From an uncultured bacterium (GTDB taxonomy: Bacteria > Verrucomicrobiota > Kiritimatiellia > RFP12 > UBA1067), in assembly GCA_902800055.1 (NCBI GenBank), contig CADCCW010000007.1, positions 3,788 through 67,787 on the forward strand: a stretch of 64,000 nucleotides of DNA. The letters are read 5' to 3'. Of this stretch, positions 1 through 64,000 are shown piece by piece. The notes below the pieces were generated by a model. The model was not told the origin of the DNA and searched no databases. It saw only the letters and a list, made by a program, of their open reading frames with translations. Within the stretch, counting starts at the first letter, position 1. The number at the start of each line of letters is the position of its first letter. The translations under genes and the position numbers were made by a program.

Positions 1-218
1 ACCTCTCGCTTTCCGACTGGTGCCGCGCGCATCCGCGCCACCGCCGCATCAACGGCGCGCCGGTGATGGAGCACGCGCTCAACTCGCGCTGGTGGCGCGG
101 CCGCCACTTCAAGATCGGCTTCTGCGACGAGGGCGTCTTCACCCACAACCGCTTCGACGACAGCTGGCGGCCGGAGCACGCGGCGTTCAACGCGGCGATT
201 TCGGAGGAGAAAAGGTGA
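1..218 (+). CDS. 3' end of an upstream CDS (partial, product unknown)
   Basis: Frame 3 is open from the window edge to TGA 216-218 (...FKIGFCDEGVFTHNRFDDSWRPEHAAFNAAISEEKR*). The stop overlaps the GTG of the next gene (GTGA). The ORF-track frame upstream of 215 translates to Arg/Pro/Ala-rich junk. Confidence 0.4.
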   Translation, partial: LSLSDWCRAHPRHRRINGAPVMEHALNSRWWRGRHFKIGFCDEGVFTHNRFDDSWRPEHAAFNAAISEEKR

Positions 219-1216
219 AGATCGGCGTCGTCATCCCGGCCTACAACGCCGAGCGCTTCGTGGCCGACTCGCTCGGCTCGCTCCGGGCGCAGACCTGCGC
301 CGACTGGGAGGCGTACGTGATGGACGACGGCTCGCGCGACGGCACGCTCGCCGCCGTGCGCGCATTTGCCGCGGAGGACCCGCGCATCCACGTCTGGAGC
401 CGCGAGAACCGCGGGCTGGTGGCCACGATGAACGAGTTGCTGGACCGGCTGGACGACTCCGTGGACCGCGTCGCCTTCCTTGACATCGACGACTTCATCC
501 ACCCCGAGACGTACGCCGTCCTCTCCGCCGCGCTCGACCGCGCCGACGCCGATGTCGCCGAGTGCTCGATCGTCCATGTGCCCGCGGGCGCATCGCCGGC
601 CGAGGTGTTTGCGCGGCCGGTCGGGTCGCCGCCGGAGCGGGTGATCGGCGACATGTCCGTCTACTGGCTTCGGCGCACCTCGCCCGACGGCTGGATCAAC
701 AAGCAGAACAAGCTCTACCGCCGGGATGCGATCCGCGGGCTGAGGTTCCGTCCGTCGCTATCCTACGAGGACGACAACTTCTTCGCCTGCGAGGTGAACG
801 CGGCAATTCGGCGCAAGGTGAAGGTCGACGCCGCGCTCTACGCGTACCGCGACAATCCGTCGAGCGCCACTTCGTCGATCCCGTTCCGCGAGTACGTGCG
901 CTCCACCCTGGAGCGCATCCGCCTGAGCCACGAGGTGTTCCTCGTCCCCGGGCGCGTCCCCGCGGCACTTGTCGCCGAATACCGCGCCGACCTTGCGCGC
1001 GACGCCTACCGGATGTGCATTCGCAAGAATCTGCGCAGGAACCGAGACGCCGCGTCGCGCCGCGAGCTTTTCCTCTACGCCGGCGATGCGCTCGGGCGGC
1101 TCGAGCGCGACTACGGCTTTTCCCCCGCCGGACTCGGCCCGCTGCAGCGGCTCGTCTACTCCGCCTGCCGCCGCGGCCGCTACCGCCTTGCCAGCCTCCT
1201 CGCCCCGCTGGCCTGA
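215..1216 (+). CDS. family 2 glycosyltransferase
   Basis: VKIGVVIPAYNAERF...YVMDDGSRDGT...FLDIDDF is the GT2 (GT-A, DxD) signature. GGAGGAG SD at 203-209 precedes GTG 215. The ORF-track start at 20 is upstream read-through. Confidence 0.85.
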   Translation: MKIGVVIPAYNAERFVADSLGSLRAQTCADWEAYVMDDGSRDGTLAAVRAFAAEDPRIHVWSRENRGLVATMNELLDRLDDSVDRVAFLDIDDFIHPETYAVLSAALDRADADVAECSIVHVPAGASPAEVFARPVGSPPERVIGDMSVYWLRRTSPDGWINKQNKLYRRDAIRGLRFRPSLSYEDDNFFACEVNAAIRRKVKVDAALYAYRDNPSSATSSIPFREYVRSTLERIRLSHEVFLVPGRVPAALVAEYRADLARDAYRMCIRKNLRRNRDAASRRELFLYAGDALGRLERDYGFSPAGLGPLQRLVYSACRRGRYRLASLLAPLA

Positions 1217-1254
1217 CGCGCAGCTTCGCGTCCTTGCGCGCGTGCATGGGAATT

Positions 1255-1263
1255 TGGTATAAT
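1255..1263 (+). promoter_or_regulatory. extended -10 promoter (TGGTATAAT) for P1
   Basis: Same 9-mer recurs upstream of many genes in this window. Here it is followed by a 23-nt leader with AAAGGAGAG SD and ATG 1287. Confidence 0.55.
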
Positions 1264-1286
1264 TCGTGCCAGTGAAAAGGAGAGTC

Positions 1287-3764
1287 ATGATGAACAGCGT
1301 CAAGAAACTCGCGTATGGTTTTATCTTGTCTGCGGTCATGCTGTGCGTGGCAGGCGCATCGGCGGCGACTGCGGAAGGCGAATGGACGAAATCGACCTGG
1401 ACTACGTTCACCGCGTCGCCCGACGCCATTTCCCGCCCCAAGTACATCGCCGCCGACAGGCCCTACACCGACTTCATATTTTGCGACGGCTACGCGAACA
1501 CATCGGCGGCCGGCAACCTCGGCAACGGCCGCGTCCTGGCCTGGGAATTCCCGCGCAAGGCGACGCTGACCGGCGTCAAGCTGTATTCGAACCACAAGGA
1601 CACCGGCCGCGACGACATCCGCCTCGCCTCCGTGCAGGTCAAGTACACGGCCGACGGTGCATGGGAGACGCTCGCGAACTCCGCGGTAACGCACAACCAC
1701 TCAAGCACGATGCAGAATAAGCTCTACGCCGGCTTCGCCGCGCCGGACGGCTACAACCTGGCCGAGGACGTGGTGGCGGTCAGGCTGGTCTTCGCCGCAA
1801 ACCAGGAGAACAGCTGCATCACCCTGGCTGAGGCCGAGCTGCTCGGCTCGATTGAACCCCCATCTGAACCCGAGGAGCCGAGCCCCTACGTCTGGACGGC
1901 CGGCGGCTATGTGCCGGGGTCGTGGACGCCGCTTGTCGCCGAAAGCAACATGATGGCCTACTGCACCTCCATCCTGAAAGGTAGCACGACCACTTCGTCC
2001 TACGACGCGATGACCGACCAGTCGGTCGCGCAGTTCAACGCATATGTCCCCAACAACAATACCATGTCCTGGCTCTTCGACCAACCGTTCGACCTCTACG
2101 AGTTCCGCGTCTTCTCCCGCTGGGGCGACGGCGGCCGCGACGACATCGCGATCATGAAGTTCGAGACGCGCGACGAGAACGGCGTCTGGACGGTTCGCAC
2201 CGACTCCGATAACTATGCGGTTGTTGGCGTCGACACGGGCATCGATACCGGGACCGCGAGGGCGGGCTCGAACTACGCGTTCCTGCGGCGCAACGACGGC
2301 GAGCCGATCGCGCGCGGTGTCACCGGCATTCGCGTCTTTTCGTACTACTACCTCAACGACCCATGCTGGGCCGAGGTCGAGGCGGAGGGCTTCATGCCGG
2401 CGGGACCGGCCATCTTCGACGCGCGGTCGGTCGCCGTCTCCAACAACTGCTTCAAGGTCGACTGGACGGCGCAGCTATCGAGCCTGGGCGCGAGCGACTC
2501 GGCGACGGTCAACCTCTGGACGAGTACCAACGGCGTGGACTATTCCCTGGCGGACTCGGCCCTTGTCACCGAGACCGGCGTGGACTATGCCTTCACCAAG
2601 ACATTCGACGCCGTGGGCCTGACGATCAGCTACCGCTTCGAGACCATCAACACCAACGCCACCAGAAGCTGGTGCTCGACGAACGAAGTCGCGATGTTCG
2701 TCAACCACGACAACTCGACCTACTACTGGCGGCCGTCGGTCGCCTCCGGCTCCTGGGAGGACGCCTCCAGCTGGTCGAACAGCCTCAACGATGCCCGGCT
2801 CCCATATCCTTCCCAGCAGTACGCGACGGCGAGCTTCGCCCTCATTGACCAGGCCCAATCGGTCGAGGCCACGGTCGGCGCCTCGCACACGGTGCGGTTC
2901 GTGCCGCCGCCGTCGGCCGCGGCAGTTTTGACGCTGAAGGGCGACTCGTCCGTGACGCTGGAGTTCGCCAGGCTTAATGGGACGCTGGTGGGGACGAACG
3001 TCCTGGATGGACTCGTCGTCCGCTATCCCGACCGGCCGATCCTCGCCGCCGGCGCGCGCATCAAGGCGCGGAACGGCGCCAAGTGCTACATCCTGCCGTC
3101 CAACAGCTGCGGGCAGCACGCCGGCATCGAGCTTTATTCCGGCGCGAAGCTGAACATCCCCGCCTCCGTTGCCGCCAACGATACGCAGTATTTCGCCGCC
3201 GATTTCGAGATCGTCCTTGACGGCGGTTCGGTCGAGAACGCCGGCTACTTCATCTGGTCCGGCAGCGGATATGGCCGTGCCAACCGCGGGCACATCGTCT
3301 TCCGTCCGGGCGGCGGACAGTTCCTGGCGCCAGGCAGCCACAACATGCTGGTTAGCGGCGCACGCTGCGAGATGCGCTACGAGCTGCCGGGCGGCAACTG
3401 GAGCGGATATGCGGCCGCGCCGCTGCAGCCCGGGGACGTCAATGGCGACCATCGGTTCGGACGGGTAACCGGCAGCGGAACCTTCTTTGTGAACGTCGTC
3501 TTCGGGGAGGACAAACCATGGCGCAAGGCGGAAGTCCCGCTCATCCGGAAGACCAACAACAACGGGATCATCACGAACAACTTCGCCTTCGCGGCCTTTG
3601 GGACGAACCTGACCGCTAACGAGCGCAACGACAAGGGTGACTACTTCTACTGGACCTACGGCAAGAACGACACCCTCGAACCGGCAAACGCCGGCGACCT
3701 GCCGACGGGCCTGAGCTTCCACTACGCCGGCCGCCCCGACGGCTCGGTGTACTACCTGCGATAG
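1287..3764 (+). CDS. large secreted protein P1 with two discoidin (F5/8 type C)-like domains and a beta-rich C-terminal region
   Basis: SD plus ATG 1287. Signal peptide is MMNSVKKLAYGFILSAVMLCVAGASAATAEGEW. Two domains end in ITLAEAELLG and CWAEVEAEG, with GRDDI repeated. C-terminus is GSVYYLR*. Confidence 0.8.
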   Translation: MMNSVKKLAYGFILSAVMLCVAGASAATAEGEWTKSTWTTFTASPDAISRPKYIAADRPYTDFIFCDGYANTSAAGNLGNGRVLAWEFPRKATLTGVKLYSNHKDTGRDDIRLASVQVKYTADGAWETLANSAVTHNHSSTMQNKLYAGFAAPDGYNLAEDVVAVRLVFAANQENSCITLAEAELLGSIEPPSEPEEPSPYVWTAGGYVPGSWTPLVAESNMMAYCTSILKGSTTTSSYDAMTDQSVAQFNAYVPNNNTMSWLFDQPFDLYEFRVFSRWGDGGRDDIAIMKFETRDENGVWTVRTDSDNYAVVGVDTGIDTGTARAGSNYAFLRRNDGEPIARGVTGIRVFSYYYLNDPCWAEVEAEGFMPAGPAIFDARSVAVSNNCFKVDWTAQLSSLGASDSATVNLWTSTNGVDYSLADSALVTETGVDYAFTKTFDAVGLTISYRFETINTNATRSWCSTNEVAMFVNHDNSTYYWRPSVASGSWEDASSWSNSLNDARLPYPSQQYATASFALIDQAQSVEATVGASHTVRFVPPPSAAAVLTLKGDSSVTLEFARLNGTLVGTNVLDGLVVRYPDRPILAAGARIKARNGAKCYILPSNSCGQHAGIELYSGAKLNIPASVAANDTQYFAADFEIVLDGGSVENAGYFIWSGSGYGRANRGHIVFRPGGGQFLAPGSHNMLVSGARCEMRYELPGGNWSGYAAAPLQPGDVNGDHRFGRVTGSGTFFVNVVFGEDKPWRKAEVPLIRKTNNNGIITNNFAFAAFGTNLTANERNDKGDYFYWTYGKNDTLEPANAGDLPTGLSFHYAGRPDGSVYYLR

Positions 3765-3833
3765 CTCCGCGGCAGTTTTGCCTCGTGCGGAGACGCAGAG
3801 ACGTAGAGGATTGTTTGGTTATTTTGAGTTTTT

Positions 3834-3906
3834 AACACACGGATTGGTTCGCGACTACGTCGCTCACAGATGGCGAAGGTCGTAGACCTGAGCAAATCAG
3901 TGTGTT
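3834..3906 (+). repeat. hairpin repeat copy A (about 73 nt; AACACACGGATTGG ... CAAATCAGTGTGTT arms)
   Basis: Near-identical to 15960-16032. The inner 41 nt (GTTCGCGACTACGTCGCTCACAGATGGCGAAGGTCGTAGAC) are identical in both copies. The arms have 2 mismatches in this copy. Lies 70 nt after the P1 stop. Confidence 0.8.
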
Positions 3907-3955
3907 ACAACTATTCTCCGCCCCTCGCCGCGCCTTGCGCGCGTGCGCGATAATT

Positions 3956-3964
3956 TGGTATAAT
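3956..3964 (+). promoter_or_regulatory. extended -10 promoter (TGGTATAAT), leaderless ACT-domain gene
   Basis: The hexamer ends 6 nt before ATG 3971 and there is no SD in between. Confidence 0.6.
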
Positions 3965-3970
3965 ACCCGC

Positions 3971-4411
3971 ATGCAAATCAGACAGATATCGATATTTCTC
4001 CAGAACCAGCCCGGGCAGCTCAGCCAGATCTGCCGCGCTTTGGCCGACGCAGACATCAACATCGCGACGCTTTCGCTCGCCGACACCAGCGACTTCGGCA
4101 TCGTCCGGATGATCGTGGATGACCACGAGCGCGCCAAGGACGTGCTTGCCGCGGCCGGTCACGCGGTCAACGTGACCGAGGTGGTCGCCGTCTGCGTGCC
4201 GGACCGTCCGGGCGGCATGGCCGGCGTGATGCAGGTCCTCGACCGCGCCGGCGTGGACATCGAGTACAGCTACGCCTTCGCCTTCCACAAGGGCGAGAAG
4301 GCGGTGCTGGTGTTCCGGTTCGACGACAACGCCGCCGCCGCCAAGGCGCTGGCCGACGCCGGCTACATGACGCTGAACGAGGAGGAGGCGGTCGCCTCCG
4401 CCGCGCAGTAG
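3971..4411 (+). CDS. ACT domain-containing protein (two ACT repeats)
   Basis: MQIRQISIFLQNQPGQLSQICRALADADINIATLSLADT... and a second VCVPDRPGGMAGVMQVLDRAGVDIEY repeat. The ORF-track start at 3902 would translate the promoter (IIWYNT). Confidence 0.8.
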   Translation: MQIRQISIFLQNQPGQLSQICRALADADINIATLSLADTSDFGIVRMIVDDHERAKDVLAAAGHAVNVTEVVAVCVPDRPGGMAGVMQVLDRAGVDIEYSYAFAFHKGEKAVLVFRFDDNAAAAKALADAGYMTLNEEEAVASAAQ

Positions 4412-4421
4412 CCCCACGGCC

Positions 4422-5834
4422 ATGTCGGTATCCTACATTTCGACGCGCACCGGCGAGCAGGCGTCCGGCGTCGAGACCGTCTTCCGCGGGCTCGCTCGCG
4501 ACGGCGGGCTGTATCTGCCCGTGGGCGTCGGCGAGATCGCCGGCATCCGCTCCGCCGACACGCTGCGCAGGGCGGAGGAGCTGGTGCTCGCGGAGTTCTT
4601 CGGCGACATGCCCGAGGGCGTCCGCAACGACGCCGTGGAGCGGCTCCTCTCGCGCTTTCCCGCCGCCGACCCGGTGCCGGTGGTCGAGAAGGGCGCGCTC
4701 CATTTCCTCGAGCTCTTCCACGGCCGCACCGGCGCGTTCAAGGACGTTGCGCTGTCGATGCTGCCGGTCTTCATGCGCTATGCCGCCGCCGGCCGCCGCG
4801 TGCTGGTGCTGACGGCGACGAGCGGCGACACCGGCTCCGCGGCGATGCAGGGCTTCGCCGGCGTGGATGGCACGGAGATCGCGGTCTTCTATCCGGCGGA
4901 GGGCACCTCGCGCGTGCAGCGGCTCCAGATGACGACGCCGTCCGAGCCCAACGTCCACGCGATCGGCATCCGCGGCAACTTCGACGATGCGCAGACGGCG
5001 GTGAAGCGCATTTTCTCCGATCCGGCGATCGCGGCGGAGGCGGCGGCGCACGGGGTTACGCTCTCGAGCGCCAACTCGATCAACACCGGGCGGCTGGTGC
5101 CGCAGGTGGCGTACTACGCGCTCGCCGGCGCGCGGCTGGGGCGCGAGTTCGACGTGGTGGTGCCGTCCGGCAACTTCGGCAACATCCTCGCCGCCTGGTA
5201 CGCGAAGCGCGTCGGCGCGCCGATTAGGCGGCTTGTCGTGGCCTCGAACGTGAACGACGTCCTCGCGCGATTCGTGAAGACGGGGATCTACGAGCCGGGG
5301 CCGGACTTCACGGTCACCAACTCCCCCTCGATGGACATCCGCATCTCGTCCAACGTCGAGCGGCTTCTCTGGGAGCTCAACTTCGACGGCGACGCCGCGG
5401 CGGCCTGCGCGGCGACGGCGCGGCTGATGTCCGACCTCCGGGAGAAGGGCCGATACGAGCTTTCCGCCGCGGCGAAGGCACGGCTCCTTGCCGAGTTCGA
5501 AGGGGGAGTGGCGACTCCGGAGGAAACCGAAGGGGAGATGCGCCGCCTGCGCGACGAGGAGGGGTATCTCGTCGACCCGCACACCGCGGTCGGCTCGTTC
5601 GTGGCGCGCCGGCTCGGGTATCCGCGTGACGGCGTCCCGTGCGTTATCGCCGCGACTGCCACGCCCTACAAGTTTCCCGAGACCTGCCGCCGCGCCTACG
5701 GCGAGGACGTTCTCGTCGATCCGCCGCCGTCCGTGGCCGGGCTGGAGCGGATGCCGGTCGCCCAGAAGCGCGTCTGCGACGTCGGGGAGATGGACGCGGT
5801 GGTGCGCGGGCTGATCGAAGGGGGCGTACAATGA
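4422..5834 (+). CDS. thrC: threonine synthase
   Basis: YISTRTGEQ...GLARDGGLYLP N-terminus, PLP-lysine context HGRTGAFKDVAL, and SSANSIN motif. 470 aa. Confidence 0.93.
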   Translation: MSVSYISTRTGEQASGVETVFRGLARDGGLYLPVGVGEIAGIRSADTLRRAEELVLAEFFGDMPEGVRNDAVERLLSRFPAADPVPVVEKGALHFLELFHGRTGAFKDVALSMLPVFMRYAAAGRRVLVLTATSGDTGSAAMQGFAGVDGTEIAVFYPAEGTSRVQRLQMTTPSEPNVHAIGIRGNFDDAQTAVKRIFSDPAIAAEAAAHGVTLSSANSINTGRLVPQVAYYALAGARLGREFDVVVPSGNFGNILAAWYAKRVGAPIRRLVVASNVNDVLARFVKTGIYEPGPDFTVTNSPSMDIRISSNVERLLWELNFDGDAAAACAATARLMSDLREKGRYELSAAAKARLLAEFEGGVATPEETEGEMRRLRDEEGYLVDPHTAVGSFVARRLGYPRDGVPCVIAATATPYKFPETCRRAYGEDVLVDPPPSVAGLERMPVAQKRVCDVGEMDAVVRGLIEGGVQ

Positions 5835-7300
5835 CGGCTTTTCGGTCTGCGCTGGCGGCCGCGGCGCTTTCCGCGGCGCTTTCTGCGGGGGCGAGTCCGG
5901 TGTGGGTGCAGGGCGAGTCGCTCGCGCCCGGGGTGGCGACGATGACCGCGCGGGTCGAGACGCCGCGGAAAATCCGGTTCTTCGCGGTCAAGGTGGACAT
6001 GAAGACGGCGGACATCGGCTTTGTCGCGACCGGCCGCGCAAGCGGCTGGGGGCGTCCGCTCGAAGAGGCGCCGACGCTCTACGACGGCCGCGGCGAGAAG
6101 ATCGAGCCGGCCGACGTGCGCACCCGGCGCGAGACGCCGGCGGAGTTCCTGCAGCGCGGCGGCAAGGGGGCGCTCTTCGCGTTCGCGACGCGCGCGACGC
6201 GCCATCCGTATTCCGGCGACTTCGCGGACCCGAGGGGCCTTTTCATCGCCAACGGCGTGGTGGTGAGCAACTCCAAGCATGGGCGCGGGCCGGTGTTCGC
6301 GGTGCGCCGCGGAGGCGAGCTGGAGATCGCCGACCGCATCATGCAGGCCGAGGTGCCGGATCTCCTCTTCGCGCAGACGGGAGACGTGGTGATCCGCCGC
6401 GACGGACGCGACACGGTCTCGCCCGAGCGCCGCAACATCGCGCCGTGTCTCGCGGTCGGGCTTTCGGAGGACCGGAAGCAGTTCTTCGTGGTCACGGCCG
6501 ACGACGGCGAGAAGATTGCGGGCGGAACGGGAGCGGACTACCACGACATGAACGACGCGCTCGAGGCGCTCGGGGTGTCAGACGCAATCAGCTTCGAGCA
6601 CGGGAGCGCGATCGGGGTGTTTGCGGCCGGAAGAGACGGAGGGCCGCGGCAGCTCAACCAGCTGGGACCGAATCCGAACGCATCGCGCGCCGTCTCCTGC
6701 CTCGGGGTGACGCTGGGGCGGCCGAAGGGCGCGGGAGAGCCGCCGCCCAAGGTGAACCCGGCGCAGGTGAAGGGGGCGCTCGTGATGCCGAAGGTGACGC
6801 CGATGAAGGGGCGCAACCGCGGTGCCGAGCTGACGCTGGGAATGCAGGTTAAGGCGAATCTCAAGGGCGAGTTGCCGCGTATCAAGCGGCCGGTGCTCAG
6901 CGTCTCGGCGCTTTTCGAGACCGACGGCCTCTGGCGCAGCTACGACGTGGTGCTGACCGACCAGAAGACTCCGCACGGAATCAACATCAGCGCCGAGCAG
7001 ACTCCGGCCGGAGTGTCCGAATGGCAGCCGGAGGTGACGCTGAAGGACTGGAAGTCGCCGGTGTTCGGCGACGCGAAGCACGGACTTTTCAAGGGCTGCG
7101 GGATATCGTCGTCGTCCGCCAAGCTCATCGCGTGGCGGCTGGAGCTGTGGCAGAACGGCGGGCTGGTGGCGGCGAGCGAGTCGGACCAGAAGCAGCTCCG
7201 GAAGCTGGGCGTGCCCGAGGACTGGCACGTGAAGGGCAAGTACGCCGGCAAGATAACCTACCGCTGGCCGCCGCCGCCGGACAAGGACAAGAAGAAGTAG
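5831..7300 (+). CDS. secreted phosphodiester glycosidase (DUF2233/NAGPA)-like protein
   Basis: ATG 5831 overlaps the thrC stop (ATGA). Signal peptide is MTAFRSALAAAALSAALSAGASP. The core (FAVKVDMKTADIGF ... GLFIANGVVV ... CLAVGLSEDRKQFFVVTADDG ... ALEALGVSDAISFEHGSA) resembles DUF2233. Lys-rich tail. Confidence 0.6.
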   Translation: MTAFRSALAAAALSAALSAGASPVWVQGESLAPGVATMTARVETPRKIRFFAVKVDMKTADIGFVATGRASGWGRPLEEAPTLYDGRGEKIEPADVRTRRETPAEFLQRGGKGALFAFATRATRHPYSGDFADPRGLFIANGVVVSNSKHGRGPVFAVRRGGELEIADRIMQAEVPDLLFAQTGDVVIRRDGRDTVSPERRNIAPCLAVGLSEDRKQFFVVTADDGEKIAGGTGADYHDMNDALEALGVSDAISFEHGSAIGVFAAGRDGGPRQLNQLGPNPNASRAVSCLGVTLGRPKGAGEPPPKVNPAQVKGALVMPKVTPMKGRNRGAELTLGMQVKANLKGELPRIKRPVLSVSALFETDGLWRSYDVVLTDQKTPHGINISAEQTPAGVSEWQPEVTLKDWKSPVFGDAKHGLFKGCGISSSSAKLIAWRLELWQNGGLVAASESDQKQLRKLGVPEDWHVKGKYAGKITYRWPPPPDKDKKK

Positions 7301-7301
7301 C

Positions 7302-7931
7302 ATGAAGATCAAGACTGCGGTCGTGAACGGGGCGGAGATCTCCGCGGAGGCGGTCGAGTTCGAGCTCGAGCGGCTGGTGAGGTTCTATTCGGCGCACGGC
7401 GCGTCGGCCGAGGAGGTGCGCGGGTGCTTGGGCCTGCTGCGCGAGAAGGCGCTCGAACAGGCGATCGGCGCGAAGCTGCTCCTGGACCGCTCGGCGGAGC
7501 TGGACATCCCGGTGACCGCGGCGGACGTGGACGCCGAGGTGGAGCGGGTGGTCGCGCAGATCGGCGGGCGCGAGGCGTACCTCGCGGCGCTGAAGGCGCA
7601 GGGTGTGAGCGAGGATGGCTTCCGCCGCGAGCTCGAGAAGGGCGCAAAGGTGAACAAGCTCGTCGAGCAGGCGTGCGCGTCGGTGGCGGAGCCGACCGAC
7701 GCCGAGATCGCCGCCTTCTTCGAGTCGCGCCGCGATGCGTACGCGAAGGAGAACCGCACGCTGGTGGACGCGCACGACGAGATCCGGGACTTGCTGCGGC
7801 ATGATGCACGGGGCAAGGCGATGGACGCGTTCGTCGCGGAGCTGAAGGCGGCGGCGAAGATCGAGTACAAGACGGTAGACTCTCCGCACCACGAGCACGG
7901 CTGCTCCTGCGGCTGCGGCCACCACCACTGA
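7302..7931 (+). CDS. SurA N-terminal domain-like chaperone lacking a PPIase domain, with a His/Cys-rich tail
   Basis: Helical SurA_N/PpiD-like pattern (EFELERLVRFY..., KALEQAIGAKLLL, EIAAFFESRRDAYA). C-terminus is HHEHGCSCGCGHHH*. Confidence 0.55.
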   Translation: MKIKTAVVNGAEISAEAVEFELERLVRFYSAHGASAEEVRGCLGLLREKALEQAIGAKLLLDRSAELDIPVTAADVDAEVERVVAQIGGREAYLAALKAQGVSEDGFRRELEKGAKVNKLVEQACASVAEPTDAEIAAFFESRRDAYAKENRTLVDAHDEIRDLLRHDARGKAMDAFVAELKAAAKIEYKTVDSPHHEHGCSCGCGHHH

Positions 7932-7949
7932 GGCGGCGGGAAGGACGAA

Positions 7950-8807
7950 ATGGATATCACCTCCTTCAGCAACCCCAAGATCAAGCACGTCGTCCGGCTG
8001 CGCAACCGCCGCGACCGCGACGAGGCGGGGGAGATGATTGTCGAGGGATACCGCGAATGCCGCCGCGCGCTCGACGCGGGGTATCGTCCGAAAGCGCTTT
8101 TCCACTGCCCCGAGATGTACCTCAAGAACGAGCACGAGGGCGCGATCGTGGAGGAGTGTGAGGCGCTGGGGGCGGACGTCTACACCTGCCCCGCGCCGAT
8201 CTTCGCGAAGATCGCCTACAAGGAGCGCCCAGACGGGCTGCTGATGATTGGCCCCCACGTGTCGCGGCGGCTCGTGGACCTCAAGCTGCCCGCGAACGCG
8301 CTGGTGATCGTCGCCGAGGCGATCGAGAAGCCGGGCAACCTCGGCACGATCCTCCGCTCGGCGGACGCGGCCGGCGCGGCGGCGGTGATCGTCTGCGACC
8401 GCGTGACCGACGTCCACAACCCGAACGTGGTGCGCGCCTCTACTGGCACGATGTTCACCGTGCCGATCGCCGAGGCGTCGAGCGACGAGGCGCTTGTGTG
8501 GCTGAAGGAGCGCGGATTCCGGATCCTGGCCGCGACGCCGCACGCCGAGAAGCTGCATTTCGAGGAGGACCTTTCCGGCAACGTGGCGATTGCGCTGGGC
8601 GCGGAGCAGTACGGGCTCACCGCGAAGTGGATGGACGGCGCGGACATCCGGGTCAGGATCCCGATGCTCGGCGTCGCCGACTCGCTCAACGTGAGCGCGG
8701 CGGCGGTCATCCTGGCCTACGAGGCGGTGCGGCAGCGCATCGCGTCCGGCGCGGCGGCGGTGCCGCCGGCCGAGCCGTGGCACGGCGAGGGCAAGATCGA
8801 CCATTGA
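7950..8807 (+). CDS. TrmH/SpoU family RNA 2'-O-methyltransferase
   Basis: KHVVRLRNRRDR, EGYRE, PGNLGTILRSADAAGAAAVI and DSLNVSAAAVILAYE are SpoU motifs. Confidence 0.85.
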   Translation: MDITSFSNPKIKHVVRLRNRRDRDEAGEMIVEGYRECRRALDAGYRPKALFHCPEMYLKNEHEGAIVEECEALGADVYTCPAPIFAKIAYKERPDGLLMIGPHVSRRLVDLKLPANALVIVAEAIEKPGNLGTILRSADAAGAAAVIVCDRVTDVHNPNVVRASTGTMFTVPIAEASSDEALVWLKERGFRILAATPHAEKLHFEEDLSGNVAIALGAEQYGLTAKWMDGADIRVRIPMLGVADSLNVSAAAVILAYEAVRQRIASGAAAVPPAEPWHGEGKIDH

Positions 8808-8834
8808 CGGCATTTTCAAACAAGGAGGAGAAAC

Positions 8835-9614
8835 ATGGCAAAGATTCATCCAACGGCAATAGTGGAAGACGGCGCGCAGCTCGGCGCGGACGTCGAGATC
8901 GGCCCGATGGCGCACGTCGGCCAGGACGTCAAGCTCGGCGACGGTGTCAGGGTGGCGCAGGGCGCGATCATCGACGGCCACACCACGATCGGGGCGATGT
9001 GCCAGATCTTCCCCTACGCCTGCATCGGCATGAAGACGCAGGACCTCAAGTACAAGGACGGCTCGGTCTCCTACGTCGAGATCGGCGAGCGCACGGTCAT
9101 CCGCGAGTTCGCCACCGTCCACCTCGGCACCGCCGACGGCGAGAAGACGGTGATCGGCTCCGACTGCCTCTTCATGTGCTACTGCCACGCGGCGCACGGG
9201 GTTATCCTCGGCAACCACTGCATCTGCTCGAACTCGGTGCAGCTTGCCGGCGACGTGCACCTCGACGACTACGCGATTGTCGGCGGCTGCTGCGCGGCGC
9301 ACCAGTTCTGCACCGTCGGCTGCCACGCGATGATCGGCGGCATGACCAAGATCCGCCAGGACGCGCCGCCGTACATGCTCTGCGACATGGTCGATGGCGC
9401 GATGAAGGTGATCGGCGTCAACGTGGTCGGCCTCACCCGGCGTGGGTTCAAGCGCGAGGTAATCCAGTCGCTCAAGGAGGCGCACCGCTTCATCTACCGC
9501 GACGGCCTCAACCGCACCCAGGCGCTCGAGCGGGTGGAGAACGACGTGGAGCAGACCGACGAGGTGAAGCGGCTCGTCGCCTTTTACCGCCACTCCCAGC
9601 GGGGCGTAGCATGA
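8835..9614 (+). CDS. lpxA: acyl-ACP--UDP-N-acetylglucosamine O-acyltransferase
   Basis: AAGGAGGAG SD. MAKIHPTAIVEDGAQLGADVEIGP hexapeptide repeats, HLGTADG, and C-terminal helical domain. 259 aa. Confidence 0.92.
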   Translation: MAKIHPTAIVEDGAQLGADVEIGPMAHVGQDVKLGDGVRVAQGAIIDGHTTIGAMCQIFPYACIGMKTQDLKYKDGSVSYVEIGERTVIREFATVHLGTADGEKTVIGSDCLFMCYCHAAHGVILGNHCICSNSVQLAGDVHLDDYAIVGGCCAAHQFCTVGCHAMIGGMTKIRQDAPPYMLCDMVDGAMKVIGVNVVGLTRRGFKREVIQSLKEAHRFIYRDGLNRTQALERVENDVEQTDEVKRLVAFYRHSQRGVA

Positions 9615-10957
9615 GCCACGTAGCGCTGCCGCTGAAGTACCGTCCGATGACCTTTGCCGACGTCGTCGGCCAGGAGCATGTCGTGCGCACGCTGAGGCAT
9701 GCCATCGAGTCGGAAAGGGTCGCCAACGCCTATCTCTTCATCGGGCCGCGCGGCATCGGCAAGACCACGCTCTCGCGTATCTTCGCGAAGGCGCTCAACT
9801 GCCAGTCGCCGAACGGTTCCGAGCCTTGCGGCAAGTGCGTGAACTGCCGCGAGATCGCGGCCGGCCGTTCGCTCGACGTCGTCGAGCTCGACGCCGCCTC
9901 GCACAACAAGGTGGAGGATGTGAAGCCGCTGCTGGAGCAGTGTCAGTTCGCGCCGGCGTCGTCGAAGTACAAGATCTACATCGTCGACGAGTGCCACATG
10001 CTCTCGAACGCGGCGTGGAACGCGATGCTGAAGACCCTGGAGGAGCCGCCGCCGCACCTGCGGTTCATCTTCGCGACGACCGAAGGCGACAAGGTGCTCG
10101 CGACCATCATCTCCCGTTGCCAGCGCTTTGACTTGAGGCGCATCCAGACCCACGACATCGTCGCGCGGCTCAAGGACGTCTGCGCGAAGGAGAAGGTGAA
10201 GGCGACCGACGACGCGCTCCTCGCGATCGCCCGCGGCGCCGAGGGCGGCATGCGCGACGCGCTCTCCTCGCTCGACCAGCTCATCTCCTTCAAGGGCTCG
10301 AAGATCGAGGAGGAGGACGTCCTGGGTGTCTTCGGCCTGGTGAGCCGCTCCGCGCTCGAGTCGCTTGCGGGCGCGATACTTAAGGGCGACGTCGCCGCGA
10401 TCCTCTCCGCCATCGACTCTTTTGATTCCGCGGGCAGGAACATGCGGCGCATTTCCGCCGAATTGCTCGGCCACTTCCGCAACCTCGCGGTGCTGCAGGC
10501 GCTGGGCCCGGACGCGCCGTCGCTGGCGGCGACGCCGGAGCAGGTGAAGACTCTCGTCGAGCAGGCGAAGGGCATCGACCCGGGAAGGGTGTTCCGCATC
10601 TGCGACCAGCTGGCGGAGCTGGAGGATTCGCTCCGCTACGCGCTCGGCGCACGCACGCTTATCGAGCTTTCGCTCATCCGCGCTTCGCGGATTGCCTCGA
10701 CCGCCACGATCGAGGAGCTGATGAAGGCGGTGCGGGCGCTTCGGTCGTCCGACGCCGCTTCGCTCGAACTTCCGGTCGCCGCCGCCCCGTCTGCTCCTGC
10801 GTCTGCTCCGGCGCCCGCACCGGCGAAGCCGGCCGAAAGCGCCGTCGACACGGCGGCGATCAACCGCGAAGTCCTTTCCGATCCGGCGGTGACCGCCATC
10901 CTCGCGTCGCTGCCCGGCGCAGCGGTAATGGGCATCAGCGAAAGGAAGCGGGCATGA
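9611..10957 (+). CDS. dnaX: DNA polymerase III subunit gamma/tau
   Basis: ATG 9611 overlaps the lpxA stop (ATGA). KYRPMTFADVVGQEHV, GPRGIGKTT, Zn module CGKCVNC, YIVDECHML, SRCQRF. Confidence 0.92.
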   Translation: MSHVALPLKYRPMTFADVVGQEHVVRTLRHAIESERVANAYLFIGPRGIGKTTLSRIFAKALNCQSPNGSEPCGKCVNCREIAAGRSLDVVELDAASHNKVEDVKPLLEQCQFAPASSKYKIYIVDECHMLSNAAWNAMLKTLEEPPPHLRFIFATTEGDKVLATIISRCQRFDLRRIQTHDIVARLKDVCAKEKVKATDDALLAIARGAEGGMRDALSSLDQLISFKGSKIEEEDVLGVFGLVSRSALESLAGAILKGDVAAILSAIDSFDSAGRNMRRISAELLGHFRNLAVLQALGPDAPSLAATPEQVKTLVEQAKGIDPGRVFRICDQLAELEDSLRYALGARTLIELSLIRASRIASTATIEELMKAVRALRSSDAASLELPVAAAPSAPASAPAPAPAKPAESAVDTAAINREVLSDPAVTAILASLPGAAVMGISERKRA

Positions 10958-11487
10958 GGGTGGCGCTTGCAGCGTTTGCCGCGGCGGTTGCCGTCTTCGC
11001 ATTTGCCGCGCCGGAACCTGATCCGGCGGCGGAAGAGGCGACCGAGGAGATCGTCCTCAACATAGAGCTGGACAAGAGCGGCGTCGTCTCCAAGCGCGTC
11101 TTGCCGATGCCGCCGGCGGCCGGGAAGCTCTTCCGCCGCTACCTTTCGCTCGCCGACTGGCAGTGTCCGCTCACCATCATGAAGAGCGAGGGCAAGGGGC
11201 GCGACTTCGCGTGGATTGTCGGGCGCAACCAGTCCTGCAGCCAGCTCGTGTTCCTGACCTCGAACCTGACCGCGCGTCCGCGCGAGATCAGGTACCTTCT
11301 TTCCTCGAAGGAGTCGCTGACGCCGGTGTACCGCCGCGTCGTCTCCGACAACCGCGGCCGCACCTGGCGGCGGTTTGCGTTCGAGCCGCCGCACTTCAAC
11401 GGCATCGTCTGCGCGAGCACGTCGCAGCAGGGCAGGATCGAGGTTCCCCCGTACACGGTCCAGGTGGTCTTTGTGAGGCTGAGATGA
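10954..11487 (+). CDS. hypothetical secreted protein
   Basis: ATGA overlap with dnaX. Signal peptide is MRVALAAFAAAVAVFAFA. No recognised domain. The C-terminal strand TVQVVFVRLR resembles the end of the next gene (TVQVVIFPLRL). Confidence 0.55.
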   Translation: MRVALAAFAAAVAVFAFAAPEPDPAAEEATEEIVLNIELDKSGVVSKRVLPMPPAAGKLFRRYLSLADWQCPLTIMKSEGKGRDFAWIVGRNQSCSQLVFLTSNLTARPREIRYLLSSKESLTPVYRRVVSDNRGRTWRRFAFEPPHFNGIVCASTSQQGRIEVPPYTVQVVFVRLR

Positions 11488-13136
11488 GCATACTTGCGAT
11501 ACTGCTGGCGGCGACGATCACCATCGACGTCGACAAGAGTCCAATCAAGGACCAGCGCGACTCCACCTGCCGCCCGGACCTCGGCTACGCCGGGTGTCTG
11601 ACCGAGGTGTCGCTCTACAACGAGGCGTTTCCCGTCTGGGCCTACGGCCAGGGGATCAAGGAGACCGAGAAGGCGCTGCGCGCGTGCGGCGCGAGGTTCA
11701 TCCGCCAGTGGAACGCGGTGGATGAGTGGCAGATGGGCATGGCGGGCCACTGGAACCGCGCCAACCCGAGGGACTACTTCTCGCTCTGGAAGAAGATGGG
11801 CATCAAGGTGCTGCTGACGCTCGAGAACTACTCCGTCTACCCCAACAAGTCCGCCACCGGCAAGAAGACCTCGGACATCGGGACGGTCAAGCAGACTATC
11901 GGCCGGTACGTCAAGTGGCTGGTGGACAACCGGTTCAAGGACGTCGTCGCGGGCTTCGAGCTCGGCAACGAGCCGTACTTCGGCGCCGACCCCGAGACCT
12001 ACGCCGCTCGCTGGTGCGAGATCCTGCCGGAGATAAGGAAGCACTGGCCGGACGCGAAGATCGGCATTCCGATTGCGGAGTACCGCGCCGGCGATCCCGA
12101 CCTGGATGCGGTGCGCCGCCGTCTCGGCGAGAAGAAGATGATGCCCGGCGGCGGCGAGTTCGAGATCAACCGCTTCAACCAGTGGTCCGGCAGGTTCGTG
12201 ACCGCGATGTCGAACGAGATCGACAACATCTCGCACGTCATCTACCACTTCTATGGCGGCGACGCCGCGTACGGCTGCAGTGCGAGCGGCTTCGGGCGCG
12301 TCCACAACTTTGCGAAGATCTATCCGCAGATCGCCGGCAAGCGGGTGTGGATTTCGGAGTGGCGCGAGCGGTCCGACGAGGACATGCGCTGCCACCGGAT
12401 GTTCTTCTCGACGCTTTGGAAGGCCCACTACATGCTCATCGTCCTCGCCCAGCCGGACGTCGACGGCGTCAACCAGCACTGCATCGGCTGCTATTCCGGG
12501 GGGCTGAACATCTCGATGAACTGCTCGTTCAAGGACGAGCCCTGGCGCAGCGGCTTCCACTTCCAGAGCGACCCGGCCGGCGGCTACAACTTCTACCCCG
12601 ACCCCGACGCCGGCTACGGCATCCGCCGCTACGAGGTCGGGCCCGCCGGCCCGCTCTACCGCATCTACACCGACGCGCTGATGGACCACCCGATCATCCT
12701 CGAGCACGGCCTCTACGGCAAGCAGGGCAAGGAGGCGAACTTCTGGACGAGCGCGCTCTACTACGCGGCGGGCAATGCCGAGCGCGCGGCGCTGGCGCGG
12801 GGCGAGCCGCAGTCGCGGGTGCCGCGGGCGAAGGGGAACGTGGAGTGGATCGCGGCGCTTTCGGGCAACCGGCGGTCGCTTGCGCTTCTGATGGTGAACA
12901 CCACCGATGTGGAGCAGCAGCTCGACGTCGTCCTCCACGGCAGCACCTTCGCCGGGCCGGCGAAGGCGCAGACGGTCTCCTGCCCGCACGAATACGTCTA
13001 CTACTACAGCATCCCGGCCGAACCGCCGCTCTGGTCGGAGGGGACGCAGCGCTTCACCTCGGTCTACGGCGAGCGCGCCGACATCTCGATCCGGCCGGAC
13101 ACGGTGCAGGTCGTCATCTTCCCGCTCCGCCTGTGA
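11484..13136 (+). CDS. glycoside hydrolase, clan GH-A (TIM barrel) like
   Basis: ATGA overlap with the preceding gene. Candidate acid/base is FELGNEPYFG and candidate nucleophile is KRVWISEW. Family not assignable by eye. Confidence 0.55.
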   Translation: MSILAILLAATITIDVDKSPIKDQRDSTCRPDLGYAGCLTEVSLYNEAFPVWAYGQGIKETEKALRACGARFIRQWNAVDEWQMGMAGHWNRANPRDYFSLWKKMGIKVLLTLENYSVYPNKSATGKKTSDIGTVKQTIGRYVKWLVDNRFKDVVAGFELGNEPYFGADPETYAARWCEILPEIRKHWPDAKIGIPIAEYRAGDPDLDAVRRRLGEKKMMPGGGEFEINRFNQWSGRFVTAMSNEIDNISHVIYHFYGGDAAYGCSASGFGRVHNFAKIYPQIAGKRVWISEWRERSDEDMRCHRMFFSTLWKAHYMLIVLAQPDVDGVNQHCIGCYSGGLNISMNCSFKDEPWRSGFHFQSDPAGGYNFYPDPDAGYGIRRYEVGPAGPLYRIYTDALMDHPIILEHGLYGKQGKEANFWTSALYYAAGNAERAALARGEPQSRVPRAKGNVEWIAALSGNRRSLALLMVNTTDVEQQLDVVLHGSTFAGPAKAQTVSCPHEYVYYYSIPAEPPLWSEGTQRFTSVYGERADISIRPDTVQVVIFPLRL

Positions 13137-13158
13137 AGTGGCGCGCGACGGCGCCTTT

Positions 13159-13167
13159 TGGTATAAT
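13159..13167 (+). promoter_or_regulatory. extended -10 promoter (TGGTATAAT), near-leaderless KASIII gene
   Basis: The hexamer ends 9 nt before ATG 13177. Confidence 0.55.
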
Positions 13168-13176
13168 ACGGCTCAT

Positions 13177-14187
13177 ATGAAGATTCTCGATATCGGTGGA
13201 GTTGCGGTAGAGGGCGTCTATGCCTGCGTTCCGGCGCACGAGGTGGACGTCGTCGCTTCGCTGCGGCCGCTTGTTGGCGACAAGGCGGAAGGCGTCGTCG
13301 AGGCGACCGGCATCCGCTTCCGCCGCGTTGCCGAAGCGGGAACGGGCGCGTTCGACCTCTGCGCCGCCGCCGCCGAGCGGCTGCTCCCCGCCTGCGCCGC
13401 CAAGCTGGGGACAAGCCTCGGGGAATATGCGCAGACATTTGGCGCTGTCGTCTTCGTCTCCTTTACCGAGCGGACTCGGATGCCGTCCGCCGCCGCCCGC
13501 GCCCAGGCGCGGCTGGGGTTGCCGAAGGACGTCCTCGCGCTCGACCTCTCACTCGCCTGCTCGGGCTGGGTCTCCGGCCTCCACCTCGCCGCGCTCCTGG
13601 CGCGCGAGACCGGCTGCCGCGTGCTGCTCCTTGACGGCGACGTGCAGTCGACGCGAATCGGCGAGGGCGACTCCTCCACCTTGCCGCTGCTTGCCGACGG
13701 CGGCACCGCCGCCGTGGTCTCGCCTTCGCGGGACGCCGCGCCGTGGCGCTTCGCTTTCCTGGGCGACGGCGAAAAGGGCGGTGTGCTAAGGCTTGACGAG
13801 GGCGGGACGATTGCGATGGACGGCTTCGGCGTCTTCAAGTTCGTCGCCTCCGAGGTGTCGGCGTTCCTGAAGGAATTCATTTCCGCCGCGTCCGAGTCTG
13901 CGTTCGACGCGTTCGTTCCCCACCAGGCCAACATCTACATGGTGCGCCAGCTCGCGAAGTCGCTCGGCATCGCGCCGGAGCGGCTCTGGACCTCGGGCGA
14001 GCGGCTCGGCAACCTTGCCTCGGCGTCGGTGCCGGCGACTATCGCCGCCTGCGCGCCGGCGGCGTTGCGCGCCGGCCGTTCCCTCCGGCTGCTGGCGTCC
14101 GGCTTCGGTGGCGGGCTTTCCGCCTCGGCTGCGCTCCTCTCGCTTGGCCCCGGCACCTGCGTGGAGATCTTCGACTATGGACGCTGA
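13177..14187 (+). CDS. 3-oxoacyl-ACP synthase III (FabH)-like condensing enzyme
   Basis: Cys-His-Asn triad contexts: LSLACSGWVSGLHLA, VPHQANIYM, GNLASASVP. Confidence 0.8.
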   Translation: MKILDIGGVAVEGVYACVPAHEVDVVASLRPLVGDKAEGVVEATGIRFRRVAEAGTGAFDLCAAAAERLLPACAAKLGTSLGEYAQTFGAVVFVSFTERTRMPSAAARAQARLGLPKDVLALDLSLACSGWVSGLHLAALLARETGCRVLLLDGDVQSTRIGEGDSSTLPLLADGGTAAVVSPSRDAAPWRFAFLGDGEKGGVLRLDEGGTIAMDGFGVFKFVASEVSAFLKEFISAASESAFDAFVPHQANIYMVRQLAKSLGIAPERLWTSGERLGNLASASVPATIAACAPAALRAGRSLRLLASGFGGGLSASAALLSLGPGTCVEIFDYGR

Positions 14188-14410
14188 GCGCGAGTTCCTC
14201 GATTTTGCCGCTGCGCTTTTCGGCGTCGATGCCGCGGCAGTTTCGCTCGCCACCGCCTATGGATCGATCCCGGAGTGGGACAGCGTGATGCAGCTTCGGC
14301 TGGTGATGGAGTTCGAGGCGCGCTATGGCGTTGCCGTCGCGCTTGAGGAAGTGGCGGAGATGACGACGCTCGGGAAATTCTTCGCCAAACTTGGGAAGGG
14401 CGGGACGTGA
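14177..14410 (+). CDS. acyl carrier protein (ACP-1)
   Basis: 77 aa. Phosphopantetheine site context is IPEWDSVMQLRLV. Overlaps both neighbours. Confidence 0.7.
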   Translation: MDAEREFLDFAAALFGVDAAAVSLATAYGSIPEWDSVMQLRLVMEFEARYGVAVALEEVAEMTTLGKFFAKLGKGGT

Positions 14411-15741
14411 AGGTCGCGATTCTCTCCAACGTCACCACCTCCGTCCTGGCGGGAATGCTCCGCGGCGAGGCCGAGGTCTGGTCGCCGCCAGGCCATGGCG
14501 CCTGGATGGAAACGGCGCTTTCGGTCCCGGACGACCTGGTGGCATTCTCGCCGGAGCGGATCTACATTCTCCTCGACCGCCGCTTTGCCGCGGTGTCCGC
14601 CGATCCTGCCGAGGCCGTTGCCGCGCTCGCGCGCCGCTTTCCCGGCGCGGCGGTGATTGTCCCGGACCTGGCGGCGATGGCGGCGGAGATCGGCGACGGG
14701 TTCTACGACGAGCGGATGTGGAAACTTGCGCGAATGCCGTGGTCGCTTGTCGGCCTTAGGGAGATTGCCAAGTCGATTGCGCCGCTCAAGAAGGTGCTGG
14801 CGCTCGACTTCGACGGAGTGCTGTGGCATGGCGCCGCGGGCGAGGGCGAGGTGGAGACCTGCGTCGGCTTCCAGCGCGAAGTCGCTGCGCTTGCGCGGCG
14901 CGGCGTGGTGCTGGCTGCGCTCTCCAAGAACAACATTGCCGACGTCGAGGCGGCTTTCGAGAAGTCGGGGTCGACGCTGTCGCTCGAGGATTTCGCCGCC
15001 GTGCGCGTCGACTGGCAGCCGAAGCCGGAGAACCTTGTCGCCGTTGCGGAGGAGCTTAACCTCGGCCTTGATTCGTTTGTGTTTGTTGACGACAGCCCCG
15101 CGGAGCGCGCGGAGATGCGCGCGAGGCTGCCGGGTGTGTGCGTGCCGCCGTTTCCGCCGCGGCTGGATGGCTATTTCCCGTCCGCCGAGACAGCGACGCC
15201 CGAGGACGCCGTGCGCGCCGCGGGCTACCGCGCCGAGTCCGAGCGCCGCCGCTTTGCCGCGGGCAGGAGCCTGGACGACTATCTCGAGTCGCTTGAGATC
15301 CACACCGACATCCACCTCGTCCGCGCGGACGAGGCGGCGCGGGTGGCGCAGCTGAGCCAGCGCGCCAACCAGTTCAACGTCTGCACCAACCGCTATTCCG
15401 AGTCGGAGGCGGCGGCGTTCGTCGGCGAGGAAGGCGGCTTTACCGCCACCATGTCGGCTGGCGACCGGTTTGGCGAGCTTGGCCTCGTCGCCTTTGTGCG
15501 CGTACGCGGCGGCGAGATCGTCGACTGGGTGATGAGCTGCCGCGCGATGAACCGCCGGCTGGAGTTTGCGCTGGAGGAGTTTGTCGAGGCGGAGGCGAAG
15601 CGGCGCGGAATTAGGCGGCTTGTCGCCGCATGGCGGTGCACCGCCAGGAACGAGCCGGTGCGGGAGCTCTTCGACCGCTTCGGCTTCACGCTGGTGTCGG
15701 AGAACAGGGACGAAAGGCGGTATGAACGAATTCTTGGATAG
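14407..15741 (+). CDS. FkbH-like HAD-IIIC phosphatase with C-terminal GNAT-like domain
   Basis: GTG start overlaps the ACP-1 stop (GTGA). LALDFDGVLWHG (DxD), LSKNN, and VFVDDSPAERAEM are HAD motifs. C-terminal acyltransferase-like fold. Confidence 0.8.
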   Translation: MKVAILSNVTTSVLAGMLRGEAEVWSPPGHGAWMETALSVPDDLVAFSPERIYILLDRRFAAVSADPAEAVAALARRFPGAAVIVPDLAAMAAEIGDGFYDERMWKLARMPWSLVGLREIAKSIAPLKKVLALDFDGVLWHGAAGEGEVETCVGFQREVAALARRGVVLAALSKNNIADVEAAFEKSGSTLSLEDFAAVRVDWQPKPENLVAVAEELNLGLDSFVFVDDSPAERAEMRARLPGVCVPPFPPRLDGYFPSAETATPEDAVRAAGYRAESERRRFAAGRSLDDYLESLEIHTDIHLVRADEAARVAQLSQRANQFNVCTNRYSESEAAAFVGEEGGFTATMSAGDRFGELGLVAFVRVRGGEIVDWVMSCRAMNRRLEFALEEFVEAEAKRRGIRRLVAAWRCTARNEPVRELFDRFGFTLVSENRDERRYERILG

Positions 15742-15946
15742 AATGGCGGAAGTGCTGGAGGTGCCGGTGACGCCCGAGACGCGTTTTCGCGAACTGGCGG
15801 GATACTCGTCCCTCAAGGGCTTTGGCCTCATGGTGGTGCTTGAGAACGAGTACCATCGCCCGATTTCCATCTCCGAGTTCGCCGCCATGTCGACCATCCG
15901 CGACCTCGCCGCAGCCGCCGGCAGTGCTATTAGACATAATTGTTAG
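15722..15946 (+). CDS. acyl carrier protein-like (ACP-2)
   Basis: 74 aa. GYSSLKGFGLMVVLE helix II-like context. Overlaps the FkbH 3' end by 20 nt. Confidence 0.55.
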   Translation: MNEFLDRMAEVLEVPVTPETRFRELAGYSSLKGFGLMVVLENEYHRPISISEFAAMSTIRDLAAAAGSAIRHNC

Positions 15947-15959
15947 TGTTTGAGTGTTT

Positions 15960-16032
15960 AACACACGGATTTGTTCGCGACTACGTCGCTCACAGATGGC
16001 GAAGGTCGTAGACTAGAGCAAATCCGTGTGTT
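15960..16032 (+). repeat. hairpin repeat copy B (perfect 14-bp arms AACACACGGATTTG / CAAATCCGTGTGTT)
   Basis: Same element as 3834-3906. Starts 14 nt after the ACP-2 stop. Flanks (TTTGAGTxTTTAAC on the left, TAxAACTA on the right) are also shared. Confidence 0.85.
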
Positions 16033-16041
16033 ATAACTAAA

Positions 16042-16076
16042 CACGAGCCACGAATCACGAACCACGAAGCACGAAA
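16042..16076 (+). repeat. tandem heptamer array CACGAAN x5
   Basis: CACGAGC CACGAAT CACGAAC CACGAAG CACGAAA. Related arrays are at 38909-38922, 45401-45435 and 51289-51323. Confidence 0.85.
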
Positions 16077-16105
16077 CCGAGGGGGTTGCCAAACTGCCGC
16101 GGATT

Positions 16106-16114
16106 TGGTATTAT
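16106..16114 (+). promoter_or_regulatory. extended -10 promoter (TGGTATTAT) for P2
   Basis: Followed by a 46-nt leader with GGAGGA SD and ATG 16161. Confidence 0.5.
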
Positions 16115-16160
16115 CCCCAGCAATGACATACCGGACTACCCTAAAATCGGAGGATAAACG

Positions 16161-19100
16161 ATGAATGGAGTGAAAAATCTCGCGTGTATGGTTGTTTTGT
16201 CGGTTGCCGTCGCGCTCGGCGCGGCAAGCGCATTGGCCGGCGAGTGGACATACGATGCATCCACCAATCCCAAGACCATCTCGGACGGCAATTGGACGAT
16301 TGCACTCTTGGACGCAGACCTTGAAAATGGCATGGTCCAGCTGGGCAACATCACCGCCGGGTCGGGCGTCCTCGACCTTCGCGACCTGACGGTGGACGGC
16401 CATCGCGTCACCTCGATCATGTTCCATCCCAACAGCGGCGCCTACGCCACGAGCTGGAAGACATGGAACATTTCCGACTTCCTAATCGATGCATTTGACA
16501 GCGTCGCCGATGACCGGCACAACACGCTGGTGTTTGGCGGCAACGCGAACATCAAGAACATCGAGATTTCCGGCGGCAATGTCACTTCGTTCAGCACCGA
16601 ATTATCTGGCATGACGGGCTTGACGAATGTTGTGATCCGCCTGCCGTCTCTCCAGACGTTTGGCGCCTCCAACCAGAATAGCGGCTTTTACAACTGTACA
16701 GCCCTCAAGCGCGTAGTCCTCGACTGCCCGAAGCTGTATTCTCTTGGTCAGAACGTCTACGGCAACTGCACAGCGCTCGAAGGCGACGTCGGCGACTACA
16801 TCCCGCCTTCGGTCACCAACTTCTGGCAGAACTTGCAGTTCACCGCTGCTGGCGTGACGGGGACGCTGGTGTTGACCAATCTCCAGTCGGTGAATTACAT
16901 GAACTTCTCTGGCATCGGTGACACGAAGATAACCTTCACCGGGACAAGTCTGGCGGGCTCTCAGATGTTCCGCCAAAGATGGGGCGATGTCACCTTGATC
17001 GCGCCCGAACTGACAAACATGGTGTTTAATAAGAGCTACGTCTGGAGCAGCTGCACGATCACGAACTTCACCTTCTATCTGCCGAAACTCGAAACGACGG
17101 TTGCGCTGGGCTCCTCCGTAAAGACCGTGACGTTCCTGAACGCCGCACCGGAAAAGTCGCTCGTGCAGACTTTGGCCGGGAACTTCACGGCATCGAACTA
17201 CGGCATCGACAAGATTGGCAAGATCTACTGCTCGAAGTATATGGGCTGGCAGGGTGTCGCCGACGCAATGACGATTGCGGAAGACCTATCGAGATACAAA
17301 CCGGATGGTTGCTTCGGCGTCCTGCACGACACGAACGGGAAGACACGCGCCTGGCTCGTCCACCGCAACTCGCCATACGAACCCCGCCTTGGCCTTTCCG
17401 TCAGCGGCGATGCAATTACGGTGACTGTTCCAGCGGGGATCATCGCCGCGACCAACCGGCTTGCCCTCTGCTGGGGTGCGTCCGACGCGGGCGAGTCCTT
17501 CGGCAACTGGGATCACTCCGCGATTTTCAGCGAAGAGGTGACGCCGACCGGCGGCGTCTGGACTATTTCCGCCGCCGCGAACGGCATTGTCGCGGGTTCC
17601 GTGCTACGCCCGTGTCTCGTCGAGTCGTACAAAGTCGTTGAATACGCGGAAACCACTTCGACTAAGACGCTTGCCGTCAATACCGGCGTCCGGGCGAAGA
17701 CTGGTCTTCACGTGAAGACGAAGATGCGCTGGTTCGCGCTTGGCGACATCGAGTTCTGCGGCGGACGCTACGCCGGCGGCGACTACACACGCATGTACGC
17801 CATCCACGCCATGTCAAGCAAATGGCTGATTGGTCATAGAGGCGTCACCGTTGTCGGGTCGGCGATTTCGATCGGAACCGACTACGAAGTTGAGTCTAAG
17901 ATGTATCTCGGTTCGCAGACGATGTCCGTCGACGGGGTGCAGGTATGCGCAATGACCGATAATTCTGAAGTCGACACGGCCGGTCCGTGCGCCGTTTTCG
18001 CGGCGTGTTACCCCGGCGAAGCCTCCCCGTATGCTCTTCCGACATACTCGCGCTGCTACTACCTCAAGATGTGGGAGAACGGCAACACGACGGACAACCC
18101 CGAGGGAGATTTGGTGCGCGATTTTGTGCCGATCAAGGACGCGCTCGGTCACGGTGCGCTCTACGACAAGGTGACCGGCAAGGTGTTCAAGTCCGTTTAT
18201 TTCGGCACGGGAACGACCGAATACCTGGCCGTAGGGGACGAGACCGGCGACGAGGTCAGCGAGATGACGGTCGTTGGCGCGGCGGTTTGCTACAATCCGG
18301 CGGGGACGGGTACAGGCGACTTCTACGCCACGCTTGACGGGCGGACGCTGACGATAACGGTCAATCCTGCGGCTGTGATGAACGGCGCCACGGCGCTTTG
18401 CGTCGGCTCCGATGCCAATGACCAGGGGTCCGATGCGAACAACTGGGCGCAAGTAGTGGTCGTTGCCAGGCGTGTGCCGTTCTTCGGCGGCGTCTATCGC
18501 GTCAACCTGAAAGATGCTGGAGTCACGAATGCAGTTGTCCGTCCGTTCCTCGCCCAGGTGACCGAGACCGAGGAACTCTCCTACCTGCGGTCGGTCAACG
18601 TTGGTTTAAATTCGCATGTCCGCACAGGCGTTCCCGCCAAGTCCGGCACACGTGTGGTGACGCGGATGAGCTGGGACAGCACGGCCGCCAACAAAAGTGA
18701 CCAGAGCTACTTTGGCGCAAAGGTCTCAGGCGTCGGAACCCGCTTGCTGCTGATCCACTACTACAATCAGTGGGGCATGGGATACGACGTCGGCATTTGG
18801 AATAAAGGCGCCGTCACGGACGGGAAAGTGTGCGATGTCGAGGTGAAGGCATACGCCGGCTACCAGATGCTCAAGGTTGACGGGACAGAACTGTATTCAG
18901 GGAGCAACTCAACCGAGCTCGACTTCTCGCCAACCGATTTCACCGTGTTCGCCTGCAACTACACGGGGGCCACCCTGGGACTTGCCTCTGCGTCCACCTG
19001 CTACTACCTGAAGGTCTATTCCGACGGCGATGAGACGACGAACCCGGACGGCACGCTCGTGCGCGACTTCGTTCCGGCGCGCCGCGGCGGCGTGCTGGGG

Positions 19101-19259
19101 CTTTGGGACAAGCTGAACAACGAGTTCCATCCAGGCGTCGGGGACTGCTTCTTCGGTGGCTCCGTCGTTTCAAAACTGCTGCCGGACGCTTACGAGACAC
19201 ACCTTGCGGCAGACGCAATCAGGGTGACGTCGCCCGGTTTCTTTATTTACCTCTACTAA
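16161..19259 (+). CDS. giant secreted protein P2: BspA-type leucine-rich repeats plus two copies of the DFVP jelly-roll-like module
   Basis: Signal peptide MNGVKNLACMVVLSVAVALGAASALAGEWT is similar to P1. LRR_5-like FYNCTALKRVVLDCPKLYSLGQNVYGNCTAL. Two modules end in CYYLKMWENG...LVRDFVPIKDALGHGALYD and CYYLKVYSDG...LVRDFVPARRGGVLGLWD. C-terminus is GFFIYLY*. Confidence 0.85.
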   Translation: MNGVKNLACMVVLSVAVALGAASALAGEWTYDASTNPKTISDGNWTIALLDADLENGMVQLGNITAGSGVLDLRDLTVDGHRVTSIMFHPNSGAYATSWKTWNISDFLIDAFDSVADDRHNTLVFGGNANIKNIEISGGNVTSFSTELSGMTGLTNVVIRLPSLQTFGASNQNSGFYNCTALKRVVLDCPKLYSLGQNVYGNCTALEGDVGDYIPPSVTNFWQNLQFTAAGVTGTLVLTNLQSVNYMNFSGIGDTKITFTGTSLAGSQMFRQRWGDVTLIAPELTNMVFNKSYVWSSCTITNFTFYLPKLETTVALGSSVKTVTFLNAAPEKSLVQTLAGNFTASNYGIDKIGKIYCSKYMGWQGVADAMTIAEDLSRYKPDGCFGVLHDTNGKTRAWLVHRNSPYEPRLGLSVSGDAITVTVPAGIIAATNRLALCWGASDAGESFGNWDHSAIFSEEVTPTGGVWTISAAANGIVAGSVLRPCLVESYKVVEYAETTSTKTLAVNTGVRAKTGLHVKTKMRWFALGDIEFCGGRYAGGDYTRMYAIHAMSSKWLIGHRGVTVVGSAISIGTDYEVESKMYLGSQTMSVDGVQVCAMTDNSEVDTAGPCAVFAACYPGEASPYALPTYSRCYYLKMWENGNTTDNPEGDLVRDFVPIKDALGHGALYDKVTGKVFKSVYFGTGTTEYLAVGDETGDEVSEMTVVGAAVCYNPAGTGTGDFYATLDGRTLTITVNPAAVMNGATALCVGSDANDQGSDANNWAQVVVVARRVPFFGGVYRVNLKDAGVTNAVVRPFLAQVTETEELSYLRSVNVGLNSHVRTGVPAKSGTRVVTRMSWDSTAANKSDQSYFGAKVSGVGTRLLLIHYYNQWGMGYDVGIWNKGAVTDGKVCDVEVKAYAGYQMLKVDGTELYSGSNSTELDFSPTDFTVFACNYTGATLGLASASTCYYLKVYSDGDETTNPDGTLVRDFVPARRGGVLGLWDKLNNEFHPGVGDCFFGGSVVSKLLPDAYETHLAADAIRVTSPGFFIYLY

Positions 19260-19266
19260 AACCGAG

Positions 19267-19644
19267 ATGACGATCAACCGGAGAGATTTTGTAGGCGGGC
19301 TTGCCGCGGCATTCGCGTTCGGCTGCCCGGGGTGGCAGGCCGCGCGGGCGGCGGGGCTGGCGCAGGGCGCGCGGCGGCTCAGGTTCGGCGTCCTCAGCGA
19401 CGTGCACATCTACAGCGCGGCGGACGTGCCGTACTTCACGCGCGCGCGCGACTATGTGCCGGCGGTGCTGGACGGAGTCGCCGGGATGTACGACCGCCAG
19501 AACAAAACCTTCACCGCAAGCGCCGGCACGGGCGCGTTCCAGTACGGCGCGGTCACGAATGTCGCCGGCTATGTCCGGACGACGCTATGCGCGTCGCCGT
19601 CTGCTGAAATGATTGGCAGCAGATTCCTGTTCATCGTCAAATAG
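19267..19644 (+). pseudogene. chimeric remnant: Tat signal plus metallophosphoesterase N-terminus fused to the tail of a P-family module
   Basis: MTINRRDFVGGLAAAFAFG is a twin-arginine signal. RLRFGVLSDVHIY is metallophosphatase motif I only. Then RDYVPAVLDGVAGMYDRQNKTF...GTGAFQYG...GSRFLFIVK* is colinear with the last ~66 aa of P2. Confidence 0.5.
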
Positions 19645-19752
19645 GCGGTAATTCCGTCAGTTCGCGAAGCCGATGTCGCGGAGCGCCGCAAGTAGTGCCG
19701 CGGCCAGCCCCGCGCGACATGGTCCCGCTCGACGCCGTGACCCTGTGATTTT

Positions 19753-19761
19753 TGGTATAAT
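19753..19761 (+). promoter_or_regulatory. extended -10 promoter (TGGTATAAT), leaderless fhs
   Basis: The hexamer ends 7 nt before ATG 19769. Confidence 0.6.
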
Positions 19762-19768
19762 ACAGCCT

Positions 19769-21532
19769 ATGAAACTAGATCCAACGAAGATGAAGGACTG
19801 GGAGGTCGCCGAGGCCGCCGAGGGTGGAATGCGCCCGGCGGCAGATCTCCTGGCCGAACTGGGGGTTGAACAGGGCGAATGGGATGCCTACGGCACCTAT
19901 CTCGCCAAGGTGGACGCGACGAAGGTGCTGCGGCGTCTCGGGGAGAAGAAGCGCGCGAAGTACATCGACGTCACCGCCATCACCCCGACTGCGCTCGGCG
20001 AGGGCAAGACCACGACGACGCTCGGGCTCGTCGAGGGGCTCGGCCGCCTCGGCAAGCGCGTGATCGGCTGCGTGCGCCAGCCTTCCGGCGGCCCGACCTT
20101 CAACATCAAGGGGTCCGCGGCCGGCGGCGGGCTCGCCCAGGTGATTCCGCTGACCTCGCTCTCGCTGGGGCTGACCGGTGACATCGACGCGATCACCAAC
20201 GCCAACAACCTGGCGATGGTGGCGCTCAACTCGCGCATGCAGCACGAGCGCAACCACGACGACGCCTGGCTCGCCGAGCGCGGGCTGAAGCGGCTCGACA
20301 TCGACCCGGAGCGCATCCAGTTCCGCTGGGCGATGGACTTCTGCGCGCAGGGGCTGAGGAACATCGAGATCGGCCGCGGCGGCAAGCTGGACGGCTTCAA
20401 CTGCAATTCCGGCTTCTACATCACCGTCGCCTCCGAGGTGATGGCGATCCTCGCGATGAGCGCCGACCTCGCCGACCTCCGGGCGCGGCTCTCGAAGATA
20501 GTCGTCGCCTACTCGAAGTCCGGCGCGCCGGTGACGACGAAGGACCTCGAGGTCGACGGCGCGATGTGCGCGCTGCTCGTCAACGCGATCAAGCCGACGC
20601 TGATGCAGTCCATCGAGGGCCAGCCGGTGTTCGTGCACGCCGGGCCCTTCGCCAACATCGCCATCGGACAGAACTCGGTCGTCGCCGACCGGCTTGCCTG
20701 CGCGCTCGGCGACTACGTGGTGACGGAGAGCGGCTTCGCCAGCGACATGGGCTACGAGAAGTTCTGGAACATCAAGTGCCGCTGCTCGGGGCTCAAGCCC
20801 GACGCGGTGGTGCTGGTGGCGACGGTACGCGCGCTCAAGGCGCACGGCGGCGCGCCCAAGGTGAAGGCGGGGCTGCCGCTCGACCCGGCGTACACCACCG
20901 AGAACCTGGAGCTGCTGGAGAAGGGCTGTGACAACCTGCTCGCGCACATCGACATCATCCGCCGCTCGGGCGTGCAGCCGGTCGTCTGCCTCAACGCGTT
21001 CTACACCGACACCCCGGCCGAGCGCGCGCTGGTGAAGTCCTTCGCCGAGCGCGCCGGCGCGGCGTTCGCCGTCTCCGACCACTGGCTGAAGGGCGGCGAG
21101 GGCGCGCTCGAGCTCGCCGAGGCGGTGGTGAAGGCGTGCAGCGAGCCGAACTCGTTTGAATACCTCTGCGACCTCGACGAGCCGATCTCGGCGCGGATCG
21201 AGAAGCAGGTGAAGGAGGTCTACGGCGGCGACGGGGTGGACTACGAGCCCGCGGCGCTCGAGAAGCTCCGGCGCTTCGAGGCTGACCCCGAGACCGCGCG
21301 GCTCCCGGTCTGCATGGCCAAGACGCAATACTCGCTTTCGCACGACCCGGCGCTCCTGGGGCGGCCGAAGGGCTGGCGGCTGCCGGTCAAGGACATCCTC
21401 ATCTACAGCGGCGCGGGGCTGCTGGTGCCGGTCGCCGGCGAGATCAAGCTCATGCCCGGCACCTCCGCCTCGCCCGCCTACCGCAAGATCGACGTCGACG
21501 TTGAGACCGGCCGCGTGCGCGGGCTGTTCTGA
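19769..21532 (+). CDS. fhs: formate--tetrahydrofolate ligase
   Basis: MKLDPTKMKDWEVAE..., TPTALGEGKTTTTLGL P-loop, and conserved C-terminal KLMPG/PAY region. 587 aa. Confidence 0.93.
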   Translation: MKLDPTKMKDWEVAEAAEGGMRPAADLLAELGVEQGEWDAYGTYLAKVDATKVLRRLGEKKRAKYIDVTAITPTALGEGKTTTTLGLVEGLGRLGKRVIGCVRQPSGGPTFNIKGSAAGGGLAQVIPLTSLSLGLTGDIDAITNANNLAMVALNSRMQHERNHDDAWLAERGLKRLDIDPERIQFRWAMDFCAQGLRNIEIGRGGKLDGFNCNSGFYITVASEVMAILAMSADLADLRARLSKIVVAYSKSGAPVTTKDLEVDGAMCALLVNAIKPTLMQSIEGQPVFVHAGPFANIAIGQNSVVADRLACALGDYVVTESGFASDMGYEKFWNIKCRCSGLKPDAVVLVATVRALKAHGGAPKVKAGLPLDPAYTTENLELLEKGCDNLLAHIDIIRRSGVQPVVCLNAFYTDTPAERALVKSFAERAGAAFAVSDHWLKGGEGALELAEAVVKACSEPNSFEYLCDLDEPISARIEKQVKEVYGGDGVDYEPAALEKLRRFEADPETARLPVCMAKTQYSLSHDPALLGRPKGWRLPVKDILIYSGAGLLVPVAGEIKLMPGTSASPAYRKIDVDVETGRVRGLF

Positions 21533-21554
21533 CGAGCAGACGGGGGGAAAGGAC

Positions 21555-22907
21555 ATGGTTAAGTCGAAGATAGCGATGTACACGCTGGCAGTGCTGCTGG
21601 CGGCCGGGTGCGCCACGAGGCGTGCTGACTTCCGCGAGGTGATCCGCGAGACGACTGACCGGGTGTTTCCTTCGCTCGTCTACGTGCGCGTCGTCTGCGA
21701 GGACCTCTCGTCGGGCAAGAACGAGCGGCACGAGGCGTCCGGCTCGGGCGTGGTGGTGTCAGAGGACGGCGAGGTGCTCACCAACCACCACGTGGTCGAC
21801 AAGGCGACTGAGATCAGGTGTCTGCTTTCCGGCGGCGAGTCGTGTACCGCGAAGGTAATCGGATTCGACAAGGACATGGACATCGCGCTCCTCAGGCTCG
21901 AGCGTCCGGCCGGCGCGCCGCCGCTACGCGCGGCGAAGCTCTCCACCCGCGCGGTGAAGCGCGGCGACGTAGTACTGGCGATGGGCGCGCCGTGGGGACT
22001 GGCGCGCTCGGTGACGATGGGCATCATCAGCTGCACCGACCGCTACCTAGATGGCGCGGGGCAGTACACACTCTGGTACCAGACGGATGCGGCGATCTCG
22101 CCGGGCAACTCGGGCGGGCCGCTGGTTGACACCTTCGGCGAGGTGGTGGGCGTCAACGCGCGAGGCATAATACTCGGCGGCCAGGCGTTCACCATACCCT
22201 CGACGGCGATCCTCGAGGTGCTGCCGCATCTGCGGAAGAGCGGCGGCGCCAACTGGAGCTGGTTCGGATTCAAGCTTCAGCCGCTCAACGACTTTGACCA
22301 CAACATGCGCTTCCCCTGGGAAAACGGCGTCATGGTGGCGGGAACCGACGCCGGCAGCCCGGCGCGCAAGGCCGGCTTCCTGCCCAGCGACCGGATCGTG
22401 GCGGTTGACGGCAAGCCGGTAACCATCCTCAACGCCGAGGACTTGCCAGCGTTTGAGCGGCGCATCGGCCGCATGCCGTTCGGCAAGGAAGTGGTCTTCT
22501 GCGTCGAGCGCGACGGAAAGGCACTGGACATCTCCGTCGCTCCATGCGAGAAGGGGCGTGTCGAGGGCGAGCAGAAGGCATACGAGCGCTGGGGACTCAC
22601 GGTCAAGGAGATCAACCAGTTCGCCGATCCAGACCTTGCGTTCTTCGCGCCAGAGGGCGGGCTATACGTAGCCGCGACATCGTGGGAAGGCAACGCGTCG
22701 GTCTGCGGGCTTCGGCGGCGGGACGTGATTGTCTCGGTGGACGGAACCAGGGTGAAGACTCTCGCCGACCTCGACAAAATCTACGAGGCAGCGCTCCGCG
22801 ACCTGCCCGGACGCTACAAGATGCGCATCGACGTCTCCCGCAAGGGACGCGACATGCAGTTCGTGCTCAACTACCTCGAGGACACCGAGAAGGAGGACGT
22901 GGAATGA
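21555..22907 (+). CDS. htrA: HtrA/DegP family serine protease lipoprotein (S1C) with PDZ domains
   Basis: Lipobox LLAAGC. Catalytic contexts are TNHHVV, DMDIALLRL and GNSGGPLVD. Two PDZ-like segments (GSPARKAGFLPSDRIVAVDG; CGLRRRDVIVSVDG). Confidence 0.88.
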   Translation: MVKSKIAMYTLAVLLAAGCATRRADFREVIRETTDRVFPSLVYVRVVCEDLSSGKNERHEASGSGVVVSEDGEVLTNHHVVDKATEIRCLLSGGESCTAKVIGFDKDMDIALLRLERPAGAPPLRAAKLSTRAVKRGDVVLAMGAPWGLARSVTMGIISCTDRYLDGAGQYTLWYQTDAAISPGNSGGPLVDTFGEVVGVNARGIILGGQAFTIPSTAILEVLPHLRKSGGANWSWFGFKLQPLNDFDHNMRFPWENGVMVAGTDAGSPARKAGFLPSDRIVAVDGKPVTILNAEDLPAFERRIGRMPFGKEVVFCVERDGKALDISVAPCEKGRVEGEQKAYERWGLTVKEINQFADPDLAFFAPEGGLYVAATSWEGNASVCGLRRRDVIVSVDGTRVKTLADLDKIYEAALRDLPGRYKMRIDVSRKGRDMQFVLNYLEDTEKEDVE

Positions 22908-25144
22908 AGACCACGGCGACGGCTCTGGCTGCGCTTCTGGCGCTGGCGGCGGTGGATGGATTCGCCGCGGAAGAGGGAAAGGTCGACTCGCCGTCGGCGA
23001 GGCGCGAGCGCATCGCGACGCTCGACCGGGAGTTCTCGAATTCGTGCGCGCTCGTGCGAACGTGGCTGAGGTCGGACGAGGACGGCGAGCCGCCGGACTT
23101 CGGGATCAGGTATCTTTGTCCCAACTGTTGTAATTACCACACGATTTCGGCGAGCGAACTGCTCGGTGACGAGCGGCCGATAGAGGGTGCGGCGTTCGCT
23201 GTCGCGCAGGACCGTTTCCTGGTGCAGGACGTGCACTTGAAGTCTAACTGGGTGGAGCGGGCGGAAATCGTCTTTGAGGGCGAGGTCTACGCCGCGAGGC
23301 CGGTCTCGCGCTATCCGGCGGAGAAGGCGGTGGAGATGAGGACTGAGCGTCCGGTGAGCGGAGTAAGACCGCTTGTCTTCTCGCGGCGGATCGACTTCGC
23401 CGACGACGCCGGCGGAGTCTACTACTACCGTGCGAGGGAGAAGGGCCTCGACTGCCGCGGAATGAAGCCGAGCGCGCTTGCGGACTTCACGCGCTACGCC
23501 GACATAGGGCTGGACGTTTCCGCCGCGGTAGCCAACGCCATCGCGGTCAACTCCTCCAACGAGGCCGCCACGGTGTCGTTCCGCAGCCGCTTCGCGCATG
23601 GGCGCGACAGCTTCGAACCTCCGTCCGAGTGGAAGGGCGAGGATCCAGCCTTCTTCGACGGACGTTGGGCGGCGGCGGAGCGCGAGGCCACGATGCGTGC
23701 GCTGCCTGTCTACATACACCTCGACGACGAGGACAACCGACGCAACGGCTTTACGCGTCACTACTCCAGATACCGCAGCGACTCCGACTCCACTGACCTC
23801 GACATGGTTGGCGTGCTGCTGCCCGACGGCGAGGTGCTGGTGTGGCTTTCGCTTGACGCGAGCAAGATGAGCGAGATTGACAAGATCGAGGCGACGCTTC
23901 CCGACGGTTCCAAGGCGCCGCTCGAGTTCGTGGGTGCGTTCGCCGACTACAAGCTGGCGGTGCTCGCGTTCGCAGACGGCAAGACCCCCGCCGGCTGCGA
24001 GCCGGCGACGCTCTCGGCCCGGCGGGTGGAAACGCGCTTCCTCGAGGACGCCTGGGTCGCCAAGGCGCAGAACTTCAACGGCAAGGTGAGGATGCGCCTT
24101 GCGAGGGCAGAGCTGGACGAGTTTAGAGTCATTCGTGGAGGCGAGGCGGCGCCGGTCGGCGACATCTACCCACGGCGCGGCGCAGTCGGGGCGCTGGTGT
24201 TCGGGGACGGCACCCTCGGCGGTATCGTGGCGGATCGCCGGTCAGGGGAGCGATACTCCGGCGACAATGAGTTCGTGAGCGCGGCACGGCTTGCGAAGCT
24301 GCTCGGGGAGCGTGACTTCGACCCGCAATTTGCCATCCGCAAGGGCAAAGACCGCATACGCGTGGCCTGGATAGGAGTAGAGACCCAGCGGCTCACAGAC
24401 GACATTGCGCGTGAGCGAAGGGTGACGGCTCTCCTTTCGGCGGCTAACACGAGCGGCGCGCTGGTGACACGCGTCTGGCCCGGGACGCCGGCTGTTGCGG
24501 CGGGGCTGAAGGAAGGAGATGTGCTGCTTACGGTGCGGCTTGCGAAGTCCCACCGCCAAGTGCAGCTATCAGACAACGACACATCCGGCGGCTTCGACAT
24601 ATCGGACTACTTTGACTCCGAGGATTTTGGCGGAGGGATGTTCTCGTCAATGGGCGCGGTTGCGCCGTGGCCTAACGTCGAAAGCGGGGTCAATGCGGAA
24701 TTCACCAGGCTCGGCATCGGCAAGGACGTGGTGGTGGCCTACGCACGCGATGGCGAGAGGCGCGAGGCGGCGATGAAGCTTGAACAGGCTCCAGTCCACT
24801 TCCAGACCGCGAAGCGGATTAAGAACAAGGAACTGGGCATTAAGGTCGCTGATATGACCTTCGAGGTGCGAGGCTACTTTAAGTTAGGCGATGACGCGCC
24901 AGGTGTTGTGGTCGAGAAGGTTCAGCCTGGCCACCCGGCGGCGATCGCGGGGGTGCGACCGCTCGAGATCATAACCCATGTCAACGGCGAGCCGGTGATG
25001 AGCGCGAAGGACTTCGCGAAGAAGGCGAAGTCGTCGCGTACGATCACATTATCTATTCGGAGGCTCGCGGCGACGCGGGTGGTGAGAATCGAGCTCAAGG
25101 AGCAGGAGAAGAAGGAAGGCGAAGTCAAGGAGGCCCAGAAATGA
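22904..25144 (+). CDS. secreted PDZ domain protein (HtrA-associated, no recognisable catalytic triad)
   Basis: ATGA overlap with htrA. Signal peptide is MKTTATALAALLALAAVDGFA. Two C-terminal PDZ-like segments (GTPAVAAGLKEGDVLLTV; GHPAAIAGVRPLEIITHVNG). A CPNCC motif lies near the N-terminus. Confidence 0.6.
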   Translation: MKTTATALAALLALAAVDGFAAEEGKVDSPSARRERIATLDREFSNSCALVRTWLRSDEDGEPPDFGIRYLCPNCCNYHTISASELLGDERPIEGAAFAVAQDRFLVQDVHLKSNWVERAEIVFEGEVYAARPVSRYPAEKAVEMRTERPVSGVRPLVFSRRIDFADDAGGVYYYRAREKGLDCRGMKPSALADFTRYADIGLDVSAAVANAIAVNSSNEAATVSFRSRFAHGRDSFEPPSEWKGEDPAFFDGRWAAAEREATMRALPVYIHLDDEDNRRNGFTRHYSRYRSDSDSTDLDMVGVLLPDGEVLVWLSLDASKMSEIDKIEATLPDGSKAPLEFVGAFADYKLAVLAFADGKTPAGCEPATLSARRVETRFLEDAWVAKAQNFNGKVRMRLARAELDEFRVIRGGEAAPVGDIYPRRGAVGALVFGDGTLGGIVADRRSGERYSGDNEFVSAARLAKLLGERDFDPQFAIRKGKDRIRVAWIGVETQRLTDDIARERRVTALLSAANTSGALVTRVWPGTPAVAAGLKEGDVLLTVRLAKSHRQVQLSDNDTSGGFDISDYFDSEDFGGGMFSSMGAVAPWPNVESGVNAEFTRLGIGKDVVVAYARDGERREAAMKLEQAPVHFQTAKRIKNKELGIKVADMTFEVRGYFKLGDDAPGVVVEKVQPGHPAAIAGVRPLEIITHVNGEPVMSAKDFAKKAKSSRTITLSIRRLAATRVVRIELKEQEKKEGEVKEAQK

Positions 25145-25773
25145 GCAGGCTGAAGATCGGGGTGTTGGGTTCGGGCTCGGGCTCGAACATGCAGTCGATA
25201 GTCGACGAGATCGAGGCGGGGCGGCTCGACGCGGAGGTGCGGGTGGTGCTCGCCGACGTGCCGGACGCGAAGATCCTCGATCGCGCGAAGAGGCACGGCA
25301 TTCCCTGCCAGTATCTCGACTGCGCGCCGTGGAAGACTAAGCTCGAAGGCCAGGCGGAAGACCGCTGCATCGAGATCCTCAGGGGCGCGGGCGTCGACAC
25401 GGTGGTCCTCGCCGGCTTCATGCGCATCGTCAAGCCGGGGCTCCTGGCGGCGTTTCCGAACCGCGTCCTCAACATCCACCCCGCGCTGCTGCCGGCGTTC
25501 CCTGGCGTCCACAGCTGGAAGCAGGCGCTCGACTACGGCTGCAAGGTGGCGGGGGTTACGGTGCACTTCGTGGACGGCGGCACCGACACCGGCCCGATCA
25601 TCGTGCAGAAGGCGGTGCCGGTCCTCGAGGACGACACGCCCGAGACCCTGCACGCGCGCATCCAGGTCGAGGAGCACAAGGCGTTCCCCGAGGCGCTTGC
25701 GCTCCTCGCCGCCGGCCGGCTCTCCGTCGAAGGCCGCCGGGTCCGGATTGGGGATATTTCCAAAGGCAACTAA
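25141..25773 (+). CDS. purN: phosphoribosylglycinamide formyltransferase
   Basis: ATGA overlap. KIGVLGSGSGSNMQSI, NIHPALLPAFPG, TVHFVDGGTDTGPII. Confidence 0.92.
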   Translation: MSRLKIGVLGSGSGSNMQSIVDEIEAGRLDAEVRVVLADVPDAKILDRAKRHGIPCQYLDCAPWKTKLEGQAEDRCIEILRGAGVDTVVLAGFMRIVKPGLLAAFPNRVLNIHPALLPAFPGVHSWKQALDYGCKVAGVTVHFVDGGTDTGPIIVQKAVPVLEDDTPETLHARIQVEEHKAFPEALALLAAGRLSVEGRRVRIGDISKGN

Positions 25774-25798
25774 CACCACTAAGCGAAAGGAAGGCGAC

Positions 25799-26878
25799 AT
25801 GGCAACTGGATGCGACAGAAGGGCGTTCATCGGCGGCGCGGCGGCGGCGCTGGCGGCGGGATGCGTGGGACCGGCGGCGAAGGATGCGGCGGACGCCGCG
25901 GCGCTGGCGGCGACGCGGAAGTGGTTCAAGGACGCCCAGTTCGGGATGATGGCCCACTGGGGGCTCTATACGCTGCTCGGCGGCGAATGGAACGGCAAGC
26001 CCGGCGTGCGCGCCTACGGCGAGTGGATTCAGTACGGCAACAAGATCCCGCTGAAGGACTACTCCGCGCTTGCCAAGGCGTTCAACCCGGTGCTGTTCGA
26101 CCCGCTCGACTGGATGAAGCGCGCCCGCGACGCGGGGATGAAGTACTTCGTCATCACCTCCAAGCACCATGACGGCTTCGCGCTCTACCGCTCGAAGGTG
26201 TCGAAGTACAACGTGGTGGACGCGACGCCGTTCGGTCGCGACATCATCGAGGAGATCGCCGAGGCCTGCCGCGCCACCGGCATCAAGCTCGGCCTCTACT
26301 ACTCCCAGGACCTCGACTGGAGCGACCCCGACGGCGGCGGGCTCAAGAACGCCACCGCCAAGGTCAACTGGGGCGACGAGGACTGGCGCAACACCTGGGA
26401 CTGGCCGGCCGACCGCGGCTACGACTTCACCCGCTACTTCGAGCGCAAGTGCAAGCCCCAGGTGCAGGAGATCCTCACCCAGTACGGCGACCTCTGCCTG
26501 ATCTGGTTCGACGTTCCCTGCACCATCACCGAGGAGCAGTGCCTGGAGCTCAAGGGCATGGTGCGCCGCTACCAGCCCGGCTGCCTCATCAACGGCAGGC
26601 TCGGCTACGGCCTCGGCGACTACCAGACGCCGGGCGACAACATGATCGCCGACAAGACCGAGGCCGGGGTGCTCTACGAGACCGTGGGCACGATGAACGA
26701 CTCGTGGGGGTATCGTCCGACCGACACCCACTACAAGACCGTGGCGGAGATCCTCAAGATCAAGGCCGACTGCGCCAAGATCGGCTCGAACTACATGCTC
26801 AACATCGGTCCCGATCCGCTCGGGCGCATTCCGGTCGCGGGCATCCAGATCCTCGACGGCCTCGCCAAGGCGAGATAA
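25799..26878 (+). CDS. alpha-L-fucosidase (GH29)
   Basis: Signal/lipobox MATGCDRRAFIGGAAAALAAGC. WFKDAQFGMMAHWGLY and YFVITSKHHDGFALY are GH29 hallmarks. Confidence 0.85.
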   Translation: MATGCDRRAFIGGAAAALAAGCVGPAAKDAADAAALAATRKWFKDAQFGMMAHWGLYTLLGGEWNGKPGVRAYGEWIQYGNKIPLKDYSALAKAFNPVLFDPLDWMKRARDAGMKYFVITSKHHDGFALYRSKVSKYNVVDATPFGRDIIEEIAEACRATGIKLGLYYSQDLDWSDPDGGGLKNATAKVNWGDEDWRNTWDWPADRGYDFTRYFERKCKPQVQEILTQYGDLCLIWFDVPCTITEEQCLELKGMVRRYQPGCLINGRLGYGLGDYQTPGDNMIADKTEAGVLYETVGTMNDSWGYRPTDTHYKTVAEILKIKADCAKIGSNYMLNIGPDPLGRIPVAGIQILDGLAKAR

Positions 26879-28326
26879 TGAGGCTTAAGTCCGCGATAGT
26901 CGCGCTTGCCGCGCTTGTCGCCGCCGGCTGCTCCACCATCGCCGCGGCTCGCCGTGCCCAGCGCGCCGCGGAGCCTGCCGCCAGCGGCGAGCAGGCCGCC
27001 GTCGGTCGCGTCTCGCTCGCGGGGCGCGGCCTCGCCGGACTCGTCGACTTCGCGCTCACCAACCGTCCCCAGATTGTGCGTTCGCGGCTGGCGGTGGAGG
27101 ACGAGCGGTTGGCGCTCCGTGCGCTTGCCGCCGACGCGCCGCTCGCGAGCTCCACGCCCTGGACTGCCCTCACGGCGTCAGTTGGCGCCGGCTTCGGCGG
27201 CTCGGAGTCATCCCAGGACTTCCGCGAGGCGAAGCGCATCCACGGCGGCACTGCCTCGGCCTCGCTGTCGCTTGACCTGCTGATCTGGGACTTCGGCCGC
27301 TACAATGCCCGCGCCTCGGCGCAGCGCGAGCGCGTCCTCGCCGCGGAGCTGGACCTCGCCGCCGCCGGCTACACCGTGTTCAAGGAAGTCGTAGACACCT
27401 ACTTCGACCTCCTGGAGCGCGATGCGCTGCTCGTCGTCGCCTGCACCAACGAACTCGAGTTCGCGGTGCATCTCGAGCAGGCCGAGCGCGCGCTCGAGGC
27501 CGGCGAGTTGCAGGAGCTGGACGTCCTCCGGGCGCGGCTCGACCTCTCGGTCGCGAAGGAGGAGACGCTTTCGGCGTCCAACGCCGTCACCACCGCCTTC
27601 GCCAAGCTCGCGTGCGCGCTCGGGCTCGACGCTTCGCTCGTCGAACGCGAGGACGTGCTGCCGCGCATGGAGGATCCGCTCCGCTTCGTCATGCAGGGCT
27701 TTGCCGCGACGACCGACGGCTCGGACGAGGTCTACGCCTTCGCCCGTACCAACTCTCCGGCGATGCAGGTAACACGCGCCAAGCTGCGCGCGGCGTCCGC
27801 GGCGGTTGACGCGGCGATCGCGGACCTGATGCCGGAGGTGTCGGTGTCGGCGTCGCTTTCCTGGACCGATCCGATGTGGGCGCTGAAGTGGGGCGTGTCG
27901 GCGGTGCAGTCGCTCTTCCAGGGCTTCCGCCGCACCACGGCGGTCGACCGCGCGCGGGTGGCGCTGGAGCAGGCCGAGACCGACGTTGCCGCCGCCGAGC
28001 ATGCGCTCTCGCGCGACCTGGAGCTCGCGGTCGCCGCGCGCGACAACGCCGCCGAGGCGCGGCTGCGCGCCGAGGACTCGCTCCGCCAGGCGCTGGAGAA
28101 CTTCGCGGTGGTGAGGAGCAAGTTCGAGCTCGGCGAGGCCAACCGGGTGGACTTCGGGGACGCCGTCGCGGCGCTCTCGTCGTCGGTCGGCGGCGTCGTG
28201 AGCGCGTTCTATCGCGGCCAGGTCGCCGAAGCCGACCTCTTCAGGCTCGCCGGGGTGTATCCTGTTTACGACGAAAAGGCTGTCGTCGCGAGCGACGCGA
28301 TCAACAAGCTGGAGGAAGGAAAATGA
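26878..28326 (+). CDS. TolC family outer membrane efflux protein
   Basis: TAATG overlap with the fucosidase gene. Lipobox LVAAGC. Duplicated helical repeats are typical of OEP/TolC. Confidence 0.8.
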   Translation: MRLKSAIVALAALVAAGCSTIAAARRAQRAAEPAASGEQAAVGRVSLAGRGLAGLVDFALTNRPQIVRSRLAVEDERLALRALAADAPLASSTPWTALTASVGAGFGGSESSQDFREAKRIHGGTASASLSLDLLIWDFGRYNARASAQRERVLAAELDLAAAGYTVFKEVVDTYFDLLERDALLVVACTNELEFAVHLEQAERALEAGELQELDVLRARLDLSVAKEETLSASNAVTTAFAKLACALGLDASLVEREDVLPRMEDPLRFVMQGFAATTDGSDEVYAFARTNSPAMQVTRAKLRAASAAVDAAIADLMPEVSVSASLSWTDPMWALKWGVSAVQSLFQGFRRTTAVDRARVALEQAETDVAAAEHALSRDLELAVAARDNAAEARLRAEDSLRQALENFAVVRSKFELGEANRVDFGDAVAALSSSVGGVVSAFYRGQVAEADLFRLAGVYPVYDEKAVVASDAINKLEEGK

Positions 28327-29600
28327 CGAGATGCGCGATTGCCGCGGCCGCGCTGGCGGCGGCGCTTGTTACCGGGTGCTCCGACGGCGGCGCCGCCGGG
28401 TCGTCCAAGAATGGGCCGGCGTTCCGGTTCGCGCCGATCGTGCGGACGGACATCGTGCGCACGGTGGAGGCGACCGGCAAGGTGACGCCGCGCAACACCG
28501 CCGACGGCATCCCCGTCGGCGCGCAGGTGAACGGCAAGGTCATCAAGATGTTCGTGGACTACAACTCCACCGTCACCAACGGCCAGGTGGTGGCGCTCAT
28601 CGACCCGCTCGTCTACGAGGCGACGTACAAGAGCGCACTGGCGCAGCTGCACGTCAACGAGGCCAACGTCGAGGTGCGCCGGGCGGCGGTGGAGTCCGCC
28701 AAGGCGGCGCTCGACCTCGCCGAGAAGACGTTCGCGCGCAAGCAGTCGCTCGCCGAGCGCAAGCTCGCCGCGCAGGCCGACTTCGACAGCGCTGAGTCCG
28801 CGCTCGCCCGCGCGAAGGCGGACCTCGGCAGCGCCGAGGCGGCGGTGAAGAGCGCGCTCGCGAGCGTCGAGCAGAGCGAGGCGGCGGTGAGCAAGGCGAA
28901 GGCCGACCTCGACTACTGCACCATCCGCTCGCCAGTCAACGGCGTGGTGATCGCGCGCAAGGTGGACGAGGGCGAGACCGTGGTCTCGTCCATGAATGCG
29001 GTGCCGGTGCTGACGATCGCCGAGGACCTGAAGACGATCTGGATCGAGGCGACGGTGCCCGAGGCCGACGTCGGCGACATCAAGGTGGGGCAGGAGGTCA
29101 CCTTCACCGCCGACGCCTACCGCCGCCGCTTCAAGGGCAAGGTGCGGCAGATCCGCCTCGCCGCCACCACCACCAACAACGTGGTCACCTATCCGATCAT
29201 CATCGAGGCGGACAACCCCGGCGAGATGCTCTTCCCAGGCATGACCGCCACGCTCTCCATCGAGACGGCGCGCGCCGAAAACGCGGTCGTCGTCTCTGCG
29301 GCGGCGTTCAGGTTCCGTCCCAAGGACTCCGACCGGGCTTCGGGCGAGGCGCCGCGCGGCCGGAAGATCTGGCTCGTCGGGCCGGACGGCAAGCTCTCCG
29401 CCCGGGCGGTCTCCGAGGGCGTGACCGACGGCTCCTTCACCCAGATCCTCGACGCCGACGACCTCGAGGGCTCCCAGGCGGTTGCCGGCTACGAGACGGC
29501 CCGCACCGCCGCGGCGGCGTCCGGCGACACCCGCAATCCGTTCATGCCCAAGATGCCGCGCCGCGGCACCAGCGGCACCGCACCCGAGCCGAAGAAGTAA
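28323..29600 (+). CDS. efflux periplasmic adaptor (HlyD/MacA family)
   Basis: ATGA overlap. Lipobox LVTGC. Coiled-coil hairpin and beta-barrel (CTIRSPVNGVVIARKVDEGE). Confidence 0.85.
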   Translation: MTRCAIAAAALAAALVTGCSDGGAAGSSKNGPAFRFAPIVRTDIVRTVEATGKVTPRNTADGIPVGAQVNGKVIKMFVDYNSTVTNGQVVALIDPLVYEATYKSALAQLHVNEANVEVRRAAVESAKAALDLAEKTFARKQSLAERKLAAQADFDSAESALARAKADLGSAEAAVKSALASVEQSEAAVSKAKADLDYCTIRSPVNGVVIARKVDEGETVVSSMNAVPVLTIAEDLKTIWIEATVPEADVGDIKVGQEVTFTADAYRRRFKGKVRQIRLAATTTNNVVTYPIIIEADNPGEMLFPGMTATLSIETARAENAVVVSAAAFRFRPKDSDRASGEAPRGRKIWLVGPDGKLSARAVSEGVTDGSFTQILDADDLEGSQAVAGYETARTAAAASGDTRNPFMPKMPRRGTSGTAPEPKK

Positions 29601-30298
29601 TGTCTCACCTCATCGAGCTAAGGGACCTCTACAAGATCTACGCGCAGGGCGAGGAGCCGGTGCACGCGCTGGACGGCGTATCGGTCTCGGTCGACGATGG
29701 GGAGTTCGTCGCGATCATGGGCGCGTCCGGCTCGGGCAAGTCGACGATGCTCAACATCCTCGGCTGCCTCGACACGCCGACCTCCGGTTCCTACCTGCTC
29801 GACGGCATCGAGGTCGCGCGGCGCTCGCGGCGAGAGCTCGCGCAGATCCGCAACCGCAAGCTCGGGTTCGTGTTCCAGAACTTCAACCTGCTGCCGCGCA
29901 TCAGCGCGGTGGAGCAGGTGGAGCTGCCCGACCTCTATATGGGCAGGCTCTCCCGCTCCGCCCGCCGCCGCCGCGCGCTGGAGCTCCTCGACCGCGTGGG
30001 GCTCGGCGGCCGCGCCACCCACAAGCCGTCGGAGCTCTCCGGCGGCCAGCAGCAGCGCGTAGCCATCGCTCGCGCGCTCATGAACGAACCGCCGGTGCTC
30101 TTCGCCGACGAGCCGACCGGCAACCTCGACACCAAGGCGTCGGTCGAGATCATGAAGCTCTTCACCGAGCTTTCCGCCGAGGGGATAACCATCGTGATGG
30201 TCACCCACGAGGACGACATCGCCGCCTACGCGAAGCGCCACCTGGTGATGAAGGACGGCAAGCTGGTCCGCGACGACCGGCGGGAGGCAGCGCAGTGA
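29600..30298 (+). CDS. ABC transporter ATP-binding protein (MacB/LolD type)
   Basis: [35 protein letters not shown]. Confidence 0.92.
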
Positions 30299-31524
30299 AC
30301 TTCGGCATGGTCTTCAAGGTGGCGATCCTCGCCATCATGCGCAACAAGACGCGCTCGCTCCTCACCTGCATCGGCATCATCGTCGGCATCGCCGCGGTCA
30401 TCTCGGTGCTGGCGATCGGCAAGGGCGCATCGACGATGATGGTGAAGGAGATCTCGTCGATGGGGAACAACCTGATGATGGTCTTCCCCGACCGCAACCG
30501 GAAGGGCGCGGTGAGGAGCGGCATGGGCGCGGGCGAGACTATGACCGCCGGCGACGCGGAGGCGGTCAAGCGCGAGCTCGGCCACCTCGTCAGCGGCGTC
30601 TCGCCGGCGGTGAACGTCTCCTGCCAGCTCATCCGCGACAACCGCAACTGGAACTGCCGCGTGAGCGGGGTGAGCTACGACATGCCGGAGATCCGCAACT
30701 GGAACGTCGCCGAGGGCAGGTTCTTCGAGGAGTCGGAGCAGCGCGCCTGCGCCCGCGTCTGCGTGATCGGCACGACGGTCAAGGCCAATCTCTTCGACGA
30801 AGGCGAGGAGGCGGTCGGCGCCACCATCCGCATGGGCGCGATGCCGTTCAAGGTGGTCGGCGTGCTCGCGGCGAAGGGCGCGAACAGCTGGGGGCAGGAC
30901 CAGGACGACACGGTGATGGCCCCGTACACCACGGTCGGACGGGTGCTCCAGCGCTCCAAGTTCCGCTCGATCAACATGATGAACATCTCGCTCTGGTCGC
31001 TGGACGACAACGAAGAGGCGAAGCGCGAGGTGACGGCGCTCCTCCGGCAGCGGCACAACCTCGCCGACTACCAGGACGACGACTTCGAGACGCGCGACAC
31101 CACCGAGATCATGAACACGATGGGGTCGGTGACCGGCCTCATGACTGTGCTCCTCACCGCGGTCGCGGCGATTTCGCTGCTCGTCGGCGGCATCGGCATC
31201 ATGAACATCATGCTCGTCTCGGTGACCGAGCGCATCAAGGAGATCGGCCTGAGGATGGCGATCGGCGCCACCCCGGCCTGCATCCTCTGGCAGTTCATCC
31301 TCGAGGCGGTGGTGTTGTCGACGGTTGGCGGGGCGATAGGCGTCGCGCTCGGCGTGGGCGCGGCGAAGGTGATCGGCGAGGTCAACCACTGGCCGATCGT
31401 GATCGAGTTCTCGAGCGCGGTGTACTCGTTCCTGTTCTCGTCCTTCGTCGGCATGTTCTTCGGCTTCTACCCGGCCTACCGCGCCTCCAAACTCAACCCG
31501 ATCGACTGCCTGCGCTACGAGTAG
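30295..31524 (+). CDS. ABC transporter permease (MacB periplasmic domain plus FtsX)
   Basis: GTGA overlap; an alternative ATG is at 30307. N-terminal TM, large periplasmic domain and C-terminal FtsX helices. Ends PIDCLRYE*. Confidence 0.88.
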   Translation: MNFGMVFKVAILAIMRNKTRSLLTCIGIIVGIAAVISVLAIGKGASTMMVKEISSMGNNLMMVFPDRNRKGAVRSGMGAGETMTAGDAEAVKRELGHLVSGVSPAVNVSCQLIRDNRNWNCRVSGVSYDMPEIRNWNVAEGRFFEESEQRACARVCVIGTTVKANLFDEGEEAVGATIRMGAMPFKVVGVLAAKGANSWGQDQDDTVMAPYTTVGRVLQRSKFRSINMMNISLWSLDDNEEAKREVTALLRQRHNLADYQDDDFETRDTTEIMNTMGSVTGLMTVLLTAVAAISLLVGGIGIMNIMLVSVTERIKEIGLRMAIGATPACILWQFILEAVVLSTVGGAIGVALGVGAAKVIGEVNHWPIVIEFSSAVYSFLFSSFVGMFFGFYPAYRASKLNPIDCLRYE

Positions 31525-31549
31525 CCACTTGCGCTATCCGCGGCAAATA

Positions 31550-31558
31550 TGATATACT
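31550..31558 (+). promoter_or_regulatory. extended -10 promoter (TGATATACT) for tRNA-Ala
   Basis: Lies 17 nt upstream of the mature tRNA 5' end. Confidence 0.5.
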
Positions 31559-31575
31559 ACGCGCCAATCGTGAAT

Positions 31576-31651
31576 GGGGAAGTAGCTCAGTTGGTAGAGC
31601 ATCACGTTCGCAACGTGGGGGTCGGGAGTTCGAATCTCCTCTTCTCCACCA
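31576..31651 (+). tRNA. tRNA-Ala (anticodon CGC)
   Basis: Manual cloverleaf: acceptor GGGGAAG/CTTCTCC with G3:U70, D arm GCTC-AGTTGGTA-GAGC, anticodon loop TTCGCAA, T arm GGGAG-TTCGAAT-CTCCT. Encoded CCA. 76 nt. Confidence 0.93.
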
Positions 31652-31684
31652 TCACGTTCAGGGCCGTCCGCCGACGCGGGAATT

Positions 31685-31693
31685 TGGTATAAT
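31685..31693 (+). promoter_or_regulatory. extended -10 promoter (TGGTATAAT), near-leaderless DUF2723 gene
   Basis: The hexamer ends 9 nt before ATG 31703. Confidence 0.55.
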
Positions 31694-31702
31694 ACACAGG
31701 TT

Positions 31703-34700
31703 ATGAAGGACAGGTTTTTCTCAAAGCTGGACTGGGCTGCGTTCTGGACGGCCACGGTCGCCACTTTCGCGGTGTATTTCTACACCCTCGGGCCATCCGT
31801 GGGGCTGGAGGACTCGGGCGAGCTCGCCACCGCCGCCGCCAACCTCGGCGTGCCGCATCCTCCTGGGTATCCGTTCTGGACCTTCTGCTCCTGGCTTTTC
31901 TGCAAGGCGTTCTCCTTCGTCACCTACATGGGCCATCCGACGCCGGCGTGGTGCGTCTCGCTCTGCTCGGCCGTCTTTGGCGCCTTCGCCGCGGGCTGCA
32001 CGGCGATGCTGATCTGCCGCTCGGGGCGGGACTTCGTCGACGGCGAGGAGGGGCCTGGCGCGTGGCTCTGCTTCGGCGGCGGCGTCGCCGGCGCGCTGAC
32101 CTTCGCGCTTTCGCCGGTCGAGTGGTCGCAGTCGACGATCGTCGAGATCTACTCGCTCAACGCGCTCTTCCTGATGTGGGTGTTCCTGCTGTCCTACCGC
32201 TGGATGCGCCGGCCGTCCGACAAGATCCTCTGGACGACGGCCTTCGTCTTCGGCCTCGGCCTCACCAACTACCAGGTGCTTTTGTTCGCGATCGTGCCGC
32301 TCGCGCTTGTCATCGCGATGAAGAACATCGGCATGTTCCGGGACGTGTTCATCTACCTCACCCCGGTCGCGCTCACCTACCAGGTGCTGCAGATCGGCCA
32401 GCTCGTGCGCGCCGACCGCGTGATGAGCGCGGACGCGATCAACAAGCACCTGCCGCTGAAGGCGGCGACGGTGCCGTCCACCACGGTGCTGGTCCTCGGC
32501 CTTGCGGCTATCGTCGTGTCCATCGCCGCCGCGGCGTTCCTGAGCCGCCGCGGCAGCCGCGAGCGTGCGCGCAAGGTGGCGCTCTTTGGCGGCGTGGGCG
32601 GCGTCGTGCTGATGCTCGCGTCGATGTATATCTTTTCGTCGATTTCGGTGTGGGGCGGGGCGGACCTCGAGCTTGCGCCGCTCGTAGAGCCGTGGCGCTA
32701 CCTGCTCGTGGCCGCGTGCGCGGCAGGCTCGGTCGTCGCCGCGGCGCTGGCGGCGCTGCGTCCGGCGGAGGATCCCGAGCCGGACGGGTTCGCCGCGCGC
32801 GTCAAGGCGCAGTTCTGCCGCGAGCTCTGGATCGCGGTCGCGCTCGCGGCGCTGGCGGTGGTGTTCGCGACGATGGTGCCGCAGGCCGGCGACGGCGGCT
32901 ACCTGGGGCCGAAGTATCCCTGGGGCAAGTCGACGCTCGTCTTCGTCCTGGTGCTGGCGGCGCTGTTCGCGATGTGCTCCTCGACGCCGCGCGGGCTCTC
33001 CTTCGCGGTGCCGGTGGCCGGCCTCCACATCGCGGCGTTCGTGCTCCTCTCGCGCGGTGCGCTCAACGGGCTCACGCATCCGACCACCTGGTACTTCTGC
33101 TGGCCGGTCGCCTGGAACTTCGCGCTGCTGGCGCTTTCGGTGCTGACGTTGCCGAACGGGCTCAGTGTCGCCGGCGCGGCGTTCTTCGCGCAGCTCGGGG
33201 TGAGCTTCTACGCCTACATGCCGATCGTCTCCGACCTCAGGAACCCGCCGATGAACTGGGGCTACCCGCGCACCTGGGAGGGCTTCAAGCACGCGATCAT
33301 GCGCGGCCAGTACGAGGCGATCGGCTTCCAGCTGCCGAAGTGGGGCGCGATTCTCGAGTACTTCAAGGACGTGCGGGTGCAGTTCACCGACGTGATGATC
33401 CCGTTCGCGCTGGTGCCGTTCGTCGCCGGGCGTTGGATCGTGAGGAAGGAGAACCGCAAGGCGTTCTGGCAGTGGATGGTGCCGGTGCTCGTGTGCTTCC
33501 TCCTGATGAGCGTGCTGCTCGTCGGCCTCGCGAACGTGAAGGGCGACCTGCAGGACGGCTTCATCCAGAAGGTGAAGTTCATCTCCTCGCACGCGATGAT
33601 CGCGCTCTGGATCGGCTACGGCCTCGTCTTCGCCTGCGCGTTCGCGCTTCGGAAGGCGGGCGAGCGCGGGCTGCTCGCCGGCGGCAGGGTGCGCCTCGCC
33701 GCCTTCGCCGCCGCCGCGCTGATGATCGCCGTCTCGTTCTTTGCGCCGCTCGTCGACAACTACTGCGGCGACTACCGGCTCGGCGTGAACGAGGTCGCGT
33801 TCAAGCTCGGCGGTTCGGAGCAGAACGGCCACACCTTCGGCTGGCAGTTCGGCGCCTACCAGCTCGAGGGCGCGAAGGCGATCAACGAGCAGATCGAGGC
33901 CGACGAGGAGCCGCTTCCCGACCCGACCTGGCCGCCGCCGATGGAGAAGTACTCCATCTTCTTCGGCGGCACCGACCCGGGCCGCTTCGTGCCCACCTAC
34001 ATGATCTACTCGGCGCTATTTCGCCCCGACGTCTACCTCATCACCCAGAATGCCCTTGCCGACGACACCTACATGTCGGTCGAGCGCGACCTCTACGGCG
34101 ACGAGATCTGGATTCCGTCCAAGGAGGACTCTGCCGAGGCGTTCAACGTCTACGTCGACGAGGTGCAGCGCGGCGTGAGGCCGGCGAACGGCGACGTGAA
34201 GATCGAGAACGGCCGCGTGCAGGTGACGGGCGCGCTCGGGGTGATGGAGATCAACGGCATCCTCACCAAGATGATGCACGACCACGACCGCCTGCGCCAC
34301 GCGTTCTACGTAGAGGAGTCGTACGTCATCCCGTGGATGTACCCGTACCTGAGCCCGCACGGCCTCATCATGAAGATCAACGCGGACCGCACCCCCTACG
34401 ACGCGAAGACCGCGGCGAAGGACCGCGACTTCTGGGACTGGTACGTGCGGCGGCTCCTGAACGACCCCGCCTACCGGCGCGACTTCGCCGGACAGAAGAG
34501 CTTCTCCAAGCTCCGCGCCGCCATCGCCGGGCTCTACATCAAGCAGGGCCGCTACCGCGAGGGATCCCAGGCCTTCCGCGAGGCGTGCCTCCTCTACCCC
34601 GCCTCGCCCGAGGCGACGTTCCGCTACGCCCAGGAGTGCCTGATGCCGTTCCGGAAGTGGAACGAGACGCTTGAGCTGATGGACTACACCGACCTCATCG

Positions 34701-35221
34701 ACCCCAACAACCGCCGCACCCGCCAGCTGCGCGACTACGTGACCAGAATCCGCGCGCTCACCGAGGAGACCGAGCGGCTTGAGGGCAAGCGCCGCTCCGG
34801 CAATCTCACCAACGCGGAGTCGCTCGCGCTTGCGCGCTGCTACTACGAGATGGGCAGGACGGTTGAGGCGGCCTCGCTCGTGCAGCCGATCGCCGACTCA
34901 CTCCAGAGCCCGTCCGACCTGCGCTTGGCGGCGACGGTCCTCCGCGAGGCGAGGCGCGCCGCCGAGGCGGAGAAGGTCCTCGACCGCTACCTCCGCGCGG
35001 TGCCGTCAGACGCAGACGCCTGGCTGGAGCTTGCCATTTTCCAGCACCGCTCCAACCGCCGGTCCAAGGCGATGGCCAGCTTCGACCAGGCGGTGCGCGC
35101 CGACGCCCGCGCTGTCGAGGCGCGGCTCCAGAAGCGCGAGCCGGACCTGATGGAAATCTACACCGGCTGGACCCGCCACCAGCCAGCCGCGCAGCGCCGC
35201 CAGCCGTCCTCGGTGTGGTGA
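31703..35221 (+). CDS. DUF2723 (GT-C-like) polytopic membrane protein with C-terminal TPR region
   Basis: DSGELATAAANLGVPHPPGYPFWT signature, more than 10 TM helices, and a TPR-like tail. 1172 aa. Confidence 0.85.
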   Translation: MKDRFFSKLDWAAFWTATVATFAVYFYTLGPSVGLEDSGELATAAANLGVPHPPGYPFWTFCSWLFCKAFSFVTYMGHPTPAWCVSLCSAVFGAFAAGCTAMLICRSGRDFVDGEEGPGAWLCFGGGVAGALTFALSPVEWSQSTIVEIYSLNALFLMWVFLLSYRWMRRPSDKILWTTAFVFGLGLTNYQVLLFAIVPLALVIAMKNIGMFRDVFIYLTPVALTYQVLQIGQLVRADRVMSADAINKHLPLKAATVPSTTVLVLGLAAIVVSIAAAAFLSRRGSRERARKVALFGGVGGVVLMLASMYIFSSISVWGGADLELAPLVEPWRYLLVAACAAGSVVAAALAALRPAEDPEPDGFAARVKAQFCRELWIAVALAALAVVFATMVPQAGDGGYLGPKYPWGKSTLVFVLVLAALFAMCSSTPRGLSFAVPVAGLHIAAFVLLSRGALNGLTHPTTWYFCWPVAWNFALLALSVLTLPNGLSVAGAAFFAQLGVSFYAYMPIVSDLRNPPMNWGYPRTWEGFKHAIMRGQYEAIGFQLPKWGAILEYFKDVRVQFTDVMIPFALVPFVAGRWIVRKENRKAFWQWMVPVLVCFLLMSVLLVGLANVKGDLQDGFIQKVKFISSHAMIALWIGYGLVFACAFALRKAGERGLLAGGRVRLAAFAAAALMIAVSFFAPLVDNYCGDYRLGVNEVAFKLGGSEQNGHTFGWQFGAYQLEGAKAINEQIEADEEPLPDPTWPPPMEKYSIFFGGTDPGRFVPTYMIYSALFRPDVYLITQNALADDTYMSVERDLYGDEIWIPSKEDSAEAFNVYVDEVQRGVRPANGDVKIENGRVQVTGALGVMEINGILTKMMHDHDRLRHAFYVEESYVIPWMYPYLSPHGLIMKINADRTPYDAKTAAKDRDFWDWYVRRLLNDPAYRRDFAGQKSFSKLRAAIAGLYIKQGRYREGSQAFREACLLYPASPEATFRYAQECLMPFRKWNETLELMDYTDLIDPNNRRTRQLRDYVTRIRALTEETERLEGKRRSGNLTNAESLALARCYYEMGRTVEAASLVQPIADSLQSPSDLRLAATVLREARRAAEAEKVLDRYLRAVPSDADAWLELAIFQHRSNRRSKAMASFDQAVRADARAVEARLQKREPDLMEIYTGWTRHQPAAQRRQPSSVW

Positions 35222-35264
35222 GCGGTTAGCGGCAAGTCGTTTTTCAAAGAAAGGAGACAACAAC

Positions 35265-36293
35265 ATGAAAGCGCCCAAGAAGGGAATCAAGTGGGAGAAG
35301 CTCGGCTTTGGCTTCTCCGACGTCAACTGCCACCTCAGGATGACCTGGAAGGACGGCAAGTGGTCGAAGCCGAAGTTCGTCAAGGACCCGTGGATCAAGA
35401 TGCACATCGGCGCGGCCTGCCTCCACTACGGTCAGGAGTGCTTCGAGGGCATCAAGGCCTTCCGCCAGAAGAGCGGCAAGATCGTCATCTTCCGCCCCGA
35501 CGAGAACGCCAAGCGCATGTACAGGACGGCCGAGCGCACCTGCATGCCGCCGATTCCGGTGAAGACCTTCATCGAGTGCTGCAAGGCGGTCGTCAGGAAG
35601 AACGCCGAGTACGTGCCGCCGTTCGGCACCGGCGGGTCGATGTACCTCCGTCCGCTCCTGATCGGAACCGGTCCGCAGATCGGCGTCGCGCCGGCGAAGG
35701 AATACACTTTCATGATCATGGTCATGCCGGTCGGCGCCTACTACAAGGGCGGCATCAAGCCGGTGCGGGCGGTCATCTTCGACCAGTGGGACCGCGCCGC
35801 GCCCCACGGCATGGGCGACGTCAAGGTCGGCGGCAACTACGCCGCGGGCATCTTCGCGCACGAGAAGGCGAAGAAGGAAGGCTGGCCGGTCGAGCTCTAC
35901 CTCGACGCCAAGACCCACAAGTACATCGAGGAGTTCGCAACCTCCAACTTCGCCGGCATCACCAAGGACGGCGCGTATGTGACTCCCGACTCCTGCTCGG
36001 TGCTCCCCTCGGTCACCAACATGTCGCTCCGCCAGTGCGCGAAGGACCTCGGCATCAAGGTCGAGGTGCGCCCGGTGCCCTACACCGAGGTGAAGAAGCT
36101 CAAGGCCGTCGCCGCGCTCGGCACGGCGGTCGTCATCACGCCCGTCTGGGAAATCACCCGCGGCAAGGAGGTGATCAAGGTGTCCGACCCCGAGGTCGTC
36201 CATCCGACCCTGCAGAAGCTCTACGACCGCGTCCAGGGCATCCAGTACGGACTCGTCCCCGACCGCCACCACTGGTGCTTCGAGGTCAAGTAG
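35265..36293 (+). CDS. ilvE: branched-chain amino acid aminotransferase
   Basis: AAAGGAGA SD. LHYGQECFEGIKAF, GTGGSMYLRPLLIG and VKVGGNYA are class IV aminotransferase motifs. Confidence 0.9.
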   Translation: MKAPKKGIKWEKLGFGFSDVNCHLRMTWKDGKWSKPKFVKDPWIKMHIGAACLHYGQECFEGIKAFRQKSGKIVIFRPDENAKRMYRTAERTCMPPIPVKTFIECCKAVVRKNAEYVPPFGTGGSMYLRPLLIGTGPQIGVAPAKEYTFMIMVMPVGAYYKGGIKPVRAVIFDQWDRAAPHGMGDVKVGGNYAAGIFAHEKAKKEGWPVELYLDAKTHKYIEEFATSNFAGITKDGAYVTPDSCSVLPSVTNMSLRQCAKDLGIKVEVRPVPYTEVKKLKAVAALGTAVVITPVWEITRGKEVIKVSDPEVVHPTLQKLYDRVQGIQYGLVPDRHHWCFEVK

Positions 36294-36297
36294 CCAC

Positions 36298-37953
36298 GTG
36301 TCGGCCGGCGAGATAGTCGCGAAGATCCTCCGGGCCCGCGGCATCAGCGAAGCCGAGCTCGGGGACTTCCTCAATCCGTCCCTCGACCAGCTCGCGCGCC
36401 CAGAGGACCTGCCCGGCGTCGAGGCGGCGGCCGACGCCGTCCTCGCCGCGGTTGCGGCGGGGCGCAAGGTCGTCGTCTTTGGCGACTACGACTGCGACGG
36501 CGTGTGCGCCACCGCGATCTTGGTGAAGGCGCTCGGCGCGCTGGGGGCGAATGTCGAGCCGTTCCTGCCCAGCCGCCTCACCGAGGGCTACGGCATGAGC
36601 GACGCATCAGTCGCGCGTCTCCTCGCCGAGCAGCCAGACGTCGGGCTCGTCGTCACCGTCGACAACGGCATCAACTCCATCGACCAGATCGCCGCGCTCA
36701 GGTCCCGTGGCGTCGAGGTGGTGGTGACCGACCACCATCTCCCCGGCCGCCTCGCCTCTGACGACGGCTCGCCGGGCGAGATCGTGCTGCCGGAGGCCGC
36801 CGCGCTCGTCAACCCCAAGGTCGAGGCGCCAGCGCGCCTTGCCGACCTCTGCGGCGCCGGCGTTGCCTTCCTGCTCGCCAATCGCCTGATTGCCGAGGCC
36901 GCGCGCCGCGGCATGTATTCCGGCGAGAAGATCGGCGGCCCGCTGCTGGTGCTCGCCGGCATCGCCACGGTGACGGACCTCATGCCGATCCTCGGCCAGA
37001 ACCGCATCCTCGTCGCCGAGGCGCTGAAGCGCTTCGCCGCTTGGGCGCCGATGGGCGTGCGCGAGCTCTACGCGCGCGCCGCGCGCGCTGGCTCCGAGCG
37101 ATTGACTTCGCGCGACTTCGGCTTCCTCATCGGCCCGCGCATCAACGCCTCCGGGCGAATTGCCTCGGGCGACGAGGCGCTGGAGCTGGTGCTTTCGGAC
37201 GACCGCGAGATTTCGCGCGAGTTGGCGCGGATCGTTGACATGCGCAATGTCGAGCGCCGGTCGATTGAGCAGAAGATGTCGGAAGAGGCCGCCGCCAAAG
37301 TGGTGCAGGGCGCGAGCGCCCAGGTCATCGACCTCCCCGACGGCCATCCCGGGGTGGCGGGGATCGTCGCCTCGCGGCTGCTCGAATGCGTCGGGCGGGG
37401 ACCGGTGTGCGTCATCGCGGGCGGGCACGGCTCCGGCCGCGCGCCGGGCGGGTTCAACCTGCGCGACGCCTTCGACGCCTGCGCTTCCGTTCTCGAGCGC
37501 TACGGCGGCCACGCCGCCGCCGGCGGGTTCTCGGTTAAGCCAGGGAAGACCGACGAGTTCCGGCGGCTGCTCTGCGAATACTGCGAGCGCGAGGAGCGGC
37601 TGCATCCGCCGGTCACCGCCGGAATCGAGCCGGACGTCTGGATCGAGCCCGACGACGTCACGCTGGAGCTTGCCGACGAGGTGGCGCTGCTCGAGCCGTT
37701 CGGCGAGGGCAACCCCGAGCCTGTCTTCGCGCTTCGCGGCGTCACCATCGCCGATGTGCGTCCGCTCGGTTCGGAAGGGCGCCACCTCACGCTTTCGCTC
37801 CGCGAGTCGCGGCTGAGGGGAGTGTTCTGGAACCACGGTGACATGGTGGAGGAGCTGCGTGCCCACCCCTCGCACCGAAACGTCTTCTTCACCCTCTGCA
37901 TCTCCGACTACGGCGAGCGCCACGTCGAGCTCAAGCTGGTGGCGGTGGAATGA
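36298..37953 (+). CDS. recJ: single-stranded-DNA-specific exonuclease RecJ
   Basis: GTG start. DHH motifs VVFGDYDCDGV, VTVDNG and VTDHH. DHHA1 GGHAAAGG. Confidence 0.9.
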   Translation: MSAGEIVAKILRARGISEAELGDFLNPSLDQLARPEDLPGVEAAADAVLAAVAAGRKVVVFGDYDCDGVCATAILVKALGALGANVEPFLPSRLTEGYGMSDASVARLLAEQPDVGLVVTVDNGINSIDQIAALRSRGVEVVVTDHHLPGRLASDDGSPGEIVLPEAAALVNPKVEAPARLADLCGAGVAFLLANRLIAEAARRGMYSGEKIGGPLLVLAGIATVTDLMPILGQNRILVAEALKRFAAWAPMGVRELYARAARAGSERLTSRDFGFLIGPRINASGRIASGDEALELVLSDDREISRELARIVDMRNVERRSIEQKMSEEAAAKVVQGASAQVIDLPDGHPGVAGIVASRLLECVGRGPVCVIAGGHGSGRAPGGFNLRDAFDACASVLERYGGHAAAGGFSVKPGKTDEFRRLLCEYCEREERLHPPVTAGIEPDVWIEPDDVTLELADEVALLEPFGEGNPEPVFALRGVTIADVRPLGSEGRHLTLSLRESRLRGVFWNHGDMVEELRAHPSHRNVFFTLCISDYGERHVELKLVAVE

Positions 37954-37965
37954 TTCACCTCGTTA

Positions 37966-37974
37966 TGGTATAAT
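37966..37974 (+). promoter_or_regulatory. extended -10 promoter (TGGTATAAT), leaderless
   Basis: Starts 13 nt after the recJ stop. The hexamer ends 7 nt before ATG 37982. Confidence 0.55.
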
Positions 37975-37981
37975 TCGCATC

Positions 37982-38791
37982 ATGATTGTCCTTATTGCAG
38001 CTTTCGCCGCCGGGTGCGGCGGTTTCGCCGCGGCCCGCTGGGGCTTCGGCGCCGGAATCGGCTGGAGCGTGTTCTGGGGGATACTCTCTCTGGTAGTCGC
38101 CCAGTTCGTCCTCGGGTTCCTCGTCCAGCGCCGCGTGAAGGCGGTGATGAACGCAGTGCAGTCCATCCTGCTCGCCGGGCAGAAGCGCCTGCAGCAGAAG
38201 ATGCAGCGCTGGCAGATGCGCCCGCCGGGCTCGGTGCAGGCCGCCCAGAAGGAGATCTTCGCCGACACCAAGGTGTTCGTGCAGGACGCGCTCGCGAAGG
38301 TGGAAGAGCTCAACCGCTTCCGCCTGCTCGTACCGATGATGGACCGCCAGATCGCCACCGCCAAGGTGCAGCTCGCCTGGATGATCAAGGACTTCAAAAC
38401 CGTCGACGCGCTGATGCCGAAGGTGCTGCTGGTGGACCCGATGATGACCGCGATCAAGATCGCGCGCCTCCACATGACCGGCGGCGACTTCAAGGAGATC
38501 GAGAAGCTCTACCGCAAGGGCGTCGGGCGCGTGCGCTACAACGGCAACGTCCTCCTCGCCGCGGAGATGAGCTGGATCCAGGTCAAGCGCGGCGACGCCG
38601 ACGGCGCGTTCAAGACGCTCACCGAGGCGCTGAAGAAGAGCGACGACGCGACGCTGAAGCGCAACCACGAGTGCCTGATGAACAACCGCGTCGGCCACTT
38701 CTCCAACTCCGGCCTCGGCGACCAGTGGTACTCGCTGCTCCTCGAGGAGCCGAAGGTCCACGTCCAGCGCCAGCGCAGCGTCTACCGCTGA
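37982..38791 (+). CDS. hypothetical membrane protein (two N-terminal TM helices, helical repeat C-terminus)
   Basis: MIVLIAAFAAGCGGFAAARWGFGAGIGWSVFWGILSLVVAQFVLGFLV, then a helical, TPR-like region. No named family recognised. Confidence 0.6.
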   Translation: MIVLIAAFAAGCGGFAAARWGFGAGIGWSVFWGILSLVVAQFVLGFLVQRRVKAVMNAVQSILLAGQKRLQQKMQRWQMRPPGSVQAAQKEIFADTKVFVQDALAKVEELNRFRLLVPMMDRQIATAKVQLAWMIKDFKTVDALMPKVLLVDPMMTAIKIARLHMTGGDFKEIEKLYRKGVGRVRYNGNVLLAAEMSWIQVKRGDADGAFKTLTEALKKSDDATLKRNHECLMNNRVGHFSNSGLGDQWYSLLLEEPKVHVQRQRSVYR

Positions 38792-38798
38792 GGCGGCG

Positions 38799-38858
38799 GC
38801 AGAAGAAGCGGAGGCTGTTTTTAACGCAAAGAACACAAAGAACACAGAGGGCTCTTTG
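38799..38858 (+). repeat. conserved 5' block of the P3/P4 leader
   Basis: GCAGAAGAAGCGGAGGCTGTTTTTAACGCAAAGAACACAAAGAACACAGAGGGCTCTTTG matches 51161-51220 at about 55 of 60 positions. Confidence 0.85.
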
Positions 38859-38863
38859 GAAGT

Positions 38864-38894
38864 GTTTGAGGGTTTGAGTGAAGAGTGTTTGAGT
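38864..38894 (+). repeat. tandem octamer GTTTGAGN (x3 plus one degenerate unit)
   Basis: GTTTGAGG GTTTGAGT GAAGAGT GTTTGAGT. TTTGAG also flanks both hairpin repeats. Confidence 0.7.
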
Positions 38895-38963
38895 TCTGGC
38901 TTTGCTCCCATGAATCACGAATTTGAATCCACCAATATCACCACCAACAACGAGGATAACACC

Positions 38964-41900
38964 ATGAACACCCAAGTAGTGAAATCTGCTGCGGTCAAGG
39001 TGCTGGCGGTGGGCGCGATGCTAGCGGCAACAGCGCCGTTCGCTGCGGTCGCGGACGAAGGCAAGTCTACTAGCGACTATGTCCAGGACGGACTGGTGGC
39101 GCAGTGGGACGGCGTCGAGAACGCCGGGGTCGGGGTGCACGAAGACTCGCCGAGTGCGTGGGTGGACATCGTCGGCGGCCTGGAGATAACCATTCCAGAA
39201 TGGGTGACGGTGGAGACGAACGCCTTCTATTCGGAATCCTCGACCGCCACGCGCACCTATCCGTCCATCTCCTCGATTCCCGGCCTCGGCGACAACGTGA
39301 CGATCGAGGTCGTTGCCGAGCGCGTGATGTGGCGCGATAAGACCAACTACGGGAATCTCCAGCCTGTCATCACTTCGCCCTACGCGAAGTTTGGCTATCG
39401 TCAGGACTCCACGGCGGGCGTCTTTTATCAGATGCCAATCGGCACGAACAACAAGCTGTGGCTCTACACGAGCACAAGCGGAAGTTTCGACGTTTCTGAA
39501 TGCCACACGTACACTGCAAGGGTCACCATGCCAAGGGACGTGTCCAACACGCTGCTCGTCGATGCGGCGACGGTTCCAGGCTGGGCTAAGGAGGGTACCG
39601 ATGGATTGCCGACCGATCCGCCAACCAACTGGACGTTCTTCAGCGCGCCGCGCGCTGATGTACGCCTCCACGCCATCCGCGTCTACAACCGCAAGCTGAC
39701 CGACGCCGAGGTTACGGCCAACGCCGCCGTGGACAACGTGCGCTTTGTCGAGGGGAAGATTTCCAACGGCACGCTCAAGTCCGCGCTGGAGAACGTCAGC
39801 ACCAACAGCGTGAACCTCGTCTGGTCGCTGGTGACGTCGGCGGACCCGGCGCCGACGGTGACGGCCCGCTTCGTGAGCGGCCGCGAGCCGGATCTCTCGG
39901 ACGGCGTCGCCCGCGCCCTCGGCACCATCTCCGCCAACACCGTCGTCACCTCCGCCGTCCCGTTCGTGCGCTACGCCACGACCTACTGGCGGCTTGAGGC
40001 GGAGGACACCAACGGCAAGTCCTACGTCACGGCGACCAAGACGGTGCCGGCCTTCTCCCTCGACTCCACTTCGTATGTGTCGTCCGGCCTGGTGGCGCAG
40101 TGGGACGGCGTCGAGAACGCCGGGCGCGGCGTCCATTCCGACAGCCCGACCGTCTGGAAGGACCTCGTCGGCTCGAATGACATCACTCTGCCTGCATGGG
40201 TCTCGGCCACGGCGAAGGGGATGGATTCAGTCGGCTCGTCCGAGTCGAGGACGTATCCTGAACTTGCGTCGATCACCGGCCTCGACGGCGACGACGTCAC
40301 GATCGAGGTCGCGGCGAGGCGCGTCCGCTGGACGCAGACCGACGACTACGGGAACCTCCAGTCATTCTTCACTTCGCCATGGGGGCATTTCGGGTACCGG
40401 TTCAACCAGAACGACGCCTTCTACGCCTACCTTCCGCCAAACGGAAACAACGCCGGCCAGGCGAAGCTCTACAACATCAACACCGGAACCGGTGGCGCCA
40501 AGGTTACCGAATGCCAGACCATTGCCGGGCGCATCACGCGCAACTCGTCGTCGGCCCAGAACGGGCTGTTCATCAACGCCGCCGCGCAAACGCTCGTGTA
40601 CGCCAACTATTCCGCCAACCTCGGGAGCAGTTGGAAGTTCTTCAACAATCCCCGCACCGAGATCGAGTTCTACGCCATCCGCGTCTACAACCGGCGGCTG
40701 ACGAGCAGTGAACTCGCGGGGAACGCCTGGGTCGACAGGCTCCGCGTGACCGGCGAGATGACGGACAACGCGGCTGCGCCGCTCCAGATTGCGTACGACG
40801 GCGCCGGCGCGTCGGTCCGCAAGGGATACTACTGCTGGCCGGTGCCTGGCGAGGCCTTTTCCCACCGCGTCGCCTACTCCGTGCCGGACGGCGACTACCA
40901 GTCGCTCTGCGTCGGGTGGACGCGCTACGTGGAAACGAGCACCGACGTCTGGGAGGAGGAGGCGCACGGCGCGACCTGCGAGGCGTCGTATCTGCCCGAC
41001 TCGCGCCGTCACCGCCTCGTCTTCCACACGGCGAAGTGGCGGGACTTCCCGGCTGGATATGCTCGCCTCGACGGCCTTGTCGCCAACGGCAACCAGATAA
41101 TCGACACCGGATACTACCCGAACTACCATACCTATTGTGTGATCGACCTCAAGTTTACCGGCAACACCTACAACTACCAAGGTAGCGTCAGCCCCTTCGG
41201 CGCACCGCCATCCGCAGGCGGACTGCAGTTTTCCGTCAATTTCGGCGGCAATGCCAACCAAGGAACAACGCTCTTTTTCTGGACCCGCTACAACTACGCC
41301 ACCGGCGGCGACAGTGAAATCCGCCAAATGACAACTACCGCCAATACCGTCAAGAACCGCAGCAGCCTCTATATCCACATGACGGATGGCGGAGCACAAT
41401 ACGGGGACACGCTAATAGGAATCAAGCAGCGCGCGGAGGATCAGACACAGTCGACGACGTTCAGGCTCTTCGGTCTCACCGCCCCGTTCAACGGCTACGA
41501 CAGCATGACCATCTACGGCACCAAGCTCGGCGAACGCGTCGGAACCGACACGACGTATCAGCGGGACCTCGTCCCGGCGCGGTCCGCCGAGACGGGCCTC
41601 CGCGGGCTCTACGACTACGTGACCGGCGGCTTCTTCACCAACATCGTCGAGAACGCCGCGGAGGACTTTGCCGGCGATCTGTCCTCCGCGGTCTACATCG
41701 ACGGCGAGCCGTCGCGGATTGGCGAGCCGACGATTCCCTACGGCTATGCTGAGATGGAGTCCGGCTGGGAGTTTGAGCTTGCGGAGACGAACACGGTGAA
41801 GACGACCGGGCACCAGATGCACGTCAAGTCGATTGCGCGCTACACTTACAACGACACGACTGGCGCGTGGACGCTCGCCGAGCGCACGAAGGGCGGGAAG

Positions 41901-41984
41901 GTCACCGCAACCTACTCCGGCGCGCCGACGCGATACGTCCTGGAATGGGCCGAGAACACCGGCTTCTTCATCTACCTGCACTGA
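38964..41984 (+). CDS. giant secreted protein P3: two LamG-like domains plus one DFVP module and C-terminal extension
   Basis: GAGGA SD plus ATG 38964. Signal peptide is MNTQVVKSAAVKVLAVGAMLAATAP. Duplicated GLVAQWDGVENAG...(H/Y)AIRVYNR(K/R)LT. FPAGYARLDGLVANGNQIIDTGYYP...YQRDLVPARSAETGLRGLYD. C-terminus is GFFIYLH*. The ORF-track start at 38856 (TTG) is also in frame. Confidence 0.85.
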   Translation: MNTQVVKSAAVKVLAVGAMLAATAPFAAVADEGKSTSDYVQDGLVAQWDGVENAGVGVHEDSPSAWVDIVGGLEITIPEWVTVETNAFYSESSTATRTYPSISSIPGLGDNVTIEVVAERVMWRDKTNYGNLQPVITSPYAKFGYRQDSTAGVFYQMPIGTNNKLWLYTSTSGSFDVSECHTYTARVTMPRDVSNTLLVDAATVPGWAKEGTDGLPTDPPTNWTFFSAPRADVRLHAIRVYNRKLTDAEVTANAAVDNVRFVEGKISNGTLKSALENVSTNSVNLVWSLVTSADPAPTVTARFVSGREPDLSDGVARALGTISANTVVTSAVPFVRYATTYWRLEAEDTNGKSYVTATKTVPAFSLDSTSYVSSGLVAQWDGVENAGRGVHSDSPTVWKDLVGSNDITLPAWVSATAKGMDSVGSSESRTYPELASITGLDGDDVTIEVAARRVRWTQTDDYGNLQSFFTSPWGHFGYRFNQNDAFYAYLPPNGNNAGQAKLYNINTGTGGAKVTECQTIAGRITRNSSSAQNGLFINAAAQTLVYANYSANLGSSWKFFNNPRTEIEFYAIRVYNRRLTSSELAGNAWVDRLRVTGEMTDNAAAPLQIAYDGAGASVRKGYYCWPVPGEAFSHRVAYSVPDGDYQSLCVGWTRYVETSTDVWEEEAHGATCEASYLPDSRRHRLVFHTAKWRDFPAGYARLDGLVANGNQIIDTGYYPNYHTYCVIDLKFTGNTYNYQGSVSPFGAPPSAGGLQFSVNFGGNANQGTTLFFWTRYNYATGGDSEIRQMTTTANTVKNRSSLYIHMTDGGAQYGDTLIGIKQRAEDQTQSTTFRLFGLTAPFNGYDSMTIYGTKLGERVGTDTTYQRDLVPARSAETGLRGLYDYVTGGFFTNIVENAAEDFAGDLSSAVYIDGEPSRIGEPTIPYGYAEMESGWEFELAETNTVKTTGHQMHVKSIARYTYNDTTGAWTLAERTKGGKVTATYSGAPTRYVLEWAENTGFFIYLH

Positions 41985-42029
41985 CCCTGCGGCAAGTTGC
42001 GCGGCAGGTTGACACCTCGCGGCGCAATT

Positions 42030-42038
42030 TGGTATACT
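42030..42038 (+). promoter_or_regulatory. extended -10 promoter (TGGTATACT) for vapBC
   Basis: Followed by a palindromic operator and AAAGGAGGG SD. Confidence 0.55.
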
Positions 42039-42043
42039 CCAAT

Positions 42044-42062
42044 CATCTAGACAGACTAGATG
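42044..42062 (+). promoter_or_regulatory. candidate antitoxin operator (CATCTAG-N5-CTAGATG)
   Basis: Perfect 7-bp inverted repeat between the -10 and the SD of the antitoxin gene. Confidence 0.5.
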
Positions 42063-42075
42063 AAAAGGAGGGAAC

Positions 42076-42351
42076 ATGACTTGGGCGCTTCAGGACGCGA
42101 AGAACAAATTCTCGGCGGTGGCCGACACCGCCGCTAACGGTACGCCGCAGGTGGTCACCAGGCGCGGCCATCCGCTTGTAGTCGTCATATCCTACGCGAT
42201 GTTCAGGGAGAAGATCGCGCCCGAGCCGAGCAGCAACATCGCGGACGCCTTCAAGTCATGTCCGGTGGACGTTGATTTCGACACGCTCATTCCGCCGCGG
42301 AGAACCCGCAGCGGCCGTGGTCACAAGACTCGTCTTTTCCAGGAGAAGTGA
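42076..42351 (+). CDS. type II antitoxin, Phd/YefM family
   Basis: MTWALQDAKNKFSAVADTAANGTPQVVTRRGHPLVVVISYAMF is the Phd/YefM N-terminal fold pattern. Overlaps the PIN toxin gene. Confidence 0.85.
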   Translation: MTWALQDAKNKFSAVADTAANGTPQVVTRRGHPLVVVISYAMFREKIAPEPSSNIADAFKSCPVDVDFDTLIPPRRTRSGRGHKTRLFQEK

Positions 42352-42788
42352 GCATGAACTATCTTGTCGACACATGCATCCTGAGCGAACTCGCCAAGCG
42401 CCGCCCGAATGCGAAGGTAGCGAAGTGGCTGTCCGGTCATTCGTCCAGTAGCCAGTTCTTCGTCTCAGCGGTAACGGTCGGAGAGATCATGGAGGGGATA
42501 GAGTCCCTGCCGCCTGAAGATCCGGCAAGGCGGAAGCTGTCGACATGGTTCAGGGAGCGCATCCTCGACGTATACAAGGAAAGCATACTCCCGTTCGACC
42601 GGGACGTGGCCGTCAAGTGGGGGGAGATCAAGGGGATGACGAACAGGATGGGCAAGGCAAGGCCCGACCTTGATACGCAGATTGCTGCGACTGCTCTTGT
42701 CCACGGCCTGACGATAGTGACGCGAAATGTCGCTGACATGGAATATACTGGAGCCAGAACCGTGAATCCATTTGGTGATGGCGTGTAG
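42348..42788 (+). CDS. vapC: type II toxin, PIN domain RNase (VapC)
   Basis: YLVDTCILSE, VTVGEI, DTQIAATALVHGLTIVTRN acidic PIN residues. GTG 42348 (GTGA overlap) or ATG 42354. Confidence 0.88.
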   Translation: MSMNYLVDTCILSELAKRRPNAKVAKWLSGHSSSSQFFVSAVTVGEIMEGIESLPPEDPARRKLSTWFRERILDVYKESILPFDRDVAVKWGEIKGMTNRMGKARPDLDTQIAATALVHGLTIVTRNVADMEYTGARTVNPFGDGV

Positions 42789-42796
42789 CTGAAGGC

Positions 42797-44521
42797 ATGA
42801 GCGATTTTCTGATGTCGTTGAAGGACGTGACGCTGGCGTTTGGCGGGCCAAGCGTGCTGGACGGCGTGTCGCTTTCAGTCTCGAAGGGACTGCGCGCGGC
42901 GCTCACGGGGCGCAACGGCGAAGGCAAGTCGACCCTGTTGAAGGTGATCGCCGGCGACCTCGAGCCCGACTCCGGCGAAATCGTCCGCGCCCCCGGGCTC
43001 AAGACCATCTACGTCTCGCAGGAGGTGCCGGCCGACCGCCCCGGCGACTCCGCCTTCAACGCGCTTTCCGGCGGCCGGCGCCGCCGGAGCATCCTCGAGG
43101 CGGCGCTCCTGTCGCGCCCCGACCTGCTGCTCCTCGACGAGCCCACCAACCACCTCGACATGGAGACGATCGACTGGCTGGAGGGGATGCTGCGCCGCGC
43201 GCGCGACATGGCCGTGATCGTGGTCACGCACGACCGCCGCTTCCTGCGGCGGGTGGCGGCGAAGATATTCGACCTCGACCGCGGCGAGCTCTCGGGCTGG
43301 GAATGCGACTATCCGACGTTCCTGAAGCGCAAGGCCGAGCTGCTGGCGGACGAGCAGGTCTACTGGGAGCGGAAGTCCAGGAAGCTCGCCCAGGAGGAAG
43401 CGTGGATCCGTCGCGGGGTGAAGGCGCGGACGACCCGCAACGAGGGGCGCGTCGCGGCGCTGATGAAGCTGCGCGAGGAGTTCGCGGCGCGGCGGACTGC
43501 CGCGGGAACGGCGGCGATGCGGCTCGACACCGCCGCGCCCGGCGGCGCGTGCGTGCTGAAGGCGAAGAACCTCACCTTCGCCTATCCCGGTGCGGAGAAA
43601 CCGGTGATCTCGGACTTCACGGCCACGGTGCTGCGCGGCGAGCGGATCGGCATCCTCGGCGCGAACGGCGCGGGCAAGACGACGCTCCTCAACCTGCTGA
43701 CAGGGCGGCTCGCGCCGACGGAAGGTGAGGTGGTGCGCGGAACGAACGTGGAGCTTTCGTTCTTCGACCAGCTGCGGAGCGAGATGCGGCCGGAGCTGAC
43801 CGTCGGCGAGAACATCGCGTCCGATCGCGATGAGGTGATGGTGGGCGGAGTGAAGAAGCATGTCTACTCCTATCTCGCGGACTTCCTCTTCACGCCGGAA
43901 CGGGTGCGCACGCCGGTGAAGGCGCTTTCCGGCGGCGAGCGCGCGCGGCTGATGCTTGCCAAGCTGTTCCTGAAGCCGGCGAACCTGCTGGTGATGGACG
44001 AGCCCACCAACGACCTCGACGTGGAGACGCTGGAGCTGCTGGAGGAGCAGCTGCTGGCGTATTCGGGGACGCTGCTGCTCGTCAGCCACGACCGCGAGTT
44101 CCTGAACAACGTGGTGACCTCGACCTTCGTGCTGGAAGGCGACGGCCAGGTGCGGCAGTATCCGGGCGGATACGACGACTATGTGCGCCAGCGCGCCGTC
44201 GCGCCAGACCGCGGCACGGACCGGCGCGCAGAGGCAGGACGCGAGAAGCAGCTGCCGCGCCGGGACGATGCGCCCAAGCCGCGCGACCGGAAGCTTTCGT
44301 ACAACGAGCGGCGAGAGCTGGACGCCCTGCCGGGCAGGATCGACGCGCTGGAAGGGGAACTCAAGGAAATCCGCGAGGCGCTGGCGGACGGATCCGTCTA
44401 CCGGACCGATCCTGCGCGGGCGAAGGCGCTTTCCGACCGGCTACCGCTTGCCGAAGCCGAGCTCGAGGCGGCAGTCGACCGCTGGGCGGAACTGGCTGAG
44501 CGCAGCGGGGAAATGGCGTGA
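42797..44521 (+). CDS. ABC-F family ATPase (Uup-like) with unusually short NBD1
   Basis: NBD1 has GRNGEGKST, LSGGRRRR, LLLLDEPTNHLD. NBD2 has GANGAGKTT, LSGGERARL, LLVMDEPTNDLD. C-terminal coiled coil. Only ~42 aa separate Walker A from the signature motif in NBD1. Confidence 0.85.
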   Translation: MSDFLMSLKDVTLAFGGPSVLDGVSLSVSKGLRAALTGRNGEGKSTLLKVIAGDLEPDSGEIVRAPGLKTIYVSQEVPADRPGDSAFNALSGGRRRRSILEAALLSRPDLLLLDEPTNHLDMETIDWLEGMLRRARDMAVIVVTHDRRFLRRVAAKIFDLDRGELSGWECDYPTFLKRKAELLADEQVYWERKSRKLAQEEAWIRRGVKARTTRNEGRVAALMKLREEFAARRTAAGTAAMRLDTAAPGGACVLKAKNLTFAYPGAEKPVISDFTATVLRGERIGILGANGAGKTTLLNLLTGRLAPTEGEVVRGTNVELSFFDQLRSEMRPELTVGENIASDRDEVMVGGVKKHVYSYLADFLFTPERVRTPVKALSGGERARLMLAKLFLKPANLLVMDEPTNDLDVETLELLEEQLLAYSGTLLLVSHDREFLNNVVTSTFVLEGDGQVRQYPGGYDDYVRQRAVAPDRGTDRRAEAGREKQLPRRDDAPKPRDRKLSYNERRELDALPGRIDALEGELKEIREALADGSVYRTDPARAKALSDRLPLAEAELEAAVDRWAELAERSGEMA

Positions 44522-44570
44522 TTTTGTACTATGGCGACGGGCTGTGAGCTCGGCCCGCCCTCTGCCGCAC

Positions 44571-44606
44571 CGCGGCAGATTACGCGGCAGATTGCGCGGC
44601 AATGTC
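44571..44606 (+). repeat. tandem 12-mer CGCGGCAGATTN x3
   Basis: CGCGGCAGATTA CGCGGCAGATTG CGCGGCAATGTC. Similar units (TGCGGCAAGTTG CGCGGCAGGTTG) lie at 41987-42011. Confidence 0.7.
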
Positions 44607-44659
44607 TTGATTATTCCGTTGTTCTACCAAGCGGTGAAGTTGCGGAGTGGGAGTTTGGT

Positions 44660-45010
44660 TTATTGCCCGTATGGGTTGGATGTGTCGTAGACTGGATTTG
44701 CTGAGAGGCCTCTGACGCTCCTCGAATACCTGAACCATCGCACTTCCATCACATGGTCGTGGACTATGTAATAGACCGTGTAGTTGCCGACTTGAATCGC
44801 ATAGTATGGCTGCTGAACGTCGGGCGGACGGTATCGTGGAGCAGTCACGAGCGGATGGTCGAGCATATTGTCGATGGCGGAATAGACATCTGCTATGAGT
44901 TTGTCTGCCGCAATCGGGTTGCGAAGTTGCTGTTCGATGTAGGCGACCGCTCGGTCCAACTCCTCGATGAACGTCGGACGGATGTCAAGCGTGTACTTTT
45001 CTCCGAGCAT
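44660..45010 (-). CDS. type II toxin, RelE/ParE family
   Basis: YTLDIRPTFIEELDRAVAYIEQQLRNPIAADKLIADVYSAIDNMLDHP...YYIVHDHVMEVRWFRY is a ParE/RelE-like pattern. Lower-GC region. Confidence 0.8.
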   Translation of the reverse strand: MLGEKYTLDIRPTFIEELDRAVAYIEQQLRNPIAADKLIADVYSAIDNMLDHPLVTAPRYRPPDVQQPYYAIQVGNYTVYYIVHDHVMEVRWFRYSRSVRGLSANPVYDTSNPYGQ

Positions 45011-45281
45011 CGCGGTGTTCCTTCAGTATCTTCAGCGACTGTGCGCGGGTGTAGTGCCGTGTGTCGTCTTCGCAAAGCGCATCGGCTTTGTTCAGCTCTC
45101 CAATAACAGGGTCGTTGAGATGCTTGTAGGCGTCAAAGCTCATTGTCACCATGCAGCCGTAGCCATTGCGGGTGAAGATGATTGTGTTGCCGCCCTGCAC
45201 ATAGTCGGCAATCTCCGCAAACTTGTTGCGGAGGTCTGAGATCGGTCTGATGTCAGTGTCGATTGTTTGAGTTGCAGTCAT
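44985..45281 (-). CDS. type II antitoxin, Phd/YefM family
   Basis: MTATQTIDTDIRPISDLRNKFAEIADYVQGGNTIIFTRNGYGCMVTMSFDAYKHL. ATG at 45281. The longer ORF-track call (to 45719) is antisense read-through of the neighbouring promoter and gene. Confidence 0.8.
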   Translation of the reverse strand: MTATQTIDTDIRPISDLRNKFAEIADYVQGGNTIIFTRNGYGCMVTMSFDAYKHLNDPVIGELNKADALCEDDTRHYTRAQSLKILKEHRDARRKVHA

Positions 45282-45313
45282 GGGTAAACCCTCGTTGCGT
45301 TTTGATGTCGCAT

Positions 45314-45334
45314 ATTTTATCATAATTGTGATAA
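45314..45334 (-). promoter_or_regulatory. extended -10 (TGATAAAAT) overlapping palindromic operator TTATCA-N6-TGATAA
   Basis: Minus strand reads TTGCGCAATTATCACAATTATGATAAAATATGCGAC. The inverted repeat spans the -10 of the antitoxin-toxin operon. Confidence 0.5.
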
Positions 45335-45400
45335 TTGCGCAAGGTGGTGCGTTCATGGCAGGTATCAAGTCAAATATGATTCTCTCACCATGCGCGGCAG

Positions 45401-45435
45401 GACGAACAACGAGCCGCGAATCACGAACCACGAAT
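45401..45435 (+). repeat. tandem heptamer array (G/A/C)ACGA(A/G)N x5 abutting a promoter
   Basis: GACGAAC AACGAGC CGCGAAT CACGAAC CACGAAT, ending 1 nt before the TGATATAAT extended -10. Confidence 0.8.
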
Positions 45436-45436
45436 A

Positions 45437-45445
45437 TGATATAAT
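45437..45445 (+). promoter_or_regulatory. extended -10 promoter (TGATATAAT), leaderless
   Basis: The hexamer ends 8 nt before ATG 45454. Confidence 0.55.
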
Positions 45446-45453
45446 ACACACTC

Positions 45454-47112
45454 ATGCGAGATTTCAACGACAGGAAGGTGAGGAAGGCCATCGTCCTTGC
45501 GGCTGGCTTCGGCACGCGGCTGAGGCCGTTTACGTGCGCCGTGCCCAAGCCGCTCCTGCCGGTCTGGGGCGAGCCGATGCTCGCGCGCGTCGTCGACAGG
45601 CTGCGCTCGCTGGGCGTCGAGGAGATCGTCGTCAACTGCCACCACCTGCACGAACAGGTCGAGGCGTGGTGTGCGACAAACGGCTGCCGCGCTGCCTTCG
45701 AGCCGGAGATCCTCGGCACCGGCGGCGTCCTTAACCCGCTACGCGAATGGATCGGCGGCGATGACTTCTACCTCGTCAACGGCGACATCGTCCTTGAGGG
45801 CTTCGACGGCTTCGGCGAGGGCGCGCTGGGCGTCAAGGGCGCGGACGGGACGGGCGCAATTGCTTTTGCGCTTACGGCCGAGACGGGTCCGCGCACGATC
45901 GAGGTGGAGCCGCATAGCGGATTCGTCACCAACTGGAGCAGCGACGACGCCGGCTTCCCCGGCACCTTCACCTACTGCGGCTTTGCTCTCTTGTCGGCGA
46001 AGATCCTCGACTACGTCGAGCCGACCGGTTTTTCATCCATCATCGCCGCCTACGAGCGCGCGATGGGCGACGGCTGGTTCGTGAAGGCGGTTTCGCCGAA
46101 GGGGATGCTATGGACCGACGCCGGGTCGATCGACAGCTACCTTGACGTCAACCGCCACGAGGACGACAACGCCTTCGCCGACCTGCCGCAGCTCAAGGCG
46201 ACGGTTGGCGACGGCGACGGCGCGGTCGAATTCCTCGGCGCGCGCGGCAGCGACCGCGCCTTCTTCCGCCGCGGCGACAAGATTGCCATCGTCTACGACG
46301 ACGCCAAGCGCTCCGAGAACGCGCTCTACGCGCCGCAGGCCCGCTGGCTGAAGGAGCGCGACGTTCCGGTGCCGGCGGTTCTCGCTGACCGGCCCGACCT
46401 CAAGGCGCTGGCGATGGAGTGGGGTGGCGAAGAGCGCAAGATGTCGCTTGCCGACCGCGTGCGCGTCGTCGAGGAGCTCGCGAAGTTCAATGCGCTCGGC
46501 GCGCGCTGGGCAGATTCCGCCGCGGAGGGCCTGCCGAAGCTCATGGAGGCGTTCGGTCCCGAGACCTGGGCGTGGGAGCGCGGGCTTTTCGCCGAGCACT
46601 GCCTTGGGACGCGGTTCCGACGCGAAATGCCGGCGGCGGTGGAGACGGAGCTGAAGGCGGTCGCCGACCGGCTTGAGCACGAGCCGAAGGCGCTCGTCCA
46701 CCGCGACTTCCAGTCCTCGAACGTGCTCTGGAAGGGCGACGAGCCGTGCTTCATCGATTTCCAGGGGATGCGGCTTGGTCCCGCGGCCTACGATCTTGCG
46801 TCGTTCGTCTACGATCCCTACGTCGACATCTCCGAGCGCGAGCGCGAGGCGCTGGCGCTCAAGTACGCGCAGGTCTCCGGACGCGAGGACATCGCCGGCG
46901 TCCTGCCGTTCGCGGCGGTCGAGCGGCTGGTGCAGTGCCTCGGCGCCTACGGCAGGCTCGCCTCGGTCGGCCAGCCGCAGTTCGGCAGGTACGTGCTGCC
47001 GGCGCTGGAGCGGCTACTCGCGGCGGCGGACGAAGCCAACCTCGACGCCACCGGCGCGCTGGCCGAGGACCTCATCGCCGAGGAAGGGCACCACCACCAT
47101 CACCACAAATGA
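45454..47112 (+). CDS. bifunctional sugar-1-phosphate nucleotidyltransferase / sugar kinase (MurU-AmgK-like fusion) with natural His6 tail
   Basis: N-terminus has KAIVLAAGFGTRLRPFTCAVPKPLLPV (NTP_transferase). C-terminus has LVHRDFQSSNVLW...FIDFQGMRLGPAAYDLASFVYDPY (APH-fold kinase, AmgK-like). Ends EEGHHHHHHK*. A LicC/LicA-type function cannot be excluded by eye. Confidence 0.75.
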   Translation: MRDFNDRKVRKAIVLAAGFGTRLRPFTCAVPKPLLPVWGEPMLARVVDRLRSLGVEEIVVNCHHLHEQVEAWCATNGCRAAFEPEILGTGGVLNPLREWIGGDDFYLVNGDIVLEGFDGFGEGALGVKGADGTGAIAFALTAETGPRTIEVEPHSGFVTNWSSDDAGFPGTFTYCGFALLSAKILDYVEPTGFSSIIAAYERAMGDGWFVKAVSPKGMLWTDAGSIDSYLDVNRHEDDNAFADLPQLKATVGDGDGAVEFLGARGSDRAFFRRGDKIAIVYDDAKRSENALYAPQARWLKERDVPVPAVLADRPDLKALAMEWGGEERKMSLADRVRVVEELAKFNALGARWADSAAEGLPKLMEAFGPETWAWERGLFAEHCLGTRFRREMPAAVETELKAVADRLEHEPKALVHRDFQSSNVLWKGDEPCFIDFQGMRLGPAAYDLASFVYDPYVDISEREREALALKYAQVSGREDIAGVLPFAAVERLVQCLGAYGRLASVGQPQFGRYVLPALERLLAAADEANLDATGALAEDLIAEEGHHHHHHK

Positions 47113-49190
47113 ACGCCATCCGCCAGCTGCTCAAGAAAGTGAAGTCGACGGGCACCAGGCTCGCCGGGCAGGTGAAGACGGTTTCGATGGGGCGCGAGCG
47201 GGTTTTCGAGGCGTACAACCTTGGCGACGACACCTTCGTCTTCGAGCGCGGCGTTTCCGCCCGCCTCGCCGAGCGTCCGAGCGTGCTGGTGGTGGACCGG
47301 CGCTGGCTGCGGCGGCGCGGGCGCGGCAAGGTGATGACCGTCACCACCGGCAACCACGCGGTGGCGGCAATGCCGCTCCTGGACGGCAGGTTCTGGAAGC
47401 TCTCTTCGCTGCCGGTCTCTCGCCGCAGCGACGTCATGACCAGCGCCATCCTCTGCGCCAACATCGTCGACGGAAGGCTCGAGGTTTCGCAGCGCGACGT
47501 GCCAACGCCGGAACTCGTCTCGCTCGACCGCTGGCTCGTGGACGCCGCGGGACTCGGTCTCGGGGGCGTGGTGATGCTCGACCGCAACGAGTCCGCGCTC
47601 GACCACTACCGGCGCCTCGGCCAGGAGTGGCGGGTGAAGCCGCTGGTGTGGACCGAGAAGGAGATGCTCACCCAACTCGCGGCGTCGCGCAAGCGCATTT
47701 CCTCGAAGACGCGCTACTACCACTCCTCGCGCGGAGTCCACTTCCTGACCTACCCCGAGTTCATGCGCCTCGTGGCGCTCGCCGAGACCTCGCCCGCCGA
47801 CTTCGTGGCGGGGCTGCGGGAGATCGTGAGCATCTTCGAGGGCAACACCGTCTCCTTCTCGCGGATGCCCAAGTACCGCGGCCACCACGAGATCGAGTTC
47901 TTCGGCCTCGGGCGCGGCGTCGGCGTGGAGCGGATCGTCCCCGAGCTCGAGAAGCTGATGGAGGCGGTCGCGCTCGGCCGGCTCGGCCAGCTCGGCGTCA
48001 TCCAGAAGGCGCGCGAGGCGGCGGCGCTTTACCAGTCGCTGCTGACCACGCCGGAGTTCGCCGACGAGTCATCGCCCGTCTTCGTCGAGAAGCTCTACAT
48101 GTACGTGACCGGCGAGGTCTACTCCGTCGTCGGCGACGGATCCACTCCGTCCTTCGACGACCGCCGCACCGCGCTGCCGGGAGCGACGTTCGTCGGCGGC
48201 CGGCCGGTGATGCACCCCGGCGCCGACGTTCGCAGCGAGGTGCTGCTCTCCAACCTGCGCGGACTCCTCTCCAAGGACGAGTTGGTGGAGTACGCGAACA
48301 TCTACGAGCTCCGCGAGGACGACTCGGTGCCGGTCGGCCGCGGGCGCACCCGCGAGGTCGTGTACAAGACGAACATGCGCCCGCTGGCGACGAGCCTCAT
48401 CGAGAAGGGGCTCTCCTCGCGCCGCCGCGGCTACGCCGAGTACATGCTCGCGCGCATCGGCGCGCTGCGCGCGATGGGCGTGTCGATGAGCGCCTACTAC
48501 CGGGTGCTCCGCCGCCGCCCCTCCACCCGCTCCGCGCCGTCCGACTTCTACATCCGCATGCGCTGCGAGGGCGAGCCGATCGAGTCGATCCCCGCCAACT
48601 GGTTCCGGAGCGGAGAGGACTCCTCGGTCGAGGTCGAGGACGTGGTGCTGGGCCTCGCCGCGCTGATGGGCGACGCCGCCGCGCAGAACATGGCGATGAA
48701 GAAGTTCGACCCCAAGACCGAGAGCCCGCTCTATGGCGTCGGCAAGGAGATCTACGAGTTCGAGTACGACATCATCAAGGAGCAGGTGGTACCGAAGAAG
48801 GTGGCGACCTGCTCCATCCGCGGCAGTTTCGGCTGGCCGGACCTCTCCTTCACCGACCAGAACGTGAACGCCTTCGCCTCGTTCTACTTCACCCACTTCG
48901 CGCACGCGCTGAAGGACTTCTGCCGCCACCACACGGTGCCGATGGCCGATCTCGCGGAGCGCTTCATGAGCGGATTCGAGTTCCGCACCCGCGCGATGGC
49001 GTGGCAGCTCTCGGTGATGCGCGACGGCTTCGAGTCCTTCTCGCCGCCGGTGCCGCCGGCCTACCGCTTCGCCGAGAAGTGGCGCTTTGCGATGTGGGCG
49101 CTCGAACGCCAGGAGCGCCGTCTGCCGCTGCTCAGGAAGATGTTCTTCGAGCGAGTCGCGCTTGTACAGAGTGAGTCGTCAGGGACTTAA
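47109..49190 (+). CDS. large uncharacterised cytoplasmic protein (693 aa)
   Basis: ATGA overlap with the upstream fusion gene. No signal peptide or TM. No named domain recognised. The C-terminal half carries kinase-like strings (see findings). Confidence 0.7.
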   Translation: MNAIRQLLKKVKSTGTRLAGQVKTVSMGRERVFEAYNLGDDTFVFERGVSARLAERPSVLVVDRRWLRRRGRGKVMTVTTGNHAVAAMPLLDGRFWKLSSLPVSRRSDVMTSAILCANIVDGRLEVSQRDVPTPELVSLDRWLVDAAGLGLGGVVMLDRNESALDHYRRLGQEWRVKPLVWTEKEMLTQLAASRKRISSKTRYYHSSRGVHFLTYPEFMRLVALAETSPADFVAGLREIVSIFEGNTVSFSRMPKYRGHHEIEFFGLGRGVGVERIVPELEKLMEAVALGRLGQLGVIQKAREAAALYQSLLTTPEFADESSPVFVEKLYMYVTGEVYSVVGDGSTPSFDDRRTALPGATFVGGRPVMHPGADVRSEVLLSNLRGLLSKDELVEYANIYELREDDSVPVGRGRTREVVYKTNMRPLATSLIEKGLSSRRRGYAEYMLARIGALRAMGVSMSAYYRVLRRRPSTRSAPSDFYIRMRCEGEPIESIPANWFRSGEDSSVEVEDVVLGLAALMGDAAAQNMAMKKFDPKTESPLYGVGKEIYEFEYDIIKEQVVPKKVATCSIRGSFGWPDLSFTDQNVNAFASFYFTHFAHALKDFCRHHTVPMADLAERFMSGFEFRTRAMAWQLSVMRDGFESFSPPVPPAYRFAEKWRFAMWALERQERRLPLLRKMFFERVALVQSESSGT

Positions 49191-49203
49191 GGAGAAAACG
49201 CAA

Positions 49204-50448
49204 ATGAAAAACATCGACTACAAATGGCGGGCGCTCGCGCTTCTGTGGGTTGCCTTTTTCCTCCAGCAGGGCACGCGGCAGCTCTTCGGGCCGTCGGTTC
49301 CCGCGATCTGCGCCTCGATCGGCGTGGACAAGGTGGCGATTGGCGTGGTGGGCACGGTGTTCGCGATGATGTACGGCATCTGCGTGCCGTTCGCGGGGCT
49401 CACCGCCGACCTCTTCAGCCGCAAGTGGATGGTGGTGTCGGGCGTGGCGATCTTCTGCCTCGGCATCTTCCTCTCCGGCTTTGTCGCCTCGGTCGGGCTC
49501 CTCATCGTCACCTACGGCGTCCTCAACGGCTTCGGCCAGACGTTCTACTATCCTTCCGCCACCTCGCTTATCTCGCAGCTCCACAAGGAGTCGCGCGCGA
49601 CGGCGATCTCGATCCTGCAGCTCGGCCTCTACATCGGCATCATCGGCTGCGGCAGCCTGGCCGGCTTCCTCGCCGGGAAGGGCGGCGAGAGCTGGCGCAC
49701 GCCGTTCTGGATCTTCGGCGGCATTGGCCTCGTCTGGGCGGCGCTGATGATCTTCACCCTGCGCGACACCAAGCCCGTCGCCGCGCCCTCGGGGGCGGTG
49801 GACAAGCCGTCGATCGCCGAGGCAATGAAGGCAGTCCTTTCCAAGCCGACCGCGATCTGCGTGACGCTCGGCCTCGCGATGATGATCTACGTGGACATCG
49901 GCTTCAAGAACTGGATGCCGTCGCACCTACAGTCGCAGTTCCTCGACTCGTGCCCGTTCCTCCAGCGCTGGGCCGGCCTCCACGCCGTGGTCTGGCACTA
50001 CGTTGGCGCGGTGATCGGCGTCCTCGTCGGCAGCCGCATCGGCGACCGGCTGGTGAAGTCCCGTCCCGGCATCCGGCTCGACCTCGGCGTCGCGGGGCTG
50101 GGGCTGGCGATTCCCTTCATCGTCTGGATGTCGCTCACCCCGTCCTTCGCGCTCTGCTGCGCGGCGATGTTCGGCTTCGGCATCTTCCGCGGCGTCTACG
50201 ACTCGAACTTCATGGCGAGCTTCTTCGACGTGGTGAACCCGCGCTACCACGCCTCCGGCGTCGGCATCATGATGTGCATTGCGTTTCTCTTCGGTTCGCT
50301 CTCGTCGACGGTGCTGCCGGTCATCGCCAAGGCGTTCGACGGCAAGATGGGCTTCAGCATGGCCTCGCTCGCCGGCTTCTACCTGGTCGGCGTCGCGATC
50401 CTCGCCCTCGCCCGCTTTGCCTTCCTCCGCCGCGACCTGTCCAAGTAG
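49204..50448 (+). CDS. MFS transporter
   Basis: AAGGAGAAAA SD. 12 predicted TM helices. LTADLFSRKW loop 2-3 motif. Confidence 0.88.
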   Translation: MKNIDYKWRALALLWVAFFLQQGTRQLFGPSVPAICASIGVDKVAIGVVGTVFAMMYGICVPFAGLTADLFSRKWMVVSGVAIFCLGIFLSGFVASVGLLIVTYGVLNGFGQTFYYPSATSLISQLHKESRATAISILQLGLYIGIIGCGSLAGFLAGKGGESWRTPFWIFGGIGLVWAALMIFTLRDTKPVAAPSGAVDKPSIAEAMKAVLSKPTAICVTLGLAMMIYVDIGFKNWMPSHLQSQFLDSCPFLQRWAGLHAVVWHYVGAVIGVLVGSRIGDRLVKSRPGIRLDLGVAGLGLAIPFIVWMSLTPSFALCCAAMFGFGIFRGVYDSNFMASFFDVVNPRYHASGVGIMMCIAFLFGSLSSTVLPVIAKAFDGKMGFSMASLAGFYLVGVAILALARFAFLRRDLSK

Positions 50449-50483
50449 GGGATGAAAAATTTTCACACTATTTTCCCTTGAGG

Positions 50484-50492
50484 TGGTAATAT
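50484..50492 (+). promoter_or_regulatory. extended -10 promoter (TGGTAATAT), leaderless sigma factor gene
   Basis: The hexamer ends 8 nt before ATG 50501. Confidence 0.45.
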
Positions 50493-50500
50493 GCTTTTAG

Positions 50501-52759
50501 ATGGGCATTATCAAAGACATCCACGGCGACATCGAGCGGGAGGCGGCGCTTCTCCTCGATAGATACCGTGATGCACTGATGCTGGAGGCGCTCACGCTTT
50601 CCTCCGGTGACTCCCATGCCGCCGAGGAGCTGGTGCTCCAGACCTTTGAGGCGTATCTCTTCGGCCGCGAGCGGTTCGACCCTTCGAAAGGCGAGCTGCT
50701 GCCGTGGCTGCGTGGCATCCTACGCAACATCCACGGCAAGGCCGGGCGTGGCAAGTCGGTGAAAGCTGTATCTTATCTCTCGCAGGACGAGCTTGAGCTT
50801 ATCAGCGAAATCCGCCGGCAAGACAACTCCACCGACGAGGAGATACTCTCCAATTCCGATTCCGAAGTGATCCGCAAGGTGATAGAGGCGCTGCCGGACA
50901 AGACGAGGCGGATAATCGTCTTGCGCTGTTTTGAGTCCGCCTCCTTCGGGGAAATCGCCCGTTTGCTCGGCATCAGCGAGATTTCGGTGAAGAATCGGTT
51001 CTATTACGCCCGCAAGCTTTTGGCGCGGCGGCTCGGCAAGCTCCTGGGCCGCGCACCCGCCATTGCGCTTGGCGTAATTCTCGCCGGGGCCTCGCTCCTC
51101 TACGCAGCGGCGGTTGTCACCGGCCTCGCCCCATCGCCGTTCGCTGCGGCGGAGCCCGCGGCAGAAGAAGCGGAGGTTGTTTTTAACGCAAAGAGCACAA
51201 AGGACACAGAGGGGGCTTTGACAGGATTGCCTGCCGTGGGGACAGACCCCGAGCCTGCCGTCTCAAGTCTCTCGTCTCAAGCCCCGGCCTCGAACCACGA
51301 ATCACGAACCACGAACCGCGAAACCAATGGGGACAGTCCCCAGCAACCCGAGGTGATAACTGCCAATTCTGAAACCAACAACGAGGAAAACACCATGAAC
51401 ACCCAATTGGTCAAATCTGCCGCGGTCAAGGCACTGGCGGCGGGCGCAATGCTCGCGGCGGCGGCAGTTCCGGCGAAGAGCACGCAGGCGACGGATCTGC
51501 CATCTGGCTACACCAAACTTGAGTACATCCAGGGTGACGGCGCGAGCGCCCGCCTCATAACCGACTACACCCCCAATCCGCAGACAGACAAAATCGAGGC
51601 GGTAATCGAGTGGCCAGCGGAGACAATCGGCGGAAACCAGCAAGTCTGGTGTGCGCGAGGCACTAGCGGGACGGACAAAACTTATACATTGTTCGCAATC
51701 GGTTCCAATCTTCGTTTTGACTACAACAAAACACGGGGAGATCTGCTTACGCCAGAAATCTCCGAGGGGGTGAAATACACCGTCACCGCCGATCGCTACA
51801 TGTTTACCTGGTCGGGCGGCAACGGGCAGACTCATACTGAAAGCACCATTTTTCAGTCGACAGGCTACCCATTAGTGCTGTTCGCGTCCTATGCCAGAGG
51901 TGTCAACACCGAAGTCGTAAACTATGGCAAGCACCGGCTATATTCCTTCAAGGTCTGGCGCTCGGATGAACTCATTCACGATTTCGTACCGTGCAGAGAC
52001 CCGAACGGCGTGGCGACGATGGTTGACGTCTGCGACAATCCCGCGACGCTGACGGTCCAGGGGACATTCATCGCCCCTGGCGACAATGGAAAGTTGCCAG
52101 CTGGATACACCGAGGTCCAGTATATTCAGGGTAACGGTGAGGACGCCCGCATCGTCACCTCTTATATTCCGCATCCGCAGACAGACAAGGCCGAGGCGGT
52201 GGTCGAGTGGCCGTCGTCGGTCGGTGATGCCTTGTCAGGAAATCAGGGTGTATGGTGCGCACGAGGCTCGACAACATCGACCGCATCCTGGACGCTGCAC
52301 ATGCTGGGCAATAGCGGCGGCAAGTTCCGATTCGACTACAACTCGGCATCAGGCAACCTTCTTGAGCCTGCGCTTTCCACAGACGTGAAGTACACCGTAA
52401 CGGCCGACAGGAATGTGGTTTCATGGTCGGGCGGCAACGGGCAGACGCACACGCCGGTTATTGGCTTTACAGCTGCCGGCGATCGAATGGTGCTTTTCGC
52501 TGTGTATAGCGGCGGAACAATCGATACATATCCAGGCAACTACGGCAAGCACCGGCTCTACTCCTTCAAGGTCTGGCGGTCGGGTGAGCTCATCCACTAC
52601 TTTGTGCCGTGCAAGGATCCGAACGGCGTAGCGACGATGGTTGATATTTGCTACAACGCGGCACTGACCATAGATGGCACCTTCACCGCCGGTCCCGAAG
52701 GGCACTACTACGACGATAAGCTCTTCAGGCCAGCGGGTACGGTGTATTACATTCTATAG
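50501..52759 (+). CDS. continuous ORF: ECF-type sigma-70 factor, hydrophobic helix, repeat-encoded linker, then P4 module protein
   Basis: Region 2 is LVLQTFEAYLFGRERFDPSKGELLPWLRGILRN. Region 4 HTH is RRIIVLRCFESASFGEIARLLGISEISVKNRFYYARKLL. No in-frame stop until 52757-52759. Whether one or two proteins are made is unresolved. Confidence 0.5.
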   Translation: MGIIKDIHGDIEREAALLLDRYRDALMLEALTLSSGDSHAAEELVLQTFEAYLFGRERFDPSKGELLPWLRGILRNIHGKAGRGKSVKAVSYLSQDELELISEIRRQDNSTDEEILSNSDSEVIRKVIEALPDKTRRIIVLRCFESASFGEIARLLGISEISVKNRFYYARKLLARRLGKLLGRAPAIALGVILAGASLLYAAAVVTGLAPSPFAAAEPAAEEAEVVFNAKSTKDTEGALTGLPAVGTDPEPAVSSLSSQAPASNHESRTTNRETNGDSPQQPEVITANSETNNEENTMNTQLVKSAAVKALAAGAMLAAAAVPAKSTQATDLPSGYTKLEYIQGDGASARLITDYTPNPQTDKIEAVIEWPAETIGGNQQVWCARGTSGTDKTYTLFAIGSNLRFDYNKTRGDLLTPEISEGVKYTVTADRYMFTWSGGNGQTHTESTIFQSTGYPLVLFASYARGVNTEVVNYGKHRLYSFKVWRSDELIHDFVPCRDPNGVATMVDVCDNPATLTVQGTFIAPGDNGKLPAGYTEVQYIQGNGEDARIVTSYIPHPQTDKAEAVVEWPSSVGDALSGNQGVWCARGSTTSTASWTLHMLGNSGGKFRFDYNSASGNLLEPALSTDVKYTVTADRNVVSWSGGNGQTHTPVIGFTAAGDRMVLFAVYSGGTIDTYPGNYGKHRLYSFKVWRSGELIHYFVPCKDPNGVATMVDICYNAALTIDGTFTAGPEGHYYDDKLFRPAGTVYYIL
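51161..51220 (+). repeat. conserved 5' block of the P3/P4 leader (copy inside the sigma ORF)
   Basis: About 55 of 60 identity to 38799-38858, including TTTTTAACGCAAAGA. Confidence 0.85.
51289..51323 (+). repeat. tandem heptamer array CACGAAN x5
   Basis: CTCGAAC CACGAAT CACGAAC CACGAAC CGCGAAA. A second 7-nt array (GTCTCAA GTCTCTC GTCTCAA) lies at 51260-51280. Confidence 0.8.
51395..52759 (+). CDS. secreted protein P4 (internal start): two tandem DFVP jelly-roll-like modules
   Basis: GAGGA SD plus ATG 51395. MNTQLVKSAAVKALAAGAMLAAAAVPA is nearly identical to the P3 start. Two modules run LP(S/A)GYT..(E/Q)YIQG(D/N)G ... YGKHRLYSFKVWRS.ELIH.FVPC.DPNGVATMVD. C-terminus is GTVYYIL*. Confidence 0.65.
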   Translation: MNTQLVKSAAVKALAAGAMLAAAAVPAKSTQATDLPSGYTKLEYIQGDGASARLITDYTPNPQTDKIEAVIEWPAETIGGNQQVWCARGTSGTDKTYTLFAIGSNLRFDYNKTRGDLLTPEISEGVKYTVTADRYMFTWSGGNGQTHTESTIFQSTGYPLVLFASYARGVNTEVVNYGKHRLYSFKVWRSDELIHDFVPCRDPNGVATMVDVCDNPATLTVQGTFIAPGDNGKLPAGYTEVQYIQGNGEDARIVTSYIPHPQTDKAEAVVEWPSSVGDALSGNQGVWCARGSTTSTASWTLHMLGNSGGKFRFDYNSASGNLLEPALSTDVKYTVTADRNVVSWSGGNGQTHTPVIGFTAAGDRMVLFAVYSGGTIDTYPGNYGKHRLYSFKVWRSGELIHYFVPCKDPNGVATMVDICYNAALTIDGTFTAGPEGHYYDDKLFRPAGTVYYIL

Positions 52760-52781
52760 CCCGCTACTAAGCATAGGTTTT

Positions 52782-52790
52782 TGGTATAAT
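52782..52790 (+). promoter_or_regulatory. extended -10 promoter (TGGTATAAT), leaderless
   Basis: The hexamer ends 6 nt before ATG 52797. Confidence 0.6.
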
Positions 52791-52796
52791 ACGCGC

Positions 52797-53672
52797 ATGG
52801 CAAAGGGAATATTTTCCGCGGCGGTTGCGGCGGCGATCTGCTGCGTTGTTGCCGTGGGCTGCAGGACGCGCGCGCCGCTGATGGTCGCGCACCGCGGCGC
52901 CGGCGACCTGGAGATGCCGGAGGCGTCGCTTGCGGCGTACTCGAACGCCGTGGCGACGGCATGCGACATCGTAAAGCTCGACCTGTTGGAGACGAAGGAC
53001 GGCGTCGCGGTCATGGGGCACGACGTGGACCTGTATCGGGCGATGAAATGGGGCGCCCGCGTATGCGACGTGACCTACGACGAAATCGTCGCCCGCGGCT
53101 TTCTCGTCCCGGTCGGCGGCTATGCGCACGAGCGGATCGTGCGGCTGGACGAGGCGCTGGCCGTCGTCAAGGACATTCCGCAGTTCTGGATCGACTTCAA
53201 GCGGTTCTCGCCCAAGTTCGCCGAGAATGTCATCGCTACCTTCAGGCAGGCCGGCATCGACGAATCGCGGCTGATGGTCGCCACGTTTTCCGAGGCGGCG
53301 CTCGCCTATATGCGCGAGCACCACCCCGCGATCCGCCGCGTTGGACACGTCGGCATCTGGCAGGACGAGGAGCGTGGCCTTTGGCACAGCACCGTCGGCG
53401 GCTCTTCGCGCACCAGGGAGGAGCAGATCGAGGCGGTGGTCGGCTGGCGCGACCGCTTTGGGCTCTTCGGCGTGAACATGCGCGTCCTCTACGGCATCAC
53501 GACGCCGGCGGACGTTGCCTACCTGCAGCGGCAGGGACTTTGGGTGTCGCTCTGGTTTGTCCAGAGCGCCGAGATGGCGGCCGAGTACCGGGACGCCGGT
53601 GCGGACGCCTTTGTGACCGACCATGTCTCCGAGGCGCGGCGCGGGCTTGGGATTCCGCCTCCGTCCAGGTGA
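52797..53672 (+). CDS. glycerophosphodiester phosphodiesterase family lipoprotein
   Basis: Lipobox VAVGC. MVAHRGAGDLEMPEASLAAYSNAV (HR..G..PEN-like GDPD motif). GADAFVTD near the C-terminus. Confidence 0.8.
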   Translation: MAKGIFSAAVAAAICCVVAVGCRTRAPLMVAHRGAGDLEMPEASLAAYSNAVATACDIVKLDLLETKDGVAVMGHDVDLYRAMKWGARVCDVTYDEIVARGFLVPVGGYAHERIVRLDEALAVVKDIPQFWIDFKRFSPKFAENVIATFRQAGIDESRLMVATFSEAALAYMREHHPAIRRVGHVGIWQDEERGLWHSTVGGSSRTREEQIEAVVGWRDRFGLFGVNMRVLYGITTPADVAYLQRQGLWVSLWFVQSAEMAAEYRDAGADAFVTDHVSEARRGLGIPPPSR

Positions 53673-53688
53673 AAGGAATGACGTGCTG

Positions 53689-54828
53689 ATGGACAATCCT
53701 GCAGCGGCAAAGAAGAGGCGGCTCGTCTCGCTCGACATCCTGAGGGGCGCGGACATGTTCCTCCTCACGGTAATCGGGCCGTTCGTGTGGGCGCTCGACA
53801 AGTCGTTTGGGCTGCCGAAGGGCGTTCTGGCGCAGTTCGACCACGCCTGGGGCGGATTTACGCTGTGGGACATCATCATGCCGCTCTTCATCTTCATGAG
53901 CGGCGCGGCGGTTCCATTCGCGATGAAGGGGCGGCTCGACAACGGCCATGCGCGCTGGCGCTACTGGCGGCACGTCCTTTCGCGCTTCGCCGTCCTCTGG
54001 ATCCTCGGCATGGTCGCGCAGGGACGGCTCCTGACGCTCGACGCGAACCTGATCAGCCCGTTCGACAACACGCTCCAGTCGATCGCCGTCGGCTACCTCG
54101 CGTGCGCGCTTGTATACCGCATCCCGTCGCGCGCCGTGCGCTTTGCGGTCCCGGCCGCGCTTGCCATCTTCTATACGCTCGTCCTCGCGTTCCTCGGCGA
54201 CTACTCGAAGGACGGCAACGCCGCCGCGCTCTTCGAGAACTGGTTCGTGCCGTTCACCGTCCCGGCGACTTCGCGCGTCCTCGAGCTGGCCGATCCCGGC
54301 TACACCTGGTGGGCGACGATTCCGATGTTCGCCGCGATGGGGCTCGCGGGAATGTGCGCGACGGAGATCCTCACGGACGCCGCCCTCGCGCCGACCCGCC
54401 GCGCGGCGCGCCTCGGCGCCGTCGGCGCGGCGCTGCTGGCGCTGGGCTGGGCGCTCGTGCCGGTGATACCGCCGATCAAGCACATCTACACGCTTTCCTT
54501 CACCGCGCAGGCGATGGGCTGGAGCTGCCTCTCGCTCGCGGCGCTCTATGCGCTCTTCGACATCCGCCTTGCCGATTCGGCGGCGGCGGGAAGGGCGACT
54601 GCGCTGCTCGTCCTCTTCGGCCGCACCTCGCTGCTTGCCTATCTCTGCGCAGACGTGTTCACACCCGTGTTCACGGCGTTTGGCCGGATGTTCTCGCCGG
54701 GATTCGCCCACCTCTTCGGCGGATGGGCGGGCCCGCTCGCCGCCTGGCTTGCGTCTACCCTGCTGCTCGTCGCAGTCCTGAAGACCCGCTACGATGCGCT
54801 GCGTTCGCGTCGTGAGTTGCGATCGTAG
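53689..54828 (+). CDS. DUF5009/DUF1624 acyltransferase-3-like membrane protein (HGSNAT-like)
   Basis: KRRLVSLDILRGADMFLL N-terminal motif and about 10 TM helices. ATG 53689 follows AAAGGAA. Confidence 0.75.
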   Translation: MDNPAAAKKRRLVSLDILRGADMFLLTVIGPFVWALDKSFGLPKGVLAQFDHAWGGFTLWDIIMPLFIFMSGAAVPFAMKGRLDNGHARWRYWRHVLSRFAVLWILGMVAQGRLLTLDANLISPFDNTLQSIAVGYLACALVYRIPSRAVRFAVPAALAIFYTLVLAFLGDYSKDGNAAALFENWFVPFTVPATSRVLELADPGYTWWATIPMFAAMGLAGMCATEILTDAALAPTRRAARLGAVGAALLALGWALVPVIPPIKHIYTLSFTAQAMGWSCLSLAALYALFDIRLADSAAAGRATALLVLFGRTSLLAYLCADVFTPVFTAFGRMFSPGFAHLFGGWAGPLAAWLASTLLLVAVLKTRYDALRSRRELRS

Positions 54829-54978
54829 CGACCTCTGGAAGCGCCTGCTGCGCAAGACGGGCGTCCAGCCTTACGAAGAGGACGCCGCGGTAGTGGAGGT
54901 CTTGGCGGATGCGCCGGCGGAGCTGTCGCACCTTGACCTCCAGGTCCGCCAAGACGTGAGATAATTGCCGGTGCTGGC

Positions 54979-57078
54979 TTAGCCGAGCAACTCCAGGAGG
55001 CGCTTTTCGTCGATTACCTCGGTGCCGAGCGCGTGCGCCTTGGCGGTCTTGGTGGCGCCGGTGTTCTCGCCGGCGATGAGGTAGCGGGTCTTCGAGGTGA
55101 CGGCGCTTTGGACGATTCCGCCCGCCGCCTCGATGAGCTTGGCGTACTCGCCGCGCGGGCGCGAAAGGGTGCCGGTGAGGACACAGCCCATGCCGGCGAG
55201 CGGCCCCGTGGTCTTCGCCGGCGCCGTCTTTTCCGACACCGGGTCGATCCCGAGCGCGGCCATCCGCTCGGCAAACCGACGGCCGTAGTCGCTCTCGAAG
55301 AACGCGAGCACCGCCTTGGCGGCCTCGACCTTGATCGGCAGAATCAGGTGCTCCTTGCCTTTCTTCGCGTCGTTCTCGACGACGTTCTTGAGGACCGCGC
55401 TCCCGGCGAGTTCGCTGAACCTTTCGTGCTCCGCGGCGATGTCCTTCGCTACCGTCACTCCGACGTTGGGGATGCCGATTGCGAAGAGCCAACGGTGGAG
55501 CGGCAGCGTTCGCGCCTCACCGATCGCCTTTATGAGGTATTGCGCGTTGCGGCCGAACTTGCGGGTGGGGCGCGAGAATCCTGGCAGCAGCTCCGCCGTA
55601 TCGCCGGCGGGTTCGTCCGCGCCCTCGGCGAGGTCGAGGCTCTCGAGCGCCGCGGGGTCGAGCGAGAAGAGGTCGAGGAGGTCCTTCACCATCCCCGACG
55701 AGACGAGCGCGTCCGCCACCTTCTCGCCGAGCGCCTTGAGGTCGAGCGCGTTGCGCGAGGCGAAGTGCTCGAGCCGACGCCGCAGCTGTGCGCCGCAGGC
55801 CGGGTTCACGCAGCGGACGGCCACCTCGCCATCGGCGCGCTTCGTCTCGCCGCCGCAGACCGGGCACTTCGCCGGCATCTCGAACTTCCGCTCCGCGCCG
55901 GTGCGCTTCTCGACGATGACCGAGTCGACCGCGGGGATGACGTCCCCGGCCTTGACGATCCAGACGTGGTCGCCGATGCGGATGTCCTGGCGCGCGATCT
56001 GGTCCTCGTTGTGCAGGGTGGCGCGGGCGATGGTGGAGCCGGCGAGCTCCACCGGCCTGAGCTCCGCGACCGGGGTGAGGATGCCGGTGCGGCCGACCTG
56101 GACGGTGATGGACTCGACCACCGTCTCGGCGCGTTCGGGCGCGTACTTGTAGGCGCGGGCCCAGCGCGGGCCGTGCGCGGTGGCGCCGAGGACGGGATAG
56201 AGCGCGCGTTCGTCGATCTTCACCACCGCGCCGTCGATCTCGAACGGGAAGTCGTGGCGCCGCTCCTGCAGCTCGTCGATGGCGGCGAACACCTCCTCGA
56301 TCGTCTTCGCCCGGCGCGACCACGGCGCGGTCGGGAAGCCCCAGCCGCGGAAGGCGGCGATCATCTCCGAATGGCTGGCGAAGTCGTCGCACCCCGCCCC
56401 GCCCGAGTTGTAGACCACGAGGTCGAGCGGACGCGAGGCGGTCACGCGCGCGTCGAGCTGCTTGAGCGATCCGGCGCAGGCGTTGCGCGGGTTCGCGAAC
56501 TCCTCCAGGCCTGCCGCGGCCTGGCGCTCGTTCAGCTCCAGGAAGCCGCTGCGCGTCATGTACGCCTCGCCGCGCACCTCCAGGACGCGCGGCGCGGACG
56601 CGGGCAGCTCGCGCGGCACCGCGGCGATGGCGAGCGCGTTGGCGGTGATGTCGTCCCCGATAGTCCCGTTGCCGCGCGTCGCGGCGCGGACGAGCCGTCC
56701 GTCCTCGTAGCGGAGCGAAATCGAGACGCCGTCCACCTTCGGCTCGACGACGTAGGTGAAGTCCGTGACCGTCTTGCGCACGAAGGCGTCGAACTCGGCG
56801 AGCTCGTCCTTGGCGTGGGTCTTGTCCAGCGACTGCATCGGTGGATCGTGGCGCACCTTGGCGAAGCCGTCGGAGACGCCGCCGGCGACGTTGCGGACCG
56901 GAGAGGAGGCGTCGGCGAGGGAAGGGAACTCGCCCTCGATCCTGAGGAGCTCCGCCTCCCAGAGGTCGTAGTCGCGGTCGCCTACGGTCGGCGCGGCGAG
57001 GTCGTAGTAGTCGTGGTTCGCCTTTTCGATCAGGCGGCGCAGCTCGGCGGCGCGCGCGGAGGCTTCCTGAAGGTTCAT
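54979..57078 (-). CDS. ligA: NAD-dependent DNA ligase
   Basis: Adenylation site VEPKVDGVSISL, Zn finger CPVCGGE...C..PAC, HhH region and C-terminal BRCT. 699 aa. Confidence 0.95.
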   Translation of the reverse strand: MNLQEASARAAELRRLIEKANHDYYDLAAPTVGDRDYDLWEAELLRIEGEFPSLADASSPVRNVAGGVSDGFAKVRHDPPMQSLDKTHAKDELAEFDAFVRKTVTDFTYVVEPKVDGVSISLRYEDGRLVRAATRGNGTIGDDITANALAIAAVPRELPASAPRVLEVRGEAYMTRSGFLELNERQAAAGLEEFANPRNACAGSLKQLDARVTASRPLDLVVYNSGGAGCDDFASHSEMIAAFRGWGFPTAPWSRRAKTIEEVFAAIDELQERRHDFPFEIDGAVVKIDERALYPVLGATAHGPRWARAYKYAPERAETVVESITVQVGRTGILTPVAELRPVELAGSTIARATLHNEDQIARQDIRIGDHVWIVKAGDVIPAVDSVIVEKRTGAERKFEMPAKCPVCGGETKRADGEVAVRCVNPACGAQLRRRLEHFASRNALDLKALGEKVADALVSSGMVKDLLDLFSLDPAALESLDLAEGADEPAGDTAELLPGFSRPTRKFGRNAQYLIKAIGEARTLPLHRWLFAIGIPNVGVTVAKDIAAEHERFSELAGSAVLKNVVENDAKKGKEHLILPIKVEAAKAVLAFFESDYGRRFAERMAALGIDPVSEKTAPAKTTGPLAGMGCVLTGTLSRPRGEYAKLIEAAGGIVQSAVTSKTRYLIAGENTGATKTAKAHALGTEVIDEKRLLELLG

Positions 57079-57431
57079 CTTTTCTTTCCTCTGCTGGCGC
57101 CGCGGCTTGGCAGCGGGTCGGGGGTGTCGTCGCGCGACCAGGTCTCGAACTGGCGCGGCACGGGGCCGATGGTCTCGGAGACAGCGTGGCGGTCCGAGAC
57201 GAGGATCGGGCGGGTGTAGCCGTTCTTGGCGAGGCAGGCCATCAGGAAGTTCGGCTCGGGGGAGTGCCTGAGGCGCGGGTCGACGCGGATGTGGATGGTC
57301 TGGCTGCGGGGGACGCCGTAGTCGTCGAGGATGCGAGGGACGTCCTGGGGCCGGACGCGGCGGTCGGCGAAGTAGACGCCTTCGGGGGCGACGGTGACGA
57401 CGGGGTGGTGCACGTCGAGGCGAGCATGCAC
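57075..57431 (-). CDS. hypothetical protein translationally coupled to ligA (start uncertain)
   Basis: Stop overlaps the ligA ATG (ATGA). Candidate GTG starts are at 57431 or 57413. VVTVAPEGVYFADRRVRPQDVPRILDD...IHIRVDPRLRHSPEPNFLMACLAKNGYTRPILV weakly recalls an ExbD/TolR periplasmic domain, but no TM helix is present. Confidence 0.4.
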   Translation of the reverse strand: MHARLDVHHPVVTVAPEGVYFADRRVRPQDVPRILDDYGVPRSQTIHIRVDPRLRHSPEPNFLMACLAKNGYTRPILVSDRHAVSETIGPVPRQFETWSRDDTPDPLPSRGASRGKKR

Positions 57432-57730
57432 ATGTAGAAGACCGTGCCGGCGAGGATCGACAGGAGCGGATTCCGCCGCCAGAGCTGGAAGGCGACGGTG
57501 AGGACGCCGGCGAGGTACGGCCAGGCGGTGCGCCATTCGAGTCCGGAGTAGGAGTAGACGATCAGCGCGGCGATGATGACCGGCGAGGCGAAGTCGCCGA
57601 ACCGCTCCGCCCACTTCGGCGCGGTGCGCCCGCCGGCCGCGAAGAGCGCGAAGGGGACGAGCCGGAGGGAGAAGGTCACCGCCCAGCCGACCGCGATCAC
57701 CGCGAGCATCCTGGCGGCTTCACTTTCCAT
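57242..57730 (-). CDS. azlD: AzlD-like branched-chain amino acid exporter small subunit with anomalous 3' extension
   Basis: The first ~104 aa are AzlD-like (LAVIAVGWAVTFSLRLVPFALF...SILAGTVFYMCMLA). The last ~58 aa are Ser/Thr/Pro/Ala low complexity and overlap the downstream ORF out of frame. Confidence 0.6.
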   Translation of the reverse strand: MESEAARMLAVIAVGWAVTFSLRLVPFALFAAGGRTAPKWAERFGDFASPVIIAALIVYSYSGLEWRTAWPYLAGVLTVAFQLWRRNPLLSILAGTVFYMCMLASTCTTPSSPSPPKASTSPTAASGPRTSLASSTTTASPAARPSTSASTRASGTPPSRTS

Positions 57731-58340
57731 TGGCTTTCCTTTCCTTCGCCCTGGCGGCGAAATCCACGACCTGGTCGGTCAGGATGACGATGAAGAGCGC
57801 CACCATCGCGAACTCGATGCCCTTCGAGGGAATCGGCAGCGCCGCGCCGGCGAGCGCGCCCGAGGTTGTGCCGACGATCCAGTAGGAGACGTTGAGCGCG
57901 TGGTTCCAGAGGCAGTAGAGGCGGTGCTTGAGCGGGTCGGTCTCGCGGCAGGCGAGGTCGAGGGCGTAGATCTCGTCCGCCAGCGAATGGACAAGGAACC
58001 ACTTCTGGAGGCGCGGGATGCCGCGCCAGCGCCCGAGCATCGAGAAGCCGTAGAAGGCGTAGCGGAAGTTGATGCCGAGCGTGAGCGCCGCCACCGCGGC
58101 GAGCGAGGCGCCGTCGGCCACGAGCGGCACGATGGCGAATGAGAGCGTGCCCGAGACGGTGCTGGCGGCGAGCAGGGCGGACCACGCCGCCGGATGGACA
58201 AGACCGCCCTTGACCGCCATCAGCACCCCGGCCGCGAAGCCCATGGTGACGTAGCCCATCAGCACCGGCAGCGAGGCGACGAACGCCGCTCGGCGGATGC
58301 GGCGGCGCTCGGCGGCGGGGATGGCGGCAAACTCACGCAT
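57720..58340 (-). CDS. azlC: AzlC family branched-chain amino acid exporter subunit
   Basis: ATG 58340 gives MREFAAIP...LPVLMGYVTMGFAAGVLM...LTLGINFRYAFYG. The ORF-track start at 58556 is read-through inside kdsB. Confidence 0.8.
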   Translation of the reverse strand: MREFAAIPAAERRRIRRAAFVASLPVLMGYVTMGFAAGVLMAVKGGLVHPAAWSALLAASTVSGTLSFAIVPLVADGASLAAVAALTLGINFRYAFYGFSMLGRWRGIPRLQKWFLVHSLADEIYALDLACRETDPLKHRLYCLWNHALNVSYWIVGTTSGALAGAALPIPSKGIEFAMVALFIVILTDQVVDFAARAKERKANGK

Positions 58341-59094
58341 TGCGCGCTTCGAGGAGCTTTCCGACGCGCACCGCGTCCTCGGGCGTGTCGACGCCGACGC
58401 CTTCGTCGCTCGTCTCCACCACCGCGATCTTCGCGCCCATCCAGAGCGCGCGCAGCTGCTCGAGCTTCTCGGTCGACTCGAGCGGGCACGGCGGCTCGGC
58501 GATGTAGCGCTTGAGGAAGCCGCCGCGGTAGGCGTAGATGCCGAGGTGCCGGACAAAGAGCCCGCTCGCGAGGTCGCTTTCGCCGTCGCGGGTGCAGGGG
58601 ATCGGCGAGCGCGAGAAGTAGAGCGCGCCGCCGTCGCGGTCGAGGACGACCTTGACCACCGTCTTCGCGGCGAGGTCTGCCGCGGACTTGATCGGCGTCA
58701 CGGCGGTCGCCATCGACCAGCGCGCGTCGTCCTTCAGCTTCGCGGCGAGGCTTTCGATCAGCTTCGGGTCGATGAGCGGCTCGTCGCCCTGGATGTTGAC
58801 GAGGATGTCGTCGTCGTCGAAGTCTCCGCCGAGGAACGCGCGCGCGGCGCCGGCGATGCGGTCGGTGCCGCTCGGTAGCTCGCTCGGGGTCATCACCGCG
58901 GTGCCGCCGCAGTCCTCGACCGCCTTGACGATGCGCTCGTCGTCGGTCGCGACGAGCACCGCGTCGAGTCCTTTTGCGCGCTTGACCGCGTCGACCACCC
59001 AGGCGACGAGCGGTTTGCCGGCGATGACGGCGAGCGGCTTCCCGGGGAAGCGGCTCGAGCCGTACCGGCTGGGTATGATTCCGTAGGTTTTCAT
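58333..59094 (-). CDS. kdsB: 3-deoxy-manno-octulosonate cytidylyltransferase
   Basis: MKTYGIIPSRYGSSRFPGKPLAVIAGKPLV, NIQGDEPLI. Confidence 0.92.
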   Translation of the reverse strand: MKTYGIIPSRYGSSRFPGKPLAVIAGKPLVAWVVDAVKRAKGLDAVLVATDDERIVKAVEDCGGTAVMTPSELPSGTDRIAGAARAFLGGDFDDDDILVNIQGDEPLIDPKLIESLAAKLKDDARWSMATAVTPIKSAADLAAKTVVKVVLDRDGGALYFSRSPIPCTRDGESDLASGLFVRHLGIYAYRGGFLKRYIAEPPCPLESTEKLEQLRALWMGAKIAVVETSDEGVGVDTPEDAVRVGKLLEARNA

Positions 59095-59102
59095 ATGTGT
59101 GT

Positions 59103-59111
59103 ATTATACCA
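59103..59111 (-). promoter_or_regulatory. extended -10 promoter (TGGTATAAT), leaderless kdsB
   Basis: Minus strand reads GGAGTTTGGTATAATACACACATATG. The hexamer ends 8 nt before ATG 59094. Confidence 0.6.
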
Positions 59112-59128
59112 AACTCCAGGGGCGACGG

Positions 59129-60433
59129 TCACATCTTCGCAGCGAGCTCGCGGATGCGGCGCGAGGTGCGGACGGCGCAGAACTGCTTGCCGCACATCGA
59201 GCAGTGGTCGTCGCCGTGCGCTTCGTCGGTGAACGCGCGCGTCTTCAGCCACCGCGCCTTCGCGCGCTCCGGGTCGAGGCAGAGCTCGAACTGGCGGTCC
59301 CAGTCGAACGCCGCGCGAGCGTCGGACATCGCGTCGTCGCGGTCGCGCGCGCCGGGCAGGTGGCGGGCGACGTCGCCCGCGTGCGCGGCGATCTTGTAGG
59401 CGATGCAGCCCTGGTGCACCTCCTCGGCGTCGGGGAGGCCGAGGTGCTCGGCCGGCGTCACGTAGCAGAGGAGCGACGCGCCGTAGGTGGCCGCGGCGGT
59501 CGCGCCGATCGCCGAGACGATGTGGTCGTAGCCGGGCGCGATGTCGGTGACGACGGGGCCAAGGACGTAGAAGGGGGCTTTCCTGCAGACTTCCTGCTGG
59601 CGCTCCATGTTCATCCGGATCTGGTCGAAGGGGACGTGGCCCGGGCCCTCGACCATCGTCTGCACGCCGCGTGCGCGGCAGCGCTCGACGAGCTCGCCGA
59701 GGACGTCCAGCTCGCCGAACTGCGCGGCGTCGGAGGCGTCGGCGAGGCAGCCGGGGCGGAGCCCGTCGCCGAGCGAGACGGTGACGTCGTGCTCGGCGAG
59801 GATGTCCATCACCTCGTCCCAGTTGGCGTAGAGCGGGTTCTCCGCCTTGTTCTCCATCATCCACTCGGCCATGATCGCGCCGCCGCGCGAGACGATGCCC
59901 ATCTTGCGCTTCATCGCCGCGGGGATGTGCTTTAGGAGGAGCCCGGCGTGCAGGGTCATGAAGTCGACTCCCTGCTCGGCCTGGCGGCGGATGACGCCGA
60001 TGAGGAACTTGGGGTCCATCTTCGGGATGTCGCCGAGGAGCGAAATGGTCTCGTAGATGGGCACGGTGCCGAGCGGCTTCGGCGAGGCGTCGAGCATGCC
60101 CTGGCGGATCGTCGCGATCTCGTCCTCGGACGACGCGACCGAGAGGTCCATCACGAAGTCCGCCCCGGCGTCGAGCGCCACCTTGAGCTTCTCGAGCTCG
60201 TCGCCCTTGCCGGAGTGGGTCACGCTGCGGCCGAGGTTGGCGTTGATCTTGGTGGTGAACATCCGTCCCACGCCGACCGGCATGCAGTTGCGGTGAGCGG
60301 GGTTGAGCGGGATCACCGCCTCGCCGGACGCGACGGCGGCGCGCACCGCCTCGGCGTCGAGTCCCTCGTCCTTGGCTACGCGCTTCATCGCGTCCGTCAC
60401 AATGCCCTTGCGGGCCGCCTCAAGCTGTGTCAT
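59129..60433 (-). CDS. thiC: phosphomethylpyrimidine synthase
   Basis: MTQLEAARKGIVT..., GPGHVP, C-terminal CSMCG...C cluster motif. 434 aa. Confidence 0.95.
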   Translation of the reverse strand: MTQLEAARKGIVTDAMKRVAKDEGLDAEAVRAAVASGEAVIPLNPAHRNCMPVGVGRMFTTKINANLGRSVTHSGKGDELEKLKVALDAGADFVMDLSVASSEDEIATIRQGMLDASPKPLGTVPIYETISLLGDIPKMDPKFLIGVIRRQAEQGVDFMTLHAGLLLKHIPAAMKRKMGIVSRGGAIMAEWMMENKAENPLYANWDEVMDILAEHDVTVSLGDGLRPGCLADASDAAQFGELDVLGELVERCRARGVQTMVEGPGHVPFDQIRMNMERQQEVCRKAPFYVLGPVVTDIAPGYDHIVSAIGATAAATYGASLLCYVTPAEHLGLPDAEEVHQGCIAYKIAAHAGDVARHLPGARDRDDAMSDARAAFDWDRQFELCLDPERAKARWLKTRAFTDEAHGDDHCSMCGKQFCAVRTSRRIRELAAKM

Positions 60434-60450
60434 TTTGCTTTCTCCTTTAA

Positions 60451-60554
60451 CCTTTCAACCTTTCAACTTTTCAACTTTTCAACTTTTCAACCTTTCAACC
60501 TTTCAACTTTTCAACTTTTCAACCTTTCAACCTTTCAACCCTTCAACTTTTCAA
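60451..60554 (-). repeat. 13-unit tandem octamer array (mRNA sense UUGAAARG) filling the thiH-thiC spacer
   Basis: Plus strand has 13 contiguous CYTTTCAA units (one CCCTTCAA) from 60451 to 60554. The array starts immediately after the thiH stop (60555-60557). A degenerate 14th unit merges with the thiC SD (TTAAAGGAGAAAG). Confidence 0.95.
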
Positions 60555-61667
60555 CTATATCCTGTTATCCCAGTTCTTGAAGACGACCTCCTGGCCGTTC
60601 GCCTTGATCGCTTCGTAGACTTCCTTCGGCGCGCGGCGGTCGGTGAGGGTGAACTGGGCGACGTCGGCGGCGTGCTCCTTTTCGAGCACGGCGTAGCCGC
60701 CCGGCGTCACGCGCGAGCCGGCGCTCATGTTGTCCGCCGCCACCTGGACGATGTAGTCGCGGAAGGCCGGCGCCTCGCGGGTCGAGACGGTCATGCAGCA
60801 CTGCGGGAAGCAGATGCGGAAGGCGAGCATCATCAGGTCGACGTCGCGCTCCTCGACTTCGCACGGCGGCACGAACCCGCCCTCGACGCGGCAGAAGCGC
60901 GGGAAGGCGAACTGCACCTTCGACTCGTAGCACTCCTTCATGAGGTACAGCGCGTGCGCCGCGAGGCTCGCCGCCTCCCTGCGCCACGGCGTAAGGCCGA
61001 GCAGGAAGGCGCAGCCGAGGATGCGGAAGCCGGCCCTGCCGGCGCGGAGCTGGGTCCAGAGCCGCCATTCGTAGTTGGACTTCGGCCCGGCCGGGTGGAA
61101 GTACTTGTAGCGTTCCTGGTCGTAGGTCTCCTGGAAGCAGGTGAGGGACTCGAAGCCGGCCTCGAACATCGCGCGGTAGCCTTCCTCGGTCTGCGGCGCG
61201 ACTTCGAGCGAGAGGTTGGAGAACATCGGCTTCAGGAGGCGGGCGACGTCGCAGAAGTGCTCGACCGAGTTGACCTTCGGGTCTTCGCCGGCGACGATGA
61301 GGAGGTTGTCGATGCCGCTTGCGCGGATCGCCTCGGCCTCGACGCGGATCTCGTCCAGGGTAAGGTTGCGCCGCACCGTGCCGGTGTGCTCGCGGCGGAA
61401 GTCGCAGTAGCGGCAGTGGTTGACGCAGGTGTTGCCGATGTAGAGGGGGGCGTAGACGCTGACGGTCTTGCCGTAGTACTTGATCCGCGCGAGGCGGGCC
61501 TTTTTGCGCATCGCGTCCATGAAGGGGTACGCGGCGGGCGAGATGAGGTTCAGGAGGTCGAACCAGTCGTGGCGGTCCTTCGCGAGCGACGCCTCAACCA
61601 TCTCCGGCGTCACCTTGGCGAAGTAGTCGTCGACCTGCTCGGCCGTGTATTTCAGCAGCGGGAACAT
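60555..61667 (-). CDS. thiH: 2-iminoacetate synthase (radical SAM)
   Basis: CVNHCRYCDF radical SAM cluster. Length and context between thiG and thiC fit. Confidence 0.9.
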   Translation of the reverse strand: MFPLLKYTAEQVDDYFAKVTPEMVEASLAKDRHDWFDLLNLISPAAYPFMDAMRKKARLARIKYYGKTVSVYAPLYIGNTCVNHCRYCDFRREHTGTVRRNLTLDEIRVEAEAIRASGIDNLLIVAGEDPKVNSVEHFCDVARLLKPMFSNLSLEVAPQTEEGYRAMFEAGFESLTCFQETYDQERYKYFHPAGPKSNYEWRLWTQLRAGRAGFRILGCAFLLGLTPWRREAASLAAHALYLMKECYESKVQFAFPRFCRVEGGFVPPCEVEERDVDLMMLAFRICFPQCCMTVSTREAPAFRDYIVQVAADNMSAGSRVTPGGYAVLEKEHAADVAQFTLTDRRAPKEVYEAIKANGQEVVFKNWDNRI

Positions 61668-61675
61668 CGGAGATA

Positions 61676-62440
61676 CTACTTGAAGATGTCCATGGGGCTC
61701 GTCGCGCTCGCGGTGGCGCGGGAGGAGGGCGGACCGGCCTTGAGCGCAATTTCGGCGGCCTGGACGGCGAGGCCGAACGCCTTCGCCATCGCCACCGGGT
61801 CGTCCGCCGCGGCGACCGCGGTGTTGGCGAGGACGGCGTCAGCGCCGAGCTCGATCGCCTCGGCGGCGTGGGAGGGGAGGCCGATGCCGGCGTCGACGAC
61901 GACGGGCACGTGGCTCTGCTCGACGATGATCTCGATCATGTCGCGGGTGCGGATGCCGCGGTTGGAGCCGATGGGGCTGCCGAGCGGCATCACCGCCGCG
62001 GCGCCGGCGTCCTCGCAGTGGCGCGCCAGGACGGGGTCGGCGTTGATGTAGGGGAGGACGACCATCCCGAGCTTCGCGCATTCCCTCACCGCCTCCAGCG
62101 TCTCGACCGGGTCGGGCAGCAGGTAGCGCGCGTCGGGGTGGACCTCGATCTTGATCCAGTTGTAGCCGGCGGCCTTGCCAAGCTTGGCGATGCGCACGGC
62201 CTCGGCTGCGTTGCGCGCGCCGGAGGTGTTGAGCATCACCTCGACCTTCGAGCGGTCGATGACGCCGAGGATGTCGTCGTGCGCGGCGTCGTCCTCGTGG
62301 ACGCGCGTGAGCGCGGTGGTGACGAGCTCGGTGCCGCTCGCCGCGATGGCGGCCTTCAGGAGCTCGCCCGAGGCGAACTTGCCCGTTCCCAGAAAGAAGC
62401 GGCTCGAGAACTTCCTGCCGCCGATGATTAGGTCTTTCAT
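61676..62440 (-). CDS. thiG: thiazole synthase
   Basis: LGTGKF, WIKIEVH (Schiff-base Lys context), VMPLGSPIGSNRGI. Confidence 0.93.
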   Translation of the reverse strand: MKDLIIGGRKFSSRFFLGTGKFASGELLKAAIAASGTELVTTALTRVHEDDAAHDDILGVIDRSKVEVMLNTSGARNAAEAVRIAKLGKAAGYNWIKIEVHPDARYLLPDPVETLEAVRECAKLGMVVLPYINADPVLARHCEDAGAAAVMPLGSPIGSNRGIRTRDMIEIIVEQSHVPVVVDAGIGLPSHAAEAIELGADAVLANTAVAAADDPVAMAKAFGLAVQAAEIALKAGPPSSRATASATSPMDIFK

Positions 62441-62462
62441 TTTTCTTTCCTTTCAAATTTGA

Positions 62463-62588
62463 TTTTTAACACAGAGGCACAGAGACTCAGAGACACAGAG
62501 TTAGAAGCTGGGGTTGCCACCCCAGACCCCGCGCCGAAGGCGCACTCAAAAACCTCTGTGCCTTTGTGCTTATGTGTCTCTTTGTTAT
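62463..62588. repeat. long imperfect hairpin built from CACAGAGN octamers with two internal GC hairpins
   Basis: Left arm is TTTTTAACACAGAGGCACAGAGACTCAGAGACACAGAG (62463-62500). Right arm is CCTCTGTGCCTTTGTGCTTATGTGTCTCTTTGTTAT (62553-62588). Inner hairpins are CTGGGGTTGCCACCCCAG (62508-62525) and GCGCCGAAGGCGC (62531-62543). Confidence 0.8.
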
Positions 62589-62635
62589 GACAAATCATTT
62601 GTGTAGGATCTCTATTGTCGTTTTAGGTTAAAGCG

Positions 62636-63010
62636 TTAGTTGACTATGCGCTTGAATCCGGAAATAAGTGTTTCCTTTCCGAAATTCACAAGCAGCCCCA
62701 AATGCAAATTCATGAGGCGAAGATATGTAAGAGTTTGAATTGCAAAGATCGGATTGTCTTTGTCTGTCGCTTTGCATTCGACAACGACACGCCCCTCCAC
62801 AAGCAGATCGATTCGCAGCGGATCGCCCACGACAACGCCCTTGTAGACTACCGGGACATGAACCTCCTTTTCGACCTTAAAACCTCTTTGTGCCAATTCG
62901 TAGGCAAGCGCATCTTGATACACTGACTCAAGCAATCCAGGACCCCCAAGCGTCCGATGCACAGTTATGGCCGCATCAAGCACCTCCTTGCTGATATCAT
63001 TATCTTCCAT
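62636..63010 (-). CDS. GxxExxY protein (PD-(D/E)XK nuclease fold family)
   Basis: 124 aa. GPGLLESVYQDALAYEL contains G-x-x-E-x-x-Y. Also RIDLLVEGRVVVECK. Much lower GC than its neighbours. Confidence 0.85.
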   Translation of the reverse strand: MEDNDISKEVLDAAITVHRTLGGPGLLESVYQDALAYELAQRGFKVEKEVHVPVVYKGVVVGDPLRIDLLVEGRVVVECKATDKDNPIFAIQTLTYLRLMNLHLGLLVNFGKETLISGFKRIVN

Positions 63011-63017
63011 TTCTGTT

Positions 63018-63054
63018 CTCTGTGCCTCCGTGTCTCTGTGTCTCTGTGTTAAAA
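63018..63054 (-). repeat. CACAGAGN-type repeat upstream of the GxxExxY gene
   Basis: Minus strand reads TTTTAACACAGAGACACAGAGACACGGAGGCACAGAG and runs into the SD/ATG of the GxxExxY gene. Confidence 0.8.
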
Positions 63055-63061
63055 TCTCTCT

Positions 63062-63658
63062 CTATATTTCCTCGCCCAGCAACATTGCGACGACGCTGTT
63101 GGCTTGCATTGCCGCGGCGATTCCGACCCGGGGCGAGGCGGGCGCGGCGCTTTCTCCGACGGCAGTCTCGCCGTCGCCGACGGCGACGATGTTCCCCATC
63201 TGCCTCACCTGCATTGCGTTCGACCGCCCCCAGCCAGCCAGCCCGCTTGCAGTGACGATCCGCTTGCCCGATGGCGCAAGCGCCGCGACAAGCATCGCCT
63301 TTGCCTCGACGACGTCGAATGCCTCGACCACGATGTCGCAGTTGGCGAAGGTTTCCCGCGCCGATGCCGCGTCTAGCCGCAGGTCGACGGAGCGGATGTC
63401 CGCGTCCGGGTCGATCCGGAGCAGGTTCGCCTTGAGCGCCTCTACCTTCTTGAGTCCAAGTTGGTCGCGGAAGAAGAACTGGCGGTTGAGGTTCGACTCG
63501 TTGACGACGTCGAAGTCGACGACGGTCAGGTTCCTTACGCCGGCGCGCACGAGGTGCATCGCGCAGTTGGAGCCGAGTCCGCCGGCGCCGGCGATCCCCA
63601 CTCGCGCTGCTTCAAGTACGGCGCGCTCGCTGGGGGTGAGATAGGTGTTTGCGGACAT
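63062..63658 (-). CDS. thiF: ThiF family adenylyltransferase (ThiS activation)
   Basis: GIAGAGGLGSN nucleotide-binding loop. 198 aa short ThiF/MoeB form. Adjacent to thiS. Confidence 0.85.
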   Translation of the reverse strand: MSANTYLTPSERAVLEAARVGIAGAGGLGSNCAMHLVRAGVRNLTVVDFDVVNESNLNRQFFFRDQLGLKKVEALKANLLRIDPDADIRSVDLRLDAASARETFANCDIVVEAFDVVEAKAMLVAALAPSGKRIVTASGLAGWGRSNAMQVRQMGNIVAVGDGETAVGESAAPASPRVGIAAAMQANSVVAMLLGEEI

Positions 63659-63659
63659 C

Positions 63660-63860
63660 TCAGCCTCCCGCCGTCAGCTTGAACACATCGAGCGCGGCGC
63701 CTTCAGCGAGAATTAGCGCCTGGAGGTCGGATCCAGGCGCATACACCTCGCCGCCGTATTCGACAATCGCCTTGGCCGGGTCCACGCCCCGCGCCGAGAG
63801 AAACTCGGCCACCGTCTTCGCCGTCGTCTCGACGGCCTCGCCTTGATAGACAATGTTCAT
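63660..63860 (-). CDS. thiS: sulfur carrier protein ThiS
   Basis: 66 aa with a C-terminal GG (…FKLTAGG*). Confidence 0.88.
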   Translation of the reverse strand: MNIVYQGEAVETTAKTVAEFLSARGVDPAKAIVEYGGEVYAPGSDLQALILAEGAALDVFKLTAGG

Positions 63861-63863
63861 CTG

Positions 63864-63950
63864 CTTCCTCCGCCGGCATTACCCGGATCAGGTTTTGCGG
63901 GTCTGTTCTCAGCCAAGACGCGCCCTGCGCCCCAGCACCCCGTCGTTAGA
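63864..63950 (-). promoter_or_regulatory. TPP (THI-box) riboswitch
   Basis: Minus strand reads ACGACGGGGTGCTGGGGC...GGCTGAGAACAGACCCGCAAAACCTGATCCGGGTAATGCCGGCGGAGGAAGCAGATG. It contains the conserved GGGGTGC, CTGAGA, ACCTGATC-GGTAATGCC blocks directly upstream of thiS. Confidence 0.9.
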
Positions 63951-63956
63951 TTGTGT

Positions 63957-63965
63957 ATTATATCA
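63957..63965 (-). promoter_or_regulatory. extended -10 promoter (TGATATAAT) of the thi operon
   Basis: Minus strand reads ATATGATATAATACACAATC, immediately 5' of the riboswitch. Confidence 0.55.
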
Positions 63966-64000
63966 TATTTCCTATGTCGGTAGATTGAGGAAACCAATTG

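Follow-up and report, generated by a model that had tools for sequence, protein, structure and literature searches.

What looks like a 5' leader in front of two secreted-protein genes, P3 and P4, is very probably an in-frame linker between a membrane-anchored sigma factor and a secreted protein (at P3, the relic of such a linker), as found across a large gene family of rumen Kiritimatiellae. Both genes lie in the window, i.e. the whole stretch of DNA analysed here (64,000 nt from an uncultured bacterium; Table 1). Comparison of loci and of predicted proteins indicates with good confidence that the linkers of this family are built from repeats and non-coding-like, and that they are nevertheless held in an open reading frame, contain an internal start and connect exchangeable cassettes. 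The preliminary description had proposed a modular regulatory or recombinogenic leader. Its recombinogenic character is retained, but a non-coding 5' leader of the P3/P4 paralogues is not, as the stretch lies in frame as a linker within P4 and at least 120 related clusters of proteins.

Table 1. Location of the P3 and P4 features, and of the nuclease gene used as a comparator, in window coordinates
Feature	Position	Strand	Evidence or remark
Upstream gene of P3, 317 aa, no Pfam match	37838–38791	+	TGA at 38789–38791 abuts the relic
Deletion junction	38792–38798	+	alignment to L011; GGCG microhomology at 38792–38795
60-nt block, P3 copy	38799–38858	+	TTTTTAAC head, then CACAAAG/CACAGAG words (38818–38852)
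P3-type variable core	38859–38942	+	GTTTGAG x3, then CATGAAT/CACGAAT
GTTTGAG x3 in P3 core	38864, 38872, 38887	+	
CATGAAT/CACGAAT in P3 core	38909–38922	+	
Conserved right end, P3	38943–38963	+	Shine-Dalgarno GAGGA at 38952–38956, 7 nt 5' of ATG
P3, 1006-aa secreted protein	38964–41984	+	ATG at 38964; signal peptide ~38964–39053
ECF sigma factor (regions 2 and 4) and strong membrane helix (aa 181–211)	50501–51133	+	Pfam; hydropathy 2.35
Linker, aa 212–298, 87 residues	51134–51394	+	ORF; composition (15 D/E vs 4 K/R)
60-nt block, P4 copy	51161–51220	+	pattern, repeat family; translates to AEEAEVVFNAKSTKDTEGAL
P4-type variable core	51221–51373	+	ACAGGATT 9-mer, GGGGACAGACCCC, GTCTC, CACGAAN, GGGGACAGTCCCC
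GGGGACAGACCCC in P4 core	51238	+	mini-hairpin of GGGGACAGNCCCC type
GTCTC units in P4 core	51260–51281	+	
CACGAAN x4–5 in P4 core	51291–51323	+	inside the ORF
GGGGACAGTCCCC in P4 core	51329–51341	+	mini-hairpin of GGGGACAGNCCCC type
Conserved right end, P4	51374–51394	+	Shine-Dalgarno GAGGA at 51383–51387; precedes internal ATG at 51395
P4 module, 454 aa, signal-peptide-like start	51395–52759	+	ORF; hydropathy
PDDEXK_3/GxxExxY gene (62636–63010) between inverted TTTTAAC-headed CACAGAG arrays	62464–63060	-	comparator

The P4 linker and its gene family

Pairwise comparison within the window bears out three statements of the preliminary description, namely that the stretches in front of P3 and P4 have conserved ends, that differing repeat cores lie between these ends, and that the whole is free of stops in the frame of the downstream gene. 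On the left, the two copies of the 60-nt block (38799–38858 and 51161–51220) are identical at 55 of 60 positions and form repeat family D16 of the window; a 44-nt pattern of this block found 0 matches in 100 shuffles. On the right, the similarity extends into the genes, with 76 identical positions out of 86 between 38943–39028 and 51374–51459 (repeat family D13). The cores between them consist of GTTTGAG and CATGAAT/CACGAAT units at P3, and of GTCTC units, four to five CACGAAN units and mini-hairpins at P4. In front of P3, the frame of the gene contains no stop as far back as 38682; in front of P4, it extends without a stop to 50501, the start of an ECF sigma ORF. The other two frames contain 3+5 stops at P3 and 3+2 stops at P4, and letter-shuffled leaders are stop-free in just 3% (P3) and 7% (P4) of trials.

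At P4, the stretch corresponds to codons 212–298 of an uninterrupted ORF of 752 codons (50501–52759), whose layout comprises an ECF sigma factor, one membrane helix, an acidic linker, an internal Shine-Dalgarno sequence with its ATG, a signal peptide and a secreted domain. Pfam matches on 50501–51394 are Sigma70_r2, Sigma70_r4, Sigma70_r4_2 and Sigma70_ECF, while no Pfam match to an anti-sigma module (ZAS zinc finger or FecR-like) was found on the sigma–linker part or on P4. The membrane helix, which was called from hydropathy values, is directly preceded by basic residues (RKLLARRLGKLLGR). Apart from this helix, the ORF contains only one hydrophobic segment (hydropathy 1.67), with which P4 begins in the manner of a signal peptide. 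A metatranscriptome contig corresponding to 50545–51293 begins within the sigma part, continues into the linker and carries one extra in-frame ACAGGATTA; being an assembled sequence, it could derive in part from DNA, and it does not locate transcript ends. RNA coverage of P4 is similar in depth to that of the sigma side, and contigs break in the repeats.

Related loci were chosen by DNA pattern rather than from gene calls. When each species, represented by one genome, was scanned with 24 nt of the block, the P4 orthologue of RUG10963 (L005) was obtained, and a metagenome scan with the Shine-Dalgarno/ATG region yielded three additional loci (L011, L012, and L013). All five sigma-linked loci found in this way, P4 included, are continuous: each is a single ORF with a sigma start (MGIIKDI...), a linker, and a secreted protein. 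The core of L005 is (GAAACCAATGGGGAC)x2, and L011 contains five heptamers where L012 contains two, a difference of exactly 3 heptamers, or 21 nt. Three more distant loci (L014, L016, and L018) were added to this set. The distances from the start of the block to the internal ATG are 222, 141, 174, 204, 123, 207, and 210 nt, and thus multiples of three in 7/7 cases.

With the first 330 residues as protein query, at least 120 clusters with the same layout (430–1288 aa) were retrieved, which are gene calls clustered at 90% identity from related rumen metagenome strains and do not represent independent events. All source-named clusters among these 120 are from Kiritimatiellae. Their sigma parts are in some cases only ~30% identical to the query, and their C-terminal domains vary (Laminin_G_3, Beta_helix, LRR_5, Pel9A-like, and DUF2341). 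In the 109/120 clusters that were parsed automatically, we observed 33 linker lengths, ranging from 50 to 103 aa, all of them necessarily in frame. A control search with the sigma part only, in which proteins of 118–376 aa were admitted, returned 8 short homologues. Conservation of the frame over 33 lengths and the small number of short homologues indicate that selection maintains both the frame and its freedom from stops.

P3 as a deletion derivative

Alignment to other strains indicates that P3 in the window is a recent deletion derivative, from which a hairpin element, a promoter and the sigma/membrane-helix part have been lost. The 172 nt of linker that remain constitute a true non-coding leader before an intact gene. 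L011, from another strain, is 97% identical to window positions 33041–38795 (its positions 1–5760 are syntenic, including the upstream gene). It then carries an insert consisting, in order, of a 91-nt hairpin element, a promoter-like TGGTAAT and a complete sigma/membrane-helix ORF, before rejoining the window at 38787, where linker and P3 orthologue follow in frame. The hairpin element belongs to the same family as those located at 3823–3913 and 15949–16039 in the window. Other strains hold about 810–885 nt at 38792–38798 which are missing from the window. For example, one contig from another run (X43) has 885 letters in place of 38799–38946, which makes it an intact allele, and contig ends diverging at 38796–38798 read as sigma ends of the ...SPFAAAEP type.

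The relic and the intact linker of L012 show only 4 differences over 172 nt. Given this near-identity, the open frame of the P3 relic was inherited rather than selected. No ATG, GTG or TTG is present upstream of the P3 block in the frame of the gene, so that this copy is not translatable, while the P3-type core of intact alleles is translated as EVFEGLSEECLSSGFA.MNHEFE. We considered the possibility of an assembly artefact at the P3 junction and rejected it, since a 920-nt Logan contig from the likely source run corresponds to 38203–39122 with 0 differences, and a 2156-nt contig from a second sample spans the junction too.

P3 orthologues, in which Laminin_G_3 matches were found, occur in three forms: fused to sigma (P0007–P0011), preceded by a relic leader (P0129 and P0130), or bearing a signal peptide of unrelated sequence, whose junction is at GAMLAATAP (P0131 and P0133–P0135). 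Scanning the gene strand between the upstream gene and P3 revealed neither a terminator nor a sigma-70-type promoter, and P3 is probably transcribed by read-through from the upstream operon. Such loci also have consequences for annotation, as gene callers will report them either as giant sigma factors or as proteins extended spuriously at the N-terminus; the 1042-aa call for P3 is an example.

Repeat modules, cassette exchange and unfused alleles

The linker appears non-coding-like in its composition and substitutions, yet it is held in frame. GC3 ranges from 0.44 to 0.56 in the block and from 0.46 to 0.61 in the whole linker, compared to 0.74–0.87 in the sigma part and 0.68–0.80 in the secreted part. 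Within its first 45 nt, the block has ten variable sites, which are distributed 4:4:2 on codon positions 1:2:3. In addition, the codons GTT GTT TTT AAC GCA AAG exhibit no synonymous change in the six loci keeping VVFNAK, and the seventh locus (L018) shows a non-synonymous change of VVFNAK codons to TTT GAT. Protein-level selection on the block was rejected on the basis of this codon-position pattern and of GC3. The nucleotide identity of the block amounts to 78–94% where that of the sigma/membrane-helix parts is 54–77% (the orthologous pair P4/L013 being left out), and such strong conservation could reflect a function at the DNA or RNA level instead of recombination. The family suggests that a sequence of non-coding composition and origin can stay in frame over long periods although its amino acids are not under selection.

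Comparison with the remainder of the window shows that the linker is built from short repeat modules which also fill the intergenic regions of this genome, namely a TTTTAAC-headed arm of CACAAAG/CACAGAG words, GTTTGAG units, CACGAAN heptamers and GGGGACAGNCCCC mini-hairpins. CACGAAN arrays are intergenic at 16042 and 45415, where they adjoin promoters, and lie within an ORF at 51296, while the 91-nt hairpin elements carry GTTTGAG on their left side and CACGAGCCACGAA on their right side. All five TTTTAAC sites of the window act as heads of repeat arrays; arrays of CAC[AG][AG]AG words with such a head are located at 38818–38852 and 51180–51214. The core of the block, GTTTTTAACGCAAAGAGCACAAAGGACACA, is identical at 30/30 positions to a sequence located ~20 nt upstream of a PDDEXK_3/GxxExxY gene in L001 (RUG10963), and is seen again after this gene. 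Similarly, the CACAGAG arrays around the comparator gene in the window are of the same repeat family as the block core. PDDEXK_3 genes were found only at this position and in L001, with none at P3 or P4, and no inverted partner arm to the block core was found in either leader. A 24-mer of the block is also present in Bacteroidota and Acidobacteriota loci, where no adjoining PDDEXK_3 gene was found, and a literature search on the repeat flanks of GxxExxY/PDDEXK_3 genes returned nothing relevant.

In the translated linkers, each module is recognizable as a peptide. The 60-nt block is read as EVVFNAK.T..TEG (96/120 clusters) and is missing from the other 24/120 linkers, GTTTGAG units are read as EVFEGLSEECL (24/120), CACGAAN heptamers as TNHESRTTNHE (71/120), GGGGACAGTCCCC as NGDSPQ (89/120), and the ACAGGATTN 9-mers as TGLTGF (49/120).

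Several cases indicate that linker and cassette recombine independently of the sigma part, and that the exchanges happen at the conserved ends of the linker. In P0077 and P0084, the sigma part is 32% identical to the reference but the linker is 83–84% identical; in P0005, the sigma part is 99% identical but the linker, which has no block, is only 69% identical. In L013, which represents P4 in a different strain (96% identity across 6 kb), the linker is chimeric, with a P4-type block, a P3-type GTTTGAG part and P4-type GGGGACAGTCCCC parts. L013 carries a different secreted cassette behind the same sigma factor, and its homology to the window stops at 51463, the end of the hydrophobic core of the signal peptide. 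Finally, P0001–P0006 share one sigma part (at least 99% identical, as measured in P0001, P0005, and P0006), with lengths of 542–998 aa. The junction is the place where secreted cassettes are shuffled among the sigma genes of abundant rumen Kiritimatiellae, a process that bears on the sensing and binding of plant or host glycans.

Other elements of the preliminary description can be judged from these data. The term modular is justified by conserved ends with exchangeable repeat modules between them, and recombinogenic by the chimeric linker of L013, the uncoupled identities of linker and sigma part and the cassette crossovers in the signal peptide. The stretch does belong to one gene family, in line with the specificity to a paralogue family put forward there, and the freedom from stops remarked on there has proved meaningful. 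As to the two observations named as adverse to it, a block missing from relatives and stops in the leader frame of most other copies, relatives carry the block and the other copies are stop-free.

At the right end of the linker, the junction residue is Met in 111/113 parsed clusters and Val in 2/113, which fits ATG/GTG. The codons located four to five positions upstream always encode E-[EGD] (G-E in one cluster), which corresponds to GAGG or GGAG. As the rest of the linker varies freely, this invariance is a sign of a ribosome-binding site and a start codon.

Unfused alleles are rare; three were found. L020 represents the same P4 locus with an identical sigma part but without the block; GGA is changed to TGA 45 nt before the ATG, and P4 is intact at 454 aa. 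In L019, five heptamers are present instead of four, and following this +7 nt frameshift the sigma ORF stops (TGA) shortly before the next start. L022 is a recombinant, in which the head of the block is duplicated and the frame is shifted. The sigma ORF of these three alleles ends ~30–45 nt before the next ATG, and the downstream gene is intact in all of them as well as in the P3 of the window, which is a fourth uncoupled case. The existence of unfused alleles implies that continuity is not obligatory. Regarding heptamer numbers, contigs exhibit alleles with 2, 4, and 5 units, one of which is out of frame (L019) versus ~120 in-frame clusters.

Possible roles of the linker and comparison with known systems

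The simplest scenario for the origin of the linker is that an intergenic spacer and 5' leader were absorbed into the upstream gene once the sigma gene had lost its stop. The resulting linker may be used as the periplasmic tether of a one-polypeptide sigma/sensor, and it may in addition supply the leader and the ribosome-binding site from which a free copy, destined for secretion, is translated at the internal start. Its conserved ends would serve as homology anchors for cassette swaps, and the heptamer tract would occasionally uncouple the sigma and secreted modules. For the fused form, we assume that the weak signal-peptide-like segment stays un-inserted, so that the C-terminal domain is outside the cell. 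That a single stretch of DNA fulfils two jobs, as tether of a sigma/anchor/binding-domain protein and as start site for a free secreted copy, is a tentative proposal, to which we give appreciably less than an even chance. If it is true, every secreted glycan-binding protein would be coupled to a sigma factor of its own, cassette exchange or a one-heptamer frame shift would rewire or uncouple the sensor, and the linker would be a former spacer of selfish repeat debris, selected for frame alone. The clean sigma deletion (P3) and the nonsense, one-heptamer frameshift and recombinant frameshift alleles, with their downstream genes intact, provide natural controls for the sigma fusions, and make the idea of two products from one ORF testable.

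Three other explanations of the stretch have to be weighed. The block and repeats could be promoter, operator or 5'-UTR elements of a non-coding regulatory leader, the open frame being incidental. Several observations are compatible with this hypothesis: the P3 stretch is genuinely non-coding, like arrays adjoin promoters elsewhere in the window, the composition is non-coding-like, and the block is better conserved than the sigma coding sequence. However, the hypothesis is largely refuted by the conservation of frame and stop-freeness over the 33 linker lengths in at least 120 clusters, and 24/120 linkers do without the block, including L020, which has the same sigma part and the same P4. Neither a sigma-70-type promoter nor a gene-strand terminator was found by scanning the two leaders. 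An ECF-type promoter within the block is conceivable; the region upstream of the sigma gene itself lacks the block. Moreover, a structured RNA leader was rejected, as Rfam has no match in the leaders or related loci (the only matches across the window being a tRNA and a TPP riboswitch) and as the predicted folds of both leader RNAs are poorer than those of shuffles (z = +1.56 and +1.30). We consequently regard a regulatory leader as very unlikely.

Alternatively, the sigma ORF may be open solely so that translating ribosomes shield the C-rich, unstructured spacer and thereby spare the downstream gene premature Rho-type termination, the fusion protein being a by-product. This would agree with a spacer that is C/A-rich and poorly structured, with the short distance between the end of the sigma ORF and the ATG in the three unfused alleles, and with the similar depth of RNA contigs on both sides. 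Out-of-frame alleles stopping before the ATG would be equally good in this respect, yet ~3 of them are observed versus at least 120 clusters. A strong membrane helix followed by an acidic linker also gives the impression of a topology that is designed, and single-polypeptide sigma/sensor fusions are already known (IutY and SCO4117; PMC8999054). On these grounds, such an anti-polarity function is improbable. Finally, the CACGAAN repeats could form a slipped-strand tract toggling between the fused and uncoupled states, since the unit length is no multiple of 3, alleles with different unit numbers exist, and the extra unit of L019 changes the reading frame, so that the sigma ORF terminates ahead of a downstream gene that is itself intact. 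We find a contingency switch of this kind hardly credible: the tracts are short (2–5 units) and imperfect, with units differing at position 7 and elsewhere, they are missing from many linkers, and only one such allele is found among ~120 clusters, L020 being unfused by a point nonsense change and L022 by recombination.

A repeat-built linker that is held in frame and contains an internal start, as we favour here, shares features with several known systems. REP/RAYT is the nearest published system to the heptad-arm hairpins with PDDEXK_3 genes. Unlike the arrays flanking PDDEXK_3 genes, the linker block is a solo arm without inverted partner or nuclease gene, and it is translated. Rickettsia palindromic elements (RPEs) are inserted in frame in protein-coding genes, as Ogata et al. 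reportedly described in 2000. As with RPEs, intergenic repeat DNA is tolerated here within ORFs, always in frame, and encodes a floppy, non-conserved peptide; three modules (CACGAAN, GTTTGAG, and the block) are present both between genes and in frame within genes. In contrast to RPEs, the linker contains short tandem units and one heptad-word arm but no complete palindrome, and the repeats are concentrated in one linker of one family.

In CdiA and Rhs proteins, C-terminal cassettes are displaced at a conserved junction (VENN or PxxxxDPxGL, respectively). The family described here similarly exhibits a junction conserved at the nucleotide level between a constant N-terminal part and variable C-terminal modules, offering homology for swaps. 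It differs in that the parts concerned are sigma signalling and glycan-binding-type domains rather than toxins, and in that the junction holds a translation start and a signal peptide. Contingency loci offer another parallel: opa genes of Neisseria contain CTCTT repeats in the region encoding the signal peptide, and hmw1A/hmw2A of Haemophilus have 7-bp repeats upstream. As in these loci, non-triplet tracts lie near the signal-peptide region, with a strain-variable copy number able to shift the frame. Here, however, the tracts are short and imperfect, in-frame alleles are dominant, and a change of frame would uncouple two modules rather than silence a gene.

The closest parallels to the long product are IutY of Pseudomonas putida (ECF243) and SCO4117 of Streptomyces coelicolor (ECF52), in which an ECF sigma factor is fused to a membrane-spanning extracytoplasmic extension, that of SCO4117 comprising a proline-rich region and a carbohydrate-binding domain (PMC8999054; PMC5826349). 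The long product may be a one-polypeptide sigma/sensor of this kind, as it would likewise combine an intracellular sigma domain, a membrane helix, a low-complexity periplasmic stretch and a binding domain in one polypeptide, a likeness seen here at the level of the gene. Unlike in IutY and SCO4117, no zinc-finger or FecR-type anti-sigma domain was detected here, the extension opens with an internal translation start, comprising a complete ribosome-binding site and a start codon, and with a signal peptide, and it is an exchangeable cassette behind a linker of genomic repeat modules. The present analysis adds the origin of the P3 leader, a linker that is repeat-derived and non-coding-like, and unfused alleles of the same family.

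Alleles upstream of P3 and the start of P3

The deletion that left the leader of the secreted-protein gene P3 as a linker relic removed one copy of a 91-nt hairpin element together with the sigma gene. The junction upstream of P3 has a third allele, GCGGCTGAGTGAGCCGCGATTTTTTTT, beyond the hairpin-element allele of the intact P3 locus (L011) and the deletion allele of the window. This third allele, found in RNA run X25 with its loose end at window position 38799, is a terminator-like hairpin lying 3' of P3's upstream gene in another strain. Gene callers start P3 at a TTG inside the relic (38856-41984, 1042 aa, cluster P0129); the ATG at 38964, which would give a protein of 1006 aa, is favoured as the start by its Shine-Dalgarno motif and by conservation across the family.

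Small elements around the sigma-fusion genes

The 91-nt hairpin element has arms TTAACACACGGATT...AATCCGTGTGTTA, and every copy is flanked by GTTTGAG on the left and by CACGAGCCACGAA arrays on the right. It is located 5' of genes, in the sense orientation. Extended -10-like boxes are found 6-10 nt upstream of ATG codons, including that of the sigma gene, which suggests that this organism has mRNAs that are leaderless or carry very short leaders.

Some linkers among family members P0045-P0073 contain extra in-frame inserts (for example, SASAEATAGMR and HPSSDRLRGSLRSGDIQ), either within the heptamer tract or downstream of TGLTGF. These inserts look like further small DNA elements which are in-frame and tolerated. 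In another strain, which carries an unfused allele of the P4 secreted module (L020), the stretch immediately 3' of P4 (L020 4876-5378) holds a PhdYeFM/ParE toxin-antitoxin pair along with a TonB-dependent receptor.

Repeats, RNAs and promoter-like boxes in the window and in L011
Feature	Location	Strand	Remarks
91-nt hairpin element	window 3823-3913; window 15949-16039; L011 5774-5883		copies 93-96% identical
Extended -10-like boxes TGGTATAAT / GATATAAT / TGGTAAT	window 3955-3974; window 45432-45456; L011 5905-5931
TTGAAARG x14	window 60444-60555		8-nt units in tandem; before a minus-strand gene
CACAGAGN tandem arrays	window 62469-62500; window 63012-63049		8-nt units; either side of the PDDEXK_3 gene
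TPP riboswitch	window 63848-63952	minus	Rfam
tRNA	window 31576-31648		Rfam

The block 24-mer in other phyla

One Chitinophagales contig (L003) carries at least eight tandem units of about 146 nt (4166-5281), each beginning with GGTTTTTAACGCAAAG...CACAAAG; this array has no match in Rfam. The 24-mer GTTTTTAACGCAAAGANCACAAAG, part of the 60-nt block common to the P3 and P4 leaders, occurs exactly in intergenic positions in Chryseobacterium, Flavobacterium, Chitinophagales, further Bacteroidota and one Acidobacteria MAG (L002-L004 and L006-L010). No PDDEXK_3 gene was found inside these Bacteroidota and Acidobacteria loci. The 24-mer there is surrounded by CGCAAAG/CACAAAG words, and it is common to phyla of 35% GC and of 65% GC.

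Follow-up and report, generated by a model that had tools for sequence, protein, structure and literature searches.

How does an open reading frame for a sigma factor come to continue, with no stop codon, into what looks like a complete secreted protein? The question is raised by a locus within a stretch of 64,000 nucleotides of bacterial DNA (the window), where an ECF-type sigma factor runs into a lectin-like repeat protein. The original prediction for this locus had offered three readings: a membrane-tethered sigma/sensor made as a single polypeptide, two genes whose separating stop had been lost, or a fusion switched by gain or loss of 7-nt units in the linker. The frame itself proved to be open from end to end, as predicted, with 752 uninterrupted codons; the protein has full-length homologues at up to 97% identity, and relatives at 51–57% identity cover 100% of the query. 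The source of this 752-residue fusion is a rumen Kiritimatiellae bacterium. The features of its first part are the following.

50449–50500, + strand: AT-rich promoter-like block immediately 5' of the sigma start (TTCACA ... TAATAT, about 10 nt from the ATG), without a Shine-Dalgarno (SD) sequence
50501–52759, + strand: single 752-codon ORF encoding an ECF sigma factor, transmembrane (TM) helix, linker, signal peptide, two lectin-like domains and a C-terminal tag
50555–50728, + strand: sigma-70 region 2 (aa 19–76; Pfam PF04542, Sigma70_r2, 22.4 bits against a gathering score of 24)
50864–51022, + strand: sigma-70 region 4 helix-turn-helix (aa 122–174; PF08281, Sigma70_r4_2, E 3e-11; PF04545, E 3e-7)
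51053–51127, + strand: transmembrane helix APAIALGVILAGASLLYAAAVVTGL (aa 185–209; Kyte-Doolittle peak 2.35)

By domain content, the N-terminal part is an ECF (group 4) sigma-70 factor. Although the Sigma70_r2 match falls just under its gathering score, the NCBIfam model for sigma70-ECF proteins (TIGR02937) matches residues 19–178 with 62.5 bits against a cut-off of 42.9, and both region 4 models score above their thresholds (PF08281, 43.2 bits, cut-off 25.7; PF04545, 30.2 bits, cut-off 24.1), so that the profile search proposed earlier bears out the predicted regions 2 and 4. The sigma part matches the region 2, region 4 and ECF models only and ends at about residue 180, regions 1.1 and 3 being absent; its nearest solved structure is Bacillus subtilis SigW (5wuq; aa 15–178, E 5e-8). 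All NCBIfam subfamily and equivalog models scored far below their cut-offs on this part, and the main text of the ECF classification 2.0 paper makes no mention of Kiritimatiellae or Lentisphaerae. Upstream of the sigma ATG, a block of the form GA.GATTTTTTCACAC..TTTG.CC..TAATAT is found in 18 related loci whose upstream genes differ; a generic sigma-70 promoter scan did not call it, and we take it to be a candidate promoter.

The sigma factor is followed almost at once by the membrane. Region 4 ends at about residue 178 and the helix starts at residue 185, which leaves a spacer of some 7–10 residues with no anti-sigma domain in it. Profile searches of the fusion protein with Pfam and NCBIfam gave no match to FecR, zf-HC2 or RskA models, and a zinc finger would not fit between region 4 and the helix, C143 being the sole cysteine in residues 1–300. 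The hydrophobic helix noticed earlier stood up to a transmembrane prediction: over its best 19 residues the Hessa-type insertion energy sums to −0.67 kcal/mol, which predicts insertion, and the flanks are basic before the helix (RKLLARRLGKLLGR) and acidic after it, in line with one predicted TM helix with a basic inside flank and an acidic outside one, and the C-terminal part beyond. Among homologues, 65% of the nucleotide differences within the helix fall at codon position 3, which points to strong amino-acid constraint. An AlphaFold 2 model of the N-terminal part, of low confidence, also places a helix at residues 186–207.

The lack of an anti-sigma domain and the shortness of the spacer make inhibition by a bound domain unavailable, and so lend something to the idea that the sigma factor is active while tethered and never released, recruiting RNA polymerase to DNA close to the membrane, for instance to its own locus, which would lie at the membrane during co-translational insertion of its product. 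We nevertheless consider this highly improbable: the literature searched holds no precedent for a membrane-bound sigma factor in a holoenzyme, those fused sigma proteins that have been studied undergo proteolytic release, and with a spacer of 7–10 residues region 4 could probably not reach RNA polymerase to dock on it at the membrane surface.

Did this genome acquire the fusion by accident? With the TM helix as anchor, an unbiased scan of DNA yielded 14 metagenome contigs, 12 of which reach through the linker, and all 12 continue in frame into a signal peptide and cargo. The distance from the helix to the internal ATG is divisible by three in 16 of the 17 loci that have both anchors, over 12 distinct lengths, and frame 0 of the linker is free of stops in 15 of the 17, frames +1 and +2 containing on average about three stops each. 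Among fused proteins the heptamer copy number in the linker differs by 21 nt, or three units, as between NHETN and NHESRTTNHETN. At the protein level, one of two database searches, which together do not amount to an unbiased census of fused versus split forms, found more than 100 fused proteins (90% clustering) whose C-terminal domains are unrelated, among them Beta_helix, Laminin_G_3 and LRR_5; among the nearest 150 representatives (at 50% identity) of the sigma-plus-helix part, the helix directly follows region 4 in 132, and 89 are 500–2600 residues long. The fusion is therefore not accidental, given the in-frame and stop-free linkers and the roughly 90 of 150 representatives that are fused, and by the same comparison selection acts to keep the linker in frame and clear of stops.

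These counts bear directly on the possibility that two ordinary genes, an ECF sigma factor with a C-terminal anchor and a secreted lectin, were joined by chance or by an assembly or recombination artefact, with functionless read-through. The second half does have every signal of an independent gene, modules of the linker also occur in true intergenic leaders, and at 65.7% G+C the window is a place where open frames are common. Chance would, however, put one third of the loci in frame with about three stops per linker, and it is contradicted by the 12 in-frame contigs and by what the 17 loci show; the 12 linker lengths come from independent assemblies made in several studies, and the architecture is kept down to about 30% sigma identity, all of which makes this explanation scarcely credible. 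Of the earlier suggestion that a stop had been lost between two genes, the accidental part thus falls, while the observation behind it, a second half that keeps its own SD, start and signal peptide, holds. Judged by shared architecture, the locus belongs to a large family, not described before, from Kiritimatiellae-type bacteria; its members join an ECF sigma factor to a complete secretory precursor through a single TM helix and an acidic, disordered linker some 60–130 residues long. Among the three original readings, the membrane-tethered single polypeptide is best supported by the apparent selection on frame and the family-wide design.

The segment that joins the two halves, and the related sequences elsewhere in the window, comprise the following features.

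51128–51394, + strand: linker (aa 210–298), acidic and rich in A/E/S/T/P/N, with short modules shuffled among family members
51144–51220, + strand: leader-homology block 1, 87% identical over 77 nt to 38782–38858 in the intergenic leader of P3
51238–51250, + strand: palindrome GGGGACAGACCCC, with a second copy, GGGGACAGTCCCC, at 51329–51341
51291–51322, + strand: imperfect heptanucleotide array, CGAACCA ×4.6 (TRF, 88% matches)
51374–51459, + strand: leader-homology block 2, which takes in the SD, the start codon and the greater part of the signal peptide, 88% identical over 86 nt to 38943–39028 at P3
51383–51387, + strand: Shine-Dalgarno sequence GAGGA, 7 nt 5' of the internal ATG
51395–51397, + strand: internal start codon ATG (Met299)
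51395–51490, + strand: signal-peptide-like segment MNTQLVKSAAVKALAAGAMLAAAAVPAKSTQA (aa 299–330), with a Lys n-region, an Ala-rich h-region and a TQA cleavage-type motif
38792–38960, + strand: P3 leader, made of sigma-linker modules that are here intergenic, 3' of the TGA of an unrelated gene
38961–41984, + strand: P3, a stand-alone family member with the same SD, ATG and signal peptide, other cargo and the C-terminal tag GFFIYLH

The linker is predicted to be a disordered acidic segment of about 90 residues. The 91 residues from 208 to 298 include 15 acidic and 4 basic ones, and the linker lacks secondary structure in the low-confidence AlphaFold 2 model (pLDDT 26–31). Codon-position bias is flat across it (0.33/0.29/0.37), and outside the SD block it evolves without amino-acid constraint. 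Both of its ends are shared with the leader of P3, much as predicted (87% and 88% rather than about 90% identity), and the motifs of the two blocks each occur exactly twice in the window and not at all in shuffles. The equivalent frame is likewise open for 93 codons 5' of the P3 ATG, and P3 orthologues elsewhere (P0025–P0030) are fused to a sigma factor. P3 can be called a paralog by its leader and signal peptide only; the mature protein bears no relation to the lectin repeats. The palindrome in the linker also lies 5' of the sigma genes in three related loci (L015, L071 and L072).

Within this freely evolving linker, the signals for a second start stand out. The predicted GAGGA and ATG are in place, and the signal-peptide-like segment is nearly identical to the N-terminus of P3 (block 2), as had been noted, and it also forms the N-terminus of the stand-alone proteins P0009 and P0036. 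The SD block ACCAACAACGAGGAAA is at least 80% invariant across 21 distinct loci, fused and unfused, and unfused loci start at the position of the internal ATG. In an alignment of 18 close relatives E296 and M299 are the sole invariant linker positions; family-wide, positions −5 to −3 before the start read [EQK][EGK]E, that is, AAGGAGGA-type codons. Met and a signal peptide follow this motif in 93 of 111 diverse representatives, with Val or Leu in some of the others, and one locus, L082, has GTG at this codon, preceded by GGAGGA. The 50-nt window at the internal start belongs to the least-structured 2% of the ORF (MFE −2.9 against an ORF mean of −11.7). Judged by the codons it accepts (ATG, GTG or TTG), the position is kept as a start codon and not as a residue. 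Because SD, start codon and signal peptide are conserved family-wide, independent translation of the second half appears likely; and because the conserved start site is also unstructured, two proteins are probably made from the locus: one in which sigma factor and cargo together are tethered to the membrane, and the cargo alone in free, secreted form.

These signals could instead be relics, refreshed by frequent recombination with stand-alone paralogues that share the leader, the full-length fusion being the sole functional product. The leader and signal-peptide blocks are indeed 87–88% identical between two loci of one genome, synonymous sites included, and recombination is documented at exactly these blocks. 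Yet the SD-like motif, start and signal peptide recur in those 93 representatives although their sigma factors are only 30–45% identical and their linkers unalignable, so homogenisation cannot explain the conservation of the start; the exchange of Met for Val or Leu is the behaviour of a start codon, and the start region is unusually unstructured. We therefore regard a relic start as unlikely. Internal starts as such are familiar: in CheA-L/CheA-S, ClpB and IF2, an internal SD and start codon give a shorter C-terminal isoform in the same frame. There, both isoforms share one compartment, whereas here the short form would be exported and the long form would be TM-anchored with its sigma factor in the cytoplasm.

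Retention of a signal peptide behind a TM helix also poses a topological difficulty. With a summed insertion energy of +5.07 kcal/mol the segment is not predicted to be a second TM helix, but the arrangement is awkward, and were it to insert, the cargo would face the cytoplasm, a point that counts against the model we favour.

Not all relatives are fused. Orthologues with a stop or frameshift between 51060 and 51395, the finding that the original prediction had named as damaging to a fusion, do occur. In L064, an allele present in two samples, a point mutation to TGA breaks the fusion; in L081 a block duplication with a frameshift does so; L002 lacks 28 nt (four heptamer units) and L080 has 7 nt (one unit) extra, both being frameshifted. 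Of the short family representatives, perhaps 10–20% are also split. Such alleles imply that covalent linkage is not always required; in a family that strongly conserves the fusion they are the minority, and so do not overturn the tethered-polypeptide reading.

The alleles L002 and L080 indicate that heptamer slippage does uncouple the two halves, and this raises the possibility of a phase-variable (contingency) locus, in which 7-nt slippage toggles between the fused form and a split one (sigma-TM-tail plus separate secreted lectin). The unit length is not divisible by three, both alleles are frameshifted by whole units with the cargo gene intact and called separately, and the shifted frame ends 10–20 codons before the SD, so that the cargo could still be translated. 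In having an in-ORF repeat of this kind and natural alleles that shift frame by whole units, the locus resembles simple-sequence-repeat contingency loci. It differs from them in its short and imperfect array, in that most alleles are in frame, and in that a frameshift splits the fusion rather than switching a gene off. One of the two predicted tracts, at 51289–51323, was recovered by TRF (51291–51322), while the other, three imperfect units at 51260–51280, was not reported. At 4.6 copies and 88% matches, the array is far from a long near-perfect tract and is not what one would expect of a fast switch. Five units are usual among relatives, 16 of the 17 loci are in frame, the other split alleles arose by point nonsense (L064) or block duplication (L081), and heptamers are absent from the linkers of many family members. 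Similar arrays also occur in two intergenic leaders of the window. The switch proposed earlier is hinted at by the two heptamer alleles, and we think it improbable.

What the fusion carries, and how it varies, can be seen from the remaining features.

51461–52759, + strand: replaceable cargo cassette, from the mature protein to the stop codon
51509–52069, + strand: lectin-like beta-sandwich domain 1, ConA/LamG-like (AlphaFold 2 model and Foldseek)
52097–52699, + strand: lectin-like beta-sandwich domain 2, an internal repeat of domain 1 (AlphaFold 2 model and Foldseek)
52736–52756, + strand: extreme C-terminal tag GTVYYIL (family pattern G-x-x-hydrophobic x3-[RKHL]-COOH)

The cargo is lectin-like in its modelled fold, two ConA/LamG-like sandwiches, and not by family, since Pfam and NCBIfam gave no family match. 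In the AlphaFold 2 model of the 454-residue C-terminal part (mean pLDDT 76), the best PDB matches found by Foldseek were laminin LG4-5 pairs (E 9e-9), neurexin LNS domains, tandem galectins and pentraxin. The sequence itself shows the repeat (PxGYTxxEYIQGxG...YGKHRLYSFKVWRS..LIH.FVPC), which has no other copy in the window. The C-terminal tag is found in almost all family members, fused or stand-alone, and in three ORFs of the window.

Comparison of loci shows where the cargo is exchanged. L082 is colinear with the window to position 51460 (94% identity) and L077 to 51463 (96% identity), and past these points the cargo of each is unrelated; in L064 colinearity persists to 52760 and is then lost. 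Sigma identity and cargo identity are uncoupled among loci. On this comparison the mature cargo is a cassette swapped between strains at the same locus, and since identical sigma domains are joined to unrelated cargo, a role for the cargo as ligand sensor for a fixed regulon is excluded, unless the regulon is more or less the locus itself.

The closest known systems are IutY and ECF52. IutY of Pseudomonas putida is a sigma/anti-sigma hybrid of cell-surface signalling (ECF243) that combines, in one polypeptide, an N-terminal ECF sigma factor, one TM helix and a C-terminal part in the periplasm; it is activated by sequential proteolysis by Prc and then RseP, its truncated forms being constitutively active (PMC5411451; PMC8999054). 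The fusion described here is like it in having a sigma factor, one predicted TM helix and a predicted outer C-terminal part in one chain, and activation of the Prc/RseP type may be proposed by analogy only; it has neither the FecR-type anti-sigma domain that IutY carries between sigma and TM nor the periplasmic FecR domain that contacts a TonB-dependent transducer. In the present family, unlike IutY, the outer part is a complete secreted precursor with its own SD, start and signal peptide, an exchangeable cargo and a C-terminal tag. ECF52 (SCO4117) of Actinobacteria consists of an ECF sigma factor, a TM helix, a low-complexity Pro-rich extracytoplasmic linker and a carbohydrate-binding module, for which proteolytic release has been proposed, and in the Streptomyces clavuligerus orthologue the carbohydrate module is cut off from the rest by a stop codon within the linker (PMC5826349), a parallel to the split alleles L064 and L002. 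Against that layout, the present protein is predicted to combine its TM helix with a disordered acidic linker and a ConA/LamG-type fold, and other family members have quite different cargo. Ahead of its TM helix ECF52 carries an anti-sigma-like zinc-finger domain, which is absent here. It occurs in Actinobacteria only, its set of domains is fixed, and it is not known to have an internal translation start, a signal peptide, cargo swapping or a C-terminal tag.

A further likeness is to SigI/RsgI of cellulolytic clostridia. There, membrane-spanning RsgI exposes carbohydrate-binding or glycoside-hydrolase-type modules like those of secreted enzymes and controls an alternative sigma factor through proteolysis, its sensor modules being modular and diverse. 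The membrane-spanning, modular outer parts are shared with the family here; in SigI/RsgI, however, the sigma factor is a separate protein from the anti-sigma factor, RsgI, which has a cytoplasmic anti-sigma domain. To our knowledge that system is specific to Firmicutes and has no nested second gene.

We favour, with a probability of roughly 60%, a reading in which the sigma-TM-linker-precursor fusion tethers the sigma factor, releases it by proteolysis, gives a second product from the internal start and carries exchangeable cargo. Translation from the ATG at 50501 would give a type-II membrane protein whose sigma factor lies in the cytoplasm, about 7–10 residues off the membrane and without an anti-sigma domain, and whose linker and pair of lectin-like domains are on the far side of the cytoplasmic membrane; the signal-peptide segment, only weakly hydrophobic, would simply be carried across. 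The tethered sigma factor would be inactive until the outer part and then the TM helix are cut, by site-1 and then site-2 cleavage as in RseA, FecR and IutY. The analysis found neither a protease for site 1 or site 2 nor a target promoter, which counts against this reading; if release is nonetheless correct, truncated alleles such as L064 would be expected to be constitutively processed.

Ribosomes would also initiate at the SD/ATG of 51395, as its conservation suggests, and so produce a free, signal-peptide-bearing lectin-like protein, secreted or at the surface. The sigma-TM-linker-signal-peptide 'head' is a portable unit, and recombination at the end of the signal peptide and at the stop codon, as the comparison of loci shows, swaps the mature cargo between strains. 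The family combines a sigma fusion kept by selection with a second, internal start site and strain-to-strain swapping of the secreted part.

The open reading frame at 50501-52759 on the forward strand (the sigma-cargo ORF) was borne out as an unbroken run of 752 codons with no internal stops, in a window of 65.7% G+C. When profile searches were run on its product, an ECF sigma factor was identified in residues 1-180, as had been predicted (TIGR02937, 62.5 bits against a cut-off of 42.9; Sigma70_r4_2, E 3e-11), with a Sigma70_r2 match slightly under its gathering score; the nearest solved structure to this part is B. subtilis SigW. The hydrophobic helix expected after the sigma factor was found at residues 185-209, about 7 residues past region 4, with a summed insertion energy of -0.67 kcal/mol, a basic N-terminal flank and an acidic C-terminal one, and 65% of the differences among homologues in this helix fall at codon position 3. 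The protein was tested for an anti-sigma or zinc-finger domain and has neither. An AlphaFold 2 model of the N-terminal 340 residues was of low confidence (mean pLDDT 47.6) and was used for secondary structure only. The following feature precedes the sigma gene.

50449-50500, conserved AT-rich block with TTCACA and TAATAT boxes, ending about 10 nt before the sigma ATG

The closeness of these boxes to the ATG, and the absence of a Shine-Dalgarno sequence before it in this block, suggest that the sigma mRNA would be near-leaderless. The block moves with the sigma gene into differing genomic contexts. A generic sigma-70 promoter scan of 50300-52900 returned no promoter-like sites, and terminator-like sites in that interval were at chance level.

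A protein search matched more than 100 clusters, all from metagenomes and, where named, from Kiritimatiellae MAGs. These proteins of 700-1300 aa share the N-terminal sigma factor, TM helix, linker and signal peptide and have very different C-terminal domains, with full-length relatives reaching down to 51% identity. Since such a search could be biased towards long proteins, metagenome DNA was scanned with the TM helix alone as the anchor. This revealed 14 contigs, 12 of which span the linker, and all 12 continue in frame into a signal peptide and cargo (the mature secreted part, 51461-52759 in the window). A protein search with the sigma factor and TM helix only gave only 8 proteins, all short, and missed the long ones seen earlier, so the two protein searches cannot be combined into an unbiased ratio of fused to split forms. 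Using the same part to search 1.84 billion 50%-identity representatives, we obtained at least 192 matches at E <= 1e-10; among the best 150 of these, the TM helix directly follows region 4 in 132, and 89 are 500-2600 aa long. The named close matches of this part are all Kiritimatiellae MAGs, and the close relatives examined come from rumen metagenomes. Scanning a genome collection with a signal-peptide DNA motif gave mostly chance matches, the relevant ones being RUG10963, RUG10640 and one Kiritimatiellae MAG.

Across the linker, from the TM tyrosine codon to the internal ATG, 16 of the 17 loci with both anchors have a distance divisible by 3; the lengths take 12 distinct values between 195 and 315 nt. 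In 15 of the 17, frame 0 has no stops, against about 3 in each of the other two frames, and linker differences among homologues are spread over the codon positions at 33/29/37%. From these counts, the linker is free to vary in its residues and not in its frame or openness. The 91 residues after the TM helix are rich in A, E, S, T, P and N (15 acidic, 4 basic), and residues 208-301 have no secondary structure in the low-confidence AlphaFold 2 model. Taken together, the central claim of the original prediction, a sigma factor read through into a secreted lectin-like protein, describes a real fusion, and we put the probability that it is conserved and non-accidental at about 90%.

The linker also contains modules that recur elsewhere in the window, including at P3, a stand-alone family member at 38961-41984 (forward strand) with its own leader.

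Repeated elements of the linker and their counterparts
51144-51220 against P3 38782-38858, forward strand, leader-homology block 1, 87% identity
51374-51459 against P3 38943-39028, forward strand, leader-homology block 2, 88% identity
51291-51322, heptamer array, CGAACCA x4.6, 7-nt units
16044-16077, CACGAAC/T heptamer array, intergenic, just upstream of a -10-like box, before gene 16161
45410-45436, CACGAAC/T heptamer array, intergenic, just upstream of a -10-like box, before gene 45454
51238-51250 and 51329-51341, palindrome GGGGACAG(A/T)CCCC, two copies inside the linker

The claimed identity of about 90% between the linker and the P3 leader thus holds for two blocks, which match the intergenic leader and first codons of P3, but the mature part of P3 is unrelated. 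Likewise, P3 is a paralogue as regards its leader and signal peptide, but the lectin-like repeats are single-copy in the window. The fusion frame is indeed open through the P3 leader, for 93 codons, with no sigma gene preceding it. The leader begins exactly at the start of homology to the post-TM linker. P3 is itself the sigma-less counterpart of P0025-P0030, sigma-fused proteins of about 1280 aa in other genomes, with which it has the mature N-terminus ADEGKSTSDYVQDGLVAQWDG in common. The two intergenic heptamer arrays precede a gene for a secreted 1032-aa protein with no family match (16161) and an NTP_transferase/APH gene (45454), and CCCCAGCAA is common to the leader at 16044 and the sigma linker. 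Because heptamer arrays and CCCCAGCAA occur in intergenic leaders, the linker modules look like reused non-coding leader elements. The palindrome copies encode G(T/D)(D/S)P, and the palindrome is also found about 60-90 nt upstream of the sigma genes in three related loci (L015, L071 and L072). An Rfam scan of 50900-51600 at E <= 1 matched no RNA families. A conserved GATAACT about 40 nt before the internal ATG allows the guess that a promoter lies inside the linker. A role for the heptamers, which contain GAAC, as an ECF -35 element is left as speculation, since no convincing -10 partner was found at the right distance.

Several loci carry alleles in which the fusion frame is broken. L064, syntenic with window 45437-52760 at 95% identity, reads CAG-TGA at a site that is CAG-CAA in the window and CAG-GGA in most relatives. 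It has a sigma-TM-tail protein of 272 aa and an intact, separately called lectin gene; the TGA allele occurs in contigs from two samples. In L002 (exactly -28 nt, four heptamers) and L080 (exactly +7 nt, one heptamer) the frame is shifted, with the cargo gene intact, and the shifted frames stop 10-20 codons before the Shine-Dalgarno sequence; L081 has a duplicated block and a frameshift. Since these unit changes occur and heptamer number differs by three units among fused proteins, heptamer slippage does take place, with selection keeping in-frame outcomes. The proposed toggling of the frame by the heptamers is seen in nature at whole-unit multiples, as a programmed switch between fused and split states would require. 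Such a switch is nevertheless quite improbable, given so short and imperfect an array, the five units retained at most loci and the lack of heptamers in many linkers of the family. By analogy with truncated IutY, the split alleles may be constitutively active.

The predicted GAGGA Shine-Dalgarno sequence and ATG at 51395 are present at a spacing of 7 nt, and the segment that follows is a typical signal peptide, which P3 has in almost identical form. Directly before the ATG, every codon position of ACCAACAACGAGGAAA is at least 80% invariant across 21 distinct loci, both fused and unfused ones, and E296 and M299 are the only invariant linker residues in an 18-sequence alignment. Among 111 diverse representatives, 93 have a Met, 60-130 residues past the TM helix, that is followed by a signal-peptide-like segment. 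At positions -5 to -3 before this Met the sequence is [E/Q/K][E/G/K]E (Glu at -3 in 56/93), the translation of a AAGGAGGA-type Shine-Dalgarno sequence 6-9 nt before the start. Several non-Met members have Val or Leu at this position, and the DNA of L082 reads GGAGGAAAATGCC-GTG, so that the position behaves as a start codon rather than a residue. A 50-nt stretch around 51395 falls among the least-structured 2% (-2.9 kcal/mol, against an ORF mean of -11.7). Furthermore, the same internal start is the sole start in the unfused contexts of P3, L001 (after the stop of an unrelated gene), L062 (after a fucosidase-like gene) and L053. From these start signals we infer two products of the ORF, the full-length fusion and the signal-peptide-bearing cargo alone. 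The signal-peptide segment as a second TM helix was ruled out by its insertion energy of +5.07 kcal/mol and by the cytoplasmic cargo that this would imply. About 100 nt upstream of the MNTK start in L053 (minus strand) lies a signal-peptide fragment of the P0005/P0006 type, MITSRNNKFSIGGKYRSLLIAAAVVAGFAP, whose frame does not match that of the TNNEENA-MNTK start region to which it is joined. This junction looks like a recombination scar, and the terminal AAAVVAGFAP of the fragment is similar to the last part of the sigma TM helix (LLYAAAVVAGFAPSPF).

Neither the cargo nor P3 matched any Pfam or NCBIfam family. An AlphaFold 2 model of the cargo (15 homologues, mean pLDDT 76) has two beta-sandwiches, with laminin LG4-5 pairs (E 9e-9), neurexin LNS, tandem galectins, pentraxins and sialidase lectin domains as its best PDB matches. 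The description as lectin-like thus stands at the level of the modelled fold (ConA/LamG-like), with sugar binding only putative. The related protein P0003 has a sigma factor 46% identical and a cargo 99% identical to the window's, while in P0015, P0016 and P0017 the sigma factor is 98-100% identical and the cargo unrelated; P0005 and P0006 carry window-type cargo at 98-99% identity behind a differing signal peptide, without a sigma factor. At the same locus, with the MFS gene upstream, L082 is colinear with the window to 51460 and L077 to 51463, with other cargo following in each. On these comparisons the cargo is an exchangeable cassette at a fixed locus. L064 diverges directly past the stop, at 52760. 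The variable segment reaches past the cassette, since the cargo stop is followed by GDPD in the window and L001 but, in L064, by a PhdYeFM/ParE toxin-antitoxin pair and a TonB-dependent receptor. The flank comprising NTP_transferase/APH, a 693-aa protein and the MFS transporter is 94-96% identical between window 45437-52760 and L064, L077 and L082. An IS200/IS605-type Y1 transposase gene (L082 3779-4609) sits between two tandem sigma-cargo fusion genes, the first having a sigma factor 100% identical to the window's and a different cargo.

L001 1-300 was set against window 38740-38960 and 51140-51394. In L001, a lectin gene 78% identical to the window's, with downstream GDPD as in the window, is preceded not by sigma but by the 3' end and TGA of a gene homologous to window gene 37979-38791. 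The arrangement suggests that the two leader copies recombined, as if the 12.4 kb separating them had been deleted; an assembly chimera is possible, as the contig ends 50 nt upstream.

Three secreted-type proteins of the window end in a common pattern, G-x-x-three hydrophobic residues-[R/K/H/L]-COOH.

C-terminal tags
52736-52756, GTVYYIL, end of ORF 50501-52759
41961-41981, GFFIYLH, end of ORF 38961-41984 (P3)
3741-3761, GSVYYLR, end of ORF 1287-3764

Nearly all members of the sigma-fusion family and their stand-alone relatives carry the tag, and in most long members it ends in R/K. It matched no Pfam or NCBIfam sorting-signal model and may be a new sorting or degradation signal.

To our knowledge, almost all such systems depend on a separate anti-sigma protein, and of the few known to consist of a single chain, IutY is the only one whose mechanism has been investigated. 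Clostridial SigI/RsgI exposes modules of the same kinds as secreted proteins, a logic that the sigma-cargo family resembles. Proteolytic release of the sigma factor has been documented for IutY (PMC5411451; PMC8999054) and proposed for ECF52 (PMC5826349). Like these, the sigma-cargo protein is a single-chain, membrane-anchored ECF sigma factor with an outer domain; however, it lacks the anti-sigma/zinc-finger domain that defines both, and so falls outside their families.

Translation from 50501 would yield a type-II membrane protein, pinning sigma to the membrane without an anti-sigma domain, and the signal-peptide segment, too weakly hydrophobic for a second TM helix at +5.07 kcal/mol, would cross with the rest. 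Outer proteolysis followed by cleavage of the TM helix would then free sigma, and internal initiation would supply the free lectin-like protein. We regard this full model, including its topology, cleavage, two products and regulon, as somewhat probable. As one sigma factor is joined to unrelated cargo, the exchange data speak against a sensor that is specific for a ligand and paired with a fixed regulon; they favour a head (the sigma-TM-linker-signal-peptide part) that reads a generic cargo property or mainly regulates its own locus. A more doubtful extension holds that the head is portable and cargo-independent, giving a free and a tethered copy, with the fate of the tethered copy freeing a sigma factor that drives its own locus, perhaps through a promoter within the linker. 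The 60-130-residue disordered linker would span the periplasm, one polypeptide would reach from the cell surface, sorted there via the C-terminal tag, to the cytoplasmic sigma factor, and export, sorting, ligand binding or degradation of the tethered copy would trigger release.

A sigma factor fused to a signal-peptide-bearing precursor is not described in the ECF classification paper or the non-canonical-ECF review, and in the literature searched no paper connects Kiritimatiellota with such fusions. The few deposited members are named by NCBI only 'sigma-70 family RNA polymerase sigma factor', a label borne by proteins 700-2600 aa long. Our results indicate a large, unnamed family of fused ECF sigma factors. 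It departs from the known cases in wholly lacking an anti-sigma domain; in nesting in frame a whole secreted-protein gene, whose conserved internal start should yield a second, exported product; in exchanging cargo between strains at a fixed locus; and in having an uncharacterised C-terminal tag that also occurs on many stand-alone secreted proteins. If the head is portable, each exchangeable surface-protein cassette would carry a built-in feedback regulator, with nonsense and heptamer-slippage alleles as its constitutive setting. If the model of dual products and proteolytic release is true, the family would exemplify a minimal coupling between transcription and surface-protein state, would offer synthetic biology a compact, modular sensor design, and would help in working out how Kiritimatiellae control their large sets of surface proteins for glycan binding and degradation.

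Follow-up and report, generated by a model that had tools for sequence, protein, structure and literature searches.

Our data show that the spacer between thiH and thiC in a rumen Kiritimatiellae bacterium is filled by thirteen tandem copies of an octamer, and that copy number within this one species ranges from 0 to 13. We consider it probable that the array is a hypermutable octanucleotide VNTR, nearly neutral, which would have arisen by slippage-type duplication of the segment in which the stop codon of thiH and the Shine-Dalgarno sequence (SD) of thiC overlap. Such a spread among strains of one species points to a slippage-prone by-product of the RBS rather than to a dedicated regulatory device. 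It is best explained as belonging to a class of short intergenic arrays that occurs across the clade.

The window, by which we mean the whole 64-kb stretch of DNA that was analysed, derives from a Kiritimatiellae bacterium of the cattle rumen. Named ThiH homologues belong nearly all to Kiritimatiellae/Kiritimatiellia MAGs, 18 contigs from bovine and other ruminant gut metagenomes encode exactly this ThiH protein, and the stretch is present in many rumen sequencing runs. The genome has a G+C content of about 66%, with AT-rich intergenic islands. The thiamine operon lies on the minus strand and starts with a TPP riboswitch (63848-63952; Rfam RF00059, 57.2 bits, above the gathering score), followed by a 66-aa ORF that is putatively thiS by its position before the thiF-like gene (63660-63860), the thiF-like gene itself (63062-63658; PF00899), a GxxExxY (PD-(D/E)XK-like) gene cassette of low GC (62636-63010; TIGR04256), thiG (61676-62440; PF05690 on the identical gene in contig L002), thiH (60555-61667), thiC (59129-60433) and kdsB, which has an extended -10 promoter of its own. 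The calls of thiH and thiC are right. ThiC (phosphomethylpyrimidine synthase, ATG at 60433-60431) scored 607 bits on NF009895; ThiH (2-iminoacetate synthase) reached 367 bits on TIGR02351, 13 below the NCBIfam equivalog cutoff of 380, and its Pfam domains Radical_SAM and BATS agree. Tandem Repeats Finder also detected a second intercistronic octamer array in this operon, (CTCTGTGY)x4 in sense (62469-62500, minus strand), and the SD of thiG consists of a single TTGAAAGG unit (62449-62456, minus strand).

The structure of the operon varies within the species (L001:9100-9230, L004:3100-3254, and an RNA contig of run X25 that joins window position 62445 to 63864). In some strains the TPP riboswitch stands directly before thiG, and thiS, thiF and the GxxExxY cassette are absent from that position. 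The operon also has different neighbours, sigma-70 and HSP33 in L001 and a DDE transposase in L004. In other strains of the species the cassette is absent (empty site L003:5260-5325, L005, L007), and (CTCTGTGY)x4 alone is found there, 4 nt past the thiF stop, between this stop and the AT-rich thiG leader. The cassette of the window is flanked by (CACAGAGA)n arrays, upstream at 63012-63049 and downstream at about 62550-62590, and a compound hairpin lies downstream of it. The last codons of thiF differ between the cassette-bearing and the cassette-less forms. The GxxExxY element has the look of a mobile cassette, one that either targets octamer arrays or gives rise to them; our search of the literature on GxxExxY returned nothing relevant.

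The array proper consists of 13 phased 8-nt units of the sense sequence TTGAAARG (60451-60554, minus strand). Three types of unit, A (TTGAAAAG), G (TTGAAAGG) and X (TTGAAGGG), follow each other in the order A X G G A A G G A A A G G. The first abuts the stop codon TAG of thiH (60557-60555), and the last runs into a degenerate 14th unit, TTAAAGGA (60443-60450, minus strand, direct reading), which overlaps the thiC SD AAAGGAG (60442-60448, minus strand); the ATG follows after another 8 nt, and the whole spacer measures 121 nt. Direct reading and Tandem Repeats Finder thus confirmed what an earlier note on this DNA had described, thirteen contiguous units from the base after the stop to a degenerate SD unit, and the plus-strand order given there (CC CC CT CT CT CC CC CT CT CC CC CCC CT) is that of our minus-strand types; only its limits, 60446-60554, had to be corrected. 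Tandem Repeats Finder reported a period of 8 with 14.1 copies and 92% matches (60444-60555) and, in addition, a 32-nt super-period of 3.3 copies with 94%. A two-unit pattern with at most one mismatch had 12 matches in the window, all of them inside the array, against 0.01 expected, which excludes chance; within the 64 kb this is the one locus with a TTGAAARG array. With head-to-tail 8-nt units in several copies and of high purity, the array has the properties of an SSR or VNTR. It does not have those of an on/off switch, since unit number, in the interval from the thiH stop to the thiC SD, shifts neither a reading frame nor the spacing of a promoter. Each unit can also be read as UUG, two codons and a UGA that is borrowed from the next unit.

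In this species (contigs with a ThiH that is identical or 99% identical to that of the window), we found spacers of 9, 49, 57, 73, 81, 97, 113 and 121 nt, corresponding to 0, 4, 5, 7, 8, 10, 12 and 13 units; all alleles come from short-read metagenome assemblies, in which single unit counts could be collapsed. The flanks are 95.5-100% identical to the window (measured in L001-L010), thiH DNA, compared in six contigs, is at least 98% identical, and in ten contigs whose ThiH protein is 100% identical the spacer lengths are multiples of 8 nt apart. The alleles carry 4 units in L004 (AXAG), 5 in L001 (GGGGG), 7 in L003 and L005 (AGGGGGG), 8 in L010 (AGAGAGAG), 10 in L006 (GAAGGGAGAG; L007 agrees as far as it extends) and 12 in both L008 and L009 (GGGAGGGAGGAG). 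The 13-unit spacer of 121 nt is identical in L002, L142 and the window, which are from different samples. JGI metagenomes provided a second 7-unit allele (L144, AXGAAAG) as well as an array-less one (L143; thiH DNA 98.1% identical to the window), which reads ATT TAA GGAGAAACC ATG, and a Logan contig of run X4 shows this array-less junction for a second time. The array is therefore dispensable. The alleles differ by blocks of 1, 2 and 4 units and have different A/G patterns, which suggests gain and loss of such blocks, as slipped-strand mispairing produces. Both the stepwise duplication that had been proposed from the unit order and the suspicion that copy number differs between strains were thus borne out.

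In a sister clade, with thiH DNA 84-90% identical and ThiC 94%, other sequences occupy the slot. L146 and L149 have three heptamers, TTGAAAG TTCGAAG TTGAAAG, followed by TTTAAAGGAG, and L145, L147, L150, L152 and L154 have 68-140 nt of GGGTCAG/GAGTCAG/GAGTTGG heptamers that are unrelated to the octamer. Every one of these arrays starts at the base right after the thiH stop. More distant relatives (ThiH 65-91%) have no array; thiE, secG, SMC-like or other genes follow their thiH, and thiC lies elsewhere, which indicates that the thiH-thiC junction is young. The leader is thus not conserved in the way of a standby site or enhancer, being absent, shortened or swapped for unrelated arrays, and the slot itself appears to count for more than its sequence. 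Stop and SD overlap in the 9-nt spacer of the array-less allele, so that the sole place where an insertion would spare both genes is between them. Tolerance of insertions only after the stop and before the SD would explain where the arrays start and end without invoking a function. As there is no conserved requirement for sequence or length, an effect on ThiC synthesis would be modulatory at most. In L130 (1708-1833; also in L131 and L132), with a ThiH of 96% identity, we observed a 124-nt thiG-thiH spacer that consists of 9-mer arrays of the GACGGGACA type and their inverted copies of the GTCTCGGCG type, which form an imperfect hairpin, and there thiE, not thiC, follows thiH.

The ordinary SD of the host is GAAAGG(A), and of the 12 GAAAGGA that the window has outside the array, 7 precede an ATG by 1-11 nt. 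The sequence is TTTAAGGAG in the array-less allele; the heptamer allele finishes with TTTAAAG followed by GAG, and most octamer alleles with TTGAAGGAG. Because GAAAGG is the usual SD, the octamer unit is very likely, judged from its sequence, a tandem duplicate of the stop/SD overlap. With a generic 16S tail assumed as the anti-SD (no 16S gene was found in the sequences examined), the predicted pairing energy is -8.5 kcal/mol for G-type units and -3.2 for A-type units, compared with -9.1 for the real thiC SD. An SD-like core, which the earlier note had ascribed to every unit, is indeed the host's GAAAGG and can be affirmed for the seven G- and X-type units, the G-type pairing about as well as the thiC SD, but not for the A-type units, whose duplex with the assumed tail is weak. 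By the same assumed tail the array contains 6 SD-like sites, compared with 3.5±1.5 in composition-matched shuffles, of which 15 of 200 reach 6; the enrichment is weak. SD-like sites were not enriched in the other intercistronic arrays of these thi operons, and in the sister-clade heptamer arrays they fell below the shuffles, so that selection for SD-likeness, as a trait common to the arrays of this slot, was rejected.

We propose that slipped-strand mispairing or unequal exchange would have duplicated the short segment in which the stop of thiH and the 5' half of the thiC SD overlap, converting TTTAAGGAG to TTGAAAGG, and that the array would then have grown in the sole insertion-tolerant slot of the junction, after the stop and before the SD. 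The operon transcript would contain it as an unstructured linker devoid of C, which may set termination on thiH and initiation on thiC up to 121 nt apart, and the spacer probably uncouples translation of thiC from that of thiH. The seven good SD copies in sense, each at 8 nt from a downstream UUG that has a UGA in frame, could affect ribosome traffic, and the repeated occurrence of different arrays at one junction could reflect selection for a longer spacer instead of mutation pressure. The array may be one case of a general habit, by which intergenic DNA of rumen Kiritimatiellae, other bacteria of the PVC superphylum (Planctomycetes-Verrucomicrobia-Chlamydiae) and Bacteroidota would be built from a few 7-9-nt arrays.

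The RNA of the array is predicted to be unstructured, with an MFE z-score of +1.0 and the array unpaired in the centroid. Within 801 nt of context, the pairing probability of the array averages 0.47, compared with 0.59-0.68 in the flanking coding sequence, and the pairing partners are diffuse; an unstructured stretch therefore lies beside the RBS, as at a standby site. The predicted opening energy of the thiC RBS is 6.2-7.2 kcal/mol for 4 to 13 units and 5.3 kcal/mol for 0 units. By this calculation the array would neither free nor hide the RBS, and an improvement of RBS access was discarded as a role because the opening energy is independent of unit number and no lower than without the array. 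No promoter-like or terminator-like site was found in the thiH-thiC spacer, and the array has no Rfam match at the gathering score or at E<=1. A long hairpin of the hmw type or a complementary partner was likewise dismissed, none being predicted for the unpaired array. The units contain neither hairpins nor GGA motifs of the CsrA/Rsm type, GGA occurring only in the terminal SD. One metatranscriptome contig spans the 3' end of thiH, a shorter array and the start of thiC, which is consistent with co-transcription of the array with the operon, DNA carry-over being possible.

TTGAAARG arrays occur far beyond this locus. Scanning one genome per GTDB species for exact (TTGAAARG)x3 gave at least 119 stretches. 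Among the matches listed (119), 56 are from PVC bacteria (17 Kiritimatiellae, 28 Verrucomicrobia-type, 10 Lentisphaerae and 1 Planctomycetales), 41 from Bacteroidota, 11 from other phyla, 9 from high-GC rumen "RUG" MAGs without a taxon label, and 2 from records with uninformative titles, the titles being the basis of this count; the shares were put at about 55% PVC and 34% Bacteroidota. Several MAGs among them carry 4-10 loci, and SRR873605_bin.155 and RGIG10146 have the array on 9 contigs each. The high-GC loci lie mostly between co-directional genes, 19 in sense versus 21 in antisense. The 5' end of the TTGAAARG strand tends to adjoin a stop codon if sense, and the SD and start of the opposite-strand gene if antisense. 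Often the arrays form inverted pairs around a hairpin or stand beside arrays of other units. Around more than 100 of them we found no conserved flanks, terminal repeats or target-site duplications such as would mark REP, BIME or MITE elements. In four rumen runs, 70-317 Logan contigs per run matched a 501-nt stretch around the array and continued into unrelated flanks, and Logan word depth was 441-6105 over the array bins versus 0-85 in the flanks. A phage or mobile-element origin was rejected, as only 5 of 2.9 million viral contigs carry the pattern and flanks are not conserved. The recurrence of the octamer at many loci and in unrelated phyla means that local slippage alone is an insufficient explanation. 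In L083 (about 1062-1117) and L087 (7258-7300), two other MAGs of Kiritimatiellae, the downstream gene may start in or at the end of a sense TTGAAARG array. These starts, of a pth-like ORF in L083 and a lipoprotein-like ORF in L087, were placed by eye, and the automated gene call puts them 138 and 76 nt further downstream. Should the placement by eye be correct, the array could provide not only SD-like motifs but also a start codon.

The earlier note had also named, among possible roles, a ribosome standby or translational-enhancer platform and a binding track for a multimeric RNA-binding protein. A dedicated platform of this sort found no support: an array-less allele exists, the slot in the sister clade has unrelated heptamer arrays that are not enriched in SD-like sites, the predicted opening energy of the RBS is flat across unit numbers, and elsewhere the octamer is antisense as often as sense.

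The window contains several families of intergenic units, with arrays of CTCTGTGY/CACAGAGA, CACGAAY, AGTGTTTG, AACACAAAG and GAGACGCA. Arrays of (CACGAAY)3-5 stand directly upstream of extended -10 boxes at 16042-16075, 45401-45435 and 51291-51322, and likewise at L001:9092-9119 and on the minus strand of L001. Examples are CACGAAT running into ATGATATAAT and CACGAAT running into TATGCTATAAT; in L001 the second of these precedes the TPP riboswitch. (CACGAAY)n occupies the position of a -35 or UP element and may be a promoter-associated repeat. At many genes TTTGGTATAAT is followed within 6-8 nt by an ATG (3950-3972, 19755-19775, 31685-31705, 37970-37985, 52795-52815 and, on the minus strand, 59103-59132); an extended -10 box so close to the start has no space for a leader behind it, which suggests that leaderless mRNAs are common in this Kiritimatiellae genome. 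An element of about 75 nt, AACACACGGATTKGTTCGCGACTACGTCGCTCACAGATGGCGAAGGTCGTAGAC...CAAATCNGTGTGTT, occurs in two copies (3833-3908 and 15959-16033), each flanked by short tandem arrays; it is predicted to form a very stable hairpin (-42 kcal/mol, z -7.2) and has no Rfam match. At 38823-38894, (AACACAAAG)n is followed by the partly complementary (AGTGTTTG)n upstream of a gene whose product starts MNTQVVKSA, and a paralogous start with a similar leader, CAACAACGAGGAWAACACCATGAACACCCAA, is found at 51375-51400. A 12-nt tandem repeat, CGCGGCAGATTA, is present in 2.6 copies (44571-44601) downstream of a gene end, beside a low-GC patch at 44605-44808. Non-coding structural variants in Planctomycetota are often intergenic tandem repeats (PMC9426551). 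In the literature we found no description of such arrays for Kiritimatiellae or Verrucomicrobia.

The closest comparison is with hmw1A and hmw2A of Haemophilus influenzae, where (ATCTTTC)n repeats lie in the transcribed 5'-UTR and are polymorphic in copy number through slippage (PMC12721329). There, a G-rich partner pairs with the repeats, which make up the left arm of a long hairpin; RNase III cleaves it, and expression falls with length (PMC12721329). Both systems have a short tandem repeat of 7-8 nt with highly polymorphic copy number upstream of an ORF, transcription of the thiH-thiC array being expected from its operon context. The latter, however, is intercistronic within an operon and has no predicted partner or hairpin. 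With simple-sequence contingency loci and VNTRs (reviewed in Zhou et al. 2014, as cited in PMC9426551) the array shares short head-to-tail units, copy-number variation between strains and presumed slipped-strand mispairing. Classical contingency repeats, which act as on/off switches, are found within ORFs or in the interval from the -35 to the -10 box, whereas this array is placed between a stop codon and an SD. The host further resembles cyanobacteria in having several families of 7-8-nt tandem units that are intergenic and without assigned function; as in cyanobacteria, they are probably transcribed and may be dispersed over many loci of the genome. Such STRR (short tandemly repeated repetitive) heptamer families in cyanobacteria were reportedly described by Mazel and colleagues in 1990; PMC2670836 also mentions them. 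The present arrays differ from them in phylum (PVC and Bacteroidota) and in their units, and for one locus a local SD origin, at the strength given above, and an allelic series are documented. Ribosome standby sites, as in tisB, compensate for a structured RBS and are conserved. Like these and like A/U-rich translational enhancers such as S1-binding leaders, the array is an unstructured purine/U-rich stretch directly upstream of an SD, with SD-like motifs inside; unlike at standby sites, the RBS is predicted to be equally accessible without it and the array is dispensable.

Several other explanations have to be weighed against the nearly neutral VNTR. It is possible, though in our view doubtful, that the array is an evolvable rheostat, in which unit number tunes translation of ThiC relative to ThiH through upstream SD-like decoy or standby sites and through a distance that breaks coupling, and slippage resets the ratio. 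The large allelic series of 0-13 units within one species would suit this role, as would co-transcription, if the RNA-run contig across the thiH 3' end, array and thiC start does not stem from DNA carry-over. Further points in its favour are the identity of GAAAGG with the native SD, the pairing of G-type units (-8.5 versus -9.1 kcal/mol for the real SD, with the assumed anti-SD), the stop/SD overlap of the array-less allele, which is typical of coupled genes, and the precedent of graded control by a transcribed heptamer repeat (PMC12721329). Against this, the predicted RBS accessibility does not depend on unit number, nothing like the long hmw hairpin or its complementary partner is predicted, and the sister-clade arrays in the slot are not enriched in SD-like sites. 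A ribosome relay, in which ribosomes re-initiate from unit to unit via tandem minigenes until they reach the thiC SD and so keep coupling across 121 nt, seems very unlikely. The geometry for it can be read in the mRNA: a UUG directly follows the UAG of thiH, the units read UUG-AAA-RGU-UGA (Met-Lys-Ser/Gly-stop), each stop overlaps the next UUG (UUGA) with an SD-like GAAAGG, its strength taken from duplex energies, 8 nt upstream, and the last minigene stop (UAA or UGA) falls just ahead of the AGGAG of the thiC SD. This is a reading of sequence, however, and it needs the sense orientation, while half of such arrays elsewhere are antisense and the sister-clade heptamers lack the minigene geometry. 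Moreover, three-codon minigenes, as known from the lambda bar minigenes, promote peptidyl-tRNA drop-off, which would be costly.

The wide occurrence of the octamer raises the alternative that the array was templated from other TTGAAARG arrays, by gene conversion, template switching or a mobile process of another kind, which would seed intergenic slots in PVC bacteria and Bacteroidota. In support of this, TTGAAARG is present at many loci per MAG in several phyla that share the rumen, a restricted vocabulary (ACACAGAG, CACGAAC, TTGAAARG) recurs within the 64 kb and across MAGs, the arrays are often inverted pairs around hairpins, and they mark junctions at which gene order differs between lineages. 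Conserved flanks, terminal repeats and target duplications are absent, however, the matches in 2.9 million viral contigs number only 5, and a local SD-derived origin suits the thiH-thiC locus well, so that we regard dispersal as a quite improbable source of this array. A combined scheme, in which a PVC/Bacteroidota process actively seeds 7-9-nt arrays and sense TTGAAARG acts as a chain of SD, UUG and UGA minigenes or SD decoys whose slippage-variable length sets the ThiC:ThiH translation ratio, as an evolvable rheostat between two cistrons of a riboswitch-controlled operon, appears unlikely to us. The regular 8-nt periodicity and the resemblance of TTGAAA to a -35 hexamer could hint at a promoter element or a binding track for a multimeric DNA- or RNA-binding protein, and antisense copies of the unit adjoin an extended -10 box in L172, as (CACGAAY)n does elsewhere. 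We hold this to be extremely improbable, given that the spacer has no -10 box or promoter-like site and no GGA or CsrA-type motifs, that length is unconstrained between 0 and 13 units and that unrelated sequences fill the slot in the sister clade. Finally, array length could in principle be an error of short-read assembly, a possibility that the earlier note had itself raised. All data are from such assemblies, a 32-nt super-period can confuse de Bruijn graphs, and Logan k=31 contigs, which cannot resolve array length, break inside the array. The 121-nt spacer is nevertheless identical in three sequences, L002 and L142 being from other samples than the window, and different assemblers were used; other alleles are replicated too, and alleles are distinguished both by their internal A/G pattern and by flanking SNPs linked to them. 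The identity of alleles from independent samples and assemblers, each with its own flanking SNPs, argues against assembly noise and leaves this objection with hardly any credibility. We therefore return to the hypermutable, nearly neutral VNTR. A dispensable array that is replaced in the sister clade and has no orientation preference elsewhere speaks against a dedicated standby site, enhancer or binding platform.

For the thi operon itself, a strain-variable spacer is a modest finding. Its allelic series, from 0 to 13 units together with unrelated arrays in the same slot, represents a natural experiment on repeat length versus translation. On a broader scale, intergenic DNA of rumen Kiritimatiellae, other PVC bacteria and Bacteroidota is, as it appears, largely assembled from a few short tandem-repeat units. 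Such arrays change within a species, mark differences in gene order, adjoin promoters and start codons and break short-read assemblies. This has consequences for MAG quality and for strain typing, where the loci are ready-made VNTR markers, and it bears on the evolution of regulatory spacers in poorly studied phyla.
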